From contig CP084166.1 in assembly GCA_021513695.1 (NCBI GenBank), positions 1,792,001-1,856,000 on the forward strand: DNA of 64,000 nucleotides, given 5' to 3'. Positions 1 to 64,000 of this stretch are shown one piece after another. The stretch is from Candidatus Heimdallarchaeum aukensis (GTDB taxonomy: Archaea; Asgardarchaeota; Heimdallarchaeia; Heimdallarchaeales; Heimdallarchaeaceae). The position numbers and the translations under genes are program-made. Numbering within the stretch: the first letter of the stretch is position 1; each line of letters begins with the position of its first letter. The notes under the pieces were generated by a model that saw only the letters and a list, made by a program, of their open reading frames with translations, did not search any database and was not told the origin of the DNA.

Positions 1-40
1 AATAGAAGAAACAGAAACAAAATATCTATCGCTACTGAAT

Positions 41-541
41 GTGCTAAGCTTTATAGTAGAAACTGAAGAATTAAATTATAAAGAGTTAATTGGGAGGATA
101 GGAGAATTTCTAAAGAAAGCTCTTGGAATAAAGTGTGCAGCCCTTTTTATGACAGAGAAAGAAAACAAAAAAATTCTAAGAATGGAAGCAATAACAGGAT
201 ATGAAAAAATACCAGAAAAACTAAAAGAAGTAAGCCTAGAAGACGAAAAAGCAGTAGTAGCAAAGTGCGCTAGAGAAAAAAAGGCATTAAACATAGGAAA
301 CGTGAAAGAAATAGATTATTACTTAGGCATAAACGAGAAAATAAAAAGTGAGATAGCAATACCAATAATACACAAAGGAGAACTGCTAGGAGTACTAAAC
401 GCAAAAAGTGAAAGAGAAAATGCATTTTCAAAAACAGAGGAAAAATTGTTCCTTATTATAGGAGAATTAATAAGTTTTGCAAAATTAATAACGGACTTAA
501 GAGAAAAAAATAAAAAGAATAGAAATGAAGAAAAAGTTTAA
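41..541 (+). CDS. GAF-domain-like regulatory protein, possibly 5'-partial (GTG at 41; frame stays open back to the window edge)
   Basis: 166-aa ORF from the track. Alternating hydrophobic pattern and a 'HKGELLGVLN' segment resemble GAF-fold small-molecule-binding domains. The reading frame is open upstream to position 2, so the true start may lie outside the window. Confidence 0.4.
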   Translation: MLSFIVETEELNYKELIGRIGEFLKKALGIKCAALFMTEKENKKILRMEAITGYEKIPEKLKEVSLEDEKAVVAKCAREKKALNIGNVKEIDYYLGINEKIKSEIAIPIIHKGELLGVLNAKSERENAFSKTEEKLFLIIGELISFAKLITDLREKNKKNRNEEKV

Positions 542-626
542 AAAGAAAGCAAATAAGGAAAAAGTGGATAGGCCGAGAAAAACAAAAAAACAAATTTGTT
601 AGTTAGAAGGCCTGAAAACATAGTTG

Positions 627-740
627 GGAGCTATAGCTCAGCGGTCAGAGCGCACGGCTGATAAAGCAAAAAACCAGAAATGGTTTAAAATGCATTTAGA
701 AACCGTGAGGTCCCCAGTTCGATCCTGGGTAGCTCCACCA
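627..740 (+). tRNA. tRNA-Ile(GAU) with a roughly 38-nt intron at the canonical 37/38 position (about 664/665..702); 3' CCA encoded
   Basis: Cloverleaf folded by hand. Acceptor GGAGCUA/UAGCUCC, D-stem GCUC/GAGC, anticodon stem CACGG (653-657) pairing with CCGUG (703-707), loop CUGAUAA with anticodon GAU at 660-662, T-arm CCCAG-UUCGAUC-CUGGG, discriminator A, then CCA. The about 38 nt between the loop and the 3' anticodon-stem strand (agcaaaaaaccagaaatggtttaaaatgcatttagaa) is the intron. The 73-aa ORF at 624..845 overlaps the tRNA and is spurious. Confidence 0.75.
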
Positions 741-882
741 TTTTTAAAAAATTCGTTAGTTTTATGGGAGCGAAACTGCATTTTTCTATTTTTCATTTGT
801 TTAAATAGTCAAAACTTTTCGATTTATATAATTACTAGTAATTAGTTAACTTCTTTAACTGACGGTAATAATGTGATTGTAA

Positions 883-3330
883 ATGAGTACTGATAAGTTT
901 ATTAATCATCCTCTTCTTAAGCCTAACAAAGTTGAGCGTAGACTTTACCAGGAGACTATTTTTGCTTCTTGTTCCCGTGAGAATTCTTTAGTTATTCTTC
1001 CTACTGGTTTAGGTAAAACTATTATTTTTATTTTGCTTGTTGTTCATCGTCTTCAATTATTTCCTGATGGTAAAGTTATTCTTTGTGCTCCTACTAAACC
1101 TCTTTTGGACCAACATGAGCGTACTCTTAAGGATCTTCTAAATATTCCAGAGGATTCTATTATTCAATTATCTGGTCAGATTGACCCTGACAAACGTTCT
1201 TCTCTTTGGGATTCAGGTAAAATTTTTGTTTGTACTCCTCAAACTCTTCAAAATGATATTGTTCAAAAGCGTGTTTCTTTATCTGAAGTTGTTTTTCTTG
1301 GTATTGATGAGGCTCATAAAGCTGTTGGCGATCACAGTTATGTTTTTGTTGTTGACCAGTACATGAAACTTTCTCGTAATCCCTTAGTCTTGGGTATTAC
1401 TGCTAGTCCTGGAGCTGACCTCGACAAGATTCAACAGATTAAGGATAATCTTAAAGTTTCCAATATTGAGATTCGTGATGATTCTTCTCGTGATGTTAAG
1501 CCTTATATTCATTCTATTGACGAAGTTTGGGAAAGAGTTCAATTACCTTCTGAGTTTGCTTTTATTTTGAAAACTTTAAATGGTATGTTTAAATCTATTT
1601 TAATTGAGTTAAAAGAACTTGGTATTATTAGTTCTTCTAATCCTTCTGATTATCCTCGCCGAAAATTGTTAGGATTAAAGGAGATCATCAATCAGAAGTA
1701 TAGCAATCAGGTTGACAGTTCTTCTCGCTCTGAATACTTTAAGGCTATGGGGCTAGCAGGTAATTCTATCCGTTTATCTCATGCTATAGAATTAATTGAG
1801 ACTCAAGGCGTTCCTTCTTTATCTAAGTATTTTGAGTCTCAGATTAATGATCTTCGTATGGGGAAAGGTAGTCAAACTCTTCGTAACTTAATTTTTTCTG
1901 ATGAGATTCAACGAGTCTTAAAAGCTTTACATAAGCTTGAAGAAGATAATATTATTCATCCTAAGATTTCAAAGTTAAAAGAATTAGTTGAAACTGAAGT
2001 TCGTTTCAATCCTGATAATAGAATTCTTGTTTTTGCTCATTATCGTGTTACAGCTAAGGTTATTGCCAAAGAATTGGAGAAGATTGATGGAGTTAGAGTT
2101 CATTGGTTTGTTGGTCAATCTTCTGTCCGAGACAAAGGTCTTTCTCAGAAGGAACAGATCGAGATTATGCAAGCTTTTCGTCGTGGAGATTATAATGTTC
2201 TTGTTTCCACCAGTGTTGCCGAGGAAGGTCTTGACATTGGTGAATGTGAGCTCGTTATCTTTTATGACTCTGTACCTAGTGCCATTAGATTGATTCAAAG
2301 AAAGGGTCGAACAGGCAGAAGGAAAAAAGGTAAAGTTATTTTGCTTATTGCTGAAGGAACAAGAGATGAGGGCTATTTTTGGGCTTCCAAGCGTCAGCTT
2401 AAAAAGATGAAGGGTATTGTTAATGAATTACAGAATAACAAACAATCTGATAAACAAAGAGATTTAACTGAATTCTTTGCTGATTCAGTTAGCGATACTG
2501 AACCTACTGTTTCTTCAGAGTCAAAAATCCATAAGGATTTGAATAAAGAAGTTGAAAGCACCAAACCTAAATCTGTAGTAGATGTTCCTAAAGGTGACCA
2601 GGTTTCAATCATCGTTGATTCTAGGGAAAAGAATTCAACTATTGTTAAGCATTTAATTAATAAAGGTGTCAGTATTTCCTTTTCTAAACTTGATTTTGGT
2701 GATTATGTTTGTTCTGACCACGTAATAATTGAGAGGAAGGAAAAATCCGATTTTATTAATTCTATTATGGACAAGAGATTATTCAGTCAAGTTAAACAGC
2801 TTGTTGAAGTTTGTTCTAATCCCATTATTATTCTTGAAGGCGATTTTAGCATTTTCAAGACTTCTCTTCATCCTCATGCTACTGCAGGAGCAATAGCTTC
2901 AATTGCTACTGATTTCAAGATTCCTATTATTTATACTAATAACCAAGAAGAGACTGCAGAGATTCTTTATGCTATTGCTAAGAGAGAACAAATAGAAAGG
3001 AAAAGGTCAATTTCTATCAACATGAAGAAAGGTATTGGCTTGAAACATCAATTAGAACAAACTTTAACCACCTTTCCTAACGTCGACTATAGGATAGCCA
3101 AAAGAATCTTAAAGAAGTTTGGAAGTTTGAAACAAGTTGTTAATGCTAAAAGAGAAGAATTTATTGAGGTTCAAGGTATTGGAGAAAAGATTGCTGACGA
3201 GTTAATTGAATATATTTATAGCGATTATAATGAAATAGAAACGGGAGAGGGTATTGGAGAAACTATTGAAAACATTGAGTGGCTGAAAAAAGAACTTGAG
3301 AAGAAAAAAAAGAGTAAAGGTGCCAAATAG
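883..3330 (+). CDS. hef: Hef helicase-nuclease (long archaeal XPF: DEAH-box helicase N-terminus, ERCC4/XPF nuclease plus HhH2 C-terminus)
   Basis: 815 aa. Walker A 'PTGLGKT', DEAH box 'GIDEAHKAVG', helicase C motifs 'VSTSVAEEGLDIGECELVIFYD' and 'QRKGRTGR'. C-terminal 'IVDSREKNS...ERKEKSDFINSIMDKRLFSQ' matches the ERCC4 nuclease signature, followed by helix-hairpin-helix repeats. Confidence 0.8.
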   Translation: MSTDKFINHPLLKPNKVERRLYQETIFASCSRENSLVILPTGLGKTIIFILLVVHRLQLFPDGKVILCAPTKPLLDQHERTLKDLLNIPEDSIIQLSGQIDPDKRSSLWDSGKIFVCTPQTLQNDIVQKRVSLSEVVFLGIDEAHKAVGDHSYVFVVDQYMKLSRNPLVLGITASPGADLDKIQQIKDNLKVSNIEIRDDSSRDVKPYIHSIDEVWERVQLPSEFAFILKTLNGMFKSILIELKELGIISSSNPSDYPRRKLLGLKEIINQKYSNQVDSSSRSEYFKAMGLAGNSIRLSHAIELIETQGVPSLSKYFESQINDLRMGKGSQTLRNLIFSDEIQRVLKALHKLEEDNIIHPKISKLKELVETEVRFNPDNRILVFAHYRVTAKVIAKELEKIDGVRVHWFVGQSSVRDKGLSQKEQIEIMQAFRRGDYNVLVSTSVAEEGLDIGECELVIFYDSVPSAIRLIQRKGRTGRRKKGKVILLIAEGTRDEGYFWASKRQLKKMKGIVNELQNNKQSDKQRDLTEFFADSVSDTEPTVSSESKIHKDLNKEVESTKPKSVVDVPKGDQVSIIVDSREKNSTIVKHLINKGVSISFSKLDFGDYVCSDHVIIERKEKSDFINSIMDKRLFSQVKQLVEVCSNPIIILEGDFSIFKTSLHPHATAGAIASIATDFKIPIIYTNNQEETAEILYAIAKREQIERKRSISINMKKGIGLKHQLEQTLTTFPNVDYRIAKRILKKFGSLKQVVNAKREEFIEVQGIGEKIADELIEYIYSDYNEIETGEGIGETIENIEWLKKELEKKKKSKGAK

Positions 3331-3354
3331 TTTATTTTAGCCTTCAACTCTATA

Positions 3355-4038
3355 TTATTCTACAATTGTCCCTACTTGCTCATTATTTAGTACTTTGAGG
3401 ATATTTTCAGGGTTTCTTCCGTTCACGAATGCTATTTTTTTCTTTGAACGTTTTAATATTTCACACCCTACTTTGTCAAAAAGGGCATAGTTTCCTGGTT
3501 CTTCTTCTTGTTTTATAATTATTGAATAGAATTCATCCATTGTGAGCTTATCAAATGCTTTCGCGTCTGAATATTTATCTGGATCTTTGTCATATACTTT
3601 TTCCACATCACTTAAATTTATTACAATATCTGCTTCCCACAGTTCTGCTAATAGAGCTGATACAGCATTTGTTGATTGTCCAGGTTGTAAACCCCCCGAA
3701 ACAACTATTTTATTTGTCGACAATGCCTTTAATGCTTCATCAAATGATCTTGGGACTGCCCCATATGCATGATTTTTTAGCGCAGATATAAATAGCAGTG
3801 CATGCATTCGCGAAGCTTCTACTCCCAGTAAATCTTGATAGGTGAAATTTCCTCCTATTTTTCTGCTTACTTTAATTATCTTTCTTGCTAGTTTACCTCC
3901 TCCAACAACGATCAATATTTGATAACCCTTATCTATTAACTTGTTAATAACTTCAAGATAATTCTCTATTAGTTCAGTGTTCAATTCACCATCTTGATTA
4001 TAAAGTAAAGACCCACCTATTTTCAAAACTACTTTCAT
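3355..4038 (-). CDS. pyrH: UMP kinase (archaeal PyrH, amino-acid-kinase fold)
   Basis: 227 aa. Begins 'MKVVLKIGGSLL'; 'LIVVGGGKLAR' and 'VVSGGLQPGQSTNAVSALLAE' motifs typical of archaeal uridylate kinase. Confidence 0.8.
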   Translation of the reverse strand: MKVVLKIGGSLLYNQDGELNTELIENYLEVINKLIDKGYQILIVVGGGKLARKIIKVSRKIGGNFTYQDLLGVEASRMHALLFISALKNHAYGAVPRSFDEALKALSTNKIVVSGGLQPGQSTNAVSALLAELWEADIVINLSDVEKVYDKDPDKYSDAKAFDKLTMDEFYSIIIKQEEEPGNYALFDKVGCEILKRSKKKIAFVNGRNPENILKVLNNEQVGTIVE

Positions 4039-4156
4039 TTTTTCTTCAATTTAGCTAATATGGCTCTCTAAATAAGTTTTTGCCAATGAAACTATAAAGA
4101 ATAACAAAAAGTAAATCTTATATTAAGTTATCATTCAATCGCTTGAGGAAAGAAAT

Positions 4157-5470
4157 ATGGATTTTAAAAATCGTACACAAATAGCAAATATTTTTACTAG
4201 TGATCCAGAGACTGTTACTATTGCAGGTTGGGTTCAACAGGTAAGGAATTTAGGGGGATTAAAATTTATTCAATTACAAGATCGCTCTGGTCTTGTTCAG
4301 ATAGTTCTCCCAAAAAAGAAAGTTTCACCTGAAATTTTCACTATAGACTATCAAGAAGGCGATATTCTTTTAGTTCAAGGTAAAGTTGTCACCAACAATT
4401 CTGCTCCTAAAGGGAAAGAAATCCTTCCCTCAACCATTGACATTGTAAATAAGCGACAGCAAGAGTATCCTATTGCTATTGACGACAAAATTAACACCAA
4501 TATTGATAAAAGATTAGATTATAGGTATTTAGACTTAAGAAATAGAAGTGTAGCTCAAATATTTGAAATTGAGAGTGCTGTAGCTTATGCATTCCAAGAA
4601 TTCTTTCATAAAAACAATTTCCTACAGTTTTTCTCAAGTAAAATTGTAGGTTCTGCAACAGAAAGTGGAGCTAATGTATTTGAGATAGGATATTTTGGAA
4701 GAAAAGCTTACTTAGCTCAATCACCCCAATTTTATAAACAGATGATGCTTGTTTCTGGCTTTGAGAAAGTTTTCGAAATCGGTCCCGTTTTCCGTGCAGA
4801 AAAACATCATACCTCCCGTCATTTGTGTGAATATACTTCAATTGACTTTGAAATTGCATATATTTCTGATCAAAAAGATGTAATGAAAGTTTTACAAGAA
4901 GCCATTATGTATACTTTAGATAAAGTTAGAAAAGAAAAAGCTGATTCTTTAGAAGAATTAGGCGTTATTATAGAAAAACAACCAAAACAGTGGCCAATAC
5001 TTTCTCACCAAGAAATTCATGAGATATTAGAAAATGAAGGAAAGGAATTGGGAGAATACGAAGATTTGGATGCCGAAGCAGAAAAGATTCTCGGAGAATA
5101 TGTAAAAGAAAAATATAACTCAGATTTTGTTTTTGCCGATGAATATCCCTGGGAAGTTAGGCCCTTTTACACAATGAAAAAAGAAGATAATGATAATCTA
5201 ACAAAATCATTTGACCTACTCTATAAAGGACAAGAACTAACTACTGGAGGACAAAGAGAGCATAGAGCAGATATTTTAGAAAAACAAGCAGAAGAAAAAG
5301 GATTCAAGAAAGAAGAGGTTGCAAGCTATATACAATTCTTCAGAAATGGAACACCACCTCATGGAGGATCTGGAACAGGAATTGAGCGCTTTGTTCAAAA
5401 ATTACTTAATTTACCAAATATCCGAGAAGCAAGATTACTTCCAAGAGATCCAACAAGGGTTCACCCTTAA
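4157..5470 (+). CDS. aspS: Aspartyl-tRNA synthetase, archaeal/eukaryal class IIb type (could be non-discriminating)
   Basis: 437 aa. N-terminal OB fold 'GWVQQVRNLGGLKFIQLQDRSG'; class II motifs 'FRAEKHHTSRHLCEYTSIDFE', 'QSPQFYKQ', 'GGSGTGIERFV'. The C-terminal '...LPNIREARLLPRDPTRVHP' resembles the AspRS tail more than the AsnRS tail. Confidence 0.7.
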   Translation: MDFKNRTQIANIFTSDPETVTIAGWVQQVRNLGGLKFIQLQDRSGLVQIVLPKKKVSPEIFTIDYQEGDILLVQGKVVTNNSAPKGKEILPSTIDIVNKRQQEYPIAIDDKINTNIDKRLDYRYLDLRNRSVAQIFEIESAVAYAFQEFFHKNNFLQFFSSKIVGSATESGANVFEIGYFGRKAYLAQSPQFYKQMMLVSGFEKVFEIGPVFRAEKHHTSRHLCEYTSIDFEIAYISDQKDVMKVLQEAIMYTLDKVRKEKADSLEELGVIIEKQPKQWPILSHQEIHEILENEGKELGEYEDLDAEAEKILGEYVKEKYNSDFVFADEYPWEVRPFYTMKKEDNDNLTKSFDLLYKGQELTTGGQREHRADILEKQAEEKGFKKEEVASYIQFFRNGTPPHGGSGTGIERFVQKLLNLPNIREARLLPRDPTRVHP

Positions 5471-5500
5471 TTTTCTTGTATTTTAAAAAAAAATTATTGG
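5471..5500 (+). terminator. T-rich tract downstream of aspS, a candidate archaeal oligo-T terminator
   Basis: 'ttttcttgtatttt' lies immediately after the aspS stop. Archaeal RNAP terminates at oligo-dT runs. Confidence 0.25.
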
Positions 5501-6879
5501 AAACTTTCTATTGTTTCCTTTATAGTTTTTTTACCTTCTTTCAACAGTTTTTCGGCTTCATCCATTGTATTCGCTTCAACAAAGATTCTAAAGATAGGTT
5601 CTGTTCCAGAAGGGCGGATCAACATCCATCCATTATCATAAATTGCCTTTAGTCCATCAATGGTGATTAATTCTGTGTAACCTTTAACCCTCGAACTAAT
5701 AGCATCTAACACGTTACTTTTTAGATTATTGGGACATTCTACTTTATCCTTTAATTGAGCATATTGCGGGAGTTCATTCATTAATTCACTTAGTGTAGAA
5801 GATGAAATTGATAAGATATTTGCCATTAGAGCGCCAGCCATTGCTCCATCCCTTACTGGAACATGAGGAGAATAAAAAAGCCCACCATTTTCTTCTCCAC
5901 CTAGGATTGCATTAAGCTTTTGCATCGTTCTTGAAACGTAAATACACCCAACTTTTGTCCACTCAACTTTCCCTCCTATTTCTTCCGCAATATCTGTTAC
6001 CACGGAAGATGAACTAACAGGAGTCACAAAAAGTTTGTTTTGTTCATTTTGTAAAATCATTTTCTCAAAAATGGCTATAGATCTATCTCCCCAATAAACA
6101 ACACCTCGTTCATCACCAAATATTGCTCGATCAGCATCTCCATCATGAGCAATAGAGAAATCAGCATTAACACTTTTTGCTGTTTTTGCCATCTCAGTAA
6201 GTAATTGCGGTGAAGGTTCAGAACCTCTCCCGGGAAAATGTCCATCAAGAGTAGTATTTATGGAAAAAACTTTCATTCCTAATTCTTTAAATAAATAAGG
6301 AGTTACTAAACTTCCTACACCATTTCCACCATCAACAACAACTTTCATCTTTTTCTTTGATATCTTATCAACATCAACAAAACTAATTATTTGATCAATA
6401 TATTCATCTATCATATTAATTTCAGTAACCTCACCCAACTTTGTCCAGTCGCTAGAATAAAAATCACCCTCCTCTAGTTTTTTTTCTACTTTTATTTGAT
6501 CTTCGACACTTAATTCAACACCATCATTAGAAATAACTTTTAATCCATTAAACTGGGGAGGATTGTGACTCGCTGTAATCATTATACCAAGTTTAGATCT
6601 TAATTTTCTTACAGCAAATTGTGTTAAAGGAGTTGGAACTAATCCCAAATCTATTACATCAACTCCACTAGACAATAATGTAGAAATAACCGCATATTTG
6701 ATGAAAGGGCTACTAGTTCTTGCATCAGAACCTACAACTACAACTCCTTTATTTTCAATAAAAGATGAAATTGCAGATGTGAGTTTATTTACGAAAGAAT
6801 TTGTTATGAGTTCACCTACTATCCCTCGAACTCCATTAGTACCAAAATATTTACGCTCCGTCATTTCTAATTTTAACAC
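5494..6879 (-). CDS. Phosphohexomutase of the PGM/PMM/GlmM family (paralog 1)
   Basis: 461 aa. Active-site serine loop 'TASHNPPQFNGLKV', N-terminal 'GTNGVRG', sugar-binding 'GEENGG'. Phosphoglucosamine mutase and phosphomanno/glucomutase cannot be told apart from sequence alone. Confidence 0.7.
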   Translation of the reverse strand: MLKLEMTERKYFGTNGVRGIVGELITNSFVNKLTSAISSFIENKGVVVVGSDARTSSPFIKYAVISTLLSSGVDVIDLGLVPTPLTQFAVRKLRSKLGIMITASHNPPQFNGLKVISNDGVELSVEDQIKVEKKLEEGDFYSSDWTKLGEVTEINMIDEYIDQIISFVDVDKISKKKMKVVVDGGNGVGSLVTPYLFKELGMKVFSINTTLDGHFPGRGSEPSPQLLTEMAKTAKSVNADFSIAHDGDADRAIFGDERGVVYWGDRSIAIFEKMILQNEQNKLFVTPVSSSSVVTDIAEEIGGKVEWTKVGCIYVSRTMQKLNAILGGEENGGLFYSPHVPVRDGAMAGALMANILSISSSTLSELMNELPQYAQLKDKVECPNNLKSNVLDAISSRVKGYTELITIDGLKAIYDNGWMLIRPSGTEPIFRIFVEANTMDEAEKLLKEGKKTIKETIESFQ

Positions 6880-7229
6880 TAATTGCCTTTTATGTGTTTT
6901 TCTATAATTAAATCAATTTGAAGCTTCAAGAACAATATTTTTTTAATTTAGTAAATGCGTTTAACGATGCAATCCGATAATAGTTTTTTAACAGTTCTCA
7001 ACTCTTAATTCCCTCTAACTAGAAATAAACTATATACATTTACCATAAAACTGGGTTATTACAACGTATTTAACAATATTACACCTTTTTTACGAGTTTT
7101 CATAAGTTTTCAGTATAATTCCCTCAATTTCTCCTATTTCCAATTTCTTTATTTTTTTTCGTTTTAATAAAAGAATACTTGAAAATTTTAACAGAAAGAG
7201 ATATTATTTAACACAAACATATCTAAATC

Positions 7230-7922
7230 ATGCAAAATTTGCTTAAAGACACAACATCTTCAGCTAAAACGCCATTAATGTGTGCAAAAGACTTATCCTT
7301 TGGCTATAAGAAAAATAACCCTGTCATAAAACAGCTCTCCCTTAAGGTCCACAAAGGAGAAATCATAGGAATCAGCGGAGAAAATGGTTCTGGAAAATCT
7401 ACTCTCCTTAAATTACTTGTTGGTCTTTTAAAACCTCAAAAGGGAGAAATCACTCTCCATGGAAAACTTGGATATTCACCACAAGATATTCTCTTATTTG
7501 ATAATTTGACAGTAATGGAAAATTTTATGGTATTCGGAAAAGGTTTAAACCTAAATGAGCAAGAAATTCGTGAGCAAGCAAAAGACATTATGGAACGTTT
7601 AAAATTCACCCAATATGAGAACACTCTCGTGAAAAATTTGAGTGGAGGGACTGCACAAAAAACAAATTTTGGTATAGCTTTACTCGGGAATCCTGATATG
7701 CTTATTCTTGATGAACCATACCAAGGAATGGATTATTCATCGTTCACTGCGTTTTGGGAGATACAATTCGATATGCGAAAACAAGGAAAAGCAATCATTA
7801 TTGTTAGTCACTTAATAGAAGATAAAGAAAAGTTTACACATTCACTTCATCTTATTAACGGAAAGTTACAAGCATGTACAAAAGAAGATTGCCCCGTGTG
7901 CTGTGAGGGGACATCATGCTAA
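7230..7922 (+). CDS. ABC transporter ATP-binding protein
   Basis: 230 aa. Walker A 'GENGSGKST', ABC signature 'LSGGTAQK', Walker B 'LILDEP', H-loop 'VSHL'. Unusual C-terminal Cys cluster 'CTKEDCPVCCEGTSC'. The start may be the internal Met at 7278 (MCAKDLSFGY). Confidence 0.75.
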   Translation: MQNLLKDTTSSAKTPLMCAKDLSFGYKKNNPVIKQLSLKVHKGEIIGISGENGSGKSTLLKLLVGLLKPQKGEITLHGKLGYSPQDILLFDNLTVMENFMVFGKGLNLNEQEIREQAKDIMERLKFTQYENTLVKNLSGGTAQKTNFGIALLGNPDMLILDEPYQGMDYSSFTAFWEIQFDMRKQGKAIIIVSHLIEDKEKFTHSLHLINGKLQACTKEDCPVCCEGTSC

Positions 7923-8671
7923 AACGTGGGTTCTTTCTAACGGGTTTTACTCTAAAATCCTTACTTCGAAATAAAACCATTGTATTCAGTTCATTAATTC
8001 TTCCTATTCTAACTTTACTGTCAACTTGGTGGGTTACAGTAGATGAGCTAATGTCATTTGAATTGCAAAATAATGAACAACTCTACCAAAGCATGAAAGA
8101 TGTACATATTCTCACAGGAGCGCTCACTGCGGTCGCAATCACATCGGGAATTATTAGTTACATTTTAACTGTGGAAAATAACATGATTTCTCCACGTCTA
8201 AAAATCACAGGATACACACAACTAGAAATCAGTCTTAGTCTTTTAGTTTCAATTTTTACCATTCTCTCTCTTGCAAATATCAGCACCTTTCTCTTATCGC
8301 TTCTCCTCTTCTGGCCAAAAAATCCAGCCGGAGTCCTCGTTGCCATATTGTTTACAACCATCATTTACACCGTTTTTGGTTTCTTTATCGGTTTTTATTT
8401 CACAAAAATTATGGAAGGAACACTTATTGTCCTCATTTTTTCATTCATTGACTTAATGATGATAAGTAATCCTATGGGTGGAGAGATATACTTGAAACCA
8501 TGGACAAAATTCTTTCCAGGGTTCTGGCCAACGCAAATTGTTCTTCACGCAGGGTTTTTGGATGACCCATTCTATTACTGGGGACCAATACTATGGACAC
8601 TGGCTATTTCTCTCGTGCTTCTGATCATCCCACAACTAAAATCGCTGTTATATAACAAAGGAGGCCATTAA
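7916..8671 (+). CDS. Polytopic membrane protein, probable ABC-2 type permease partner
   Basis: 251 aa with about six hydrophobic segments. Overlaps the ABC ATPase stop by 7 nt, consistent with translational coupling. Confidence 0.45.
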   Translation: MLKRGFFLTGFTLKSLLRNKTIVFSSLILPILTLLSTWWVTVDELMSFELQNNEQLYQSMKDVHILTGALTAVAITSGIISYILTVENNMISPRLKITGYTQLEISLSLLVSIFTILSLANISTFLLSLLLFWPKNPAGVLVAILFTTIIYTVFGFFIGFYFTKIMEGTLIVLIFSFIDLMMISNPMGGEIYLKPWTKFFPGFWPTQIVLHAGFLDDPFYYWGPILWTLAISLVLLIIPQLKSLLYNKGGH

Positions 8672-8672
8672 C

Positions 8673-9416
8673 ATGTCAAAAACTCTACTTTTATCTATTT
8701 ACAAGAATTTTTTACGAGAAAAAATTACAGTTCTAATCTTAGTTATTCTCCCTCTCATTTTGATTCTCACTGCAACAGCAACCGTTCCTGACCAGACTAC
8801 TATTGTCATTCTTGAAGGAAAAATTATTGACCCACAACCAAACGCAAAAGCACTTGCCGTCGTCGTGAACGCACTTACTGCAGTTGCAATGGTAACTTCG
8901 ATTACTGCATTCTTTGCAAATATACAGTTACGAAAAGTAAAACCAAGACTCGAGATAATGGGATACTCCTCTAGACAAATCTCTACAACATTCATTCTTT
9001 TTGCAACTGGAATCAGTATTCTTACATCAGTCGCTATCTATTCCTTAAGCCTAATTTGGTTTACCCCTTACAACAGTCTTGGATTTTTTTCAACCCTTAT
9101 CATTGGCTCACTTTTATTTTCTACAACAGGACTTGTTCTCTCAACCCTAATAAAATCTCGAGAACTTGGTTTATATCTCTTATTAACCATTGTTATACTT
9201 GATGTCGCTTTTCTGGAGCATCCCTTTTACTCAAGACAGTATGATAATTCAGCACTTATAGTTATGCCAGGACATTATGTGATACGAATGGTTTTTCGTG
9301 CAGCTTTTAAAACCGGAAAAATATGGATACAATATTTACCTCATGTTATACTCTATGAGCTTTTCCTTTTCCTCTTACTTATCCTCGTTACTAAATTAAC
9401 ATCTAAAAAAGGGTAA
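8673..9416 (+). CDS. Polytopic membrane protein, probable second ABC-2 permease
   Basis: 247 aa with about six hydrophobic segments. Starts 2 nt after the previous gene. Confidence 0.45.
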   Translation: MSKTLLLSIYKNFLREKITVLILVILPLILILTATATVPDQTTIVILEGKIIDPQPNAKALAVVVNALTAVAMVTSITAFFANIQLRKVKPRLEIMGYSSRQISTTFILFATGISILTSVAIYSLSLIWFTPYNSLGFFSTLIIGSLLFSTTGLVLSTLIKSRELGLYLLLTIVILDVAFLEHPFYSRQYDNSALIVMPGHYVIRMVFRAAFKTGKIWIQYLPHVILYELFLFLLLILVTKLTSKKG

Positions 9417-9780
9417 AATACAAAAAAATATCCAGTTTATTATCACAACAACTCTGCACAAAGAAAAGCCTAAATTTAACAAATTGGTCATCGGAATTCT
9501 ATAAAGTAATCTCGATTGAAAAGTTCTTCATTTTACTCACAAGACGCAACATTTATCACGACAATGATCAAACTGTCAACAAATTTGGACTATGGTCTTA
9601 AGCAAAAAAGAAGACTAACACCAAAATTTAAAAAGTTAATTTAAACTAAAAATCTATTTGAAAAACAATTAATGAAAGTGAAGTTTCAAGTAGCAAACAT
9701 ATTACGATTAAGTTATATCTAATAACTAAAAATATCTAGTGAGAAGGAGCGCCATATAACGAAATAAATAGTAAATTTGG

Positions 9781-9857
9781 GGCTGGATGGCCTAGTTTGG
9801 TAAGGCTCCAAGTTCGGGACTTGGTGATCGAGTGTTCAAATCACTCTCCAGCCACCA
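9781..9857 (+). tRNA. tRNA-Pro(CGG), intronless, 3' CCA encoded
   Basis: Acceptor GGCUGGA/UCCAGCC, D-stem GCCU/AGGC, anticodon stem CCAAG/CUUGG, loop UUCGGGA with anticodon CGG at 9815-9817, T-arm GAGUG-UUCAAAU-CACUC, discriminator A, then CCA. Confidence 0.8.
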
Positions 9858-10048
9858 CATCAAATTTGATTAAAAAATTAAAGTATAAATTGTATTCTTT
9901 ACTATTATTGTTGCTAAAAGCAGAAATCAGAATGTTGAAAATATGTTTACATAAGGAAGATTAAAGAATGATGAGTTACATTATTATTAGAGAATAAAAA
10001 AACGGTCGACTTAGCAAAACTAAGAAAATGTTTAGGGGATTCTATTAA

Positions 10049-10636
10049 ATGAGTGAAAGTAGTGATGACTTTGAGCAAGAGAAACAAGCGTCTAATATTA
10101 ACATTACTGAACGTCAACGTCAAACTTTAATTGAGGTTGTTGAAGACATTTGTGGAGACGAGGTAAAACAAGTTACGCTTGTTTTACTTAATAGTGATGA
10201 AGAAATCACTGATGAAGAGATCTCTGAGAAATTAGATATGCGTTTAAATCTTGTTCGTAAATCATTATACAAACTATACGACCTCCAATTAGCGAGTTTT
10301 AGACGTATTAGAGATAAAAATACTGGCTGGTTCGTTTATTTTTGGACACTTCATCCTGAAAGAATTGACATTTTTGTTCAAAAGAAGCAGCAAGAGGTTC
10401 TTGAAAAACTTCAATCACGCTTAGAATATGAAGAATCTAATATGTTCTTTAAGTGCAGCACTGCAGAGTGTCCTCGCTTCACATTTCAAGAAGCTATGGA
10501 TGCAAATTTCATTTGTCCAAAATGTGGAGGAAGATTGGAAGCTTTTGATAATGAACAAATTAAAAAAGTATTAAAGAATAAGATTGACGAACTAAAGAAA
10601 ATCCAAAAGAAGACTGAAAAAATAGTTGGTGCATAA
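10049..10636 (+). CDS. tfe: Transcription factor E (TFIIE-alpha homolog)
   Basis: 195 aa. Acidic N-terminus, winged helix ('ISEKLDMRLNLVRKSLYKLYD'), C-terminal zinc ribbon 'CSTAECPRFTF...FICPKCGGRL'. Confidence 0.7.
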   Translation: MSESSDDFEQEKQASNINITERQRQTLIEVVEDICGDEVKQVTLVLLNSDEEITDEEISEKLDMRLNLVRKSLYKLYDLQLASFRRIRDKNTGWFVYFWTLHPERIDIFVQKKQQEVLEKLQSRLEYEESNMFFKCSTAECPRFTFQEAMDANFICPKCGGRLEAFDNEQIKKVLKNKIDELKKIQKKTEKIVGA

Positions 10637-10662
10637 GTTTATTTTTCGTCTATATTTTCATT
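10637..10662. terminator. T/A-rich convergent terminator region between tfe (+) and atpD (-)
   Basis: 'gtttatttttcgtctatattttc' separates the two convergent stops. It reads T-rich on the plus strand and contains A-runs for the minus-strand gene. Confidence 0.2.
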
Positions 10663-10664
10663 AA

Positions 10665-11318
10665 CTATTGTTTTTTTGCTTCAAGGATATCTTTGACTCT
10701 TTTTAATCGAGAGAATGTTTCTCTTTCTTGTTCCTCTAAAGAACTTGCAATAAATATAGCAATTGCTTTTAGTTTAGGGATTAATATATAATTAAGAGCA
10801 TTTACCCTTCTTTTTGTTTTATTAATTTCAGAAGCTATTTTTTCTAGTAAAGTCATTTTTTCTGCAATAACCATTAATGTTTTCAAAGATTTTCGAAAAT
10901 ATGTTATTGCGAGATCAAGCTGTGCACTTGAATTTGCTAACCCATAGAAAACTTTCTCTTCTTCTGCTTCTTTAACTTCAGTAACAATAAACCTTGGTGC
11001 TTTTACACCCATTATGCTTGTTGTTAGAGTTTGAAGTTGTAGAATTTCAGGTGCATATTGTGCAAAATCTCTAATTTTGTCTGGTCCGATCATCATTTCA
11101 GCTTTGGCTAAAGCTTTATATGCTTGAAGGAGCTCCTCTTCAATTTGCTTTTTTGCTGCTCTAACTTCATCCTTAATTGCATAAAGTTCTAAGACTAAGG
11201 CATCCATTTTCTCTTTTAATAGATCATGACCTTTTTGTGCAAGTTTAATTTTTGCTCTGATATTTAACAGTTCCATACGTGTTGTCTTCACGGTACCAAA
11301 TTCAATATTGGCGCTCAT
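10665..11318 (-). CDS. atpD: A/V-type ATP synthase subunit D
   Basis: 217 aa, coiled-coil. N-terminal 'VKTTRMELLNIRAKIKLAQKGHDLLKEKMDAL' matches the subunit D signature (PTRMEL...GH.LLK.K.DAL). Confidence 0.75.
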   Translation of the reverse strand: MSANIEFGTVKTTRMELLNIRAKIKLAQKGHDLLKEKMDALVLELYAIKDEVRAAKKQIEEELLQAYKALAKAEMMIGPDKIRDFAQYAPEILQLQTLTTSIMGVKAPRFIVTEVKEAEEEKVFYGLANSSAQLDLAITYFRKSLKTLMVIAEKMTLLEKIASEINKTKRRVNALNYILIPKLKAIAIFIASSLEEQERETFSRLKRVKDILEAKKQ

Positions 11319-11595
11319 CTTGAACGTATAAATTTATATTCATTAAAACTTTGTGTTAAATCTCAGTATATATTCTTTTGAAAAATTGTTAAAATGTAAC
11401 GTAATTTAATTTCCTATTAGTACATAAATTAACAGAAACTAATTAAATTACTTTTTTTATAGTTTGGCTATTTTTAGATTAATTTACAAAAAAATAAGTG
11501 TTGTTATTATATTTGACAAAAAATTATTTTCAACAAAAACGAAAGGTATTTTATTTATCCTTTTTTTATAGAGGATAAGGAAAAAATTTGAGGAT

Positions 11596-12204
11596 ATGAC
11601 AATGCTAGAAATATTTGACCGCGAAAAAAACGAAGAGACAATGGTTTTCCCAGGAACAAGGCTTGGTGTAATTGAAGAGTTTTATGCTGGACCTGGAACC
11701 TACACTGATGATGGTTACATCTATGCAGCTATACCTGGAAAAGTTGTAATTGATAAATTAAATTATGAAGTATCAATAATGCAATTAAAGAATAAGAAAC
11801 TAGTTCAACCCGTTGTTGGCTCCATTTGTTTAGGAACCGTTGTTAGTGTATCTAAGCAAATGATCAATATAGCAATTTATTATGTAAATAATGTTGAGGT
11901 TTACCCAACCTATTCTTGTTTATTACATGTTTCTCAGGCCTCAAAGGCCTATCTTGAGACAGCAGATGAAGCTGTTGCTTTAGGAGATGTTGTCAGAGTA
12001 AAGATAATCGATGCTAAGACAATTCCTCTTCAATGCACTATGGTCGATAGTCATCTAGGAGTGGTAATTAGTTATTGCTCTCGTTGCGGGAATAGATTGG
12101 AAAAAATAGGAAGAAACAAATTAAGATGCAATGAATGTGGAAATATTGAAAATAGAAAAACAGCTATTGATTACGGACACAGTGCTTTACAATTTAAATT
12201 ATAG
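11596..12204 (+). CDS. csl4: Exosome complex RNA-binding subunit Csl4 (N-terminal domain, S1 domain, C-terminal zinc ribbon)
   Basis: 202 aa. Central S1-like region and C-terminal 'CSRCGNRLEKIGRNKLRCNECGN' zinc ribbon. Sits in the csl4/rpoL neighbourhood that is conserved in archaea. Confidence 0.6.
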   Translation: MTMLEIFDREKNEETMVFPGTRLGVIEEFYAGPGTYTDDGYIYAAIPGKVVIDKLNYEVSIMQLKNKKLVQPVVGSICLGTVVSVSKQMINIAIYYVNNVEVYPTYSCLLHVSQASKAYLETADEAVALGDVVRVKIIDAKTIPLQCTMVDSHLGVVISYCSRCGNRLEKIGRNKLRCNECGNIENRKTAIDYGHSALQFKL

Positions 12205-12218
12205 GTTTGTAGTCTGAG

Positions 12219-12950
12219 GTGATTTTATTGGCTAAAACTACAATGAAAGAACTCTCCATTAGTTTTACAGAGAAAGATAAGTTAACGCAATTCATAGACT
12301 TACTTTCTGATGCACCTACTGGAGTTGATCTTGTTCTTCAATACAAATTGGGGAGTATAAAAATCCGTTTATTTGGTGAAAAAGACGATGTTTCTGAATC
12401 TATTTCAAAAATAAAATCATTTAGTAAGATGTATCTTGAGTCAATAAGAAAGAATGATAAAGGTTTTTATGTTCATCATCTTCCTCTCATTCAACGCACT
12501 ACAAAGAAAATAATTGCTTTAGATACACTTTCAACTATTTTAAATTATGCAGGATTTGAGACTCAACTGGCTGAAAAAAAACTTATTTCAACAGCAAAGA
12601 TGGAAGATGTGCTTGATGTTCTGAACAAATCGTATGATATTTTACCCGAACTAGAAAAAATTAAGGGTAAACCATTAAGAAAGGTACTATTAACGGTTAG
12701 CTTTATTACTAATCAAAGTGTTGACTTTATTATCGACTATGGTCTAGAAAAAGGTTTCTTCAGAGAATATAAAAATAGAATTTTAGTTACACAAGATATC
12801 GAACGTTGTATCTCTGGGTTAATTCAGCATATCCCTCGTGATAAAACTGAAAAAAAACCTAGCATTCTTATTGAAACAAACGATAATGAGTGGACTACAA
12901 TAGGCGACCGTCTCGGAAATAGTTCTTTTGACGTCGATAATGATGATTAA
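12219..12950 (+). CDS. Hypothetical protein conserved between csl4 and rpoL
   Basis: 243 aa with no recognisable catalytic motif. Start is 15 nt after the csl4 stop on the same strand, inside an RNA-processing/transcription neighbourhood. Confidence 0.45.
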   Translation: MILLAKTTMKELSISFTEKDKLTQFIDLLSDAPTGVDLVLQYKLGSIKIRLFGEKDDVSESISKIKSFSKMYLESIRKNDKGFYVHHLPLIQRTTKKIIALDTLSTILNYAGFETQLAEKKLISTAKMEDVLDVLNKSYDILPELEKIKGKPLRKVLLTVSFITNQSVDFIIDYGLEKGFFREYKNRILVTQDIERCISGLIQHIPRDKTEKKPSILIETNDNEWTTIGDRLGNSSFDVDNDD

Positions 12951-13028
12951 AATTCTTATCTTTCAAAGAAAAAATTGAGTTCAAAAACAAACAATTTAAA
13001 AAAAAAGTGTTAATATGCATTTGAGGTT

Positions 13029-13319
13029 GTGTTAATGGAAATAAAAATTCTAAAAAAAGAAGACGGATATGTTAAACTAAACATCAGAGGAACTGACCCC
13101 CATACTTTATTTAATTTACTCCGAGTTCAATTATTAAGTGATCCTGAAGTAGACTTTGCAGGTTATTGGAGAAACGAATCTTTTTATGAAAGTATCATCT
13201 TCCAAGTAAGATTAAAGGATGAATCAAAAGACCCAATTGAAGTGATCAAGCAAGCTTTAGACAATATACGAGAACAAACAGAGGAATTTATTAAGGTGAG
13301 TAAAGAAAAGCTTAGTTAG
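13029..13319 (+). CDS. rpoL: DNA-directed RNA polymerase subunit L (Rpb11 homolog)
   Basis: 96 aa. 'EIKILKKEDGYVKLNIRGTDPHTLFNLLRVQLLSDPEVDFAGY' matches the Rpo11/L pattern (E.D.HTLGNLLR..L..D..V.FAGY). Confidence 0.7.
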   Translation: MLMEIKILKKEDGYVKLNIRGTDPHTLFNLLRVQLLSDPEVDFAGYWRNESFYESIIFQVRLKDESKDPIEVIKQALDNIREQTEEFIKVSKEKLS

Positions 13320-13325
13320 TTTTGG

Positions 13326-13742
13326 GTGTTCTTTTTGGACAATTCTTTTTTAGATAAACAAAATTTAAATGAGATTTTAAACAATAAACACTTGGCTAAA
13401 TTTGGCGATTCTGTTGTAAATTTTGTTTATTCTTATGCACTGTTTAAAGCTTATAATATTCTAACAGGCATTAAAGTATCAGATTATTGTCTTTCAGAAG
13501 CATGTAAAACTTCACCTCTTAGAAATTATGTAGGTACTAGAAAAAAGAAGGGAGAACTAGGCGACGCTGTTGAGGCATTTATTGGCTATATCGTCATTCA
13601 AAATGAATCAAAACTTTTAGAAATTGTTTCGAACCTAGTCCACTTTCTTAAAATGTCAAAAATGGCTCTTAAGCAACCAGAAGACGAGATATGTGTAAAA
13701 GTTTTTTCTTTCTTATTAAACAAACTTTTCAATGAATTGTAA
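13326..13742 (+). CDS. RNase III-domain-like small protein (mini-RNase III-like)
   Basis: 138 aa. 'HLAKFGDSVVNFVYSYALF' resembles the RNase III signature (ERLEFLGDAVL), and 'GELGDAVEAFIGYIV' resembles the second catalytic motif (D..EA.IGA). Confidence 0.4.
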   Translation: MFFLDNSFLDKQNLNEILNNKHLAKFGDSVVNFVYSYALFKAYNILTGIKVSDYCLSEACKTSPLRNYVGTRKKKGELGDAVEAFIGYIVIQNESKLLEIVSNLVHFLKMSKMALKQPEDEICVKVFSFLLNKLFNEL

Positions 13743-13777
13743 TTGGCTTTCTAAAGAAAGAAAGCTGAACAATTTTC

Positions 13778-14362
13778 TCATTCAAGGATATAATCTTTAA
13801 ATGTTTGACCAATTAGATCTGCTATTCTTAGAGATTCTGGTAAAAAACTAGTGAAAGTTGCCTTTTCAATAATCTCTCTAACTTCGTTAATTTCATCGAT
13901 ACCTACATACTGAACAACTGCCTCAAATTCTCTACCAATTTGATTTTTAAACTTTATACTTTTCATTGGAGGATTTGAAAAGAGCGTATTGTAACGTTTT
14001 TCTCCATCTTCCAAATGCATAATTGCTCTTCGAATTTTTTCTTCATCAGGTTTTTTACTTAAAATCGTAATAACAGGAATATCTAATTGTTCATACAAAG
14101 CATTCATATCTATTACATTAAAAGCAGCTATGGTTGAACTAGCTAAAAATATTGTTTTTAACTGTGTGACAAATTTACTTTTTTGTATCATCTTGATTAT
14201 TTTCTCCGTTGCATCTAGACCATCAACTTCTATTTCGCTCCTTAAAATTCCCTCTACAATATCATAGCCACGAGTTATCACTCCGAAAATAAAAGTTTTT
14301 TTGGATCTATTACGATCAAATGCAGCGTCATCAATACCTATTGTACGAATCTTGGTTTTCAC
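13778..14362 (-). CDS. UPF0215/DUF99 family protein
   Basis: 194 aa. N-terminal 'IRTIGIDDAAFDR...FIFGVITRG...VDGLDATEKI' matches the conserved DUF99 block (IGiDDspF...GVv.rG...vDGlDaT). Confidence 0.5.
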   Translation of the reverse strand: MKTKIRTIGIDDAAFDRNRSKKTFIFGVITRGYDIVEGILRSEIEVDGLDATEKIIKMIQKSKFVTQLKTIFLASSTIAAFNVIDMNALYEQLDIPVITILSKKPDEEKIRRAIMHLEDGEKRYNTLFSNPPMKSIKFKNQIGREFEAVVQYVGIDEINEVREIIEKATFTSFLPESLRIADLIGQTFKDYILE

Positions 14363-14412
14363 TTTTTAATTTTTAAAAAAAATGTATAAATATTTATTGT
14401 AAAAAAGGAAAA

Positions 14413-14955
14413 TTAAGTAAATTTTTTTCTGAGAATTGGGACAACGAACAAAGCGAGTAATGAAGTGCCCAAGCATACTGGTGTTTTTTCAGCTGTTGGC
14501 TCATTAACGTCTATTTTAATATAATATGAGTCCGTTGTTGGTTGAACTATATTGTCTAACCCCAAAAAGTCGAGAGAATTGGGAAGGAGAATATTTGTTC
14601 CATTTTCGTAATAAACTATGAAATGATATCCAATTGTTGAACCTGCTTCTTGTGTTACGTAATAGTTTCCAGAAAAAATATCACCATTTTGCTCCATTAG
14701 AACTGGATTCGTATCACAAATAAAATCAGGACTAAGTTGACAGAAAAAGAGCCTTATATAGGATATATCTTCTGAACTATAAGCTTCTATTGTAATAGTA
14801 ACATTTGTTTCTGGAGTAACAAATGAAGGAGTTTCGTTTATTGATTTTATATTGTAATTTTGTCCATAGACATACATTCTAGTTTCTAATGCAATAAAAA
14901 AGAAAAGAATTATGGTAATCATACCAACTAGTTTAACTGATAAGAGTTTTTTCAT
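14413..14955 (-). CDS. Exported protein with N-terminal signal/TM, Cys pair, and C-terminal TM followed by a basic tail
   Basis: 180 aa. N-terminal hydrophobic segment 'LVGMITIILFFFIALE', several N-x-T sequons, 'CQLSPDFIC', C-terminal 'TPVCLGTSLLALFVVPILRKKFT'. Its start is 2 nt downstream of the Trx-DsbD gene on the same strand. Confidence 0.5.
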   Translation of the reverse strand: MKKLLSVKLVGMITIILFFFIALETRMYVYGQNYNIKSINETPSFVTPETNVTITIEAYSSEDISYIRLFFCQLSPDFICDTNPVLMEQNGDIFSGNYYVTQEAGSTIGYHFIVYYENGTNILLPNSLDFLGLDNIVQPTTDSYYIKIDVNEPTAEKTPVCLGTSLLALFVVPILRKKFT

Positions 14956-14956
14956 T

Positions 14957-16285
14957 TCAGCTTAAAAGAAAAAATTCCAATAATAAATATATCCCCACTA
15001 ATATTATTATAACACTAGCTACTTTCTTGATGAGCTCTGTTGCATTTCTTATCTTTTTGAGTAGTGCATCTCGAGAAAGGCTAATAAGGAGCGTAGCAAA
15101 AGCCATGAGAAAAATAATTGTTAATGAAAAAGCTATGTATCCAAAAATTATTTTTGTCACAGATAAAGAAGATATTTGAAGAGCAAACGCAAAGAAAATA
15201 GGTGCGTTACAACCAAGTGATGCTAGTCCATATCCAATGCCATAAAGAAAGGTCTGATTTATTTTTGTTATAGTTTCTCTTTTCTTTCTTTTTTCTCTAT
15301 TTTCATTTATTTTCCTTTGTTTTTTGTTTATCCATTGTTGAATAGAGTTAAATTGTAAAGAAAAGTTTGTAAACATTGAAATTCCAAGTACGATTAAGAG
15401 CCCTCCGATTATAGGAACCAAGTAAGGAACATATTTTTTTATGCTTCCTCCAATAAGTGTGATTAGAACACCCAATATTCCGTAACTAATTAGTATTCCT
15501 ACTCCCCCAACACTACCAATCAATAAGTAAACTGGAGAATTTCCTTTGTGCTCTTCTTTTTCTGTAGCACTTGTTAAAGTGTTACTATCTTGTTCTTCAA
15601 TTGACTGATCGTTTTGTTCTTTTTTCCGTTTTTGATCTTGTCCTATAATATGAGCTAAGTAACTAGGAAGAAGGGGAAAAGCACAAGGAGAGAAAAATGA
15701 AGCTATTCCTGTTAATACAGCAAAACCTATAGTAAATTCACTTCTTGTAGTTATTTCTGTTCCACTTAACTCCCCATTTATTGTTTGTTGCAATACATCT
15801 CGTAATGTATCTTCAGCTATAACTCCTGTATCATGAAATGTGATTATACCTTCTTTACTAATAATAACAAAAGTAGGTAGAGAGATTACACTATAATCGT
15901 CAACCATATTCTCTGAAGCAAAAGCAACATACCAAGAAATATTATATTCTTGTTTATAATTTTCTAATCCTTCCTTTGTAGTAAATGAATCAATTTCAAG
16001 TGTTATTATTGTTATATTTTCATTTATCGATGAATCAGTCCATAAATTGTTTAACACAGGATTCATTTCCTTACATACTGTACAAGTAACACTCATGAAG
16101 TCAAGAAGAAAAACCTTATCACTTTGAGATTCAAAAGAAATAATCTCCCCTTCTAGAGTTTCTACTTGAAAAGATGCAGCTTTTTTGCTTCCAGAACCAG
16201 AATAACGTGTAAAAAAGTAAACTCCAAGCAAAGTACTTAATATTATAAATGTGACTGCTAAAATAATTGCATCTCGTTTTTTCAT
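14957..16285 (-). CDS. Thiol:disulfide oxidoreductase fusion: TlpA/ResA-like periplasmic thioredoxin domain plus CcdA/DsbD-like transmembrane electron-transfer domain
   Basis: 442 aa. N-terminal TM, Trx-fold block containing 'LLDFMSVTCTVCKEM', then a polytopic domain with a conserved Cys in 'FFSPCAFPLLPSYL', typical of the CcdA/DsbD beta domain. Confidence 0.6.
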   Translation of the reverse strand: MKKRDAIILAVTFIILSTLLGVYFFTRYSGSGSKKAASFQVETLEGEIISFESQSDKVFLLDFMSVTCTVCKEMNPVLNNLWTDSSINENITIITLEIDSFTTKEGLENYKQEYNISWYVAFASENMVDDYSVISLPTFVIISKEGIITFHDTGVIAEDTLRDVLQQTINGELSGTEITTRSEFTIGFAVLTGIASFFSPCAFPLLPSYLAHIIGQDQKRKKEQNDQSIEEQDSNTLTSATEKEEHKGNSPVYLLIGSVGGVGILISYGILGVLITLIGGSIKKYVPYLVPIIGGLLIVLGISMFTNFSLQFNSIQQWINKKQRKINENREKRKKRETITKINQTFLYGIGYGLASLGCNAPIFFAFALQISSLSVTKIIFGYIAFSLTIIFLMAFATLLISLSRDALLKKIRNATELIKKVASVIIILVGIYLLLEFFLLS

Positions 16286-16402
16286 ACGGGGGGGAAAATT
16301 GAGACAGTTATAAAATTTTTGAGAAACCTTCCCAAGTAAAAAGAAATCAAATAGTTAGTATGTAAAAAGGATTTAAATTAAGGTTGCTTAAAAAATAGAA
16401 GA

Positions 16403-16741
16403 TCACTCAATATCTATGCCTAGTGCCATTCTTATTAACTCTTGTACTCGATCTTCTTCTGACTCGTATTTAGCTTTTTTTCCTGGTACTTCAACTATTA
16501 CCGGATAAGTTTGTTGCCTAATTTTAGCAATTACATTACTATTTGCTTTAGCTACATCCTCTGTTACTATTAGTATTGCAAGGTCTGGTTGTTCAGCTAG
16601 TTTTCTCAAAATTCGTCCAGCATTTTCAGGTTCCATAGTATATGTTTCTGCTATTCCTGCAAGCTTAAAACCGAGTGAAGTTTCCTCGTCACCAACAGAA
16701 ACAATTTTTTTTCTTTCTACGTTACTACTCATCAAAATCAC
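16403..16741 (-). CDS. atpF: A/V-type ATP synthase subunit F
   Basis: 112 aa. 'KIVSVGDEETSLGFKLAGI...LAILIVTEDVA...' is the typical subunit F pattern (avIGD.dTv.GFrLaGi...igillite.la). Confidence 0.7.
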   Translation of the reverse strand: MILMSSNVERKKIVSVGDEETSLGFKLAGIAETYTMEPENAGRILRKLAEQPDLAILIVTEDVAKANSNVIAKIRQQTYPVIVEVPGKKAKYESEEDRVQELIRMALGIDIE

Positions 16742-16745
16742 TTAT

Positions 16746-17063
16746 TTAATCAAATATTTGCTTTACAATGAGTTCAATAGCTTCTTTCTCAACTTTCTTT
16801 GCTTTTTCTTTTAATTTCATCTGCTTCTTCTCAAATTGATTTAGTAATTCATTGTAGTTTTTTTCAGCTTTGGCTTTAACTTCTTCAGTGATCTTTGATG
16901 CTTCTTCTTTAGCTTTTATTTCTGCCTCACGAATTTTTAAAATTGCTTTTTTCTCTGCTTCATTGATTGCTGACTTTTTTTCTTGTTCTGCTTGCTTCAA
17001 TTTTTGTTGATAGTTTCTTTCAGCTTCCTTTATTTTACGTAATAATTCAATTGACATGATCAT
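16746..17063 (-). CDS. atpH: A/V-type ATP synthase subunit H, a small coiled-coil stator protein
   Basis: 105 aa, almost entirely K/E-rich coiled coil. Lies immediately upstream of atpF on the same strand, as in canonical H...F operon order. Confidence 0.45.
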   Translation of the reverse strand: MIMSIELLRKIKEAERNYQQKLKQAEQEKKSAINEAEKKAILKIREAEIKAKEEASKITEEVKAKAEKNYNELLNQFEKKQMKLKEKAKKVEKEAIELIVKQIFD

Positions 17064-17253
17064 CGTCCGAATTTTTCTTATTCTTAAAATCTTAAAAATT
17101 ATCTACTTAAAATATTTTGTTGTAGCTAACAGACAATAAATTGTCGACAACTACTACTCAAAAAGAAGACTTAAAAATCACTGAAAGAAAACAATTCGTC
17201 AAGAAAAATGGAAGAAATTCTTTAGACGATGATAGTAAGTAGAAGGTGAAAGT

Positions 17254-17559
17254 ATGCGTAAATCACACGGATATAGGCATGGGACACGAAAATTATTTAG
17301 TAAAAAAACAAGAGATAAAGGGATTCGACCTCCAGATTACATATTAACTCCCTATGAGGAAGGAGATATAGTAGATATTATTATTGATCCAAGTTCTCAT
17401 AAAGGAATGCCTCATAGGAGATATCATGGAAAAACAGGAGTTATAAAAAAGAAACAAGGCGAATCTTTTATTGTAGAAATAAAACAAGGGAAAGCTATAA
17501 AAAACATAATAGCAAGAAGAGAACATATTCGAAAGTCACGCTCTCAGATTAAAGTATAA
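17254..17559 (+). CDS. rpl21e: Ribosomal protein L21e
   Basis: 101 aa. 'MRKSHGYRHGTRKLFSKK...GDIVDIIIDPSSHKGMPHRRYHGKTG' is a near-canonical eL21 sequence. Confidence 0.85.
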   Translation: MRKSHGYRHGTRKLFSKKTRDKGIRPPDYILTPYEEGDIVDIIIDPSSHKGMPHRRYHGKTGVIKKKQGESFIVEIKQGKAIKNIIARREHIRKSRSQIKV

Positions 17560-17570
17560 AAGGGATTAGA

Positions 17571-17921
17571 ATGCCAAAGAATGTTTTAAGTAAAAGGCCG
17601 TTAACTATCACTGAAGCAATGGAGATACTTCAAAAAAGAAGCGAAGAAGACGAACTGTCTTACTGGCAACGGGTAGCTTACGAACATGCAATGCAGCATG
17701 CAAGAGTAGATTCTGGAGATTCACGTAAAATCGTTGAAACCCTCATGAATGAATTTGAAATTACAGAATTATCGGCTTTTTCTATAGCAAATGTACTCCC
17801 AACAAGACCTGAAGAATTAAAAGATTTGTTACAAAAAGAACCTAAAATTTTAACTGATTCAGAAATAAAAGCTATCTTTGATTTTCTTCGACCTTTTGTT
17901 CAAAAATACCTTGGAGAATAG
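17571..17921 (+). CDS. rpoF: DNA-directed RNA polymerase subunit F (Rpb4 homolog)
   Basis: 116 aa. Found in the conserved L21e-RpoF-DUF655-KsgA gene order. HRDC-like helical pattern. Confidence 0.7.
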   Translation: MPKNVLSKRPLTITEAMEILQKRSEEDELSYWQRVAYEHAMQHARVDSGDSRKIVETLMNEFEITELSAFSIANVLPTRPEELKDLLQKEPKILTDSEIKAIFDFLRPFVQKYLGE

Positions 17922-18003
17922 ATACAAGAATCGGAATTTAAATCTAAATTTAAAAGCCTTTTTTTAATAATATATGCAAAACTTTTTTTTATAGTATTAC
18001 TTA

Positions 18004-18726
18004 TTGAAGGTGAGACATATGCAATATAATCCAGAACCAAATAAAGAAAAAAGTCAAAACCAAAAAGATAACCCTTTAGATTTTGAATTCGGAAAAATAA
18101 AACATGTTCGTCCACCAAAAAAATCTGAAAGTAAGATATTAGTATTGGATTATCTACCAGAAGGAAAAGGTTTTAGTCAAGCTCCAAGAAAAGAACCAAT
18201 TATTCTTGGCATTGGAACAAAGTGGTTCTCTTTGCTTGAAGTCTCACTTCGTAAGAGAGGAAACTATGCAAAATTCACAGAATTAAAATTGCCTAGACCA
18301 GATGAGGAGAACGGAGATACTCCAATAAAACGAATTTTAAGACAAATATCGATAGATGAACTAACCAATACTGCTTATGAAGCTCTAGATGAAGCTATTT
18401 GTCTAATAATCGGAAAAAATGAAAAAAGGTTTGTTACCTTTTTTAACAAAGCTCAACCCATTACTAATAAATTACATGCTTTAAAATTGATACCAGGTAT
18501 TGGAAAGCAGCTTATGTGGGAAATATTGGAGGAAAGAAAAAAACTCCCATTTGTTTCGTTTAAAGACATTGAAGATAGAGTAAAAGTAACAGATATTTCA
18601 AAAATGATACAAAAAAGGATAAGACAAGAATTAGAAGGAGACGAAAAGCATCTACTTTTTACAGCAAAACTAGAACTTGACAAAAAAAGTGACTATAGGA
18701 AGAGATTTCGAGGACAAAAATATTAA
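18004..18726 (+). CDS. DUF655/COG1491 predicted nucleic-acid-binding protein (OB-like plus HhH)
   Basis: 240 aa. Lies between rpoF and ksgA as in most archaea. 'KILVLDYLPEGKG' plus a helix-hairpin-helix like 'LIPGIGKQLMWEILEER'. Confidence 0.55.
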   Translation: MKVRHMQYNPEPNKEKSQNQKDNPLDFEFGKIKHVRPPKKSESKILVLDYLPEGKGFSQAPRKEPIILGIGTKWFSLLEVSLRKRGNYAKFTELKLPRPDEENGDTPIKRILRQISIDELTNTAYEALDEAICLIIGKNEKRFVTFFNKAQPITNKLHALKLIPGIGKQLMWEILEERKKLPFVSFKDIEDRVKVTDISKMIQKRIRQELEGDEKHLLFTAKLELDKKSDYRKRFRGQKY

Positions 18727-18782
18727 GATTTTTTTAATTCTCCTTACAAAACTTTTATTTTATAAAAATTTAAGAAATTATT

Positions 18783-19661
18783 ATGACCGTTTCTCAATCT
18801 TGGTGTTGGAGATCATCAAAAGAATTACGACATCATGTGTTTAACAGTTTAAAATATTTAGGTGTTAGCCCAACCAAACTACGTAGCCAAAATTTCTTGA
18901 TTGACTCAAGCGTTATCAAATATCAAATTGAGAAGGCAGAAATTAACAAAGAAGATATTGTATTAGAGATAGGTGGAGGATTAGCTTCTTTAACTAAGTG
19001 TTTAGCAGAGAAAGCTAAAAAAGTTTATTGTATTGAGTTAGATAGAGTTTTTTCCAAATTTCTTCAAGATTTTTTTTCTACATACAACAATGTTGAGATT
19101 ATTAGTGGAGACGCACTAAAAATTGAGTGGCCTTCTTTTTCTAAAAGTGTTTCAAATCTTCCATACCAAATATCGTCCCCTATAACTTTCAAGCTTTTAG
19201 AGCATTCTTTTCAAGTTGCAGTTTTAATGTATCAAAAAGAATTTGCTGACAGATTATTTGCTGAACCAGGAAGTAAAAATTATTCTCGGCTTTCAGTAAT
19301 GATTAAACTAAAAGGAAAAGTAAATTATTTGAAAACAATAAATGAACACTCATTTTATCCCCAACCAAAAGTGAAAAGTGCTTTAGTTGCGATTAAACCA
19401 ATAAATACAGAACTCAATCTAGACATCATTAAATTTGGAGAGTTTATCACTAGTTTATTCACTATGAAAGGAAAAACTGTGAGAAGTGCCCTCAAAATTA
19501 GTTTCAAAAACATTTTATCTAATTTATCAGACAAAGAAAAGGAAAAATTAGAAAAGTTACCATTTATACATAGAAGGATATTTACCCTCACCCAAAATGA
19601 GTTGATTGAACTATACAATGAGATTCTTGAAGCAGGATGGTATTCAAGTGAAAGACATTAA
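18783..19661 (+). CDS. ksgA: 16S rRNA (adenine1518/1519-N6)-dimethyltransferase KsgA/Dim1
   Basis: 292 aa. 'SQNFLIDSSVI', SAM motif 'VLEIGGGLASLT', 'NLPYQISSPI' (NLPY motif). Confidence 0.85.
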   Translation: MTVSQSWCWRSSKELRHHVFNSLKYLGVSPTKLRSQNFLIDSSVIKYQIEKAEINKEDIVLEIGGGLASLTKCLAEKAKKVYCIELDRVFSKFLQDFFSTYNNVEIISGDALKIEWPSFSKSVSNLPYQISSPITFKLLEHSFQVAVLMYQKEFADRLFAEPGSKNYSRLSVMIKLKGKVNYLKTINEHSFYPQPKVKSALVAIKPINTELNLDIIKFGEFITSLFTMKGKTVRSALKISFKNILSNLSDKEKEKLEKLPFIHRRIFTLTQNELIELYNEILEAGWYSSERH

Positions 19662-20274
19662 TCAATATTATCTAGATAAGTATAACATTTCTTTAAGAAT
19701 AAATAATGACATTTACGAACCAGCTGAAGATACTTTTCTTATGATAGATAATGTTATCATTCCAAGGAATGTCAAAATAATACTAGAGATTGGGTGTGGA
19801 AGCGGAATAATTAGTCTTGCCCTAAGTAAAAAATTCCCAAATAAACGTTTTATTTTATCAGATATCTCATTTATATCAACACAATATACAAATTATAATA
19901 TAAAATTAAACAGACTACAAAGCAATATTGATGTAATATGCTCAGATTCAATTGATGCCCTGATTAATTTTTCTCCAGATTTAATTCTTTGGAATCCTCC
20001 TTATTTACCTGAAGAAGAACATTCTTTTTTTACGCAAACTGAAAAAATGATGCTTTTTGGTGGAAAAAAAGGATATGAAGCAGTTTATAAATTGATAAAT
20101 AAATTAAACAAAAGGAAGATGAATACTACATTTTACACGATTTTTTCATCATTGGCTTGGGATCCCGAAGAAGAAATAAGGAATGAAAATTTAAGTATTC
20201 AATTTGAAATTATTAAAGAACAAAAATTACCTTTTGAAAAATTGTATTTAGTTAAAATTCTTATCGGTGACTAG
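19606..20274 (+). CDS. HemK/Mtq2-like N5-glutamine (release-factor) methyltransferase family protein
   Basis: 222 aa. 'YEPAEDTFL', SAM motif 'ILEIGCGSGIISL', catalytic 'LWNPPYLP' (NPPY). Overlaps the ksgA 3' end by 56 nt. Confidence 0.55.
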   Translation: MNYTMRFLKQDGIQVKDINQYYLDKYNISLRINNDIYEPAEDTFLMIDNVIIPRNVKIILEIGCGSGIISLALSKKFPNKRFILSDISFISTQYTNYNIKLNRLQSNIDVICSDSIDALINFSPDLILWNPPYLPEEEHSFFTQTEKMMLFGGKKGYEAVYKLINKLNKRKMNTTFYTIFSSLAWDPEEEIRNENLSIQFEIIKEQKLPFEKLYLVKILIGD

Positions 20275-21016
20275 TTTGACTGCATCAGAAAAAACACTAT
20301 TCGACTACTCTGTAATATTAGTACAACCAAAAATTGAAGGAAATATTGGTGCAATTGCTAGACTCTGTAACAACTATAATGCAAAGAACCTTATATTAAT
20401 TGATCCCCAAGTAGACCATCTCTCATCTGAATCAAGAGCAAGAGCTATGCATTCATCAAAATACTTGGAAAATGCTAAAATTTACTCTACTCTATCTGAT
20501 ATCAGAGAAAAATATACAACACTCATAGCAACAACTGCAAAAGCAGGCGAACAGTATAAAATTTCAAGACAACCGATACTACCATGGGATTTTGCAGAGC
20601 TAGAAATACCTCCAGACACAAAGGTTGGATTAGTTTTTGGTAGAGAAGATATTGGATTACTAAATGAAGAAATAGATATGTGTGATATTCTAGTCAATGT
20701 ACCTTTACCTGGAGAACATAAAGTACTAAATTTATCACATGCTGTAGCAATTTTGTTACACGAATTGTGGAAAGCATCAACAAATATTGAAAAAATAAAG
20801 AAGCAAGAACGAATGTCGTCATATAGTGAGAGGAAGGTCCTTTTTGATGAAATAGAAAAGATTTTAGCAAAGATAGAATATTTCGAACACAAAAAACCAA
20901 TAGTGTATAAATTAATTCAAAAGATAATTAATAGAAGCTTTCCAAATCATCAAGAAATTCATGGTCTAATAGGTTTTTTCAAGGCAATAAGAAGAAAATT
21001 AGAGAAAAAATGTTAG
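20267..21016 (+). CDS. SPOUT (SpoU/TrmJ-like) tRNA 2'-O-ribose methyltransferase
   Basis: 249 aa. 'ILVQPKIEGNIGAIARLCNNYNAKNLILIDPQ' and 'NLSHAVAILLHELW' are TrmH/TrmJ-class motifs. Confidence 0.55.
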   Translation: MTSLTASEKTLFDYSVILVQPKIEGNIGAIARLCNNYNAKNLILIDPQVDHLSSESRARAMHSSKYLENAKIYSTLSDIREKYTTLIATTAKAGEQYKISRQPILPWDFAELEIPPDTKVGLVFGREDIGLLNEEIDMCDILVNVPLPGEHKVLNLSHAVAILLHELWKASTNIEKIKKQERMSSYSERKVLFDEIEKILAKIEYFEHKKPIVYKLIQKIINRSFPNHQEIHGLIGFFKAIRRKLEKKC

Positions 21017-21636
21017 TGAAAAGAATGAAACAAAAGGATTTAGAGATTTTTCTATCAAGGTTAAAAACATTTCAGGAGCCAAAAGTTTTCTTAGAACAAT
21101 ACCAAATTCCTCCGAGACTAGCTGCTATGATTGTTTATAGAGCATACTTATTAGGAGAAATTAAAGATAAAAGTGTTTTAGACCTTTGCTGTGGTACGGG
21201 TTCTTTTTCTATCGCTGCAAAATTACTTGGTGCGAGAGAAGTTTTTGGAGTGGACATAGACTGGTCTGCCTTAAAAATTGCTAAAGAAAATTCATTAAAA
21301 TTCAATATTAATGTTGAATGGATACTAGGTGATGTATTAAAAACAAATTTTAAGGTAGAAACGGTTTTTATGAATAGTCCCTTTGGCATCCAAGGTAAAG
21401 TAAGAGACAAATTCTTTCTTGAAACAGCACTAACAAACGCAGAAACTGTATATTCAATACACCTTTATAATGAAAAAAATATTGAATTTTTAAAAAAAGT
21501 AGTTGAAAAGCACAATAAAAAAGTATCAGAGGTATTCAAAGCAGAATTTGAGATACCTAAAATGTTTAGGTTTCATAAAAAAAGATATCATATCATCAAT
21601 GTAGCAATTATAAAAGCAGAAAGCGATAAAAATTAA
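21010..21636 (+). CDS. METTL5-like N6-adenine RNA methyltransferase (COG2263)
   Basis: 208 aa. SAM motif 'VLDLCCGTGSFSIAA', catalytic 'MNSPFG' (an N/D-PPF-type motif). Confidence 0.5.
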   Translation: MLVKRMKQKDLEIFLSRLKTFQEPKVFLEQYQIPPRLAAMIVYRAYLLGEIKDKSVLDLCCGTGSFSIAAKLLGAREVFGVDIDWSALKIAKENSLKFNINVEWILGDVLKTNFKVETVFMNSPFGIQGKVRDKFFLETALTNAETVYSIHLYNEKNIEFLKKVVEKHNKKVSEVFKAEFEIPKMFRFHKKRYHIINVAIIKAESDKN

Positions 21637-21637
21637 G

Positions 21638-21817
21638 TTAACTTGAATCGACTAACTGTTTTTTTATTAATTCTCTACGATATTTACTATATTTTTGCTC
21701 TTTTTCGATAGAAAATCGAGCTGGATGAGGGGTGTAAGTTTTCCCCCCACAATAGGGACATACATCATGCTTAAGGGTATATTCACCACAATTTGTGCAT
21801 TTATAAAGAGTTTTCAT
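21638..21817 (-). CDS. nop10: H/ACA ribonucleoprotein subunit Nop10
   Basis: Start at the internal Met '[50 protein letters not shown]' gives a 59-aa Nop10-like zinc ribbon. The track's longer ORF (21638..21859) adds an unlikely hydrophobic leader. Confidence 0.7.
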
Positions 21818-21818
21818 T

Positions 21819-22625
21819 TTAATCACTAGAAACATCGGAGATAGTAAAACTAGCTTCATGACCCTCTAAAAACTGTTCAATTCGTTCAACCACCCTAGTT
21901 AATAACTCTTCACCAACTTTAACATCTCTAGCTTTTATTACAAGGCGATAATGAGGAGCTCCAACAGTAAAAATGTCTAAACTTAATTCAGATTTTTCTA
22001 CATCTTTAAAATCTTCTCTGGCTTTTAATGCACTAAGTAAAGCACCCTTTATAACTTCAATACCATTACTTTCCCAACATAAAAGTTCAATATCCTTTTG
22101 AATTGTTTTAATTGGAATTATTAGGTTTTTGTGAGCTATTTCTGTTAATATCTTTGCCCAATCCTCTGATACACCAGCATCAGTAAAAGCTTGCTCATTT
22201 TTGAAGAGTGCTTCTTCAAAAGCTTGGTAAAAAGTTTCATAGTAATCAGAGCAGGGATCTTCAACTTCATTTCTTGCAGTTTCAAAATCTACCTTTTTCT
22301 TCTTGGAGGCAATTTCTAGAAAAGCGAGAGCGGTCTTATAATGTTTCCAGTCTTCAATTTTAGAGCGACGAAGGCTGTCAGAAACACGTTTTAAACTAAC
22401 GTCAATTTGTGTTCCAGTTACACGTTGAACACGACCTACAACCTTTTTTCCTTCCCTAACCACATTACGAATATTTCTAACCCAGGTTGAAGACAATTCA
22501 CTTATATGACAATAAGCAATAAGATCTTCATATTCATCAAGTTTTATATAACAACCGTGACTCTCAATTTTTGTTATTGTACCTAAGACTAGATCTCCGG
22601 GTTCAGGTAAATTTCTTCTACTCAT
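21819..22625 (-). CDS. eif2a: Translation initiation factor 2 subunit alpha (aIF2-alpha)
   Basis: S1 domain '[54 protein letters not shown]'. Start placed at the internal '[13 protein letters not shown]'; the track ORF extends to 22685. Adjacent to nop10 as in many archaea. Confidence 0.8.
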
Positions 22626-22711
22626 TATAAACCAATGTGAATTCAAATTAGGCATATAAAAACTTAAGGTTTGGATTCCTATCAACTTGATTTTTTTACA
22701 AATTTTTGTAC

Positions 22712-22797
22712 GCCAATCTTGTTCTTGGAAAAGTTAAAGAAGAAGTACTAACCACTCACAGAGCCAGAAGAGATGGTTGAGCTCTCATTGGCCACAG
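22712..22797 (+). ncRNA. Weak candidate structured small RNA (H/ACA-like?): GC-enriched hairpin GCCAAU...AUUGGC followed by ACA
   Basis: The intergenic segment 'cGCCAATcttgttcttggaaaag...gagctctcATTGGCcACAgaaa' is more GC-rich than its flanks. It closes with a 6-bp stem and a 3' ACA trinucleotide. I could not fold the internal stems by eye. Confidence 0.12.
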
Positions 22798-22927
22798 AAA
22801 TTAAAAAAAGGTTTTTTTCCAAAAGCAATATTAGCAAGGTTATTTTTCCAAAAATTTACAAAATATAGTAATAATATCCTTCTATAAAAAAGGGAAAAAA
22901 AACCACTGTAAATAAAATAGAACGAGA

Positions 22928-24331
22928 ATGAAAGAATTAGGGTTCAACCATTCATTTCTGGAAAATATTAATAAAGGCGTGAAAATTTCGGAGAATATGA
23001 AACAAAAATATAATATATTAATTTTAGTAATCATTTTTTTCTCTTGTTTCACCGTGAAGAACGTTTATTCTTCATCTAACCCTAGTGATCATACTGGGGA
23101 CACTATCTGGAAAATTGAAGTTGGTACTCAAGCACCAGATTTTTCTATTACAGATGTAGATTCTAAAATCACCTACAAATTAAGTGATTTCACTGGAAAG
23201 CCAGTTATGTTGGACTTTTTCGCAACGTGGTGTACTTATTGTGTTCAAGCACTTCCACACTTAGTTGATATTTATGAAATTTTTGGCGACGATATTCAGA
23301 TAATTTCTATAGACGTTGACGAAGACGAAACCGATTCACAAATTTCTTCTTTCCGCAAAGCCCACGATATGGACTGGATTGTTGGTTCTGACAAAGAGAA
23401 CATTGGTGACGCTTACGGAGTGAGTGGTATTCCCCATTTTGTCATTATTGATCAAGATCAAATTGTTTCCTATCAACTAATTGGTTTTGCAGAAGAATAT
23501 GGACCCATCATCAAAGATGAGATTTACAAGTTGCTTCCAGACACTGTTGCGCCTACAATTACTGATTTTCAATACACTATAGTTGGAGATAATTTATCTA
23601 TTTACTCTCCAGAAGTACGCGTTTTTGCCAACATTACTGAAGATCGAGAGGTCTATAGCACTAAACTGATTTTGTCTGGTGATTCTGATACTGAAGTTTC
23701 TTATTCGCTTAATCCTAAACGCGATGGTGATTTCTTTATTATTAACGAAACTGTTTCTGTTGATGTTGCCTTTTTATATCCACAAGACGAAATTGGTGCA
23801 AAGTTGATCGTAAGTGATTTTAAAGGAAATGAGGATATCAGTAGTGTTCTCACTATTCCTATCACTCATTATGACGATACAAGCATTCCTGAAATAGTCA
23901 AAATAGATGTCGAAGTTTCAGAAGTTTCAGACAAATTCCAAATTGATGTAGGTGTAGTTATTCAAGAAGATCTATTCCTCGTTTCAGCTAATGCTACTTT
24001 ACTTAAAAACTATGAACGTTGGTATCCTAAACCCTTAATGCAAGTTAATTCGACTTCCTGGAAAACCTCATTTACTTTATCAAAAACTATGGCCCACCTA
24101 TGCGAGCTTAATCTGACAATCGAATTGATGGATGTTGCTAGTAACATTGTACATGAGACATTACCAGTTCCTACTGATTTAGACCCATCTGGTTGTGAAG
24201 TCGATGAACCAACAGAGCCAACAGAGGGAACAGATACGACAGAACCAACAAAAACACCTATTTCTATGTTTATAGTTTTTATTACTCTCTTCTCCTTAGC
24301 TTCAATATATTATATCTTCAATAAGAAGTAA
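22928..24331 (+). CDS. Exported TlpA-like thioredoxin-fold protein with beta-rich middle region, Thr/Pro/Glu linker and C-terminal TM anchor
   Basis: 467 aa. Signal/TM 'ILILVIIFFSCFTV', thioredoxin motif 'MLDFFATWCTYCVQALPHL', 'GIPHFVIID', C-terminal 'DEPTEPTEGTDTTEPTKTPISMFIVFITLFSLASIYYIFNKK'. Confidence 0.6.
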   Translation: MKELGFNHSFLENINKGVKISENMKQKYNILILVIIFFSCFTVKNVYSSSNPSDHTGDTIWKIEVGTQAPDFSITDVDSKITYKLSDFTGKPVMLDFFATWCTYCVQALPHLVDIYEIFGDDIQIISIDVDEDETDSQISSFRKAHDMDWIVGSDKENIGDAYGVSGIPHFVIIDQDQIVSYQLIGFAEEYGPIIKDEIYKLLPDTVAPTITDFQYTIVGDNLSIYSPEVRVFANITEDREVYSTKLILSGDSDTEVSYSLNPKRDGDFFIINETVSVDVAFLYPQDEIGAKLIVSDFKGNEDISSVLTIPITHYDDTSIPEIVKIDVEVSEVSDKFQIDVGVVIQEDLFLVSANATLLKNYERWYPKPLMQVNSTSWKTSFTLSKTMAHLCELNLTIELMDVASNIVHETLPVPTDLDPSGCEVDEPTEPTEGTDTTEPTKTPISMFIVFITLFSLASIYYIFNKK

Positions 24332-24457
24332 TTTTTTCTTTCTTTTTTCTCCATATATCTTTTTAGTCTTTTTTATTGTTCTCTCTCATTTATTCCATAA
24401 AAATTATCGAAAATGAAAACATTCTTTAGTTCATACATTTTGATTATCATGATTAAA

Positions 24458-25798
24458 ATGCTTGGCACTTTAGGCAGTAAGCTTCACAAAGCTATTTCTA
24501 ATTTCATTAGCGGAGGAGTTGCAGACAAAGAAGCGATAAAACAGTTAAAAAATGAAATGTTACGTGCTTTACTCGAAAGTGATGTTGATTTTGAAATAGC
24601 TAATAAAGTAGTCAGTGAAGTTGAAAAAAAATCTTTAGAAAAAGAGCTTCCAGATGGTTTATCTAGAAAAAAAAGTGTTATTAGTATTATTCATGACGAG
24701 CTAGTAGCTATTCTGGGGAAAAAACATTACCCCATCACAATAAACCATGATAAACCAACCATTATTATGTTAATAGGTATTCAAGGTAGTGGAAAAACTA
24801 CTACTACAGCTAAGATTGCAAAGTATATTAAGAAACGAGGAAAAAAGGTTGCCGTAGTAACTGCAGACAACTGGAGACCTGGAGCATATGAACAACTTCA
24901 ACAACTTTGTTCTCAGATTGATGTTCCTGTATATGGTGATCCTGAAAATAAGCGTACTGTAAAAATTGCTCAAACAGGTATCAAGAAGTTTTTAAATGAG
25001 AAATATAATTATATTATTCTAGATACAGCAGGGCGACATAAAGAGGAGAAAGACTTACTAAATGAGATGAACGATCTCTACTCAAAGATCAAACCAGATG
25101 AAGTCATCTTAGTAATTGATGGTAATTTAGGCCAAACTGCTTACAAACAAGCAAAAGCTTTTGCTGAAAAAACTCCAGTTGGCTCTATAATAGTTACAAA
25201 ACTCGATGGAAGTGCAAAAGGAGGAGGAGCTCTTTCTGCTGCCGCAGCAGCTAAAGTCCCAATTAAATTCATCGGTAATGGCGAAACTATTGATGATCTC
25301 GAAGAATTTAACCCCACATCATTTGTCGGAAGATTATTGGGTCTTGGGGATATTGAAGGTCTTTTAAAAGAGGTAAAAGAATTAGAAGGTTTGCCTTCAA
25401 AAGAACAAGCTTTAGATATGTTAAGTGGAAAAATAACATTTCGTCAGATGATGGAATTGCTAGGACAATTTTCTAAGATGGGTTCAATGAAGAGGATGTT
25501 ATCAATGATACCTGGTTTAGGAATGACACTTACCGATGACATGCTTGATATTAGTAAGGAAAATATGAAAAAATTTGAAGTTATAATGAATTCAATGACT
25601 GACAAAGAGCTGGACAATAAGGTGAAACTTAACCAATCTAGAATCAATCGTATAGCAAGAGGAAGTGGAAGGTCTCATGCAGAAGTAAAAGAGTTAATCA
25701 ATCAACATAAAATGGTTTCACAGATGATGAAGAAAATGAAAAAGAGTAGAAGAGGAGGATTACAAATACCCGGTTTTCCTCCAGGAATGTTTGGTTAG
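24458..25798 (+). CDS. srp54: Signal recognition particle protein SRP54
   Basis: Start placed at 'MLGTLGSKLHKAI'. N domain, GTPase 'GIQGSGKTTT', 'DTAGR', 'TKLDG', C-terminal Met-rich M domain. The track ORF begins 15 codons earlier, at 24413. Confidence 0.9.
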   Translation: MLGTLGSKLHKAISNFISGGVADKEAIKQLKNEMLRALLESDVDFEIANKVVSEVEKKSLEKELPDGLSRKKSVISIIHDELVAILGKKHYPITINHDKPTIIMLIGIQGSGKTTTTAKIAKYIKKRGKKVAVVTADNWRPGAYEQLQQLCSQIDVPVYGDPENKRTVKIAQTGIKKFLNEKYNYIILDTAGRHKEEKDLLNEMNDLYSKIKPDEVILVIDGNLGQTAYKQAKAFAEKTPVGSIIVTKLDGSAKGGGALSAAAAAKVPIKFIGNGETIDDLEEFNPTSFVGRLLGLGDIEGLLKEVKELEGLPSKEQALDMLSGKITFRQMMELLGQFSKMGSMKRMLSMIPGLGMTLTDDMLDISKENMKKFEVIMNSMTDKELDNKVKLNQSRINRIARGSGRSHAEVKELINQHKMVSQMMKKMKKSRRGGLQIPGFPPGMFG

Positions 25799-25819
25799 AA
25801 TAACAACAGGGATTCTCAT

Positions 25820-26404
25820 ATGTCAAAAAACCATTTTGTAATTTTTGCTCCACCTACCCCTTTGTTCACAAAGAATGATATCTATATCCCCTTTTCCCGT
25901 CTTAGTTATATTCATGGAACATATATTAAAGCAATAGCAGATTGCTTTTTTCTATCGAATAAATTTCGATTTAACAATATTTTGCATTATTATACACTTT
26001 TTAAAAATAATACTTATCTTATCTCTTTTAATGGAAAGAAATTAAGATATTTAGGTCCAAGTTATTTTTCAGCTAGCAATCTACTTCTTCGAGCTTTAAC
26101 CCACATAGTTAATCCTCGTTCCAATAAGGGAAAATTAACTCCAGGACTAACAGTAGAAAAAATAGAAGAAGAAACATTAAACCATTTTCAAAAAAGATAC
26201 AAGGGCAAAGACATATTTCTCATTAGTAACAGAACACAAGCTCAAAAAAGTGACATAGACAACCAATTAACACATGAAGCAGTATTCTTATTTGGATATC
26301 AAAAAAAGGAGAAAAATTGGAAAGAAATTTTCTTAGGAAACATCGAAATTGATGAACAAATGATATTACTTAATTACTACCTCGATTTGTGTAAATTATG
26401 TTAG
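25820..26404 (+). CDS. trmY: tRNA (pseudouridine54-N1)-methyltransferase TrmY-like (DUF358 SPOUT)
   Basis: 194 aa. 'IKAIADCFFLSNKFRFNNILHYYTLF' resembles the TrmY block (DAFFLSH.IRRD.V.Y.VL). Directly upstream of and overlapping pus10. Confidence 0.5.
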   Translation: MSKNHFVIFAPPTPLFTKNDIYIPFSRLSYIHGTYIKAIADCFFLSNKFRFNNILHYYTLFKNNTYLISFNGKKLRYLGPSYFSASNLLLRALTHIVNPRSNKGKLTPGLTVEKIEEETLNHFQKRYKGKDIFLISNRTQAQKSDIDNQLTHEAVFLFGYQKKEKNWKEIFLGNIEIDEQMILLNYYLDLCKLC

Positions 26405-27717
26405 ACGTACTAGACAAATCAAAAAAGATACTGGAAGAATACGCACTATGTGATCGTTGTCTGGGTAGACAGTTTTCAAATTTAGCTACTGGAACAACTA
26501 ATAAAGAGCGTGGAGCATCTATAAAACTAGTTTTAGCAATGAATAGTACTCTCGAAAAAGAGCAAATAAATATAGAATTACTGCAAAATCTATCAAAAAC
26601 TGGAGCAATATTCGCAAAAAAGACACTAAAAAAAATAGGTTGCATCCCAAAAGAAACTCAAAAATGCTATTTGTGTGAAGGAAAACTAGATGAACTAGAA
26701 GATTTAGTACAGAAAATTGTTAAAGCAATCAACGAATATGAGTTTGAAAGTTTTCTAATTGGAAATGTTCTGGATAATAGTTTATACATTAAAGAAAATA
26801 AGATAAAAGACAAATTCGGTTTACATGGAACCGAATACTTAAAACAAGAATTTAATAGAGAGATAGGAAAAAAAATTAACGAAATTACGAAAAAGAAAAC
26901 AGATTTTAATACTCCAGAGATAATTATTGAATGTAATCCTTTTTCATCAAAGATCTTAGAAATAAAAATTCGTTCAGTTTACATTTACGGTAGATACAAT
27001 AAATACGTTCGAACTATTCCACAAACTCATTGGGATTGTAGAAATTGCAAGGGGAAAGGATGTGAGAAGTGTAATTTTACTGGAAAGAATTATGCAGAAT
27101 CAGTAGAGGAACTAATGGCAAAACCAGTTTTAGAACTTACAAAAGGAGAAAAGGCTGTATTACATGGCTCAGGAAGAGAGGATATAGATGTGAGAATGTT
27201 AGGTTCAGGAAGACCTTTTGTACTGGAAGTAAAAAAACCAAAAATAAGGAATATAGATCTAAAAAAATTAGAAGAACAAATAAACAAAGAAGCAAATAAT
27301 AAGATTAAAGTTAATAATCTGCGCATTTCCTCAAAAAAGGAAGTTATCAAACTTAAAACGAAGTCACAACAATCAACCAAGATATATAAAGCAATAGTAG
27401 AGTTCGAGAATCTAGTTTCAGATGAAACAATAAAAAAAATTGAAGAGAATTTAAAAGATAAAACCTTAAACCAAAAAACACCAACAAGAGTAAAACATAG
27501 AAGAGCAGATATAATAAGAAAGAAAAGGGTATATGAAGTAAGATGCAAAAGAATAGATGAAAAACATGTAGAAGCGATAATAACATGTGAGGGAGGAACA
27601 TATGTGAAGGAATTAATATCAGGAGATGAGGGAAGAACAGAACCTAGTTTTACAGAAATAGCAGAAAATAAAGCAGAATGCGTAGAACTAGATGTACTAG
27701 AAATAAAAGAACAATAA
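26398..27717 (+). CDS. pus10: tRNA pseudouridine(54/55) synthase Pus10
   Basis: 439 aa. N-terminal Zn-binding 'CDRCLGRQF', additional CxxC pairs ('CRNCKGKGCEKC'), catalytic-domain signature 'GSGREDIDVRMLGSGRPFVLEV'. Confidence 0.7.
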   Translation: MLDVLDKSKKILEEYALCDRCLGRQFSNLATGTTNKERGASIKLVLAMNSTLEKEQINIELLQNLSKTGAIFAKKTLKKIGCIPKETQKCYLCEGKLDELEDLVQKIVKAINEYEFESFLIGNVLDNSLYIKENKIKDKFGLHGTEYLKQEFNREIGKKINEITKKKTDFNTPEIIIECNPFSSKILEIKIRSVYIYGRYNKYVRTIPQTHWDCRNCKGKGCEKCNFTGKNYAESVEELMAKPVLELTKGEKAVLHGSGREDIDVRMLGSGRPFVLEVKKPKIRNIDLKKLEEQINKEANNKIKVNNLRISSKKEVIKLKTKSQQSTKIYKAIVEFENLVSDETIKKIEENLKDKTLNQKTPTRVKHRRADIIRKKRVYEVRCKRIDEKHVEAIITCEGGTYVKELISGDEGRTEPSFTEIAENKAECVELDVLEIKEQ

Positions 27718-27874
27718 GAGAAAAAAAGTAAAACAAGGTTAAATACTAAATATTAGAGATAAATAGGAGTATAATCTAGAACTCAAGCAACAAGGAAAGT
27801 TAATAAAATCAAAAAGCAAAAAGTTTTAATAAAGAAGAAGAAGAAAAAAAATAGAAACAAAAACACCCAAAAAA

Positions 27875-27997
27875 GAGGGGATTGTCGAGCGGTCAAAGAC
27901 GACAGGCTTAAGATCACAGATTGCTTCTTTGAAAAAGGGCTAGAGAAGGAACCTGTTCCTTAGTGGTTCGGGAGTTCGAATCTCCCTCCCCTCACCA
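27875..27997 (+). tRNA. tRNA-Leu(UAA), class II, with about a 38-nt intron at 37/38 (about 27913..27950); 3' CCA encoded
   Basis: Acceptor GAGGGGA/UCCCCUC, D-stem GUC/GAC with long D-loop, anticodon stem ACAGG (27902-27906) pairing with CCUGU (27952-27956), loop CUUAAGA with anticodon UAA at 27908-27910, long variable arm, T-arm GGGAG-UUCGAAU-CUCCC, discriminator A, then CCA. The 64-aa ORF at 27963..28157 overlaps and is spurious. Confidence 0.65.
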
Positions 27998-28169
27998 CTG
28001 TTTTTATGAGAATTTTAATAAGCAAAAGCTACTTTGTAAATCGAAAGGGGGAAAAGAGAGAAGAGAAAATAGGTTAAACTGCTCTTCTCAGAATAAATAT
28101 AAGAATTCAATATTTAAGCATAACATTTTCAGAATTCAGTTTTCATACAAGCAATAGAAAAAAATAGGA

Positions 28170-28448
28170 TTAATCATCACTTATTTCAAGAAGGGTGATG
28201 ATTTGTAATAGAATTGTTCTTGCATGCATTGGACAATTGGGATCTAAACTTATTTCTTCCAATATTTCTATAGCATTATTTGCTTTAACTGCAAGACTCA
28301 ATTCAGGGTCAGGATCTCTTATAATTTCTAGTGAATTTGATGCTGCGCGTCTAATATTTCTTGGGACGGTAGTATCTTCAGAAACTCGTTCAAGAAGCGC
28401 AATAGCTTCATTAATTTGCTCAACAGACTCATTATCCATTTTAAACAC
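28170..28448 (-). CDS. UPF0147 family small protein
   Basis: 92 aa. 'INEAIALLERVSEDTTVPRNIRRAASNSLEIIRD...NNAIEILEEISLDPNCPMHARTILLQII' matches the conserved UPF0147 pattern (TTVPRNIRRAA...AI..LDEIS.DPNMP.H.RT). Confidence 0.55.
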   Translation of the reverse strand: MFKMDNESVEQINEAIALLERVSEDTTVPRNIRRAASNSLEIIRDPDPELSLAVKANNAIEILEEISLDPNCPMHARTILLQIITLLEISDD

Positions 28449-28779
28449 CTCATAAATTTAAATGAAAGAACACACTACACTTACCATCAGAGTTACTAGG
28501 TTTTTAACTTTTTCGAGAGAAGATTTTTAAATGAAAAAAGAGAAACCAACAAATTTTAGTTAAAAGGGTAGTAAAAGCGATATTCAGGAAACAAATAATA
28601 AAAAAATATATTAAAAAAGTCCCATATCAGTGAAATAAAAAAGTTTTAAGTTCAAAATTCAAAGTATATGTCTTAGTTTCCAATTTCATTAGTTATATAA
28701 AAATCCCAAAACCAAAAATATAAAAAAGAGAGAGAAAAGAAAGTTTTGATAACATTCAAACTATAATTCAAACAAAAAT

Positions 28780-28856
28780 GGGCCAGTGGTCTAGTGGCTA
28801 TGACATCTCCCTTACGCGGAGAGGGTCGCAGGTTCGATTCCTGCCTGGCCCACCAC
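28780..28856 (+). tRNA. tRNA-Val(UAC), intronless, 3' CCA encoded
   Basis: Acceptor GGGCCAG/CUGGCCC, anticodon stem UCUCC/GGAGA, loop CUUACGC with anticodon UAC at 28813-28815, T-arm GCAGG-UUCGAUU-CCUGC, discriminator A, then CCA. The 61-aa ORF at 28673..28858 (-) overlaps and is spurious. Confidence 0.8.
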
Positions 28857-28935
28857 ATCTAAATAAATAAAATCTTTCTTTTTAATTAAATATTCATTCA
28901 GTAAAAATATTTTTTTAAAAGAATGAAGAATTTTT

Positions 28936-29721
28936 TCACTTTCCTTTTTCCCATAGATATTCAAAATTATTAGTGAACAACTCTATTATTCCTGGATTTG
29001 ATGAGAAGTGTGGTCTATAGATATATTTCTCTCCTGTTCTTGGTGACACCCATATTACGAATACAACTTGATCTTCATCTACTAATGTTCCTCTTACTAG
29101 TACGCTTTCTTTTTCTATGAACTTTACTTTTGCACCTATTTTTCTTAATTGTTCTGCTATCATTTTTGCTTTCTCATCAGTTACTGTCATAATAACTCTT
29201 ACTTTTACTCCTTTTGACGTTGCAAGTTCTAATTCTTCTTTTATCTTATCGAACCAGTAAAATACATTTGTAAATATCCGTATATCCTTTTTTGCGTTTT
29301 TTATTATTTCAATTGTTTTTAATTCCATTTCTTCTAACGATGAATATCCTTCTAGCAATTCTTCTGGATTAATTTTTATTTGTCCCAAAAAAGAGGTTAT
29401 TTCATATACCCTTTTCTTTAAATTTTCCCACTCTAAGTTTATTTCTTGTTCTTTTTTTTCTAGAAATCTTGTGAAACCTTCCATTGGTGGTAGTGCTCTA
29501 AATCTCTTTGGTCTTCCTGAGATTATTTTTACTAGCCCTAATTTGGATAGGTTTTCAATTGTATCATAAATTCTTGGTGTGGGGATGTTGGTTTTTTGAT
29601 GTATTTGTTCGGCTGTTAATTCAGTTTCTGAATTTTCCATTAAAGCCATGTACGTTTTTATCTCATATTCAGTTAACCCCACTGATTTTAGTTGTTGCTT
29701 CAGTTTATCTTGGTTATCCAT
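28936..29721 (-). CDS. TrmB-family transcriptional regulator
   Basis: 261 aa. N-terminal wHTH 'LTEYEIKTYMALMENSETELTAEQIHQKTNIPTPRIYDTIENLSKLGLV', the TrmB signature, plus a C-terminal sensing domain. Confidence 0.6.
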   Translation of the reverse strand: MDNQDKLKQQLKSVGLTEYEIKTYMALMENSETELTAEQIHQKTNIPTPRIYDTIENLSKLGLVKIISGRPKRFRALPPMEGFTRFLEKKEQEINLEWENLKKRVYEITSFLGQIKINPEELLEGYSSLEEMELKTIEIIKNAKKDIRIFTNVFYWFDKIKEELELATSKGVKVRVIMTVTDEKAKMIAEQLRKIGAKVKFIEKESVLVRGTLVDEDQVVFVIWVSPRTGEKYIYRPHFSSNPGIIELFTNNFEYLWEKGK

Positions 29722-29811
29722 AATTCAAAGATTATTTTTTTCTTAAAAAACTTATCTTAAAATTCTATTTTTTGTATTTCATCATAAAAATTTTTGCTAT
29801 GTATCTTATTT

Positions 29812-30591
29812 TTATTTGCTTGTAGAGAGTAGTTGTTTTAATCTTTTTGGCGATTGAACAGCTATTTTCGCTTCTTTCAGTAAATAACCTATTTCAGGAA
29901 TTATACCCTCTGCTCTTGTATTTTTTTTACATATCAACCTATGTTCTAGGAAGCCTATTCTTTCTATTACTTCAATATCTTGACTATGGTTCGTTTTTTT
30001 TAGTGAGTCTTTAATCATTTTAGTTGTTGCTCCTGTAATTATCAATGCTTCATTTTCTTCTTTAAACGGTTTTAGCAACCATTCTAATGATTCTTTTGTT
30101 AATTTCACTCTTAATTTTCTTCCAATTACTTGTTTTTCTGTCACTTCAAACATTAGAGGTAGATTTTCTATAAAGCCGAAACTGTGAATTATTTTTTTTA
30201 GCGGGATCTTTCTATTTTCTACCAATTGTTTTCTTACCTCATACAAAGGATAAAGTGCATCTATTTTTTTTTCGCCCATATATGCACCTATATCTACAAA
30301 CAGCCCAAAATTTACGCTGTCTGTTTTTCTTATTCTCCCAAAGTAGCTTTTATTTTCTATTATTTCAGATATATTATATTCTGCACCGTATTGGTTGTGA
30401 ATAAAATTTGCTACAATTTCTTCATCTTCTCCATCAATATGTATCTCAGCTAGATTTTCTGTTGAAAAAACAATTTTTCTTATTCGAATATCTAACTCTC
30501 TAAACTCATTTTTTAGTATAAATTCTATTGATTTCTTTAGGTTCTCTTCTGGTACATTATACAGTTTAATAAGTGTGCGTATTTTTTTCAT
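29812..30591 (-). CDS. Hypothetical protein, co-transcribed with aTrm56
   Basis: 259 aa with no motif I can assign. Overlaps the aTrm56 stop by 4 nt on the same strand. Confidence 0.4.
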   Translation of the reverse strand: MKKIRTLIKLYNVPEENLKKSIEFILKNEFRELDIRIRKIVFSTENLAEIHIDGEDEEIVANFIHNQYGAEYNISEIIENKSYFGRIRKTDSVNFGLFVDIGAYMGEKKIDALYPLYEVRKQLVENRKIPLKKIIHSFGFIENLPLMFEVTEKQVIGRKLRVKLTKESLEWLLKPFKEENEALIITGATTKMIKDSLKKTNHSQDIEVIERIGFLEHRLICKKNTRAEGIIPEIGYLLKEAKIAVQSPKRLKQLLSTSK

Positions 30592-31127
30592 TCTTTTCTC
30601 CTTTTGTCAATTACTTTTTTTCCTTTTTTACAAGGTTCAATTTCAACTCTTGCATTAGAATAACGTTTTTTTCTCCCCTTTCCTCCTGTTATTTTATCCA
30701 AGCATATTGCTAAAGCTGCTACCTCTGAATGCGGTTGATGTCCTATAGCTATATTGAAGTCTGCTAAATGATAAAACTCTATTTCCACTTTTGCTCCTCC
30801 AACAATAACTAGGACATCCTTTTCCACTTTTCTCAAATCATCTATTACATCATCTATTTCTATTCCAAACATAGTTAAGTGAACAACAACTCCTCCTTCT
30901 CTTTTCCATTCTTTAATATACTGTCTTTCATTTTGTGTATACTCAACATTGAAATTTCCCCCCCAACTTTCAACTATTTGAGCAACAGTTTGTTCTATTC
31001 TATTGTCATATTCTCCACTATACACTATTTTTGAAGCTCCAAATGCTCTTGCCACTAGAGCTAGATGACTTGACATACGTTTATCTCGCGTTATTCTGTG
31101 ATGTAATCTTAAAACGACTATCTCCAT
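30588..31127 (-). CDS. trm56: tRNA (cytidine56-2'-O)-methyltransferase aTrm56
   Basis: 179 aa. 'MEIVVLRLHHRITRDKRMSSHLALVARAFGASKIVY' matches the aTrm56 N-terminus ([27 protein letters not shown]). Confidence 0.7.
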   Translation of the reverse strand: MEIVVLRLHHRITRDKRMSSHLALVARAFGASKIVYSGEYDNRIEQTVAQIVESWGGNFNVEYTQNERQYIKEWKREGGVVVHLTMFGIEIDDVIDDLRKVEKDVLVIVGGAKVEIEFYHLADFNIAIGHQPHSEVAALAICLDKITGGKGRKKRYSNARVEIEPCKKGKKVIDKRRKE

Positions 31128-31411
31128 TGTTTTTTTCTGCTTTTTAACTTACTTAAACTTGATGTTTGAAGTTTGAGAATTAGAAAATGTCGTACTTATT
31201 GTTTAATAATATAATGATTTGATTGAAAAACAATATAAATCTTTATAATTTCAATCACGAGTTTATGTTTTTATGAACCTTTATTAAAAGGCTTAAAATT
31301 GAAAATATTTCTTAATAATCCAATGTTTAATCACAAGTTTATATCAATATAAAGTCTTTTATATTAGAATTATGAATTGAATAATAGAGAAATAAAGGGG
31401 TTGCCATACAT

Positions 31412-32614
31412 TTGTCTAAAGACAAACCATCACCTTTTGAAGAAGAAAAGAATGACCCAGCTTATTTACTTTCCTATGCTCACCATTTGGAAAGGCAAGC
31501 CAGACAACTAGAAAGTGAAAAACAATTAGTGGAAAGTGAGCGATTACGCTTACAACGCGAAGTTAACAATCTTCGGGCAGAATTAGAAAGATTAAGGACA
31601 CCACCTCTATTTATGGGGTATGTAGTTGAAATAATTGGTGAAAATAAAGCTGTGGTTAGGAGTACAACAGGCCCTAATTTAGTTGTTTCAATTTCCAGAA
31701 GAATTGATCAGAGTCAACTAAAACCTCAAACTAGGGTTGCTTTAAACCAACGCACATTTGCTATAATAGACGTTTTACCACCTGCCAAGGACCCATTAGT
31801 AAGAAAAATGGAGCTAATTGAAAAACCAACAGAAACCTACGCAGATATAGGTGGATTGGATAAACAAATTCAAGAGGTTAAGGAAACAGTTGAATTACCC
31901 TTGTTAAAACCTGAGTTGTTTGAAAAAGTGGGTATTGAACCTCCAAAAGGCGTACTACTTCATGGTCCTCCAGGAACAGGAAAAACATTGTTAGCAAAAG
32001 CTGTAGCAAATGAAACAAATGCTTCCTTTATAAGATTAATTGGAAGTGAGTTAGTTCAAAAATTCATTGGAGAAGGTGCGAGATTAGTAAGAGAGCTGTT
32101 CGAGTTTGCTCGTGAAAATGCCCCTAGCATTCTATTTATTGATGAACTAGATGCAATAGGGAGCAGAAGATTAGATCTTGCAACGAGTGGTGACCGTGAA
32201 GTTCAGCGTACATTAATGCAATTATTGTCTGAACTAGACGGGTTTAATCCAAGAGGAGATGTAAAAGTAATTGCTGCAACTAATAGATTAGATATTCTTG
32301 ATCCTGCTTTGTTAAGACCCGGTCGTTTTGATAGACTAATTGAGATTCCTATCCCTAATGAAGAAGCTAGAAGATCTATTTTCAAAATACATCTTAAAGG
32401 AATGAACATTTCTGAAGAAATAGATATAGATTATCTTGTTCAAATGACTGATGGAAGCAGTGGCGCTGAAATTTATAACATTACAATGGAAGCAGGCATG
32501 TTTGCAATCAGAAATAATCGTGATTATATTACAAATGAAGACTTTTATAATGCTGTAAAAAAAGTAAAGGGAGACAAGGAGAAGGTAGTACGAAACGTTA
32601 CTGGATTTATTTAA
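31412..32614 (+). CDS. pan: Proteasome-activating nucleotidase PAN (AAA+), with TTG start
   Basis: 400 aa. N-terminal coiled coil, OB region, Walker A 'GPPGTGKTLLAKAVA', Walker B 'ILFIDELDAIG', second region of homology. The first codon is TTG. Confidence 0.9.
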   Translation: MSKDKPSPFEEEKNDPAYLLSYAHHLERQARQLESEKQLVESERLRLQREVNNLRAELERLRTPPLFMGYVVEIIGENKAVVRSTTGPNLVVSISRRIDQSQLKPQTRVALNQRTFAIIDVLPPAKDPLVRKMELIEKPTETYADIGGLDKQIQEVKETVELPLLKPELFEKVGIEPPKGVLLHGPPGTGKTLLAKAVANETNASFIRLIGSELVQKFIGEGARLVRELFEFARENAPSILFIDELDAIGSRRLDLATSGDREVQRTLMQLLSELDGFNPRGDVKVIAATNRLDILDPALLRPGRFDRLIEIPIPNEEARRSIFKIHLKGMNISEEIDIDYLVQMTDGSSGAEIYNITMEAGMFAIRNNRDYITNEDFYNAVKKVKGDKEKVVRNVTGFI

Positions 32615-32645
32615 AACTACTATCATTGTTTTTCTTTTTATTTGT

Positions 32646-33200
32646 TTAACTTTCTTGCCTTTTTTTCCAGCTATCAATCCTATTTTTTTGACGCTCAAAA
32701 CCTCTTACAACATAAGAGTTATGGCCAAATTTTTTAACAAACAACTCTTTAGCTTCTTCAAAACTAATTTCCTTTTCTCCTTTTGAGAGATTATCTGCAA
32801 ACGAAACAATCTCTTCCTCAATAGTTTTAGGAATGTAATCATCTTCAGGAAGGTCTAATTTTTTTGCTTCTTTTTTGGGAATACCTGTACCAATATGGTT
32901 TTTCACGATATTAATAATTCTTTCACTTATATTTTCCCTTTTCAGAATCTTTACTCCCTCAATTGCATGAAAAATACTGTGAGTTACAGATCTGCCTATA
33001 TCATGAAGCATTGCTCCTGCAATTACAAGCTCTAAATTTACACCCTTTAATTGTGAGGCTATTCGTTTAGCTATTCTTGTAACTACCTCACAGTGTCGAA
33101 TAACGTTTGACGGAGTCTTATATTTTTTTAATAATGATAAACATTCTTCTTCTGAAGGAATGCGCTCGTTTCGTTCTTGCATACAAATTAGAAGAAACAA
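32646..33200 (-). CDS. HD-domain phosphohydrolase
   Basis: 184 aa. 'HCEVVTRIA...GAMLHDIGRS' is the HD motif. Overlaps its neighbour by a few nt. Confidence 0.6.
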   Translation of the reverse strand: MFLLICMQERNERIPSEEECLSLLKKYKTPSNVIRHCEVVTRIAKRIASQLKGVNLELVIAGAMLHDIGRSVTHSIFHAIEGVKILKRENISERIINIVKNHIGTGIPKKEAKKLDLPEDDYIPKTIEEEIVSFADNLSKGEKEISFEEAKELFVKKFGHNSYVVRGFERQKNRIDSWKKRQES

Positions 33201-33246
33201 ACTTTTTTTAAACCATTCCTAGACTGTTATTTCTTACTTTTACCAA

Positions 33247-33762
33247 ATGAAAAGAAATATAATATGTACTTTTAGGATATTTTTAATGAAACGAGAGAGT
33301 CCTTCATTCTTTGAACTAAGGCAACTAAAATGTATTGCCGATATACAATTTGGAATAGGTTCAGGTAATGTTTTATTTCCTAATAATGTTTTAGTAGAAA
33401 GGTCAAAAAGTACAAAAAGAATAAGATATGTATATCTAGATGAACATAGGATTTGTTCCTATAGGGTAACAGATGGATTTTTAGTCTTATCTTTATTTGG
33501 AGGAGAGTTACTTCACAATGCTAATTGCGGAAATAAAGTAATTTGTCATCCAGATGCTGAACCTTTTATCCGAAAGAGTAAGTCTTTATTTTCACAACAT
33601 GTCATTGATAGCGGCGAATATATTTTAGTAAAAGATGAAGTAATTATCACTAATAAAACAAACGAATTTCTAGGCGTAGGAACAGCTAAACTATCTTCAT
33701 TTTACATGCAACATCTCAAGAGAGGGGTTGCAGTTAACACAAGAAAAGGTAAAAAAAATTAA
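33247..33762 (+). CDS. PUA-domain RNA-binding protein (COG2016-like)
   Basis: 171 aa. The C-terminal 'VICHPDAEPFIRKSKSLFSQHVIDSGEYILVKDE...FLGVGTAKLSS' pattern is PUA-like. The start may be the internal Met. Confidence 0.45.
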   Translation: MKRNIICTFRIFLMKRESPSFFELRQLKCIADIQFGIGSGNVLFPNNVLVERSKSTKRIRYVYLDEHRICSYRVTDGFLVLSLFGGELLHNANCGNKVICHPDAEPFIRKSKSLFSQHVIDSGEYILVKDEVIITNKTNEFLGVGTAKLSSFYMQHLKRGVAVNTRKGKKN

Positions 33763-33764
33763 TT

Positions 33765-34133
33765 TTATTTGGATTTAAGTCTAACAATTGCTCCGGCTAA
33801 ATCCCCATTTTCTTCGTCTAAAGCTTTTTCAGCTTCTTCTCTTGAAGCTCCAGTTTGTGCCATTACTAACTCTATGTCATCCTCTGAAACCTTTTTTTCG
33901 GTCACTTTTTGAGAGTTTGTAGTTATTGGTCTTTCTACTCCTTGACCAATAACTTGGTACATCTCTTCTCCGAAGGTAATTTTTGACACTGTTGGATTTG
34001 GGATTGCGATCTCTTTATTTGAAAACCGAATTATTACTTCTTCGACACCGTTAAGCTCTACTGTTCTCATCTTTCCTTGTAACTTTTTTAATTCTCTTGG
34101 ACTTAAAGGTCTTTTTCCCATCAATTTAATCAC
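33765..34133 (-). CDS. nac: Nascent polypeptide-associated complex protein (NAC alpha homolog with UBA domain)
   Basis: 122 aa. NAC domain 'VELNGVEEVIIRFSNKEIAIPNP', C-terminal UBA 'DIELVMAQTGASREEAEKALDEENGDLAGAIVRL'. Confidence 0.75.
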   Translation of the reverse strand: MIKLMGKRPLSPRELKKLQGKMRTVELNGVEEVIIRFSNKEIAIPNPTVSKITFGEEMYQVIGQGVERPITTNSQKVTEKKVSEDDIELVMAQTGASREEAEKALDEENGDLAGAIVRLKSK

Positions 34134-34141
34134 GTATTGGT

Positions 34142-34441
34142 CTATTTATTTTCATTTTCTTTTTCTTCATCTTTTGAGCTTTCATTTTCTTCTTCATCAA
34201 GATCTTCGAAGTCTATTTCTTCTGGAGCTGGAGTTATAATTAGTGTCCATCCTATCCAAGCAAGCAAGAGCATTATAACTAGTATTGCGAAGCTTATGAT
34301 CCCTGCAATTACGTAATATCCAATAATTTGGTAAGTATCAAAATCTATTGCTGGTAATACTATTGTTAAGACAATAGTCGCACCTATTACTGCAATTGAA
34401 AAGAGAATTAAGAATAGTCCGATTATTTTATCCTTGTTCAT
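34142..34441 (-). CDS. Small membrane protein with acidic C-terminal tail
   Basis: 99 aa. Two hydrophobic helices followed by 'EEIDFEDLDEEENESSKDEEKENENK'. Confidence 0.35.
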   Translation of the reverse strand: MNKDKIIGLFLILFSIAVIGATIVLTIVLPAIDFDTYQIIGYYVIAGIISFAILVIMLLLAWIGWTLIITPAPEEIDFEDLDEEENESSKDEEKENENK

Positions 34442-34527
34442 TTTTAATATCCTCCGTTTCTTCTAAAAAGTATTATTTTAATTACTATTTAGATTTTTCT
34501 GATAGAATCCATTTTAATTTTCTAGGT

Positions 34528-35478
34528 TTAATACTTTTGTTCATTTAACCATTTAACATATAATTTTATTCCTTCTCTTATTGTTATCTTATTTGACCAT
34601 CCTAGCGATCTAATTTTGTTTGTATCCATTGAAGTAAAAACTATATCTCCTTTCCAACCTCTCTTTCCACCAGTATACATATAGCTAACATTCGAAAGCC
34701 CAAGAGCTTCGGTCAATTCATCTGCAATTTCAGTTACGGATATTGTTTCATTAGATGAAACATTAAAAACATCAAAGTAGTTTTTGTTTTCATAATTTAA
34801 TAACAAATTAAATGCTTCAATGGTATCAGAGATATATAAGTATGTTTTTGTTTGTTTTCCATCCCCCAGAATAACAAGTTCTTTTGGATTTTTCTTTAAT
34901 TTTCTGTAAAAGTCGTACATTACACCGTGTGTAGAACGAGGGCCAAAAATATTTCCCAATCTTATTGATGTTATCTGCATTGAGTATAATGAAGAGTAAC
35001 TGCTGCAATACATTTCTATTGCTGCTTTTGCCGCACCATAGTTTGAAATAGGTTTTAATGGCTGATTCTCATTATTTGATTGCTGTGTTTCTCCATAAAT
35101 TGTTCCTCCAGAACTTGCAAAAATCATCTTAGGAATATCTTTTTTTCTCATTAGTTCCAAAATATTAAATGAGCCATCTACGTTGACCTCAAAGTCTAGT
35201 CTAGGATTGTTCACACTAACCTTCACATCTGGTTGAGCTGCCAAATGTATAATGCAACTATACTCTCTATCAAGTTTTAATAATTTTTCAAAGTCTCGGA
35301 TATCAAATTGGTAAAAATCAACCTTTTTATCTTTAATGTAGTTATGAATGTATTGTAGATTTGTTCCAGCAGAAAGGTCATCAATCACAGTGACAAAATA
35401 TCCATCTTTAACAAGCTGGTCGATTATATGAGAGCCTATGAAACCGCATCCGCCAGTTACTAATATATTTTCTTCCAT
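34528..35478 (-). CDS. NAD-dependent nucleotide-sugar epimerase/dehydratase (GalE-like SDR)
   Basis: 316 aa. Rossmann 'ILVTGGCGFIGSHIIDQL', catalytic 'YGAAKAAIE' (YxxxK). Confidence 0.75.
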   Translation of the reverse strand: MEENILVTGGCGFIGSHIIDQLVKDGYFVTVIDDLSAGTNLQYIHNYIKDKKVDFYQFDIRDFEKLLKLDREYSCIIHLAAQPDVKVSVNNPRLDFEVNVDGSFNILELMRKKDIPKMIFASSGGTIYGETQQSNNENQPLKPISNYGAAKAAIEMYCSSYSSLYSMQITSIRLGNIFGPRSTHGVMYDFYRKLKKNPKELVILGDGKQTKTYLYISDTIEAFNLLLNYENKNYFDVFNVSSNETISVTEIADELTEALGLSNVSYMYTGGKRGWKGDIVFTSMDTNKIRSLGWSNKITIREGIKLYVKWLNEQKY

Positions 35479-35493
35479 TTACTCCCACCTGTT

Positions 35494-36759
35494 TTAGCCT
35501 ATTGTCCTCAGAAATTCTTCCAGTGCACCCAGAAAGACTTCAATTTCATCAAATGTGTTATAAATATAGAGCGAAGCACGAACTGAACCTTCACCTTTAC
35601 TAGGATCCATTCCAATGCTGTACGCAAATGGATGAACGCAATGATTTCCTGCGCGCATCATGATTCTATGATGTGGAAGCATATCATTCATATACATTGA
35701 GATATCATTATGAGAAACAACATCAGATTTTGGCCTAAAAGACACTAAAGCTGCTCTATCTTTTAATTCTGTAGAACCAATTATTTCTATTCCTTCCAGA
35801 TCTAACATCCCTCTAAGCAACTTTCTTAAAAGAGATTGTTCCCTGTTATGTACTTCCTCCATTCCAATGTTCATCAGATAATCTACGGCTGCACCAACAC
35901 CCATCATTCCAGCATAATTTTGTAAACCAGCTTCAAATTTATGAGGTGGAGGAAGATACTTTGGTATTATCTTACCGTCTTTATAAACTACATCTTCGAT
36001 TACATCCCCCCCAACTAAGAACATATCCATTTCTTCTAGAATATCGTATTTGCCGTAAAGAACCCCCATGCCAGTAGGACCACACGCTTTATGCATGCTT
36101 AATACTGCCATGTCAACATCTAATTTTCTTACATCTAGTGGAGCATGAGGTGCGTATTGAGCCTCATCAGATATAACTAATGCATTATGCTCATGTGCTA
36201 TTTCAATTATTTCCTTCAGTGGAGCAATTGTTCCTGTCACGTTTGAAGCATGAACTAAAGAAACAATTCTTGTATTACCATCAATTTTCTTTTCAAAATC
36301 TGCTAAATCAAATCGACCGTCTTTAGAAGCATTTACTATTCTAAATTCACTTCCTACTTTTTTTGCTCTTTCATAAAATGGAAGCATCCCTGAATGGTGC
36401 TCAAGCGAGGTTGTAACAATATTTTGATCTTTAGTGATAGAAATGCTATTAGCAGCAATATTTAATCCTTCTGTTGCATTGCGTGTCCAAATTATTTCTC
36501 TTGAATCTTTGGCATTTATAAATTTAGCAACTTTATCTCTAGCTTCCTCTGCTAGTAGGCTTGTTTCTGTGCCTAGAGAATGAGTAGACCGTCCAGCTCC
36601 ACCACAGGCGCCTAAATATCTATAATAATATTCAATTGTTTCCCAAACTTGTTTAGGCTTCAATGACATACATGCAGAGTCAAAATAGATTAACCTTTTT
36701 CCCTCATAAAGTTGATCTAGAACAGGAAAATCTTTTCTAATTCTATGCCAAACAACCAT
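35494..36759 (-). CDS. Cysteine desulfurase (class V aminotransferase, SufS/NifS-like)
   Basis: 421 aa. PLP lysine region 'VLSMHKACGPTGMGVLYG', C-terminal 'RAGNHCVHP' with the catalytic Cys. Confidence 0.75.
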   Translation of the reverse strand: MVVWHRIRKDFPVLDQLYEGKRLIYFDSACMSLKPKQVWETIEYYYRYLGACGGAGRSTHSLGTETSLLAEEARDKVAKFINAKDSREIIWTRNATEGLNIAANSISITKDQNIVTTSLEHHSGMLPFYERAKKVGSEFRIVNASKDGRFDLADFEKKIDGNTRIVSLVHASNVTGTIAPLKEIIEIAHEHNALVISDEAQYAPHAPLDVRKLDVDMAVLSMHKACGPTGMGVLYGKYDILEEMDMFLVGGDVIEDVVYKDGKIIPKYLPPPHKFEAGLQNYAGMMGVGAAVDYLMNIGMEEVHNREQSLLRKLLRGMLDLEGIEIIGSTELKDRAALVSFRPKSDVVSHNDISMYMNDMLPHHRIMMRAGNHCVHPFAYSIGMDPSKGEGSVRASLYIYNTFDEIEVFLGALEEFLRTIG

Positions 36760-36761
36760 TT

Positions 36762-37010
36762 TTATCCCTCATTTTTTGGATCATGTACTAGCTCCCAAAG
36801 AAAGCCAGAATTAGTCCACTTTCGCTCAACAATCCCTTCTTCAACAAGTCTTTTTCCAGCTAAAATGACATCTCCACCACTAGAGCACCCAGAACATAAT
36901 TCAGGAAATAAGTCGCGTAAAGCTAATATATCCTTTGTTGATGCAGGATTCTTCTCTCTTAAAATGGCTAGAATACAGTCTATGTTTTTCTCCTCAAAAC
37001 CACTCGACAT
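36762..37010 (-). CDS. Small Cys-cluster protein with winged-helix-like C-terminus, adjacent to cysteine desulfurase
   Basis: 82 aa with 'CSGCSSGG'. Its start is 3 nt downstream of the sufS-like gene on the same strand. Confidence 0.35.
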   Translation of the reverse strand: MSSGFEEKNIDCILAILREKNPASTKDILALRDLFPELCSGCSSGGDVILAGKRLVEEGIVERKWTNSGFLWELVHDPKNEG

Positions 37011-37171
37011 TTAACTCAATTCATTGTTTTTAACTTTGTTTTTAAAAATTATGGAACGATTACTGTTTTTCCCATTTGTGAGCGTTAATTTAAACTATTG
37101 AAAGATTTTTTAAGCAATGAAAAATCTTTTCAAGTATAAGATTTTGTGTTATATGGAAACAAAATTCTCGA

Positions 37172-37711
37172 ATGGTGAAATTATTGGTCAATTTACATCG
37201 TTGTGAAATGTGTGGGCGTGAAGTCCCACATCTAGTTGAAATTGAAATTGAAGGAGCTCGTTTATTAGTTTGTTCAAGTTGTTCAAGACATGGAAAAAAA
37301 GTCGTAAAAAAGACTGTTTCGCAACCAAAAAAAAGATTTGTCAGAGGGCCTGCACAAGCAAGTAAAACGCCGATTACAACTAAAGAAAGATCTAAGAAGA
37401 CAATTCAGAGTAGAAGCGAAGAAACAATTGTTTTAGCTGAAGATTATGATAAGAGACTGAGGCTTGCTAGACAAAAAATGAATTTATCCCAAAAGGATGT
37501 TGCAAATAAAACCAAAATATCTGCTAGTAACATTCAAAGTTTTGAGTTGAAGAAACTACGACCTACAGACAAACAAATAAAAATACTTGAAAAATTCTTT
37601 GGCATTACACTCACTGAGAAAATAATTGATTACGGAAGTGGAGAGCAAAAATCTTCAAAAAGCTACCAAACTCTAGGCGATATTGTTGTAATAAAGAAAA
37701 AAACAGATTAA
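37172..37711 (+). CDS. mbf1: Archaeal multiprotein-bridging factor 1 homolog (zinc ribbon plus Cro/C1-type HTH)
   Basis: 179 aa. N-terminal 'CEMCGREV...VCSSCSRHG' zinc ribbon, C-terminal HTH 'MNLSQKDVANKTKISASNIQSFE'. An alternative start lies at 37208. Confidence 0.6.
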   Translation: MVKLLVNLHRCEMCGREVPHLVEIEIEGARLLVCSSCSRHGKKVVKKTVSQPKKRFVRGPAQASKTPITTKERSKKTIQSRSEETIVLAEDYDKRLRLARQKMNLSQKDVANKTKISASNIQSFELKKLRPTDKQIKILEKFFGITLTEKIIDYGSGEQKSSKSYQTLGDIVVIKKKTD

Positions 37712-37722
37712 AGAAGAGTTAA

Positions 37723-37944
37723 TTAAAAGGCTTTAACATTCATTTTACTTTGAAGATCACGAATTAAAGATTCAGCTTCATTTATTGGAAGCTTAAAAGT
37801 ATATAATCTCTTTTTTGTTCTAAATTTTAACTTTATTTTATCTTTGGACCTTTTTGTTCTTAACTCTCCATTTTGCTCGATAGTTAATTGAATTATCCTT
37901 TCCAATTGTTCCTTAGTAGTGAGTTCCATTGGCATTTTCTTCAT
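37723..37944 (-). CDS. Candidate ribosomal protein eL38
   Basis: 73 aa, basic. 'KIKLKFRTKKRLYTFKLPINEAESLIRDLQSKMNV' resembles the eL38 core ([33 protein letters not shown]), recalled from memory. Confidence 0.35.
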   Translation of the reverse strand: MKKMPMELTTKEQLERIIQLTIEQNGELRTKRSKDKIKLKFRTKKRLYTFKLPINEAESLIRDLQSKMNVKAF

Positions 37945-38036
37945 AGTGCTGCTAACACTTTTTATTAAAAATGTTTCTTTTGAAGAAAAAAAGTTTTTGT
38001 GTATATTTTTGTAAAAAAATATCTATTGAGCCTATT

Positions 38037-39302
38037 CTAATAACCATATAATTTATACCGAAGTATTGCTGCAATACCCCCGAAGGCTCTGTAGAGTGTC
38101 ATTCCATCCTCGTGTTTTGTGCTAATTATTTCTATACTTGCACCTGTTTCTTCAGCTTTTTGCTTAAGTTCACTTACGAGATCCTTCTCGTTTATTATTT
38201 CCAAGCTTGTTTCTCCACATTTTGGGCACTTTTTATTTGATAGATTATTAAGATAATCTTCATAATTAGAGACAATTACGGTGTCATTCAGTTCATGCCC
38301 ACAAGAGTTACATTTCAATTCAAACGTTACCCTATCTACCTCTTCTGAAATAAGTACAATGTCAACAGCTGCTTTTTCTAAAGCGTCTCTAACTTGCTTT
38401 TCTCCATATGTGATTAAGCCTGTGTCTTTACCGAGATGTGTAAGAAATTGCTGCATTAACCTCCTTTCCTTTACTAATTCAAAGTCTTGCAGTAAATCTT
38501 GAGCTTGTTCAATTAGTTCTTTAATTCCAGCTTTTCCTGTATATCCTACGTCAAAAGTCCCAATTATCTTTTCTTTAATTCGATAATCTATAGCTTTACT
38601 TTCCAGATATTTTGAATTTGATATTGCAGGACCACCTACAATTATTGCCTCAACAGGAAAGGATTCTAAGTAAATTTCATTCATCATTTGAGCCATTTTA
38701 TTATACCAAGCATTCGCTGCTTCTTCTACTAAACGCTGAAAACGTCTTTGTGATTGTCCACCCATTTTGTGTTTTTTTGGAACATGAGATTCTTCATCTC
38801 GAATTATTTTCAGATCATTTCCTCTCAATACTGCAAAAGTAGCTCCTCCTCGAGATATAATTACTAAGCCATAGCTTACCTTTGGCTCTAACATTTCTCG
38901 TAATGGTTCAGTGTGGAATTTGTTGTCACACATATATAATTTGATTCCAACGGGTTCAGGGGGAACAATTGAATGAAACTCCATTTTATTTAATCCTGTC
39001 ATCCCACAAAAAATAACTAGACCGTTTTCTGTATTTTGCATATTTTTAAGTCTGGCCATAATTGATGTTAGTGCAGCTTGTACTGCTTTTCCTGTATTTT
39101 TATCCTTAATATTTGATGCAGTTCCATGTTCATCTAATAATTGGCTACGTATGTCAGATAATCTAGTACCAGGAGGGATATAAAGTGAGATCAAAGATGT
39201 TGACATGTTAAATGATTTTTTTTGCTCTAGTCGCTTTATAGATTGCCTAAGTTCATATAATTCCACACTTGTACGTTTTTTATTTTCTTTGGTATCAGTC
39301 AA
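38037..39302 (-). CDS. prf1: Peptide chain release factor aRF1 (eRF1 homolog), with NIKD in place of NIKS and a CxxC...CxxC insert in domain 3
   Basis: 421 aa. 'ISLYIPPGT', 'GTASNIKDKNTGKAV' (the NIKS-motif position), GGQ motif 'KMGGQSQRRFQRL', and 'CNSCGH...CPKCGE' in the C-terminal domain. Confidence 0.85.
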   Translation of the reverse strand: MTDTKENKKRTSVELYELRQSIKRLEQKKSFNMSTSLISLYIPPGTRLSDIRSQLLDEHGTASNIKDKNTGKAVQAALTSIMARLKNMQNTENGLVIFCGMTGLNKMEFHSIVPPEPVGIKLYMCDNKFHTEPLREMLEPKVSYGLVIISRGGATFAVLRGNDLKIIRDEESHVPKKHKMGGQSQRRFQRLVEEAANAWYNKMAQMMNEIYLESFPVEAIIVGGPAISNSKYLESKAIDYRIKEKIIGTFDVGYTGKAGIKELIEQAQDLLQDFELVKERRLMQQFLTHLGKDTGLITYGEKQVRDALEKAAVDIVLISEEVDRVTFELKCNSCGHELNDTVIVSNYEDYLNNLSNKKCPKCGETSLEIINEKDLVSELKQKAEETGASIEIISTKHEDGMTLYRAFGGIAAILRYKLYGY

Positions 39303-39467
39303 TAGTTTTCTCCTCGTGCACTCTTAACTATGTTTTTGACAACGACTCTAAAACCCTTTTTTTGTTTTGTTATTCAATATCTTTTTATCATATATATACA
39401 AGGAAAAATCAAAATCAAGAGAAGTATAATGAAACTTACACTGTAGAAAAATTAATTGACAAAACTA

Positions 39468-39689
39468 TCAAGTTTTATACTTTCTTGTGTTCTCCATTCC
39501 TTTCAAAACCTTGATAACCTTGTAAATTTGCTCAATATCTCTTACACTTGATCGGGGTTTGGATGCGAGAATGGTTTCATAATTCCAAATTTTTCTTTCA
39601 GGGTTATCTTTTAGTTTAACAATAGGAATTGTAGAAATGTCTTTTCTAATTTCGTGGGACATAATACTCATGTCAAGCTTATAACACAA
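39468..39689 (-). CDS. Hypothetical small basic protein
   Basis: 73-aa ORF with no assignable motif. The likely start is the internal 'MSIMSHEIRKD'. Confidence 0.25.
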   Translation of the reverse strand: MCYKLDMSIMSHEIRKDISTIPIVKLKDNPERKIWNYETILASKPRSSVRDIEQIYKVIKVLKGMENTRKYKT

Positions 39690-39908
39690 TTTATTTCATA
39701 CTACGTAATACTAAGGAAATATTTAGAGTAAAGTTTGAGATATTCATTTTTACATTAAGGAAAATATTTGAAATGCAATTGGATATAGAATCACTAATTA
39801 TTAGTATTTGCTGTGAAATAATAAGCTGAGATAATAAGAAATTATAAATACCAGATACTCCATTATTATTTAGAACTATTTCTCTTTCAGAGAAAGAAAT
39901 AAATATTA

Positions 39909-40769
39909 TTGAGAATAAAAAAAAACGAGGATATTGGTATCATGTCAATCTTAGATTGGATAGACAAACTTCCACCACTAATTGATGATAATGGACTGAA
40001 ATTATTAATTTATCTCATCATTATTTTTTCAATAATTACAGCAATAATAGTTCACTTTTCAACTAGAGGAGAATATTATTCATCAAGAGGACTAACATTA
40101 AAAGAACTTGATTTTGATATTAGTCGTCCCATTTCTGATATAGCACCGGAAGAAAGAATAGAAATACTAAAAATTGAAAAGGAGAAGTTTATAGCGGCTA
40201 GAAAAGCTTTAACAGACTCTTACAAACGCAAAAAGTTGAGTGACACTATTTTTGAAAGACTATCTGTGAGATATGCATCAGATCTCAAAAAAATAGAAGA
40301 CGAAATTGAGAGAACAGAAAAAGAAGCAGAAGTTAGCCAGTTAGAAGAAGAATTAAAGAAAATGCAAGGAGATTATTTGGCAAAAATTGCAGGAGAAACA
40401 AAGGTTGAAACAACACCCTCTACTGCACCGACAACGCCACCACCTTCTGCACCAACTGCACCGACACCGACTCCAACTACACCGCCAAAAACAGTAACTC
40501 CACCAACACCAACTCCAGTAACACCACCAAAAACAGTAACTCCACCAACACCAACTGCACCAAGCACATCTGCTTCAATACCAACACCAACAAAACCACC
40601 AACGCCTATGACACAAACGACTCCTCAGGCACCTGTAGAAACAAGTCCAACGACAGATAGTGATCAAGGAGATTTATTTGCAAAGAGTACATCTATTGCT
40701 GCTTTAAGAAAAGAAATGCTTAAAGAACTAGATCGTTTGAAAGCATTTATGTCTGAACAAAATAAATGA
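39909..40769 (+). CDS. Membrane-anchored protein with coiled-coil segment and Pro/Thr-rich low-complexity repeat
   Basis: 286 aa. TM '[18 protein letters not shown]', then a K/E-rich helix, then '[47 protein letters not shown]...' and a short C-terminal helix. Confidence 0.5.
40485..40556 (+). repeat. Tandem direct duplication, 42-bp period, two copies, inside the PT-rich coding region
   Basis: 'ccaaaaacagtaactccaccaacaccaact' occurs at 40485-40514 and again at 40527-40556 (14-aa unit [14 protein letters not shown]). Confidence 0.7.
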
Positions 40770-40847
40770 GATAAAAGGTTATACAAATAATGTGTGTTTA
40801 TTTTTTTTTAATATAACACACTTCTTTTTTGTTTTCGGTGATAAATT

Positions 40848-41561
40848 TTGCAATCTAAAAAGGAAATTGAAAAATATGTAGCATCAAAATATGTTGTTGA
40901 TAATTTAATATTTGATGATTTAATAGTTGGAGTTGGAACAGGTACTACTGTAAACATTTTTATTGAGTTGTTATCTGAAAAAGTAAATACAGATGACTTA
41001 AGCATTGTTTGTGTTCCTTCATCTATAGAAACAAAGTTACTCTTAACACAGAAAGGACTGACAGTTAGTGATATTATCGAAAATTCAGAAGTTGATATAT
41101 ACGTTGATGGAGCAGATATTGTTACAGAAAATTATGATCTTATCAAAGGGGGTGGAGGAGCAATGACTATGGAGAAGATTCTGGCTTCTTCAGCTCATGA
41201 ATTCATAGTAATTATAGATAGCGAGAAATATCCAAAGGAACTTTTATCTCACCCTGTTCCTGTAGAGATTATACCACTTGCCGTAAATACGGTAATAAAA
41301 CCATTATTTGAATTGGGAGGAGAACTTAAATTAAGATATGGAACTGGAAAAATTGGCCCTATTATCTCAGATAATGGTAATGTTTTGGGAGATGTGGTAT
41401 TTAGAGAAGAATACAACCCAAAAAATATGGAAAAAGCGATAAATAATATTCCAGGAATAATTGAAAACGGTCTTTTCCCTGAAAAAGCTGATAAGATTGT
41501 CATAGGGATAGATAATAGTGTAAATTATATTGAAACAGAAAGAATTAGGAAAAATAAATGA
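40848..41561 (+). CDS. rpiA: Ribose-5-phosphate isomerase A
   Basis: 237 aa. 'LIVGVGTGTTV', 'YVDGADIV', 'IKGGGGAMTMEKIL' are RpiA signatures. Confidence 0.8.
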   Translation: MQSKKEIEKYVASKYVVDNLIFDDLIVGVGTGTTVNIFIELLSEKVNTDDLSIVCVPSSIETKLLLTQKGLTVSDIIENSEVDIYVDGADIVTENYDLIKGGGGAMTMEKILASSAHEFIVIIDSEKYPKELLSHPVPVEIIPLAVNTVIKPLFELGGELKLRYGTGKIGPIISDNGNVLGDVVFREEYNPKNMEKAINNIPGIIENGLFPEKADKIVIGIDNSVNYIETERIRKNK

Positions 41562-41566
41562 ATAAT

Positions 41567-43450
41567 TTACCTAACTAGAGCTGAGATAACAGCTCCTCGT
41601 TCATAAGCTTCTTTAAATAGTGCCCCCAGTTCCGAATTGCTATTAAGCTTAATTTCTGCTGTTTTTCCTACAGTTAAAGTTACAATGACTTCACCATTAA
41701 TCATTATATCAACGTCCTTACCGATACATAAATCTGGAAATACTAAGAAAATATTGTTTTTACTTTGATACACATTGAGTACATACTCCGCTTCTTCATC
41801 AAAACTGTTTTTTTGCTCAACATCACTCCATTCAGACATTTCTGAATAAGAACGCACGTCAACATTTAGATTTAATGCAGATTCTATTTTTTCTATTGTT
41901 TTTCCAGACTTTCCGATTATCTTTGCCCTGTCAGAATCACGCACGAAAAGTGTTATAGAATCAGGTTCGGTTATTTTATATTCAAAATCATACACGCCAC
42001 TATATTGTTTGAGTATTCTTTTTATTTTTTTTCGACTAATATCAATATGTTCGGTTATTGAATGGGTTTGTTTCACAGGGGTTACTATGATTTGTTCACC
42101 AAATGTGTATAACTCATATTCTAGTTTATGAGAATGAAAATCTTTTACCTCAACAACAGGTCTACTCAAATCTCTCTCTTTTAATCCTGATGGAAGTTTT
42201 ACTTTTATTGAAAGTGTATATACCTTCCTTATTTCTCCATCTTCAATAAAAATTAGTGTGTCAATAATACTTGGAATCACTCCCAAGTCTACTCTTTTAA
42301 TGAATCTTTTTACTCCGTCTATTGCAGTAGTACCATGAATAACACCAATAAGGCCAATACCAGCTAATCGTAGATCTGCATATGTTTCGAAGTCAATATT
42401 TTTCCTTAATTCATCATATACAGTATGATCTGGTCTCATAAGTAGAATGAGGTCTGCTGTAGAAGAAATATCACCTTTAAATCCACTTAACTGTGTGATG
42501 CGATCATCAACTTGTAGGTCTCGAGGGTTTTCAAAAGTTTTCACGATTTTTCCTTTATCTGCATAAAATTCTGCTAAGGCTGTTGCAAAAGTGCTTTTTC
42601 CTGCTCCAGGAGCTCCAACAATTAGAATCCCCTCACTTTTTGTCTCAATCCTTTTCAATAATTTTTTATCAAGCTTATAATCCTCAATCTTTCTTTTTAA
42701 TATCGGTCTAACTGCAGTTATCTCCATAGCATCACTAAAAGGTGGTCGGGTAATGATTATGCGCATGTTTTTCAATTGTACAACAGAAAAACCTTGCATG
42801 TCACTTTCAATAAATGACTCTGGATCTCTAGTAGCTCTTTCTACTATTTCCTTCGCTAGTTCCTCAATTTCTTCTTTTTCTAAGAAAGAATCCCCAATAG
42901 GTTGAAGATGAAAATTTCCTGGTGTACCTATTTTTGCGAGAGGCAAATTTCTTTCTCTCAAATGAACTGACATAGTTTGTTCAGTAAAATAATCATCAAT
43001 TCGTTTTCTTGGTTTTTCAGTTGTTTCTTTTAGAAAAACTACAGCTAGCCCTTCGATTTCAGCTATATGTGCTTGAACTTTATCAGCTGTTACTAAAATA
43101 GCTGAATGCTCATAAGCTAATTCCCTAATTTGAGCATCTAGTTCTCCAGATGATGCAAATTTGATTTGGTTTGGTGTTGGACGTGTGCCATCAATTATTA
43201 TTTCGATCATTTGTTCGGATGCAAAATCCTTTAAGGCAATCAATTCCTCCAAGGCTGCAACTCCAGTTGTCCTAGCTTGATTAGCTTGATGTTCTATTTC
43301 AGCGAGAACCACACGTGATAGTACAATTCTGTTGATTGTTTGTTTTTTCTTCTTTAAGTACTTTAAAAATTCTCCATTAACGATTACACTTGTGTCTGGA
43401 ACAAATGAAACATTATTATCTACATCAGACAGGTAATTCATTTTCATCAT
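41567..43450 (-). CDS. PIN-domain plus PhoH/PilT-like ATPase plus KH-domain protein (COG1855-type RNA-processing ATPase)
   Basis: 627 aa. N-terminal PIN ('FVPDTSVIVNG...'), Walker A 'GAPGAGKSTFATALA', C-terminal KH-like 'KIIGKSGKTIEKIE'. Confidence 0.6.
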   Translation of the reverse strand: MMKMNYLSDVDNNVSFVPDTSVIVNGEFLKYLKKKKQTINRIVLSRVVLAEIEHQANQARTTGVAALEELIALKDFASEQMIEIIIDGTRPTPNQIKFASSGELDAQIRELAYEHSAILVTADKVQAHIAEIEGLAVVFLKETTEKPRKRIDDYFTEQTMSVHLRERNLPLAKIGTPGNFHLQPIGDSFLEKEEIEELAKEIVERATRDPESFIESDMQGFSVVQLKNMRIIITRPPFSDAMEITAVRPILKRKIEDYKLDKKLLKRIETKSEGILIVGAPGAGKSTFATALAEFYADKGKIVKTFENPRDLQVDDRITQLSGFKGDISSTADLILLMRPDHTVYDELRKNIDFETYADLRLAGIGLIGVIHGTTAIDGVKRFIKRVDLGVIPSIIDTLIFIEDGEIRKVYTLSIKVKLPSGLKERDLSRPVVEVKDFHSHKLEYELYTFGEQIIVTPVKQTHSITEHIDISRKKIKRILKQYSGVYDFEYKITEPDSITLFVRDSDRAKIIGKSGKTIEKIESALNLNVDVRSYSEMSEWSDVEQKNSFDEEAEYVLNVYQSKNNIFLVFPDLCIGKDVDIMINGEVIVTLTVGKTAEIKLNSNSELGALFKEAYERGAVISALVR

Positions 43451-44003
43451 TCTCCTTTTCTTTATTAATAGTGGGAAAATCTAACGATTTTACTGAATAA
43501 TAGTTTACATCGCCTAAACTATCAATCACTGCAAAAATTAACTTTAATCCCATATAATCTGCTTTAGATACTATTTTCTCGATTTGGTCAATATTAAACA
43601 TTACTCCTTCAACAAAAGGAACAATTAAAGCATATTTAGTTTCTTTTTTCTTATTAGGAGAAGCTCCCCTTTCGTATAATGTAAAAAAGCTAAGTGATTG
43701 TTCATATTTTTTCACCACATAACCCCTCCCTCTTAAATCTTTAAACAATAAATAATAAACCAAGAAACTTGGAAATAATTTTGAGAAATAAGAAATTAAT
43801 TCTGATAGGGACAACTCTTTTTCTTCTTCATCAACAACAATTATTCGTTTTCTTTCCATCAATAAGACAGCTTCATAAGGTTCTAAAATAAGAGTGCCAT
43901 TATCCGATAATTCACCGTACCATCCTGTACTGTAGAGATCATTAGCTATTCTCGTATCATAAACCACTACTTGATTTCCAACTATTTTAGCATTGAAAGA
44001 CAT
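43425..44003 (-). CDS. endA: tRNA-splicing endonuclease (EndA family)
   Basis: 192 aa. 'YYLLFKDLRGRGYVVK', 'LYERG' and C-terminal 'LKLIFAVIDSLGDVNYYSV' match the EndA core (Y.DLR.RG..VK...LYERG...K..iA.VDadGdv.YY). The expected catalytic His in the 'HS.Y.V' context is not apparent ('ETKYALIV'). Confidence 0.55.
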   Translation of the reverse strand: MSFNAKIVGNQVVVYDTRIANDLYSTGWYGELSDNGTLILEPYEAVLLMERKRIIVVDEEEKELSLSELISYFSKLFPSFLVYYLLFKDLRGRGYVVKKYEQSLSFFTLYERGASPNKKKETKYALIVPFVEGVMFNIDQIEKIVSKADYMGLKLIFAVIDSLGDVNYYSVKSLDFPTINKEKENDENELPV

Positions 44004-44086
44004 TTTTATGTCAACAACGTAATGAAATAATTATTAAGTATTTATACACTTGACTTAATGAAAAGATAAGGAAATTGTGAAATTTA

Positions 44087-44923
44087 ATGAACATTAAATT
44101 AAGACTCCAAGAAAAATTAAATGGGTTTATTCCACCCAATTTAATTCACTTGATTCCTTCAAGTTATTCAGTAATAGGTAATATTGCTATTGTTAGATTC
44201 TCAAATGAAATACCGAAAAAATATAAAAAAATAATTGCCACAAAATTGCTAGAATTAGAAAACAGAGTAGAAACTGTTATTGAACAAAAAGATACTATCT
44301 CAATTTTTCGTAAACCTATTGTAGAGCATCTTTCTGGTGAGAAGAAGATGATAACTATCCATAAAGAATTTAACACGTTATTTGAGATTGATGTTTCAAG
44401 GATAACTTTTTCTCCTGGGAATAAATATGAAAGGAAACGGTTAATTGATATTGTAGAAGATGGAGAGACTATAGTTGATATGTTTGCATGTATTGGAAAC
44501 CTATCATTACCTACTGCTAAAAATCATGAAGGGATAAGAGTATTTGCTATCGAAAAGAATCGTTATACATATGGTTTTTTAAAGAAAAATATTACACTTA
44601 ACAATTTAGTTGAACGATATGTCCCAATTCTTGGAGATAATAGAAAAAAAACTCCAAAAAACATTGCAGACAGAGTATTAATGGGATTTTTTAATGTTGA
44701 TGAATTACAATTAGAAATAGCAGTTGACGCAATTAGGGAAAAAGGATGGATTCACCTTCATGATTTAATAAAACGTTCAGAAGATAGAAGAAGAAAAGTT
44801 ACATATCTAGAAAAAATGCAACATAAAAAAGATTTCACAATAAAAGAGATAAATACAAGAATAGTAAAGAAATTTTCACCAAGCAAAATACATCTATGTC
44901 ACGACATTCTAGTTAAAAGATAG
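44087..44923 (+). CDS. Trm5/Taw2-family tRNA (guanine37-N1)-methyltransferase-like protein
   Basis: 278 aa. 'IVDMFACIGNLSLPTAK' matches the Trm5/Tyw2 SAM motif (vvDmFAGIGpFsiP.Ak). The N-terminal region 'SYSVIGNIAIVRF' is also Trm5-like. Confidence 0.5.
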   Translation: MNIKLRLQEKLNGFIPPNLIHLIPSSYSVIGNIAIVRFSNEIPKKYKKIIATKLLELENRVETVIEQKDTISIFRKPIVEHLSGEKKMITIHKEFNTLFEIDVSRITFSPGNKYERKRLIDIVEDGETIVDMFACIGNLSLPTAKNHEGIRVFAIEKNRYTYGFLKKNITLNNLVERYVPILGDNRKKTPKNIADRVLMGFFNVDELQLEIAVDAIREKGWIHLHDLIKRSEDRRRKVTYLEKMQHKKDFTIKEINTRIVKKFSPSKIHLCHDILVKR

Positions 44924-44964
44924 ATAATAGATAGATTGCTTTGGTTCGATACTAGAGAAAACAA

Positions 44965-46194
44965 TTATACTACGTCTTCTTGAACACGAGTCCTAGGCAA
45001 AATTGTACTGCCAGCAGCTATTTTCCTACCAGGAAAGATCATTGAATTTACTCCAATTATACAATTATCACCGATTATTGCTCCAAGTTTAGTGAGACCA
45101 GTGTCAATTTTTTGCCCATTTACATTCATCTTTATTGGTTTAATTGGGGTTTCAGTGTTTACGGTCATAACATTAGTTGAAAGAGTCGTATTTTCTCCTA
45201 TAACACTATCACCAACATAACATAATCTGTAGATTTTTGTACCAGAAAATAAGACTGAATTTTTAATTTCGCTCCCAAAGCCTATTAAAGAATCTGAATC
45301 TATTGATGTATGATCTCTCAATAACACATTGTTACCGATATATGTATTAGGCCCAATATACAATGGACCATTTAGAACAGTGCCAGAGCTTATTATTGTA
45401 TTTTCGTCTATGATAACCACATTTTTTAGCACAACATTAGATTCAATTGTAACATTACTTGCGATTCTTGATTCTGTAAGTTTAGATAAAAGCAAACGAT
45501 TTGCTTCAATAATGTTCCATGGCTTTCCAATATCGATCCACTCTTTTTCCCATATTGCAGCAATAACTTTATCTCCTTTCTTTATTCTTGCATTAATTGA
45601 TTTAGGTATATTAGGATGAACTTCCAATTCATCAAATATAGTTGTTTTTAGAACAAAACACCCTGCATCTATATAGTTGCTTTTTGTATCGATTTCAGTC
45701 GCTAGGCCTACAGATTTCACATATCCCTTATAATCCATGTCTACAACTCCGAAGTTTCCCGTATCACCTTTTAATGTCAGTGCCATTGCCATATCTGCTT
45801 GGGTGTTTTCATATGCATTGAGCGTTCTTTGGATTAAGCCTTTTTCTGCTATTATGTCACTAAACAAGAGAAGAAATTCATCATCATTTGCTAAGTATTT
45901 TTTTGCAGCAAGAAAAGCAGATTTAATATCGTTTTCTTTACTCTGCTTAGCATATGAAATTGATAAACCAAATTCCGACCCTTTTTTAAAGTAATCTTTT
46001 ATTTGCTCTCCTTTATATCCTATAACAATTAATATTTTTGTTACGCCCAGTGATTTCAACTCTTCAATTATATATTGTAAAATTGGTTTTCCTAGTAATT
46101 TAATCATAGGTTTTGGTTTAGTTTGGGTTAGTGGGAATAGTTCTCTACCCTCACCACCAGCAAGAATAACTGCTTTTAGTTCTTTTTTTGCCAT
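44965..46194 (-). CDS. Bifunctional sugar-1-phosphate nucleotidyltransferase / acetyltransferase (archaeal GlmU-like: N-terminal NTP-transferase plus C-terminal left-handed beta-helix)
   Basis: Start placed at 'MAKKELKAVILAGGEGRELFPLTQTKPKPMI' (G-x-G-x-R nucleotide-binding loop). The C-terminal half has hexapeptide repeats ('IGENTTLSTNVMTV', 'IGDNCIIGVNSMI'). The track ORF begins 3 codons earlier. Confidence 0.7.
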   Translation of the reverse strand: MAKKELKAVILAGGEGRELFPLTQTKPKPMIKLLGKPILQYIIEELKSLGVTKILIVIGYKGEQIKDYFKKGSEFGLSISYAKQSKENDIKSAFLAAKKYLANDDEFLLLFSDIIAEKGLIQRTLNAYENTQADMAMALTLKGDTGNFGVVDMDYKGYVKSVGLATEIDTKSNYIDAGCFVLKTTIFDELEVHPNIPKSINARIKKGDKVIAAIWEKEWIDIGKPWNIIEANRLLLSKLTESRIASNVTIESNVVLKNVVIIDENTIISSGTVLNGPLYIGPNTYIGNNVLLRDHTSIDSDSLIGFGSEIKNSVLFSGTKIYRLCYVGDSVIGENTTLSTNVMTVNTETPIKPIKMNVNGQKIDTGLTKLGAIIGDNCIIGVNSMIFPGRKIAAGSTILPRTRVQEDVV

Positions 46195-46348
46195 TAGCTC
46201 CATTCTCCTATTATTTTTTTAAAAACATTTTTAATAAGTCTTTTCGAACTTAAAAACAACCTTAGCTCAAAAAAAGTATACATAGAATTAATAAAAGCGT
46301 TATGCAGTTTTTGAAAAGAATAGATAAAAATATTTTTTGACATTATTA

Positions 46349-48175
46349 TCACAACACTGTTACACTTTTTGCCAAATTTCTTGGTTTGTCAGGCGAATAT
46401 CCTCTCTTAACTGCAGTATAATAAGCAAGCAATTGTAGGGGAACAACATATGGAATTGTTGAGAATATTTCAGAGTATCCTTGAGGAATTTTAAAACTCC
46501 AAGTTACAAGGTTTTTTATTTCATCATCATTTTCTTCAATAACACCAATAGTAGATGCTCCTCTAGCATTCATTTCCATAATATTTGATTGAATCAACCT
46601 ATAGGTGTGATCCTTTGGTGCAATAAATACAACAGGGAAATCTTTTTCTACCAAGGCAATTGGACCATGTTTTGATTCTCCAGCGGGATATGATTCACAG
46701 TGAATATAAGATATCTCTTTCATTTTCAAAGCTCCTTCATTTGCTGTTTGCACGTTTATTCCACGTGCCAAATAAAAACCACTTTTCTTTTTCGAAAACC
46801 AGTTAGCGACTGTTCTAGCTTGAACTTCATTATTTGTAATGGTTGTTTTAACTATTTTGGGGAGCTGATTGAATTTTTCTCTGTGAGATTCATACTCTGT
46901 TTTATTAAAAGCACCACTTAAAAGACCTAATTCTAAGCCTACATCCCAGTTAGCTATTGTTTGTGCAAGATATGTTTTTGTTGCTGCAACGCCAATTTCA
47001 GGTCCTGCATGGAGATATATAACTTCATCTGAATATCTAGTAATTGTACTACCTACTACATTTACTATAGAGAGAATGGATGCACCCTGTTCTTTAGCTT
47101 TTTTAATACCTAAAATTGTGTCCATTGTTTCTCCAGATTGACTCACAGGAACTACAACTGTATTCTCATCAATTAAGTCTAAAATTGATTCAAATTCAGA
47201 AGCAATTATTGATTGACTTAGTTTCTTATTAAATTTTCTTACTAAATACTCTCCCGTTAATGTTGAATAATATGCTGTTCCTGCAGCAACAAAAAAAATT
47301 CTTTCTGCTGCATGTATCTTTTCTGCTATTTTTTTTACAGATTTTTGCTTCATTCGTATGTAGTTATACAAAGAATTTGGTTGTTCGTGAATTTCTTTTA
47401 GCATAAAATGAGGGTATCCAGCCTTTTGAGCCATTTCTGCTTTCCAAGAAACAGTATATGGAGTACGCGTTATATGTTCCTTAGATTTTAGATTAACAAT
47501 ATCATAACCATCACTTCTTATCTCTACAAACTCATTATCATGCAAAAGCACCACTTGTTGAGTTTGATCAAGAAATGCGGGAATATCACTAGCTACAAAA
47601 ATTCTATTTGAATTTAAACCTATTACTAGGGGGCTGTCTTTTTTAGCACAATAAATCTTTTGAGGTTCATTCGTGCTTATGACACAAATGGCATATGTTC
47701 CTACTAGTTGTTCAATAGCTTTAATTACTGCTTCTCGGAAATCTAACTGCTCGTTGATAAAAAAATCTTCGATAAGGTGACTGATTACTTCTGTGTCCGT
47801 CTCAGAACTGAATTTATGTCCTTTCTCCTTCAAAGTTCTCCTTAATTCCTGAAAATTTTCAATAATTCCGTTATGAACAACAGCAATTTTTCCATCACAA
47901 CTAACATGAGGATGCGCATTTATTTTTGAAGGTGGGCCGTGGGTAGCCCATCGTGTGTGTCCTATAGCTATTTTTCCGGATATTGGGGAAATATCAATTT
48001 TTTCTACTACTTCATTTATTTTTCCTTTATCTTTTTGGACAATAAGGTTATCATTTTCTATAATTGCAACCCCTAAACTATCATATCCTCTATACTCCAA
48101 TTTTTGAAGAGCTTGAATAATTTCTACACCAATTTTTGTCTCATTTTTTTGAATGATTCCTACAATTCCACACAT
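46349..48175 (-). CDS. glmS: Glutamine--fructose-6-phosphate aminotransferase (GlmS)
   Basis: Start placed at 'MCGIVGII' (N-terminal nucleophile Cys). Ntn glutaminase domain plus two SIS domains ('VVPVSQSGET', 'GESKHGP'), ending '...AKSVTVL'. The track ORF carries a 27-codon spurious leader. Confidence 0.9.
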   Translation of the reverse strand: MCGIVGIIQKNETKIGVEIIQALQKLEYRGYDSLGVAIIENDNLIVQKDKGKINEVVEKIDISPISGKIAIGHTRWATHGPPSKINAHPHVSCDGKIAVVHNGIIENFQELRRTLKEKGHKFSSETDTEVISHLIEDFFINEQLDFREAVIKAIEQLVGTYAICVISTNEPQKIYCAKKDSPLVIGLNSNRIFVASDIPAFLDQTQQVVLLHDNEFVEIRSDGYDIVNLKSKEHITRTPYTVSWKAEMAQKAGYPHFMLKEIHEQPNSLYNYIRMKQKSVKKIAEKIHAAERIFFVAAGTAYYSTLTGEYLVRKFNKKLSQSIIASEFESILDLIDENTVVVPVSQSGETMDTILGIKKAKEQGASILSIVNVVGSTITRYSDEVIYLHAGPEIGVAATKTYLAQTIANWDVGLELGLLSGAFNKTEYESHREKFNQLPKIVKTTITNNEVQARTVANWFSKKKSGFYLARGINVQTANEGALKMKEISYIHCESYPAGESKHGPIALVEKDFPVVFIAPKDHTYRLIQSNIMEMNARGASTIGVIEENDDEIKNLVTWSFKIPQGYSEIFSTIPYVVPLQLLAYYTAVKRGYSPDKPRNLAKSVTVL

Positions 48176-48257
48176 TTTTTTCCCTATTAAGAATATTAAC
48201 TGTTTTTTACTCAATAACAGTAAATAAGTGTTGTTCATAAAGGTTTCGTTATACAAA

Positions 48258-49382
48258 TTAATCTTGCAATAATTCTTTAATATTTTTTAATAAACCATGC
48301 TTTTTTGTTAAAGTTTTTTTCAACAAATCAATTCCATCAATAACAGTGGGATCAATCTCATTGAGAAATGCCAGATAAATGCTAATGTAATCAATAATGT
48401 AAGTTAAAGTTAGTTGGTGAGCTATTTTTGAATTACCAAGTGCGTATAATTCGAAGATTTTTTCTGTTTTTTTGTTCATTATCTTTTCAGTGACTTCAAC
48501 TCTTGTTTTTATCTCAGGTCGTTCATTTGGTAACCTTAATAGAACAACAGAAATGTGGTTCATCACTTTTAAGCTATCCCAAATAACAATACCATTATGA
48601 TTGCTTTCTGGTAAGTTCTCGTAGCAAGATAGCATTTTACTATTTTCATTTAGCTGACATTTAGCTCTATAGGAAACAGGAGAACAATAAGAATTACTGA
48701 TAAAAATGGGGGTTGAATTATATAATAAGAGAGATAATTTCTTAGCTTGGTTTTGACTAGTAGATACTTCTGGCGACAATTGTTCTGATAGACGCTCCAA
48801 TAGAGCTACTGATTCATCTAAAGCTTCATCAATATTTGTTATCGAGAATATTTTTTCAAACACTTTCAACAACGAAACATAAAGTAGAGGAAATGCAGTT
48901 CTGGGCGGTTGACCACCTTTTAATTTCACATAAGGTATACCAATTTTAGATGAAAAATCACCTAAAATTCCACCAGAGGAGATTGTTACAATCATTGACT
49001 TTCTTTTCAAAGCTTGATAGAAACAAGAAACTGTTTCTTCTGTATTTCCTGAATAACTAATACAGATAGTAAGTGTTTTTTCATCCACGAATTTGGGAAT
49101 TGAGTAACTTTTGTTTACAATAATGGGAACTTTGATTTCATCAATCAATAAATTAGAAACATAATCAGCCACAATTGCAGAACCTCCCATTCCACAAAGC
49201 AGAACTTTTTCTGGACTTGTATATTGAACAACTTGATCTTTCCATGAATAATCTTCCGGAATAGAAAAATCATGTAATCGTTTTTTTAATTCTGTTATTG
49301 ATGAAGTCCAGTTATTCATTAATGCTAGCTGGTTCGATTTGTCTAATGCTCTCAATACGTTAACATCATCTAAGTCAATCAT
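48258..49382 (-). CDS. SIS-domain sugar-phosphate isomerase (bifunctional PGI/PMI-like family)
   Basis: 374 aa. SIS motif 'LLCGMGGSAIVADYV', 'SYSGNTEET'. Adjacent to glmS on the same strand. Cannot be separated from a GlcN-6-P deaminase-type SIS protein by eye. Confidence 0.5.
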   Translation of the reverse strand: MIDLDDVNVLRALDKSNQLALMNNWTSSITELKKRLHDFSIPEDYSWKDQVVQYTSPEKVLLCGMGGSAIVADYVSNLLIDEIKVPIIVNKSYSIPKFVDEKTLTICISYSGNTEETVSCFYQALKRKSMIVTISSGGILGDFSSKIGIPYVKLKGGQPPRTAFPLLYVSLLKVFEKIFSITNIDEALDESVALLERLSEQLSPEVSTSQNQAKKLSLLLYNSTPIFISNSYCSPVSYRAKCQLNENSKMLSCYENLPESNHNGIVIWDSLKVMNHISVVLLRLPNERPEIKTRVEVTEKIMNKKTEKIFELYALGNSKIAHQLTLTYIIDYISIYLAFLNEIDPTVIDGIDLLKKTLTKKHGLLKNIKELLQD

Positions 49383-49501
49383 TAAAATAGATAGGATATG
49401 GATTATTTTAAATACCTTTCTTTATCATTTCACTTAAATATAAGTTCTGCAACTTCGCTTCAAACAACAGTTTTTTAAATAAATTTTGTTTATGCTCAAA
49501 C

Positions 49502-49687
49502 ATGTCTAAAGTTCCGTATCCTAAAACAAAATATTACAAAGTTAAATGTGCATCATGCAATAATGAACAAATTGTATTTGATTCTGTTAAATCGATTGTT
49601 AAGTGTAATGTTTGTGACGAGATTCTTGCTAAACCAAGAGGTGGTAAAGCACAGATTCTTGGCGAAATTATCGAACAATTTTCTTAA
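49502..49687 (+). CDS. rps27e: Ribosomal protein S27e
   Basis: 61 aa. C4 zinc finger 'KVKCASCNNEQIVFDSVKSIVKCNVCDEILAKPRGGKA' is the canonical eS27 pattern. Confidence 0.8.
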   Translation: MSKVPYPKTKYYKVKCASCNNEQIVFDSVKSIVKCNVCDEILAKPRGGKAQILGEIIEQFS

Positions 49688-49786
49688 AGTAAGAATTTCA
49701 AAGCAGAACTTTCATTTTTATCTATTTGTAAATAAATCTATTTTATTTTAACAAGAAAAAAGATACTTTAATTCGTTTATATTACA

Positions 49787-50404
49787 TTAAAGTTCTACCT
49801 TTTCAGCGATATCATGAGTTATAAAGCTATTTGCATTTTCCTTTGGCAATTTACAAATATCTTCTTTCTTAAATGGCCCATAAATTGATCCATCAATACC
49901 TACAATTTCATTTTTCACATCTTTTGAAAATCGCACAATAATGTATTCGATATTAGTTTCTTCTTTTGAACTCGTTTCTTTACTAATTTCATCTTCAGGC
50001 TCATAAAAAGTGAATTCTTGAAAAATCAGCGCTTCACTTGGTCGTTCTAAGCTTCTTACATAAAATTTGTGCAATTTCAGAAAGTTAGAATAAAAGGCAT
50101 ATTCTTCTTGAGCTAAGTTTACTTCAATTTTTTTGTTTTCAATCACAGCATTGGAAATTTTTTTTGTCCTTATTTCAATAAGATCTTTTAAAACATAATT
50201 TAATCGATTTAATCTGATATTTAATATTTTTTTTATTATAGGATCAGATTCTTTTTCAACAATTTCTGAAAATTTATCCTTTAAGATTTTGATATCAGAG
50301 AAGAAGCTAGGTTTAATAGGAGTAATCTTTCTGCTACTTTCTCGTTCTGCATGCCATACAGAATATAAATCATCAATATATTGAAATTTAATTCGTGAAG
50401 ACAT
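49787..50404 (-). CDS. Putative GINS subunit (Gins51-like)
   Basis: 205 aa. 'LYSVWHAERESSRKI' resembles the Psf1/Sld5 A-domain 'W.nE...PELL' motif. The gene sits directly downstream of pcna on the same strand, an arrangement known from Thermococcales. Confidence 0.4.
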   Translation of the reverse strand: MSSRIKFQYIDDLYSVWHAERESSRKITPIKPSFFSDIKILKDKFSEIVEKESDPIIKKILNIRLNRLNYVLKDLIEIRTKKISNAVIENKKIEVNLAQEEYAFYSNFLKLHKFYVRSLERPSEALIFQEFTFYEPEDEISKETSSKEETNIEYIIVRFSKDVKNEIVGIDGSIYGPFKKEDICKLPKENANSFITHDIAEKVEL

Positions 50405-50448
50405 TTTTAATTTCCAATTAGTTGTATTTTCCCTCCCTCAGTTAAGAA

Positions 50449-51264
50449 TTAATAGTCTTCGTCATCATATTCGTAATCTTCTTCGTCTGCAACACTTTCA
50501 ATTCTTGGGGCTAGCATATAATGTAGATATCCTTTATTCTCTAAATTATATTCAAGAATAATGGGTTTATTTGTTGCAAAACCAATAGTGAGAGTCTCTG
50601 AGGATCTAATACCTTTCATAAAATTGTTCAAGAATTCAAGAGAATAGGAAGACTCGGATTCTTCTATAATTTCAAAAGACTCAGTTTCTATTTCTTCACT
50701 TTCAGGACCAACTACTGTTTCCATCTCATTTGAAAAACTTGAGCAACTAAAGATTACTTTATCAGGAAAGGCATGTATTTTAAAATGATCACTTATCATC
50801 ATCGAATCTTTTAATACTTGTTGAAAGAATGAGGCATCAATATTAAATTGTGCAGTCCTTAATATTTTTACTTTGTCAGGAGGAGGATTATCATCTTTAA
50901 TATCGATCATTTTCAAAGTAAAACTTCTTTCTCTATTTTTTGCCTTGAATACAATGCGTAAACGCTGTTCTCTTTCGTCGAAATTCAAATTTAAAACTTC
51001 ATCCTTTTTTGCTGTTTTTAGCATATTGTTGAAAGTCTCTAAGTTTAATCCTAAGGAAAAACTATTGTCTACCTTAAATTCTTGGAAAGCTTCCTTTTTC
51101 AAAACAAAATCAAACATTGATATTCTTGTTGGATCAAAAGTTTTTATTTGAATACTGTCCTTATTAATGCTTAAAAAACATTCAGAAACAATTGAACTAA
51201 TAATTGAAATATTACTAGCTAAAATCTTTGAATTTTCGTTATCAAGTTGTAGATCGAAACTCAT
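50449..51264 (-). CDS. pcna: DNA polymerase sliding clamp PCNA with an unusual acidic C-terminal tail
   Basis: 271 aa. Two-domain clamp pattern with '...YMLAPRIE' near the C-terminus, extended by 'SVADEEDYEYDDEDY'. Confidence 0.8.
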   Translation of the reverse strand: MSFDLQLDNENSKILASNISIISSIVSECFLSINKDSIQIKTFDPTRISMFDFVLKKEAFQEFKVDNSFSLGLNLETFNNMLKTAKKDEVLNLNFDEREQRLRIVFKAKNRERSFTLKMIDIKDDNPPPDKVKILRTAQFNIDASFFQQVLKDSMMISDHFKIHAFPDKVIFSCSSFSNEMETVVGPESEEIETESFEIIEESESSYSLEFLNNFMKGIRSSETLTIGFATNKPIILEYNLENKGYLHYMLAPRIESVADEEDYEYDDEDY

Positions 51265-51611
51265 TGTAATTCCCCTAACTCAATTTATTACTATCTTTAG
51301 TCTACATGTAAAAAAACATTTAGCTATTTAAGGGAATCGTCAGTAGTTTATTTAGTAAAGAAAGATAAAATTGAATATTTCTAATAGTGTCTCTTTTTTT
51401 CTTTGGGTTTCTTATCTATTAAAGAGGTAAAGGAATTACCAAAAAGAGTGATAACAATGTTTGACCCAGTAGAAGATATGCCAGACGATGCAGATTGCAT
51501 CCCTCCTTTATACTTTCCTTAAGTGGTAAAGGAACTCATTTCTTTTTTTTTTTATTTTTTATTTGGTTGAAAAATAATAAAATAATAAAATGATAAAAAA
51601 AGTGGTTAAGT

Positions 51612-53066
51612 CTAAATGTCTGTTCTATTAAAGTCGATATTTTTATCTCTAAACTTTGGATGAAACTTTTTAATAACCTCAATAGGAATACGTTTAAGTA
51701 CACGTTCTGGATCGTCGAAAATGGATAATAGTTCCCATCCTAAATCTAAGCTTTCAAAAATTGTTCTGTCTTCATGGTAATCTTGGTTAATGAATTTTTC
51801 TTCAAATAAATCAGCAAATTGTAAGGTTTTTCGATCTAAATCCGAAAGGCTTTCTGAACCAACAACAGCAACAAGATCCCTTAGATCCCTACCATCTGCA
51901 TATAAAGCATACAACTGGTCAGCCACATACTTATGATCACTACGAGTGGAATTAATACCTATACATTCCTTCATAAGACGGCTTAAACTAGGTAAAGGAT
52001 TAATAGGTGGGTACAAACCCTTGCGGTTTAAGCCTACATCAATGTAGATTTGGCCCTCTGTAATATAACCAGTTAAATCAGGAACTGGATGGGTGATGTC
52101 AAAATTTGGCATTGTTAAGATTGGAATTTGCGTAATGGAGCCTTTTTTACCGCGTATTTTTCCTGCTCTTTCATATATTGTAGCAAAGTCGCTGTATAAA
52201 TAGCCTGGGTATCCTCTTCTTCCAGGAACTTCATTTCTTGCAGCTCCTATCTCCCTCAGTGCTTCTGCATATGTGGTCATATCAGTTAATATTACTAATA
52301 CTTGGTATCCTTTCTCAAAAGCTAGATATTCAGCAGCTGTTAGAGCAATTCTGGGAGTTAGTAATCTTTCTACAGCAGGATCATCTGCAAGATTCAAGAA
52401 CAGCACAGTTCGTTCTAAAGCACCGGTTGATTCAAAATCATCTCTGAAGAATCTTGCTTCGTCAGCTGTTAACCCCATGGCACAGAAAACGACTGCAAAA
52501 TTTTCTTCTTCACCCAAAACTTTTGCTTGTCTTGCAATTTGGGCTGCGATTCTGTTGTGAGGTAACCCACTACCTGAAAAGAGAGGTAATTTTTGTCCTC
52601 TAACCAATGTAAGCAGCGTATCAATAGTAGAAATACCTGTTTGAATAAACTCTTTTGGATATTCTCTAGCTGAGGGATTAATGGGAGCTCCATTTATGTC
52701 CAGAATTTTTTCTACAGCAACAGGGCCTCCTCCATCAATTGTTATTCCTCTTCCACTAAAAACTCTTCCTAATATTTCGTGGCTCACTCCAAACTCCATT
52801 GTACGGCCTAAAAATCGAACTCTAGTTTTATCTGTCTCTAAACCTCTTGTTCCTTCAAAAACTTGAACTACGGCTAAATTTCGGGATACTTCCAGTACCT
52901 GTCCATTTCTTTTTTCTCCATCTACTGTTTCAATTTGAACAATTTCACCATATGAAACTCCACCTTTATTCCTTAAGTCAACAAACAGTAGAGGTCCACT
53001 TACTTGTTGGACTGTTTGAAATTCTCTATAATTTAATTGTAACTTTTCGTCCATTTTTTTCACCAC
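51612..53066 (-). CDS. atpB: A/V-type ATP synthase subunit B
   Basis: 484 aa. '[15 protein letters not shown]', 'YPGYLYSD' and '[11 protein letters not shown]' are diagnostic of the regulatory B subunit. Confidence 0.9.
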
Positions 53067-53068
53067 GC

Positions 53069-56000
53069 TTAACTCAAATCCTCCACGCCTACATCTGTAG
53101 GACTGATACCATCAATTTCAGCAATAAGAGCGTTTATTTCCTCTTCTACATCTTCTTGTACGATATACTTCATTCTTGCGATTTTAACCACAACATCGTG
53201 CTCAAATATGTTCTTGACCTCTGCACCTCTCTGATACAGATCATTCGCCTTATGATAGAAACTTAATATCGCCTTTAGCATAAGATATTGTTTTTGCATA
53301 CTACAAAACGAATCGACTTCATGAAAAGCATTCTGCTGTAGAAAAGACTCTTTTATTATTCTAGCAATTTCTAAGACGATTTTCTCTTTAGGGGGAAGAG
53401 CATCAGGACCTACAAGAGAAACAATTTCAGAAAGTTCTTTATCCTTTTGTAACAATGCCATAGCTTCTGCACGCAATTCTGGGAATTCAGGATCAATATT
53501 AGTTGAATACCACTCTTGTAATACGTTCCAATATAATGTATAGCTTAAAAGGTAATCAATAGCAGGAAAATGTCTTCTTGCGGCAAGATCCTTGCTTAAT
53601 GCCCAGAACACTTTTACTATCCTTAAAGTGTTTTGAGTAACTGGCTCACTAAAATCGCCTCCAGGGGGGCTCACAGCTCCAACAACTGTAATACTAGCAG
53701 TTCTTGGTTCTGATCCTAAAGTCAGCACTCTACCAGCTCTTTCATAATATTGTGCAACTTTTGAAGCCAAATAAGCAGGAAAACCTTCTTCACCAGGCAT
53801 TTCTTCTAGTCTTCCAGATATTTCTCTTAATGCCTCAGCCCATCGGGAAGTTGAATCAGCCATCATTGCTACATCATAACCCATATCTCTAAAGAATTCA
53901 GCCATTGTTATTCCAGTGTAAACACTTGCTTCTCTTGCAGCTACAGGCATGTTGGAAGTGTTAGCTATTAATGTAGTTCTATCCATTAGGGGGCCACCAG
54001 TATACGGATCAACAAGTTTAGGGAACTCTCTTAAGACATCAGTCATCTCATTTCCTCTTTCACCACAACCTACATAAACAACTATCTTAGCATCCGACCA
54101 TTTAGCTAGTTGATGCTGTGATACAGTATTATGTAGGGTGAATGGTAATTCTCCTCCAACAAAGTTGTGATATTCGTCTACTGTTAAATCATAGACATCA
54201 GTTTCCTGTTCGATTATTGAAATTTCTTTTATTCTATCGAAAAACACATGTTCTACTAATTCCTGAAGATAGGCTCGATTACTAAAATCATCCAAAGTGT
54301 TAGTATCAAAATTAGAATTTGTTACATCTACCACTTGTTCTATTACGACAGAACTATTATTTGACTGAACAACTTTTCTTGCTAATTGTGTAATATTATT
54401 AGTTTCTTGATACTGGTATAGTTGGTACATTTTTTCATGTTTAGTGGTATTATAATGAGAGAACTTTTCTATCAACTTCAGTAGTTCTTTCTCTTTTATT
54501 TCGAAAACAAAGTTGTTTTGATCTTTTAGATTATAAACAACACCTAATCGTGTTAGGAGATAAGAAAATTCTGATAATTGGAATTTGTTTTTATGATATA
54601 TTTGAAGAGTAGTATCATTGAACGATGTATTTATTACAAAGTAACCATTTAGATAATGAACCAACAGCTCATCGGATGATTGCATCAAGAGTTTTGGAAC
54701 ACGAACATCAGAATCTGTCAAACTGCCTTTAAGTCCAAGATATTGAAGGAATTTAACAACTACAGAACTTGAAAAATGTACAAAATTTTCCCCTATTGTG
54801 TTATCATAATCATAGGCACAAAATAGTCCAAATATTTGCTCAGTAAGATCATTAAAACGATTCAACAAAAAATCTGAATTTGTGCTAAAGAAAATAGTTT
54901 CATCTCTAATGATACCATTAGCTGTAAAGAGTCCTAACCATTCAGCAAGTTCATTAGTCATGTAAACAGGTAACTTCACAACTGAAGAATTAGTTTCTTC
55001 ACGTAATACAGAAACACTGATTTCTGGTTCTCCAGCTAATTTAGTTAGTTTATGTAAAAATGCTAAATTAGGCTCTTTTTCTTTGTTTAAATATTTCATT
55101 AAAATGTTGAATGAAACATTAGTTTTTTGAGCAATTTCTTCCAAAGACATTACTTCACTTAGTTTGTTGATAATTTCTTCCATCCTCATTAAAGCTTGTG
55201 TGTCAGCAACTCTAAGTGATAGATCGATATCATAGGCACTAATAGGATTTTGTTGTCCTTTAATTTGAAGATGGCGAGGAACAATAAGCAAATCACCGGG
55301 TCGTAGATACTGTGATTCTACCTCTTCTATTTTGCGTCCATTGAATCTAAAAAGTTTATGAACAGGTGTAACAGTAACTTCTCTTCCACTATCTGTTTTT
55401 ACACTTACCAGTCTTGACGTTTTTCCACGATAAATGTAACTTGCTTTTTGCTCAACATATGATTCTCCATTAAAACTTAGTATAGAAAGGTCACCGGTAA
55501 TTTTTATCAGAGTTTCATTTTCATTATCTAATTCAATCAATCCATCATTTTGAATAAAACTTTTATAAAGATCCTTTATTTCTACCAAACTTCCATCGCT
55601 TAGGAATACTGGAGTGGAACCAACAACACATTTCCCAGTCCCAAAACCGCCGGGAATTGCTCCAGTTCCTCCTTTTGCAATAGGGGCGAAAGTATCAAAT
55701 ATTCTTTGCCCAGTTATCAGGGGGACATTACTTGGTAAACGTTTATATATTGGTCTAGGAGTTCGGACAGGCCATTTATGGAAAAATTGTAAATCTATCT
55801 TTTCTCCACTAGCTGTTAACACTGTTGCTGCAGTTTCATCTATGGTGTAATCGCCTGCAGGAGCAATGTATTCTAGAGTTCCCTTTATATAAGGAGGTAC
55901 CAACAGCTTAAAATCAACTGTAGGCGTTTCAGGAATAATTCCTAATATATCTCCGCCTACCACCTTATCTCCTTTCTTAAGTATTGGACGAAAATCCCAT

Positions 56001-56356
56001 AATTTTTTGTGATCTAATCCTGGAACATCAATTCCTCGAGAGATATTGTCTCCTGTCAATTTTTGTATTTCTGGAAGAGGACGTTGAATTCCATCATATA
56101 TTTGACGAAGTAAACCAGGACCTAGCTCTACTGAAAGAGGATTATTTGTGGGGTACACAGGTTCTCCGGGTGTTAGACCGTCAGTACTTTCATAAACTTG
56201 AATTGTAGCTACATCACCTTCTAGTCTAATTATCTCACCAACTAGTCGTTCATTCCCTACTCTTGCAACATCATAAAGTTTAGCCCCAAGCATGTTAGAT
56301 GCTTGCACTACAGGACCTGATATTTTATTTATTACTCCAACTTTGGCATCATTCAT
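53069..56356 (-). CDS. atpA: A/V-type ATP synthase catalytic subunit A, interrupted by a 501-aa intein in the P-loop
   Basis: 1095 aa against the usual 580-590. The N-extein ends '...[10 protein letters not shown]'. The intein runs from C243 ('[14 protein letters not shown]...') to '...FTLHN' at residue 743. The C-extein resumes '[28 protein letters not shown]...'. Splicing restores GGFGTGKT. Confidence 0.9.
54128..55630 (-). mobile_element. Intein (VMA-type, P-loop insertion site) with a LAGLIDADG-like homing endonuclease domain, probably degenerate
   Basis: Begins with Cys after GK and ends with His-Asn followed by Thr. Block G-like '[15 protein letters not shown]'. Two LAGLIDADG-like motifs, '[10 protein letters not shown]' and '[12 protein letters not shown]', both carry Asn where the catalytic Asp/Glu is expected. 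Confidence 0.8.
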
Positions 56357-56455
56357 TCTCTATCTTTCTCGCTTCTGATAAACCACTGTAAAAAAAGAAT
56401 TTTTTAAGTTTATCTAAGAGAACAAGAAATCACAACCCAAGGTTTTTTTGAATTT

Positions 56456-57010
56456 CTATATTGTTCTGACAGAGCCACCTAATTTATTTGTAATAAAATC
56501 AGTAATTTCTTCTATCGTTTTTTTATTATCACAGTATATTGCATGTTCCTTAAGCTCAGGAAGCCATTTTTTATAAATATAGAATTTTTTAGAAAAGGGT
56601 TGAGTCGAAGAATATTCCTTACATTTCTCTATTAATGCTTTATTTTTTGAATAGGTAACGCTAGCTAAAATACAGTATTTATAGGAGTAAGTAGGGCCAT
56701 TATCAGAATACGAAACTTTAAACCAACTTTCATTTGTAACATCTTCTTCATGTTTTTGAATAGTCAAATTAGAAAGTTTTTCTTTTGAACACAATTTTTT
56801 TTCTAGCTTGAGTAGCTCGATATAATCTGTTTCTGTGATAGGTAAATTTAGGAAATTATATCTATATTCAAAATAATCTATTCTTCGCTCAATAAACTTG
56901 AATAAAGAATCAGATAACTCAGCTCTACAATGACTCAACTTGTTTTTCAATTCTGATAAAAAAGAGGGTATATCAGGATAATATTTACAAAACTCGTCCA
57001 TATCAATCAT
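56456..57010 (-). CDS. Hypothetical Cys/Tyr-rich protein upstream of atpA
   Basis: 184 aa with no recognisable motif. Same strand as atpA, 100 nt upstream of it. Confidence 0.4.
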   Translation of the reverse strand: MIDMDEFCKYYPDIPSFLSELKNKLSHCRAELSDSLFKFIERRIDYFEYRYNFLNLPITETDYIELLKLEKKLCSKEKLSNLTIQKHEEDVTNESWFKVSYSDNGPTYSYKYCILASVTYSKNKALIEKCKEYSSTQPFSKKFYIYKKWLPELKEHAIYCDNKKTIEEITDFITNKLGGSVRTI

Positions 57011-57080
57011 TTGTTTATCATAAATATAATGGAAAAATAGTATAAAAAACTAAAAAAAAAGCAAGATGTTATAAATTTAA

Positions 57081-58262
57081 TTAAAGTTTAACAACCCAAG
57101 GTTCAGTTTGTCTATTAGTTAAAAAAATGCAGCCATTTTCAGTAACCCTAATCATTTCTTCAATTGAACAATATCCATATCTTTGCAAATAAACATGTAG
57201 CTCTAGTGTAAAAATATTATTTTCCTCAATTTTCAATTCTGGTGCTTGTCCATATTTCTCCCACCTTGGCCCAATTAAGCAGCCACCATCATGAACATTA
57301 ATACCCACTTGATGACCTAATGCATGCATAAATTCAGAGTAACCAGCAGAAATAATATATTCTCGAGCAATCTTGTCAATCTCACATCCTTTTACTCCAG
57401 GTCTAATCTTACTGGCAGCTTCTGTAATTGCATTCTTACAAGTGTTAAATGCTTTTTCAACCTCATCTGGAACAGAATTTTCATTATCACCAAGAACATA
57501 TGTTAATCTTTGAATATCAGAAGCATAACCACCATATATTACTCCATAATCAACATTTACGAGATAACCACGTTTCACAGAGATTTTTGAAGAAGGATCA
57601 CCATGTCCAATAACAGTTTCTGGACCAACATTAATTAAAGGAGGATAAGCATACTTAACTCCAAATCTTTCATTATTGGCTTTTAGAATATTCGCAAGGT
57701 CAGTTTCAGTCATTCCAAGTTGTATACTATCTTTTAATAATTCATGACCTATTTCACTTATTTTTATAGCTTGTTTAATTCTCTCTACTTCTTCAGGGGT
57801 TTTCCTTCCTCGTAATGCAGACAATATTTTTTCAGAAGATACTAATCTATCCTTATATGGAGTGTCTTCAAGGATCTTTCTTAATTTTAAGAATAGACCA
57901 TAGGTTAATCCATCAGCTGCAACATTATCTTCAGAATAGTTAATTGCAATTGTTTTAGGTTTATAGCGCCCTAAAATATTAAGCAACCCATCCTTGATTC
58001 CTAAATCATAGAGTATAATTTCATCATAGATTTCTTGTTTTTCAATATTAGGAGCATCGTATCGACCTACAATTACTATTTTTTTGCCTTCTTTAGTCAA
58101 AATGAAACATGTTTGCCAAGTTAACCAAGTGGAGTCTGTTAAAAAGAAAAGACTTGGATCATGAATCTCTGATGTTTTTCTGACATAAGTCAACCACATG
58201 TCAATATCTAGCTCTTGAAGGATTGCTATTGCTTGATTTACTTTTTCTTTTATTAAACACAT
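57081..58262 (-). CDS. M24-family Xaa-Pro aminopeptidase / prolidase
   Basis: 393 aa. N-terminal creatinase-like domain and a pita-bread domain carrying 'HALGHQVGINVHDGG' and 'TLELHVY'. Confidence 0.8.
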   Translation of the reverse strand: MCLIKEKVNQAIAILQELDIDMWLTYVRKTSEIHDPSLFFLTDSTWLTWQTCFILTKEGKKIVIVGRYDAPNIEKQEIYDEIILYDLGIKDGLLNILGRYKPKTIAINYSEDNVAADGLTYGLFLKLRKILEDTPYKDRLVSSEKILSALRGRKTPEEVERIKQAIKISEIGHELLKDSIQLGMTETDLANILKANNERFGVKYAYPPLINVGPETVIGHGDPSSKISVKRGYLVNVDYGVIYGGYASDIQRLTYVLGDNENSVPDEVEKAFNTCKNAITEAASKIRPGVKGCEIDKIAREYIISAGYSEFMHALGHQVGINVHDGGCLIGPRWEKYGQAPELKIEENNIFTLELHVYLQRYGYCSIEEMIRVTENGCIFLTNRQTEPWVVKL

Positions 58263-58349
58263 AAATCATTATTAATACTCAAGGATTTAAAATTTATTGA
58301 AAAAAATTATCTAAAAAATCACAAAATTTTTTTTATCTTCTTTAGATTC

Positions 58350-59156
58350 TTGAATATGGGCATTTTACAGTTTTTACTAGTTGTTCTTTCTTTGATAATA
58401 ACGATCATTATTCTTTTTCTGCTAATAATTAAAAATGAAGAAAAGAAAAGCAAATACTTTTGGATTGTTTTTATAGGTGCTATGGGGTGGTTAATTGCAT
58501 TTCTTTTGCGTATTATTCCTCTAAATCTTGCTAAATCACTCACACTAGTTTCTCTAGGAATAGATTTATCAGATACACAAGCAGTACAAGCTGCGTCACA
58601 TAATGTTATAGTCCTTATGTGGGGGCCTATTTTTGCAGGTTTATTTGAGGAATTTGGCAGATATTTTCTTATTTCAAAAATAAGAGATGTAAAATCTAAT
58701 TATCCAAAAGGTCCAATAATATTAGGGATAGGGTGGACTTTAGGAGAGATAATTTACATCTATACAGCATACTTAATCTCGATGAACACATTAAATATAC
58801 CTTGGGAAACATCTGCATGGTCACTTGTATTAGCAAGTTTATTTGAACGTTTTACAGTTTCTGTTTTTCATGTCTTGATGAGTTTAGTCATTTTTCAGTC
58901 AATTCTTGAAAAACATTTGATGAAAAGATACGGATTGTGGATAGCTATAACTCTACACATACTATTTGATGGATTAATTATTGTGTGGATAATATTCTTT
59001 CCTTTAAAGAACCTCATTAATATTTGGACTTTAGAGATGGCTTTTGCATTTCTAACTCTAATTACTTTGATATTCGTTTCAAAGTATTGGGATAGAAAAA
59101 TAAGAGAAAAACTAAGTTTAATATCAAACGAAGAAGCAATTAGTTTAATAACTTAA
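58350..59156 (+). CDS. CPBP-family intramembrane glutamic endopeptidase (CAAX protease / Abi-like)
   Basis: 268 aa, polytopic. Motif 1 'FAGLFEEFGRYFL' (EExxxR), motif 2 'FHVLMS' (FxxxH), motif 3 'HILFDGL' (HxxxD/N). Confidence 0.55.
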   Translation: MNMGILQFLLVVLSLIITIIILFLLIIKNEEKKSKYFWIVFIGAMGWLIAFLLRIIPLNLAKSLTLVSLGIDLSDTQAVQAASHNVIVLMWGPIFAGLFEEFGRYFLISKIRDVKSNYPKGPIILGIGWTLGEIIYIYTAYLISMNTLNIPWETSAWSLVLASLFERFTVSVFHVLMSLVIFQSILEKHLMKRYGLWIAITLHILFDGLIIVWIIFFPLKNLINIWTLEMAFAFLTLITLIFVSKYWDRKIREKLSLISNEEAISLIT

Positions 59157-59202
59157 AAAGCAAAATGCAAAAATTTTTGAATTTTTTCTTCTTTTTTAGA
59201 AC

Positions 59203-59712
59203 ATGAAACACGAACTAGAAAAAATAAGTCCATATTTATTTCCAAATCCCGCACTATTAATATCCTGCAAGAGTAGTAACAAAGAATCTATAATTACACT
59301 TTCTTGGGTAGGGACAAGTTGTTCTGAACCACCAATGATCTCTGTCGGAATTCGACCCACCAGATATTCGTACAATATTATAAAAGAATCAGGTGAATTT
59401 GTAATTAATGTGCCAACTTCAGAAATGATAGAAAAAGTGAAATTTTGTGGAACAAAATCAGGAAAAGATGTTGATAAGTGGATGGAATGTAATTTTACAA
59501 GAGAGAAACCTAGTAAAGTAAACACACCTTTAATTAAAGAATGTCCTGTAAATATTGAATGTACAGTAAAGAAAATTATTGAGTTAGGAAGTCATCATCT
59601 TTTTATTGCAGAGATTGTTGCAGTTCATATGGATGAAAATTGGAGAAAGAGTAAATATGAAGGGATGCTTACTTATTCTTTGGGTCAGTATGGTAAAACA
59701 GTTCCACTGTAA
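59203..59712 (+). CDS. Flavin reductase-like (FMN-binding split-barrel) domain protein
   Basis: 169 aa. 'ITLSWVGTSCSEPPMISVGIRPTRYSYNIIKESGEFVINVP' fits the flavin_reduct domain pattern. Confidence 0.55.
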   Translation: MKHELEKISPYLFPNPALLISCKSSNKESIITLSWVGTSCSEPPMISVGIRPTRYSYNIIKESGEFVINVPTSEMIEKVKFCGTKSGKDVDKWMECNFTREKPSKVNTPLIKECPVNIECTVKKIIELGSHHLFIAEIVAVHMDENWRKSKYEGMLTYSLGQYGKTVPL

Positions 59713-59719
59713 TTAAAAA

Positions 59720-60022
59720 ATGCGCAAAATTTTTTACGATATGAAACTATTTTATATCAGAGTGATTGAAATGAACAAAGAGAAATATATGACAGACATT
59801 TTGGACATAATGGCCACTCAAAAACGTGGTTTTAGTGTAGCTGATATAATGTTACAATTAAATACTCTTTACGCTCCCAGAGGAGAAAAACCAGATCAAA
59901 AAGTAGTGGAAGAGGTACTCAATGAGCTAACAGAAAAAGGATATCTAAAAAGATTCACTGTCGGAATTATTCCACAGTGGAAAATTACAGAAGAAGGAGA
60001 AGATTACTTTTATAGTCTATAA
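59720..60022 (+). CDS. Small winged-helix-like protein
   Basis: 100 aa. 'VVEEVLNELTEKGYLKRF' is wing-like. The start may be the internal Met. Confidence 0.3.
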   Translation: MRKIFYDMKLFYIRVIEMNKEKYMTDILDIMATQKRGFSVADIMLQLNTLYAPRGEKPDQKVVEEVLNELTEKGYLKRFTVGIIPQWKITEEGEDYFYSL

Positions 60023-60039
60023 AAACATGTGATGCAAGA

Positions 60040-60804
60040 ATGAGCTTTAAAAAAAACATTGGTTTACCAATGGAAAGTTTTGAGGATGAACTTTATTTTA
60101 ATAGAGAACTAATTCATACAAAAGGTTTAAGAGAGTTCTCTTTATCTGAAGTTGTATTTAGGGGGGAAAATAAAGAAGATGAAAAAGAAAAAATAATTGT
60201 TTTTAAAAAATATCAAGACATTTTCCTTACTGAGCATAAACCACATTTTGATGATGTTCGATTTGATATTTTTGTTATTTTACCTGGTTTTCATTCAGGT
60301 GAGTTTAACCATATTCCAGGCTATTATAGGAATTATGCAGACAATGGATTTCATTTTCCTGAACTGTTTCAAGTTGTCGAGGGTTATGCAGAATTTCTTC
60401 TTCAACAACCAGCTGAAAAACATGAAAAAGTAAAAGATTGTATTTTATACAGATGTCAAGTTGGAGAAATAGTTACAATACCTCCAGCACATGGAGTAAC
60501 AATAATCAACCCTACCGATAAAAAAACAGTTGTAATTCGACTTAGAGCTAGAGATGCAGAGTCTATCCATGAGCATTACAATATGACGAGAGGAGCATGT
60601 TATTACAGAGAACAAAATGATAAATGGATTTTTAATTCCAACTATGAAGAAATAGCAACAATGAAGCTGCTACCTACACAAAAAAAATGGAAAGTTTTTC
60701 AAAAAGAGATCCCAATTTACCAATCGTTTATTAACAACACATGGTCTCAAAAATTTCTACTGGAACCAAATCCTGTTGATTTCATAATAGATACACTCAT
60801 ATAA
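60040..60804 (+). CDS. Cupin-fold protein (possibly cupin-type sugar-phosphate isomerase-like)
   Basis: 254 aa. 'FHSGEFNHIPGYYRNYADNGFHFPELFQVVEGYAEFLL' and 'IVTIPPAHGVTIINP' resemble the two cupin metal-binding motifs (G.H.H...E... and P...H..N). Confidence 0.3.
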   Translation: MSFKKNIGLPMESFEDELYFNRELIHTKGLREFSLSEVVFRGENKEDEKEKIIVFKKYQDIFLTEHKPHFDDVRFDIFVILPGFHSGEFNHIPGYYRNYADNGFHFPELFQVVEGYAEFLLQQPAEKHEKVKDCILYRCQVGEIVTIPPAHGVTIINPTDKKTVVIRLRARDAESIHEHYNMTRGACYYREQNDKWIFNSNYEEIATMKLLPTQKKWKVFQKEIPIYQSFINNTWSQKFLLEPNPVDFIIDTLI

Positions 60805-60884
60805 AATAACTTTTTCTTTTTTCATCAACAGTCCTTGAGAGCAAAATTAGAGTATAAAAAAATAAACAATAAAATTGACAAATG

Positions 60885-61286
60885 TCATTTAAGCTTATTG
60901 AGAGTTTCCAACAAGCTTTTTATTGCATTATTAATAGAAATTATTTCATCTATCTTATCAGAAATTTCTAGCTGCTTATTTAATTGACTTAATTTTTTCA
61001 TGATTACACTTTGTGTTTCAAGTAGAGTTTCATTGGTAATATTGCTACCATGCTGCGATATCTGGTACTGGGATTTGACTTGATTCGAGGGCATTTGCTT
61101 CCTTTGCTGTAATTTTGATTTTTCATCAACCAATACATACTCTTGTTTACATTTAACACAAATTGTTTTACCACCATACTCATATAAGGGAGAATAGCAT
61201 TTAGGACAAGCCTTATTTAACATTTTTCCACCCTTCAATAGTATGTCTGCCCCTGCTTTTGAATAATCGTCAGAACTGTTGTTCAT
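60885..61286 (-). CDS. UPF0148 / autoantigen-p27-family zinc-ribbon protein
   Basis: 133 aa. 'ADILLKGGKMLNKACPKCYSPLYEYGGKTICVKCKQEY' matches the family core (LL.G..ML...C..C..PL....G...C..C), followed by a coiled-coil tail. Confidence 0.55.
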   Translation of the reverse strand: MNNSSDDYSKAGADILLKGGKMLNKACPKCYSPLYEYGGKTICVKCKQEYVLVDEKSKLQQRKQMPSNQVKSQYQISQHGSNITNETLLETQSVIMKKLSQLNKQLEISDKIDEIISINNAIKSLLETLNKLK

Positions 61287-61324
61287 TAGTTTCTTGTATT
61301 TTTTTTCATTATATAATATTTATT

Positions 61325-61340
61325 ATAGAAAATAAAATTA
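61325..61340. repeat. Left copy of the 16-bp direct repeat flanking the IS-like element
   Basis: 'atagaaaataaaatta' is identical to 62360-62375. The preceding 4 nt are nearly identical too (tatt vs taca). Confidence 0.6.
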
Positions 61341-62359
61341 TGTTTACTCAATAGACTTGGGTTACACTTTTGGGCAATAGAGAAACATAGGGGTGATTCA
61401 TAAATCTTTCTCCTGGGGTGAGGAAGTTAAGAGATTGGTGAGGACGACTAAAATTGTAGTAAGAGCGGTAGTAGGAGAGATCAGCGTTGCAGTATTTTAG
61501 ACCTAATCTTTCCATCTCACGGATGATGGTTGGGTCCCATGTAGTCTTTCTACTTTTCCACATGTTTCGGGGTGAAAAACTCTAGCTCTGATGTGTTTTA
61601 TTTCCTCTGTTTGGCACCAACGGGAGAAGGTACTTGTTCCTCCTCTAACGGAAGAGAAGAGTGCTCCATTGTCCGTGAGGATAGACTCGGGGTAACCGTA
61701 CTCTTTTATTGCTTCCTCTAGCAAACTTATTATCTGCTCTTTTTTTGGCGCAAAAGGGTGGAATTTAGCTCCCAGACAGAATCGTGAGTGGTCGTCTATC
61801 AAGGTTATGAGGTGGAGATGTTGTCCCTGTTCTTCTACCCAGAATGGCCCTTTCACATCTATTTGCCAGAGTTCGTTAGGTTTTTGACGTTCAAAACTCT
61901 TGTATCGAGGTCTCTTCCTCTTTTTTCTATTAACCCATAAAGGAAGACCTAACTCTTTTATTACTTTCGTCACTGTCGTCTGAGAGAGTGCTTTTCCTTC
62001 TCTCTTCAACAAATAAGCTATCTTCTCCACATTCATTCCTTGTTTTATTCTTAACTCCCTTATCCTCTCTTTTAACTCCTCATCTACTTTTTTGTGTATA
62101 GTTTTTGGTCTGGAAGATCTATCTTTCCACCAACCATTCTCCTTCAGGGTTCTCTCTGAACCTCTTCAACCACTTATACACAAACTTCCTACTCACCATA
62201 TACTTGTGAGCTATCTCTTTTATCTTTTCTCCTTCCAAAGCTTTTTTAACCACAATCTTTCTTAGTTTCTCCAGGTTACGTTCGGGTTTGTTCATAATAT
62301 ATCACTTACCCACGTAACCCACTTCTATTTATTTGTTACCAATGTGAGTTGAGTATACA
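61341..62359 (-). mobile_element. IS-like element, about 1.0 kb, with imperfect terminal inverted repeats and a frameshifted DDE transposase; higher GC than its surroundings
   Basis: Ends are 'TGTTTACTCAA...' (61341) and '...TTGAGTATACAA' (62359). The reverse complement of the right end, TTGTATACTCAA, matches the left end, and both ends contain a nearby GGGTTAC motif. Flanked by identical 16-bp direct repeats. The interior is visibly more G+C-rich. Confidence 0.6.
61348..62295 (-). pseudogene. DDE (rve-family) transposase/integrase split into three reading frames: HTH orfA 62295..62119, core 62165..61503, C-terminal 61563..61348
   Basis: orfA begins 'MNKPERNLEKLRKIVVKKALEGEKIKEIAHKYMVSRKFVYKWLKRFRENPEGEWLVER*' (HTH). 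The next frame is shifted by +1 relative to orfA and carries '...NELWQIDVKGPF...HLITLIDDHSRFCL...ILTDNGALFSS' (DDE core). A third frame carries 'YNFSRPHQSL', the rve C-terminal motif. Confidence 0.65.
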
Positions 62360-62375
62360 ATAGAAAATAAAATTA
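62360..62375. repeat. Right copy of the 16-bp direct repeat flanking the IS-like element
   Basis: 'atagaaaataaaatta' is identical to 61325-61340. Confidence 0.6.
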
Positions 62376-62404
62376 GAATAAAATATTCTTCAAATTATAC
62401 AATT

Positions 62405-63781
62405 TTATTCAATTAGTTTTTCAAGCTTTTCAACTATGTTGGAGATCCACTTAAATTGTTCCTTTGTTGGAGCTTCGAAGTATATTCTAATTTTTGGTTC
62501 TGTCCCTGATTTTCTAATCAATATCCAAGTTCCATCTTCAAAATCGAACCTTAAACCGTCAAAATCTAAGACGTTCTTTTTATAGGAAGCACAGATTGTG
62601 GTTAACTGATTCTTTAGTGAATTGAAAATAAGGTCTGCATTTTCTTCTGAAACAAGGTAGGATCTTCTTTCTGAAAAAAAGCTTGGAATTGTTTTAATTC
62701 TAGTATGAAGTGAACAGTTTTTTTCCACCAATTCTTTTAAAATTACAACTGCGCCAAATAATCCATCAATCCACAGCCCCCACTCTAAAGGGAATATGGG
62801 TTTCCATGGTTCAGCAGCAAAAACAACTTGTTCTCCATTATTAATCAACTCTAAAACCTTAGTATGAAGATCACCAAGGGGAGCACGAACAACTTTTACA
62901 GGATAAGCATTTAATGAATTATCGATACATGTCGACGAATCTATGCTAAGGACAACAATGCCGTCTTTCTTCGTAGTAAGTGATAACTGAGCAAGCAAAG
63001 CATTTACTCTTGACAACTCTATAAAATTACCTTGTTCATCAATAAATGAAACTCTGTCTCCATCTCCATCATGAGCAATACCAATAACACCTTTTTCTTT
63101 ACATAAATTAATAAGCACAGATAGATTTTCTCTACTTGGCTCTGCTAAACGACCAGGAAAACTCCCATCAATACTAGAATTAATTGTAATAACGTTAAAA
63201 CCTAGAGCAGAAAAGATTTTTGGGGATAAAAGGCTCATTGGTCCATTTGCACAGTCAACAATTAAAGTTCTATTATCAGCTTTAAAGTTTGTTTTTTGAA
63301 TTATAGCATTAAAATATTGAGAATTGGCATCGACTATTTTTCTTTGTTTTTTTATCTCATTCCAGTTAGAATGCAAAATTGATTTAAAAAGAGCTATCTC
63401 TTTTTCAAGTTTATTTTGCTCTTTTTCTGTAAATTCTCGCCCATTATATAATAATTTAATTCCATTATACTCTGGGGGGTTGTGAGAAGCAGTAATATAA
63501 ATTCCTATTTTATGTTCTGGTTTCTGTGACATAAATGCAATAACTGGAAAAGTGCATAATCCAACATCAAACACTTGTGCTCCATTTATAGATATCGTTG
63601 CCAATGCATATTGAGCTAATGATTCTGAACTTGTTCTAGCATCATGTCCCACAATAATTCCCTCATTAGGGAACATTTTAACCACAGCCTGGCTCAATTT
63701 TATTATAAGACCAGCTGTAACCTTCTTTCCGAATAATCCTCGTATTCCTGCAGTACCAAATAATTTCGTAGGAGAGTTCAT
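62405..63781 (-). CDS. Phosphohexomutase of the PGM/PMM/GlmM family (paralog 2)
   Basis: 458 aa. 'GTAGIRGLFGK', active-site 'TASHNPPEYNGIKL', 'IAHDGDGDR' metal-binding loop. Same architecture as the 5494..6879 gene but clearly divergent. Confidence 0.7.
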   Translation of the reverse strand: MNSPTKLFGTAGIRGLFGKKVTAGLIIKLSQAVVKMFPNEGIIVGHDARTSSESLAQYALATISINGAQVFDVGLCTFPVIAFMSQKPEHKIGIYITASHNPPEYNGIKLLYNGREFTEKEQNKLEKEIALFKSILHSNWNEIKKQRKIVDANSQYFNAIIQKTNFKADNRTLIVDCANGPMSLLSPKIFSALGFNVITINSSIDGSFPGRLAEPSRENLSVLINLCKEKGVIGIAHDGDGDRVSFIDEQGNFIELSRVNALLAQLSLTTKKDGIVVLSIDSSTCIDNSLNAYPVKVVRAPLGDLHTKVLELINNGEQVVFAAEPWKPIFPLEWGLWIDGLFGAVVILKELVEKNCSLHTRIKTIPSFFSERRSYLVSEENADLIFNSLKNQLTTICASYKKNVLDFDGLRFDFEDGTWILIRKSGTEPKIRIYFEAPTKEQFKWISNIVEKLEKLIE

Positions 63782-63855
63782 TAATTAAAAAGAAGTATAG
63801 TTCTTAAAAAAATTACTAAAAAAGAAATATGTGAAGGGTTTTTACTAGCACAAAA

Positions 63856-64000
63856 TTATCTGTAAGATTTCTGGAATCTTGAACGAGCACTTGGTCCTCC
63901 AAAATGTTTAGGTTCTGTTCTCCTTGGATCTCCAGAAATAATTGTTTTGTCATATGCAACAAATTTCTCTTTCAAGGTCTCATCCTCAAAATAGTTTACA
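63856..64000 (-). CDS. 3'-terminal fragment of a gene running off the window (C-terminus '...[35 protein letters not shown]')
   Basis: The minus-strand frame is open from the window edge to the stop (TAA) at 63856-63858. The basic tail suggests a small nucleic-acid-binding or ribosomal protein; identity not assigned. Confidence 0.3.

Follow-up and report, generated by a model that had tools for sequence, protein, structure and literature searches.

The catalytic A subunit of the A-type ATP synthase in Candidatus Heimdallarchaeum aukensis is very probably made from a precursor carrying a class 1 intein of the VMA-b type, which would splice itself out to leave a 594-residue protein. Judged from its sequence and predicted structure, this intein combines an HTH_3-like accessory domain with a LAGLIDADG domain that appears catalytically dead. 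Because the endonuclease most likely does not cut DNA, the intein would now be passed on, as a passenger, with the essential gene that carries it, or move by ordinary homologous recombination, and would not spread by homing.

Host gene, splice junctions and splicing domain

The atpA gene lies on the minus strand of the 64-kb stretch of DNA analysed here (the window), and its product contains the Pfam domains ATP-synt_ab_N, ATP-synt_ab_Xtn, ATP-synt_ab and ATP-synt_VA_C. The plus-strand translation across the insert (54128-55630) is rich in stops, as expected because atpA is encoded on the other strand. An exact-sequence look-up returns UJG39833.1 (Candidatus Heimdallarchaeum aukensis) as a 100% match; the annotation of this public record reads just 'V-type ATP synthase subunit A' and leaves the intein out. 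Any comparison of genome-derived Asgard ATPases by length, domain content or phylogeny should therefore mask the insert.

Table 1. Features of the atpA locus, in window coordinates; residue numbers are those of the precursor (aa) or of the intein
Feature	Coordinates	Strand	Basis or constraint
atpA, A-type ATP synthase catalytic subunit A precursor, 1095 aa	53069..56356	minus	ORF and Pfam
N-extein, aa 1-242; its last residues, GGFGTGK, open Walker A	55631..56356	minus	dN/dS 0.03-0.055 between lineages
VMA-b intein, 501 aa, Cys1 to His500-Asn501	54128..55630	minus	Junction residues, Pfam, PDB matches, AF2 model, Foldseek
HINT N-terminal part, intein 1-120, with Cys1 and block B T88-P-V-H91 (55358-55369)	55271..55630	minus	Aligns to TliVMA/PhoVMA residues 5-125; dN/dS 0.12-0.16
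Helical accessory domain, HTH_3/XRE-like, intein 121-205, between HINT-N and endonuclease domain	55016..55270	minus	Alignment gap, HTH_3 scores, AF2
LAGLIDADG endonuclease-fold domain, intein 206-372, without both catalytic acidic residues	54515..55015	minus	TliVMA alignment, Foldseek, dN/dS
Asn238 codon AAT, end of LAGLIDADG helix 1 (block C), Asp/Glu expected	54917..54919	minus	D/E in 161/177 related domains
Asn334 codon AAT, end of LAGLIDADG helix 2 (block E), Asp/Glu expected	54629..54631	minus	D/E in 141/161 related domains
Post-endonuclease region, intein 373-460, least constrained part of the intein, partly predicted disordered	54251..54514	minus	dN/dS 0.41-0.45
HINT C-terminal part, intein 461-501, blocks F and G, ending in TLHN	54128..54250	minus	dN/dS ~0.05
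C-extein, aa 744-1095 and stop, starting with Thr+1 of GKT, CGERGNEM intact	53069..54127	minus	dN/dS 0.005-0.015
Recombinant tract: H. endolithica atpA aukensis-like inside, flanks matching a third, endolithica-like lineage	53775..56140	minus	Informative sites, sliding-window identity

A sequence-only reading of the window had placed a 501-residue intein in the 1095-residue atpA ORF, and its placement is correct to the base: the codons of Cys1 (55628-55630) and Asn501 (54128-54130) fix the span exactly. The junctions read GGFGTGK/CVVGST and FTLHN/TVSQ (the slash marks the splice point), and the split falls between the Lys and Thr of the Walker A GKT. The motifs quoted in that reading lie at intein residues 230-239 and 326-336 (the LAGLIDADG-like pair) and 479-490. 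The splicing blocks described there as intact are all present, namely Cys1, the block B TPVH, the C-terminal His-Asn and Thr+1, with T88 and H91 almost invariant in a 33-sequence alignment (A2). A Cys1 nucleophile, a TxxH block B, His-Asn followed by Thr+1, in-frame insertion and a HINT fold together characterize the insert as a class 1 intein.

Database comparisons place the insert in the same family. Pfam Intein_splicing (PF14890) matches with an E-value of 8.6e-21 (74.8 bits, cutoff 35.8), and a sequence search of the PDB ranks VMA-b inteins highest: TliVMA (7QSS, E 1.2e-36), PhoVMA (7QST, 1e-29) and TvoVMA (4O1S, 1.1e-26), along with 7QSU. The Pfam and 7QSS scores put the intein-like match far above chance. 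An AlphaFold2 (AF2) model of the intein (pLDDT 88.7, pTM 0.87) has 7QSS, 7QSU, 7QST, PI-PkoII, PI-PfuI and PI-SceI as its top Foldseek matches. A tblastn search found no second intein-like sequence in the 64-kb window.

With the 501 residues removed, a 594-residue A subunit remains, and its alignment to intein-free A subunits has no gap, as the proposal that splicing regenerates GKT predicts. Against the spliced Pyrococcus horikoshii subunit the alignment is gap-free across GKT, with GTGK/TVSQ paired to GSGK/TVTQ, and the closest intein-free relative (P0202) has exactly the spliced length of 594 residues and identical residues at the site. With its junction residues intact and its exteins very strongly held by purifying selection (dN/dS 0.005-0.055), the precursor is expected to splice autocatalytically. 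Following the standard four-step route, the split HINT domain (intein residues 1-120 and 461-501) would excise the insert post-translationally: Cys1 would undergo an N-S acyl shift, trans-esterification to Thr+1 would follow, Asn501 would cyclise with the help of His500, and an O-N shift would rejoin GK to T and yield the normal catalytic subunit.

It is extremely improbable that the insert is something other than a functional intein, whether a non-splicing lineage-specific insertion, a sign that atpA is a pseudogene, or an assembly artefact. Such a reading can point to another assembly of the same strain (L083), in which the protein (P0004) has a frameshift within the intein. Only three single-base homopolymer deletions, including one within the intein, separate that contig from the window; sequencing errors show this pattern, and the frameshift was accordingly rejected as a sign of a decaying gene. 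At least six independent full-length copies of 1095 residues exist, the splicing residues are all intact, and the exteins are under the strong constraint described above. If it were not removed, a 501-residue insert in the P-loop would also prevent nucleotide binding.

There is nothing unusual about the insertion site: this is the archaeal VMA-b (vma-1b) site, known for a long time, which lies between Lys240 and Thr241 of the P. horikoshii subunit (PMC2814812) and is placed in the P-loop by the structural study of the TliVMA and PhoVMA inteins (PMC8966425). Both the Lys/Thr insertion in the Walker A GKT and the homology to known VMA-b inteins assign the Heimdallarchaeum intein to this allele. 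As the sequence-only reading recognized, the site is distinct from that of yeast VMA1 (VMA-a), which lies downstream at an intact CGERGNEM; 20 residues run from Thr+1 to the Gly preceding that motif.

The LAGLIDADG domain, its active site and the accessory domain

Pfam LAGLIDADG_3 scores below threshold on this sequence (16.3 versus 22.5 bits), so the endonuclease domain is assigned to the LAGLIDADG fold from its homology to TliVMA, whose endonuclease domain aligns, and from the predicted structure. AF2 and Foldseek agree on the pseudo-symmetric alpha-beta-beta-alpha-beta-beta-alpha fold with its two interface LAGLIDADG helices, with matches that include PI-PkoII, PI-PfuI, PI-SceI, I-DmoI and I-Tsp061I. 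The acidic residues of an active enzyme are absent from it. Several observations bear out the earlier call of Asn at both acidic positions. Firstly, when the intein is aligned with the active TliVMA, LIADG stands opposite FTANG and IVCDG opposite FVINT. Secondly, both catalytic columns hold an acid (Asp or Glu) in 131 of 159 related domains and Asn/Asn here, and the Gly that follows the block E residue in 122 of 159 is replaced by Thr335. Finally, Asn238 and Asn334 are the last residues of two modelled helices (226-238 and 320-334), and beta strands follow each of them. The fold-determining residues of the domain are conserved, and it is columns 238, 334 and 335 that deviate. A Thr at position 305, where close VMA-b relatives have the block D Lys, was considered as a third catalytic defect; that column is Lys in just 66 of 152 relatives, and this weak indication is not relied on.

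Because both metal-binding acidic residues are lost, the domain is most likely unable to cleave DNA. Comparable changes have been characterized elsewhere: I-SceI D44N/D145A binds its site and does not cut it (PMC2685105), and in PhoVMA, where the same residues are missing, the endonuclease is inactive and was reactivated by grafting them back in (PMC8966425). Candidate substrates for the Heimdallarchaeum endonuclease are the reconstituted site GCAATTCCCGGCGGTTTTGGGACTGGGAAA/ACTGTATCACAGCATCAACTAGCTAAATGG and a natural empty site in locus L090. The block E Asn is common to all three Heimdallarchaeum lineages, separated by dS of ~0.66, and block C is Asn in H. endolithica and Gly in the third lineage.

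Between HINT-N and the endonuclease domain lies a helical segment that is absent from the TliVMA and PhoVMA inteins; the 7QSS alignment has a gap between query residues 120 and 205. On its own this segment matches HTH_3 with an E-value of 0.0019 (18.7 bits, below the Pfam cutoff of 23). HTH_3 is matched by 13 of 21 homologous inserts at E of at most 0.1 (best 3.6e-5), a profile built from these inserts matches MBF1/XRE structures (E 1.7e-6), and AF2 predicts helices at 132-199 with pLDDT above 90. The region after the endonuclease domain is less well defined: residues 373-460 carry indels between lineages and align loosely to the part of TliVMA that holds its accessory domain, and residues 413-446 have pLDDT below 50.

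Selection on the locus forms a gradient, with dN/dS rising from the exteins through the HINT parts (0.05-0.16) to the endonuclease domain (0.21-0.23 in two comparisons with the third lineage; p(<1) ~1e-9 and p<1e-8). The sequence-only reading had described a decaying endonuclease, which applies to the active site and not to the rest of the domain: with dN/dS of ~0.2 it is still under purifying selection and so is not decaying freely, and its fold is confidently predicted. Most plausibly, this selection on a dead domain reflects its position, in which a misfolded insert would keep the HINT halves apart and inactivate an essential ATPase. In a domain presumed useless, dN/dS of 0.2 could also mean that some function beyond folding constraint is retained.

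One form of such a function is co-option of the excised intein, with the HTH and dead LAGLIDADG domains serving as a sequence-specific, WhiA-like DNA-binding protein or as a switch on ATPase maturation. This would explain the purifying selection. Both domains are confidently predicted by AF2 and have dN/dS of 0.13-0.23 in both third-lineage comparisons despite the long-ago loss of the active site (the aukensis-endolithica values, 0.20 and 0.55, come from too few changes). Structures of WhiA, a LAGLIDADG-plus-HTH regulator, are among the fold matches (3HYI, 8DY9), and inactive LAGLIDADG variants can retain DNA binding (PMC2685105). Folding constraint within an essential host protein accounts for the same dN/dS, however, and DNA binding is weakened in PhoVMA (PMC8966425). 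In addition, the intein is missing from most relatives, including the closest outgroups, and in a related allele (P0242), which is shorter and further degenerated, the HTH domain is gone, an outcome expected under decay but not under a retained function. We consider co-option quite unlikely, and a passenger intein held to a foldable shape remains the preferred reading.

Distribution and exchange between species

The sequence-only reading had called the intein fixed, which holds within the Heimdallarchaeum clade and not beyond it. Relatives without the intein have extein identities of 88%, 82% and ~80% and include the closest outgroups, and the segment has also moved between two species. Empty sites with identical amino acids are present in related Heimdallarchaeaceae. 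The empty sites, a full-length intein with an apparently dead active site under purifying selection, and the shorter degenerate P0242 place this one family at an intermediate stage of the homing cycle. A scan of metagenome contigs with the intein returned a single partial locus (L084), and a scan of genome contigs with the spliced extein is uninformative on close relatives, its listed matches having been taken up by generic patterns such as CGERGNEM and the relatives among them reaching at most 64% identity. A literature search pairing Heimdallarchaeum with intein found nothing.

The exchange is recorded in the atpA of H. endolithica, where the recombinant tract comprises the intein with ~510 nt of extein on one side (fuzzy boundary) and ~350 nt on the other (sharp boundary). 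Informative sites favor the aukensis-like sequence 337:49 inside the tract and 20:261 outside it (Fisher p 3e-106). By these sequence comparisons, the intein-bearing segment was exchanged between two Heimdallarchaeum species after loss of the block E Asp. The exchange was first weighed as a homing footprint, since the mosaic is centred on the intein, and this interpretation was downgraded on two grounds: other high-identity tracts occur in the window, and the recipient's closest relative already bears an intein at the site. Over the ~37 kb of the 64-kb window that can be compared with H. endolithica, median identity is 88.5%, positions 781-6947 reach 93.4%, and parts of 45.3-47 kb are similarly elevated. 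Because such tracts occur elsewhere, ordinary homologous recombination suffices for the one in atpA.

Exchange after the loss of the block E Asp could nevertheless reflect residual mobility. The endonuclease might still act as a nuclease or nickase through non-canonical residues, or be mobilised in trans by an active relative, so that the exchange would be homing with co-conversion of the exteins. The tract itself, aukensis-like over the intein and ~350-500 nt on each side, would fit this, as would the availability of empty sites in related Heimdallarchaeaceae and the purifying selection on the endonuclease and HTH domains. Against it, both the donor-like and the recipient alleles have Asn at both acidic positions and have lost the Gly after block E; equivalent substitutions abolish cleavage in I-SceI (PMC2685105), and the natural PhoVMA is inactive (PMC8966425). 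An occupied site is no homing target, which matters for a recipient whose closest relative carries an intein there, and, given the comparable tracts elsewhere in the ~37 kb, ordinary homologous recombination is sufficient. This explanation is very improbable. More broadly, it is unlikely that the HTH and dead LAGLIDADG domains have been kept for anything beyond foldability, either as a domesticated WhiA-like DNA-binding protein or as an element mobile without canonical catalytic residues; if true, the latter would account for the intein-centred exchange between the two species.

Relation to known VMA inteins

VMA-b inteins were first described in Thermoplasmatales and Thermococcales, and the Heimdallarchaeum intein adds an Asgard (Heimdallarchaeia) example to the family. 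Its best match is TliVMA of Thermococcus litoralis (Foldseek E 1.1e-29, TM 0.66/0.76, in addition to the sequence match given above), with which it shares the insertion site and the domain order of HINT, endonuclease, further region and HINT. Unlike the Heimdallarchaeum intein, TliVMA keeps Asp in both LAGLIDADG motifs, cleaves its homing site, and has no HTH insert where HINT-N meets the endonuclease domain.

PhoVMA of P. horikoshii is a close parallel. It has the same host protein, Lys/Thr P-loop site and Cys1, His-Asn and Thr+1 junctions, homologous HINT and LAGLIDADG domains (sequence E 1e-29; Foldseek 3.5e-25), an Asn in block C (MANG, compared with TANG here) and a non-acidic block E, and its inactivity has been demonstrated (PMC8966425). 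The two inteins differ in length (376 versus 501 residues), with the HTH_3-like domain found only in Heimdallarchaeum, and in how the second site changed: a deletion shortens the second LAGLIDADG helix of PhoVMA, whereas here the helix is full-length and carries the point substitution Asn334. Their hosts also differ, Thermococcales as opposed to an Asgard archaeon. An inactive VMA-b endonuclease is already known from PhoVMA, and the current understanding of inteins is unchanged.

The Saccharomyces cerevisiae VMA1 intein (PI-SceI) is likewise a HINT and LAGLIDADG intein in a homologous host, the V/A-ATPase catalytic subunit, but it occupies the VMA-a site 20 residues downstream, before CGERGNEM. 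It is an active endonuclease (Asp218, Asp326) with a DNA-recognition region of a different build, and it is a distant structural match only (Foldseek 3e-10, overall rmsd ~25 A).

Metagenomic VMA-b inteins such as P0052, P0053 and P0054 share with the Heimdallarchaeum intein the domain order within AtpA, an EWLGLF motif and 30-36% identity over the HTH and endonuclease region. They differ in having kept the acidic residues (AEG or ADG, and GDG), and because of this their endonucleases are presumably active. They provide a picture of the Heimdallarchaeum intein before its active site was lost, and this HTH_3-bearing subfamily, with its apparently active members, is a potential source of new rare-cutting endonucleases.

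An intein in the P-loop of AtpA

The AtpA precursor of the Asgard archaeon Candidatus Heimdallarchaeum aukensis is identical to UJG39833.1 in an exact-sequence look-up, and its Walker A motif is interrupted: GGFGTGK is followed by a C...HN insert and then by the rest of the motif. The interval that the sequence-only reading had assigned to this insert is exactly that of the intein, as fixed by the codons of Cys1 and Asn501, and the three motifs it had quoted map to residues 230-239, 326-336 and 479-490 of the intein. Read on the plus strand, the interval is non-coding, and no second intein was found in the 64-kb window. All splicing residues are intact (Cys1, TPVH in block B, His500-Asn501 and Thr+1), supporting the proposed P-loop intein with canonical junctions, and the spliced sequence aligns gaplessly across the junction with subunit A of Pyrococcus horikoshii.

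Among solved structures, the best matches are all VMA inteins: Thermococcus litoralis TliVMA (7QSS, E 1.2e-36), its deletion variant 7QSU, P. horikoshii PhoVMA (7QST, 1e-29) and the Thermoplasma volcanium VMA mini-intein 4O1S. These inteins are inserted at VMA-b, a site within the subunit A P-loop (PMC8966425). In P. horikoshii subunit A, site b lies between Lys240 and Thr241, separate from the yeast site, site a, between Gly260 and Cys261 (Swithers et al., PMC2814812). CGERGNEM lies 20 residues downstream of Thr+1, and the claim that the insertion differs in position from yeast VMA1 holds. Because the structure-matched homologues, P-loop site, extein continuity and splicing residues agree, the element is identified as a VMA-b intein. 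The insertion point, a site known for decades, is not new.

Features in the H. aukensis window, with notes on each
Feature	Position	Strand	Remarks
atpA ORF, 1095 aa	53069-56356	minus	Four A/V-ATPase catalytic-subunit domains; Pfam Intein_splicing E 8.6e-21
Intein, 501 aa	54128-55630	minus	Cys1 codon 55628-55630; Asn501 codon 54128-54130
Mosaic tract	about 56140 to 53775		Roughly 2.4 kb; H. endolithica 93-100% identical to H. aukensis
High-identity tract	781-6947		93.4% to H. endolithica
High-identity tract	45300-47100		
tRNA-splicing endonuclease gene	43425-44003		
Rfam tRNA match	627-737		111 nt; uncalled by ARAGORN
Rfam tRNA match	27875-27994		120 nt; uncalled by ARAGORN
ORF	10665-11318		Would correspond to an H. 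endolithica ATP-synt_D gene
Segment	61338-62387		Probably a multi-copy insertion sequence

The endonuclease active site and an accessory domain

Asn had been proposed at both LAGLIDADG catalytic positions, and this is confirmed because the profile of related domains and the predicted structure agree. Aligned with active TliVMA, LAEFLGYLIADG in block C is paired with a 12-residue stretch of the H. aukensis intein, and FINAYIVCDG of TliVMA in block E with a 10-residue stretch. With intein residues 121-461 as query, an exhaustive HMMER search returned 217 relatives, many of them AtpA of identical architecture at 30-36% identity, their block C reading AEG or ADG and their block E GDG. Both columns that hold Asn in H. 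aukensis are mostly Asp or Glu in related domains (column 238 in 161 of 177, column 334 in 141 of 161); an acidic residue is found in both columns in 131 of 159 domains, in one in 22 and in neither in 6. Column 335, Thr in H. aukensis, is Gly in 122/159. The fold-determining residues are kept (P221, L228, A229, L232, G233, G239, F267, G268, S288, G299, P312, L359 and G363). In the AF2 model, built from a 33-sequence alignment and confident (pLDDT 88.7, pTM 0.87), the two Asn end helices 226-238 and 320-334, with beta strands coming after each helix, and Foldseek matches the model to TliVMA, PhoVMA, PI-PkoII, PI-PfuI, PI-SceI and I-DmoI. The I-SceI double mutant D44N/D145A retains site binding without cutting (PMC2685105). 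TliVMA is active as a homing endonuclease; PhoVMA, whose blocks C and E are without their acidic residues, is inactive but regains activity once these are grafted back (PMC8966425). We infer that the H. aukensis endonuclease domain is inactive. Like PhoVMA, the intein belongs to the VMA-b type and its LAGLIDADG domain is degenerate; it is a new, previously unannotated example of a well-characterised type.

Intein residues 121-205, conserved among related VMA-b inteins, are predicted by AF2 to form a compact helical domain, to which TliVMA and PhoVMA have no counterpart. The H. aukensis segment, at E 0.0019, falls short of the Pfam cutoff for HTH_3; among the homologous inserts, 13 of 21 match HTH_3, and a profile of the inserts matches MBF1 and XRE structures at 1.7e-6. 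In such profile comparisons the segment resembles HTH_3/XRE domains, and it is an accessory domain at the HINT/endonuclease junction. Beyer and Iwai have reportedly discussed accessory domains of this general kind. Residues 373-460 show the lowest conservation within the intein, and the AF2 prediction for residues 413-446 is of low confidence.

Lineages and selection

The intein is present in three lineages: H. aukensis (the window and near-identical MAGs), H. endolithica (protein P0011; locus L085) and a third lineage whose sequence was assembled from contigs L081, L082 and L084. Block E Asn is common to all three, and the block C residue is Asn in H. aukensis and H. endolithica and Gly in the third lineage. 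One predicted AtpA, P0004, is truncated, but this was not taken as gene decay: its source contig (L083, Logan SRR15988958) differs from window 54228-59158 by three single-base homopolymer deletions alone (58334, 57127 and 54793), one of which causes the truncation, pointing to sequencing or assembly error. Four proteins from ENA metagenome assemblies (P0001, P0002, P0003 and P0017) ended in unrelated sequence, such as ...SYTHLTLPTN or LLYTSPSPRDLSTSRMPSSA, or had an unrelated fusion at the N-terminus. These parts resemble adapters or assembly chimeras and were cut off ahead of the analysis.

Pairwise Nei-Gojobori dN/dS by region among the three intein-bearing lineages
Region	dN/dS	Remarks
Exteins	0.005-0.055	
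HINT-C	about 0.05	
HINT-N	0.12-0.16	
HTH domain	0.13-0.20	
Endonuclease domain, two comparisons with third lineage	0.21-0.23	p for <1 about 1e-9
Endonuclease domain, aukensis vs endolithica	0.55	6 synonymous, 12 non-synonymous changes; not significant
Region after endonuclease domain	0.29-0.45	0.41-0.45 in both comparisons with third lineage

The sequence-only reading had also described a decaying homing endonuclease. This stands for the active site, where both residues are degraded, but not for the domain overall: degradation is confined to the active site, and the domain as a whole is not in neutral drift. Purifying selection on a dead domain is most simply explained by the host protein being essential: unless its insert stays folded, the HINT halves cannot meet.

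The closest intein-free AtpA sequences, all from Heimdallarchaeaceae, are 88%, 82% and about 80% identical; one of them, on contig L090, has an exact empty site with identical amino acids and 47/60 identical nucleotides. A Heimdall-type AtpA on a JGI contig (P0242, 991 aa) has a shorter VMA-b intein from which the HTH domain is missing; its block C residue is Cys, its block E lacks an acidic residue, and it is a more degenerate relative. Empty sites, the full-length H. aukensis intein and this shorter intein resemble consecutive steps in the homing cycle.

Mosaic atpA and genomic surroundings

H. endolithica is 96-100% identical to the third lineage in the atpA flanks and gene ends, whereas within the mosaic tract it differs from that lineage by 8-36%; the third lineage's intein is only 73-75% identical at the protein level. 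Informative sites number 337 aukensis-type and 49 third-type within the tract, against 20 and 261 beyond it (Fisher's exact p = 3e-106), and dS for H. aukensis against the third lineage is even across atpA, at about 0.6-0.7. Besides the intein, the tract takes in extein on both sides: about 510 nt where the boundary is patchy and about 350 nt where it is sharp. In the simplest reading, an aukensis-like segment replaced the intein allele that the H. endolithica lineage had carried, at a time when the block E Asp had already been lost. Despite its likeness to co-conversion, the tract is not read as a product of homing, because the site is already intein-occupied in the recipient's closest relative and comparable tracts occur elsewhere in the window. 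Across the roughly 37 kb of window comparable with H. endolithica, median identity is 88.5%, and other high-identity tracts reach 93-98%, which suggests that the two Heimdallarchaeum species recombine often. For the atpA tract, no more than ordinary homologous recombination between species living side by side need be assumed. The modest points of interest are the HTH accessory domain, the ongoing purifying selection on a dead domain and this between-species exchange.

In the H. aukensis genome, atpA has PCNA, M24 peptidase, Hef-like helicase and PIN ATPase genes as neighbours, and the surrounding archaeal genes include PCNA, GINS51 and a tRNA-splicing endonuclease. The two long tRNA matches are probably intron-containing archaeal tRNA genes. 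G+C content is 30.9% in the intein, near the window average of 32%, and 39.0% in the exteins. The atpA-atpB pair is separate from the remaining A-ATPase genes. In the stretches on either side of atpA (50449-53066 and 56456-58262), PCNA and GINS51 follow atpB, and a 184-aa ORF without a Pfam match and the M24 peptidase gene precede atpA. At the syntenic H. endolithica locus L088, an ATP-synt_D gene is far off, at 16998-17663. The segment at 61338-62387 has two separate matches of 96-97% identity in H. endolithica locus L086, beside rve (integrase-core) genes, and is probably a multi-copy insertion sequence common to both species.

Follow-up and report, generated by a model that had tools for sequence, protein, structure and literature searches.

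A frameshifted IS481-family insertion sequence with 16-bp target-site duplications in Candidatus Heimdallarchaeum aukensis

Positions 61341–62359 of the window, i.e. the 64,000-nucleotide stretch of Candidatus Heimdallarchaeum aukensis DNA analysed here, are an IS481-family insertion sequence (IS) of 1019 bp with its transposase gene on the minus strand. It is very probably a mutationally inactivated, non-autonomous copy of a 1010-bp IS481 element that is resident in multiple copies in the genus Ca. Heimdallarchaeum. The active element would encode one 312-aa transposase with HTH and DDE (rve) domains and would carry TGT...ACA termini, terminal inverted repeats of approx. 11 bp and a subterminal motif. 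It presumably integrates by cuts about 16 bp apart, which would create target-site duplications (TSDs) of 16 bp, and appears to prefer AT-rich intergenic DNA of the pattern T-run / N16 / A-run.

Ends and insertion site

The window IS is a defective variant of the 1010-bp element and matches copies in its sister species, Ca. H. endolithica PR6, over its full length. It is flanked by a perfect 16-nt repeat, ATAGAAAATAAAATTA, with one copy at 61325–61340 and the other at 62360–62375, which, as the gene reads, adjoin the IS at its 3' end and its 5' end, respectively. In the window, this 16-mer was found only twice, even with one mismatch allowed, and 0.06 occurrences would be expected by chance. 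The right terminal inverted repeat (61341–61366) was located by inverted-repeat detection. It starts with TGTTTACTCAA, contains the subterminal motif ATAGACTTGGGTTAC and also includes the transposase stop codon (61348–61350); its termini are kept in all copies. The left one (62314–62359) was delimited from the inverted repeats and by comparison of the copies. Its reverse complement starts with TGTATACTCAA, and its subterminal motif, GTAACCCACTTCTATT at 62314–62329, is shifted inward by approx. 20 nt.

The two termini TGTTTACTCAA and TGTATACTCAA match in 10 of 11 positions, and the subterminal ATAGA..TGGGTTAC motif common to both ends (61350–61365 and 62314–62329) is 88% complementary. TGT...ACA ends, namely TGTATACTCAA ... 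TTGAGTAAACA, are present in the window copy and in 23 of 23 PR6 copies. The preliminary description had proposed a discrete IS with perfect direct and imperfect inverted repeats, and its boundaries, both kinds of repeats and the shared subterminal motif were all recovered. A third TGTATACTCAA at position 30936 was rejected as an IS end, being a chance match inside a coding sequence. Searches of the window with blastn and tblastn for further copies or MITE-like solo ends revealed nothing beyond the element itself. With regard to a viral or mobile-element carrier, no relative of the IS occurred among the IMG/VR contigs.

The IS entered an 83-bp spacer that separates the gene of a phosphoglucosamine/phosphomanno-mutase from that of a p27-like zinc-ribbon protein. 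In three independent sister-lineage assemblies (L029, L030 and L031, H. endolithica-type), the same two genes enclose a single 16-mer and no IS. A comparison with such an uninterrupted locus had been suggested beforehand, and the empty site sets the direct repeats, previously given as 16–20 bp, to exactly 16 bp. Both IS junctions were reproduced at 100% identity by the independent short-read Logan contigs L026 and L028 (SRR15988954 and SRR15988958). Within the IS, these contigs extend over 24 nt and 175 nt only, and what they reproduce is its junctions.

The interrupted transposase gene and its family

Three pieces of the transposase were identified by ORF and Pfam analysis, all on the minus strand. 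They comprise the HTH orfA, the rve core and the C-terminal YNFSRPHQSL part that had been recognised before. Piece 1 (62119–62295) covers the N-terminal 58 codons with HTH_28/HTH_23 and ends at a premature stop that results from a +4 insertion. Piece 2 (61503–62165) contains HTH_32 and the rve catalytic core; its frame is open from about 62165 with the first ATG at 62036 and is displaced by +1 relative to piece 1, as originally stated. Piece 3 (61348–61563) comprises the C-terminal rve_3 with YNFSRPHQSL and lies in the frame of piece 1. The codon starts of orfA and of the C-terminal piece are congruent to 0 mod 3 and the core alone is displaced. The pieces are not each in a different frame, as had been assumed, but occupy two frames separated by two breaks.

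Both breaks were defined in an alignment of 24 copies. The first (62129–62136, minus strand) is a 4-nt tandem duplication, TGGT-TGGT, in place of the single TGGT in intact copies. The second (61531–61535, minus strand) is a 5-nt insertion, ACCCA (TGGGT on the plus strand), which directly follows the GKVERLHGT helix with the catalytic E. Reading returns to the frame of piece 1 at this point, because the insertions add up to 4 + 5 = 9 nt. Thus, the window copy corresponds to the intact 1010-bp form plus these two insertions, and the 1019-bp form holds TGGTTGGT and GGGACCCAAC. Removal of the 9 nt gave an open reading frame whose product is identical to an intact PR6 transposase in 307 of 312 residues. 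The repaired protein has the catalytic triad D145 (WQIDVKG), D207 (LTDNGA) and E248 (GKVERLH). Distant homologues with 50–65% identity are uninterrupted at both sites (EGEW(W/Y)K(D/E)RS and GKVERLHGTI(I/L)RE), and since they read straight across, the +4 and +5 insertions are derived.

As the two insertions flank the catalytic core on both sides, the core is out of frame and the native start should yield only a 58-aa HTH peptide. Any movement of the window copy would then depend on an intact copy that provides transposase in trans. The copy had been described as decayed. It is defective, but "decayed" is too strong a word for an ORF that is otherwise open and nearly identical to the intact one.

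The 177-aa ORF of the window is identical to UJG39842.1 of Ca. H. aukensis, and UJG39841 and UJG39842 are two of the three small ORFs annotated at the locus in GenBank. The three are fragments of one pseudogene. The exact 58-aa and 177-aa products are encoded by no independent contig on record. Among the 15 of 48 members listed for the transposase cluster, the proteins from H. aukensis are only fragmentary ones.

The NCBIfam model for IS481 (NF033577, cutoff 224) scored 233.9 bits with the intact PR6 copy and 231.9 bits with the repaired window copy. Pfam matches were obtained for HTH_28, HTH_32, rve (E = 1e-16) and rve_3, and a weak one for LZ_Tnp_IS481. The NCBIfam models for IS3, ISNCY and IS21 all remained below their own cutoffs. 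At NCBI, the intact proteins of PR6 are annotated as "IS481 family transposase". IS481 elements are reportedly 0.95–1.3 kb long with a single transposase ORF and no programmed frameshift. This layout was found in 12 PR6 copies of 1010 bp with one ORF, and the window copy departs from it by the two insertions only. Judged from profile, termini, single ORF and DDE triad, the predicted transposase is a member of the IS481 family, with its fold deduced from the Pfam rve match. Together with the boundaries and the TSD, the IS481 score bears out the initial view that the element is an IS.

The succession of an HTH-encoding ORF and an rve ORF in different frames superficially resembles the usual orfA/orfB arrangement of IS3 elements, whose rve core is related, and the IS3 model gave a match below its threshold. 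In IS3 elements, frameshifting by -1 is programmed at a slippery heptamer rich in A, and the TSDs are 3–5 bp long. Here, in contrast, the displacement is +1 and arose by mutation, namely by the 4-nt duplication that is missing in intact copies. The TSD is 16 bp long, the element measures 1.0 kb, and the IS3 model NF033516 reached 105.7–107.9 bits with a cutoff of 160, whereas the IS481 model exceeded its cutoff. The alignment with intact copies and the profile scores refute -1 frameshifting of the IS3 type, and the chance that this is an IS3-family element is practically nil.

Copies in Ca. H. endolithica and recurrence of the insertions

A search of genome contigs for further copies returned 24 PR6 loci and one distant relative from Gemmataceae, and the counts given here are those of PR6. 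PR6 harbours 23 full-length copies, 12 of which are 1010 bp long with one intact 312-codon transposase ORF. Nineteen PR6 copies match the entire window IS with 96–98% identity. The intact copies sought according to the preliminary description do exist in the sister species.

Exact flanking repeats of the 23 PR6 copies were 16 bp long in 14 cases, 17 bp in three and 15 bp and 14 bp in one each, while four copies had none. Their sequences all differ, and the target pattern over 15 sites is a symmetric T-run / N16 / A-run. The 16-nt repeat, which had been considered unusually long, is therefore the modal TSD of this element and resembles that of the long-TSD branch of IS481 (PMC10045372). Most TSDs of the family measure 6 bp within a range of 2–15 bp, and a subset lies close to 15 bp (PMC10045372). 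With its mode of 16 bp and range of 14–17 bp, the element overlaps the 15-bp class and its mode lies 1 bp past the upper limit quoted from ISfinder.

The same +4 and +5 insertions were detected on at least five sequence backgrounds with 85–98% identity, among them those of two species and of a pair of independent contigs from JGI metagenomes (L033 and L035). The latter were the informative ones among four contigs from a metagenome scan with a conserved 20-mer; L034 is a distant IS481 with 66% identity and L032 is unrelated. Substitutions among insertion-bearing copies are mostly synonymous, with dN/dS values of 0.08 (window against L018) and 0.18 (window against L022). The two insertions are not obligatorily linked, because forms with a single one occur (L014, L015 and L016). 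All four combinations of the indels occur among near-identical PR6 copies that differ by 0–6 SNPs, and there are mosaic SNP blocks among the copies, such as the 3' block of L004 that is common to L007–L011. One old dead lineage does not predict this recurrence together with the low dN/dS; gene conversion or repeated origin is required. The indel alleles have probably spread among the copies by gene conversion.

The frame breaks might instead be artefacts of assembly or polishing. Reads of other copies would then have supplied the interior, and the true copy would be intact. The IS is a repeat, and the short-read contigs of the source samples end inside it. For the genome of H. aukensis, SPAdes contigs were scaffolded with Nanopore reads and polished with Pilon at 346x coverage (PMC8813620), and polishing with multi-mapped reads could also give the four indel combinations in PR6. 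However, the insertions are complex strings of 4 and 5 nt and not homopolymer slips, private SNPs of the window copy lie on either side of them, and the polishing itself had the high coverage just mentioned. The same alleles emerged from three assembly routes (Canu with Illumina for PR6, SPAdes for H. aukensis and JGI Illumina for L033 and L035) and are therefore real. An artefact is considered unlikely.

It was also proposed that the gene uses +1 recoding. The frame breaks would then be bypassed in translation, by +1 followed by -1 frameshifting or by short tRNA hops, and the form with both insertions would be a functional gene with low expression. The identical insertion pair on several backgrounds and the low dN/dS values are in line with this. 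Read from the sequence, a shift of the peptidyl-tRNA from UGG to UGG (4 nt) and from ACC to ACC (5 nt) would restore the exact wild-type peptide; however, the landing codon in the PR6 allele would be ACA and not ACC. Neither site has an X XXY YYZ or shifty-stop motif. Downstream RNA folding was no better than that of shuffled sequences (z = +0.19 and -0.34) and weaker than in two control segments of the same gene. A simple uninterrupted ORF is present in the 12 intact PR6 copies and in every distant homologue, forms with one insertion exist, and gene conversion from functional copies explains the low dN/dS equally well. We know of no precedent for two independent recoding events in one mRNA. 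Recoding is very improbable.

A further reading builds on the occurrence of the alleles in two species and in independent metagenomes, on such diverged backgrounds and with purifying selection, seen as low dN/dS, between insertion-bearing copies. The +4/+5 pair may be a maintained configuration, which has a very small chance of being right. Gain and loss of the short duplications by slippage could act as a reversible on/off switch at the DNA level and throttle the transposase supply. Alternatively, the pair could serve as a template on which two tRNA hops, from UGG to UGG and from ACC to ACC, recreate the wild-type protein.

Composition, transfer and related elements

The inactivated IS481 copy has a GC content of 40.3% compared to 32.1% for the whole window and ranks top among all 1019-bp bins. 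GC3 of the repaired ORF is 41.7%, while 39 host ORFs have 21.8 ± 3.4% (z = +5.8). The next-richest segment encodes the A-type ATPase B subunit (51612–53066) with a GC3 of 22.7%, and its GC is accounted for by amino-acid composition. Such an effect was rejected for the IS, which is raised at third positions. The element had been described as compositionally foreign, and both windowed GC and GC3 agree with this.

Between the window and PR6, dS is 0.076 for the IS but 0.48–0.96 for host orthologues, and the two species share an ANI of 88% (PMC8813620). The window lacks an insertion at the sites that L005 and L018 occupy in PR6. As the dS of the IS is far below that of the host genes, the IS moved between the species after their split. 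The exchange took place between two co-occurring Heimdallarchaeum species well after they had diverged, and the IS is much younger than that divergence. The empty site in H. endolithica-type contigs and the low dS support an arrival at the window locus later than the split from H. endolithica, in agreement with the recent acquisition suggested earlier. The window copy would accordingly have inserted into the mutase/p27-like spacer of Ca. H. aukensis after that split.

The closest known elements are the archaeal ISMac4 and ISA0963-1, which are likewise approx. 1 kb long with a single HTH and rve DDE ORF, TGT...ACA ends and TSDs of 15 bp (PMC10045372). The present element differs in its modal TSD of 16 bp and its Asgard (Heimdall) host, and the window copy in its frameshifts. 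This grouping is based on TSD length and termini. IS481EU elements of the parabasalids Trichomonas and Histomonas also combine an IS481-like DDE transposase and TGT...ACA ends with TSDs of 15–16 bp in several families (PMC10045372), a likeness drawn from published descriptions. They are eukaryotic and have discrete TSD classes of 4, 15 and 25 bp within one family, whereas one class of 14–17 bp was found here. A 2026 survey places IS481EU beside an archaeal-dominated IS481 clade (PMC13343696). The IS1202 group (ISNCY) has an rve-type transposase and long, discrete TSD classes including 15–17 bp (PMC10045372), but the present element scored only 83–87 bits with the ISNCY_2 model of NCBIfam (cutoff 250).

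Overall, this is a routine finding of a damaged insertion sequence of a familiar type. IS1202 elements are larger and their transposases longer. The IS481EU transposons of eukaryotes are thought to derive from the IS481 type with long TSDs and TGT...ACA ends. A minor puzzle is the +4/+5 allele pair that recurs among the copies. The analysis documents an IS481 element with 16-bp TSDs in Heimdall-group archaea (Asgard) and adds interspecies transfer of the IS, its T-run / N16 / A-run targeting and the annotation of the locus as a pseudogene.

Structure and family of the element

Reading of positions 60900-62900 together with a repeat search delimited a discrete element of 1019 bp at 61341-62359. 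Perfect direct repeats of 16 nt, ATAGAAAATAAAATTA, flank it on either side (61325-61340 and 62360-62375), and this 16-mer occurs only these two times in the 64 kb with up to one mismatch allowed, against a chance expectation of 0.06. The repeat search gave the termini TGTTTACTCAA and, reverse-complemented, TGTATACTCAA. A second, subterminal motif, ATAGA(C/A)(T/G)TGGGTTAC, lies immediately behind one terminus and about 20 nt deeper at the other.

The entire coding potential of the element is on the minus strand. ORF and domain searches yielded an N-terminal HTH piece (orfA) of 58 codons at 62295-62119, a core piece with a Pfam rve match (E = 4e-17) in a frame open from about 62165 to 61503 and a C-terminal piece of 71 codons with rve_3 at 61563-61348. 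The core ORF of 177 aa has the same sequence as UJG39842.1 of Ca. Heimdallarchaeum aukensis, and a neighbouring 55-aa ORF matches UJG39841.1. Codon starts modulo 3 are 0, 2 and 0 for the HTH, core and C-terminal pieces. Thus, the core is +1 relative to orfA, in agreement with the preliminary description, and the C-terminal piece has returned to the frame of orfA. This makes two breaks and two frames rather than the three different frames of that description.

The NCBIfam model NF033577 (IS481 family transposase; cutoff 224 bits) recognised the intact protein from PR6, a genome of the sister species Ca. H. endolithica, with 233.9 bits and the window protein, after removal of the inserted bases, with 231.9 bits. 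NCBI labels the intact PR6 proteins as IS481 family transposases. The length of 1.0 kb, the one ORF and the TGT...ACA ends are consistent with the IS481 family of ISfinder as well. Models for IS3, ISNCY, IS21 and IS630 all scored under their respective cutoffs. The metagenome contig JABUBN010004101.1 carries a distant element of the IS481 type with about 66% identity to this IS, and zero copies were found in the viral contigs searched.

Two insertions in the transposase gene

With one genome searched per species, the complete PR6 genome (CP084167.1) contained 24 loci with the element, 23 of them full-length and 85.6-97.6% identical to the window copy. Wu et al. 2022 (PMC8813620) recorded transposase families of up to 27 copies in these genomes and gave no description of the elements. 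The remaining locus, L024, carries two partial fragments (2938-3670 and 5514-6315) of about 80% identity, about 2.6 kb apart, which are older, decayed insertions. The window flanks were absent from all recovered PR6 copies; hence, none of these occupies the window site.

Twelve PR6 copies are intact, with 1010 bp and a single unbroken 312-codon ORF. In an alignment of 24 copies, the window copy differs structurally from this form by exactly two insertions; the preliminary reading of an IS that is now broken is supported. At site 1 (62129-62136), a perfect tandem duplication of 4 nt has turned GAA TGGT GG into GAA TGGT TGGT GG; at site 2 (61531-61535), CATGGG AC has become CATGGG ACCCA AC. Because the insertions add up to nine bases, the frame is regained past the second one. 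In silico removal of these bases brought the element to 1010 bp and reopened the 312-codon ORF, whose product is identical to the PR6 protein at 307 of 312 residues and retains D145, D207 and E248. Homologues at 50-65% identity read through both sites without a break, e.g. EGEWYKERSSRP and GKVERLHGTIIREM, and therefore the uninterrupted form is ancestral and the insertions are derived.

The preliminary description had also offered +1 recoding. By this, the frame breaks would be bypassed and the insertion-bearing form read functionally. Re-pairing of UGG to UGG and of ACC to ACC would indeed recreate the wild-type peptide. However, two successive events would be needed, and sequence inspection found neither a slippery heptamer nor a shifty stop at either break. 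RNA folding of 111-nt segments, starting just upstream of each break and reaching about 95 nt downstream, was no better than that of shuffled sequences (z = +0.19 and -0.34), compared with z = -0.99 and -1.43 for two segments of this gene used as controls. Given the intact single-ORF copies, mutation is the economical explanation of the breaks. The +1 recoding alternative is not supported, and a functional reading of the insertion-bearing form is very improbable.

It is odd that the same two insertions occur in many backgrounds, including the window copy and PR6 copy L022, which have both. Within a PR6 clade whose members are at most 6 SNPs apart, L004 and L012 have neither, L014 has only the 4-nt insertion, L015 and L016 only the 5-nt insertion, and L018 and L019 both; because these copies are nearly identical, polishing of the Nanopore assembly with short reads may have blurred which allele belongs to which copy. 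The 5-nt insertion was also found in L020 and L021 (90% identical) and the 4-nt insertion, as TGGTTAGT, in L023 (85% identical). Two JGI Illumina metagenome contigs, assembled independently, carry the 4-nt (TGGTTAGT; L033) and the 5-nt insertion (L035), and thus the alleles are real and widespread. On the opposite strand, site 1 reads ATGGT-TGGT-GG and site 2 ATGGT-TGGGT-TCC; both insertions look like perfect or imperfect duplications behind one shared pentamer. With dN/dS values of 0.08-0.18 among them, the insertion-bearing copies are not one old, neutrally drifting lineage. SNP blocks are mosaic, the 3' block of L004 being common to L007-L011, which argues for gene conversion between copies. 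Such conversion would shuttle indel alleles between copies and bring in selected substitutions. Slippage loss of a tandem duplication is likewise easy.

Target-site duplication and empty sites

Exact flanking repeats of the 23 PR6 copies measured 16 bp in fourteen cases, 17 bp in three, 15 bp in one and 14 bp in one; four copies had none. Every copy's repeat has a different sequence. The 16-bp repeat is therefore a target-site duplication that is normal for this element, not an unusually long one. IS481 duplications range from 2 to 15 bp and are mostly 6 bp (Kojima and Bao 2023, PMC10045372), so the present 16 bp exceeds this range, which derives from ISfinder, by no more than one base. In archaea, ISMac4 and ISA0963-1 duplicate 15 bp, compared with 16 bp here, and the eukaryotic IS481EU shares the TGT...ACA ends and duplicates 15-16 bp (PMC10045372); long duplications are thus already known from one branch of IS481.

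Three of the PR6 copies without a repeat (L014, L021 and L023) could have lost it by recombination between copies. The fourth, an intact copy at L001, lies at the exact centre of a 476-nt inverted duplication (L001:2461-4423; 83% complementary), and weaker inverted arms reach further outward. This arrangement may be an IS-associated inverted duplication or an insertion between diverged inverted paralogues.

The window copy is flanked by genes for a phosphoglucosamine/phosphomanno-mutase and a p27-like zinc-ribbon protein. The same pair is adjacent in three independent H. endolithica-type assemblies (L029, ENA; L030, JGI; L031, NCBI), with a mutase 88% identical to that of the window; the 'Pacearchaeota' MAG bearing this mutase is a Ca. 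H. endolithica strain according to Wu et al. (PMC8813620). At this uninterrupted locus, the spacer carries a single 16-mer (one TAATTTTATTTTCTAT) and matches the window base for base minus the IS and one repeat. The duplication is thereby fixed at exactly 16 bp, instead of the 16-20 bp first given. Conversely, the sites of PR6 copies L005 (around 39390-39410) and L018 (48250-48261) are unoccupied in the window, where both flanks align at 84-91% identity, and therefore the insertions are lineage-specific in both species.

Fifteen sites with exact 16-bp duplications (61325-61340 in the window, L002-L010, L015-L017, L019 and L022) were T-rich at -7 to -1 (up to 14/15) and A-rich at +16 to +20 (up to 13/15). 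The symmetric pattern of T-run, 16-mer and A-run would be expected of a dimeric transpososome on bent AT-rich DNA.

Composition, age and origin

The element has a G+C content of 40.3% compared with 32.1% for the window, higher than in any other 1019-bp bin. In the repaired transposase ORF, GC3 amounts to 41.7%, versus 21.8 ± 3.4% (z = +5.8) in 39 host ORFs with 200 or more codons, none of which reached its value. The element thus truly deviates in composition, and does so at synonymous sites, and the foreign composition first described is borne out.

The second-richest stretch (51.8-52.9 kb) belongs to the A-type ATPase B subunit (51612-53066, minus strand). Its G+C excess lies at the first and second codon positions, with a host-like GC3 of 22.7%; unlike in the IS, the high G+C is an effect of amino-acid composition. 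The adjacent catalytic A subunit (53069-56356, minus strand) has 1095 aa because of an intein (Pfam Intein_splicing, residues 253-743). The window encodes archaeal proteins, e.g. one at about 31.4 kb that appears from its sequence to be a PAN-type AAA ATPase. Rfam tRNA matches at 627-737 (111 nt) and 27875-27994 (120 nt), uncalled by ARAGORN, are probably intron-containing archaeal tRNA genes.

The two species share an ANI of 88% (PMC8813620). Host dS between the window and PR6 was 0.48-0.96 for the eight orthologue pairs adjoining L005 and L018; transposase dS between the window copy and L001 was 0.076. No insertion site among those examined was common to both species. From these values and sites together, the IS lineages split long after their hosts. 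Either the IS passed between co-occurring vent archaea, or a common pool supplied both. The GC3 anomaly and the low dS support foreign and recent acquisition, recent being relative to speciation. Except for the number of frames and the repeat length, the preliminary description was largely correct.

The feature is an ordinary defective IS481-family copy carrying the family's long (16-bp) target-site duplication. Its insertion into an intergenic spacer of Ca. H. aukensis is recent relative to speciation and probably neutral for the p27-like gene, as the AT-rich, TATA-like stretch AATAAATATTATATAA is still present between the IS and the start of this downstream gene.
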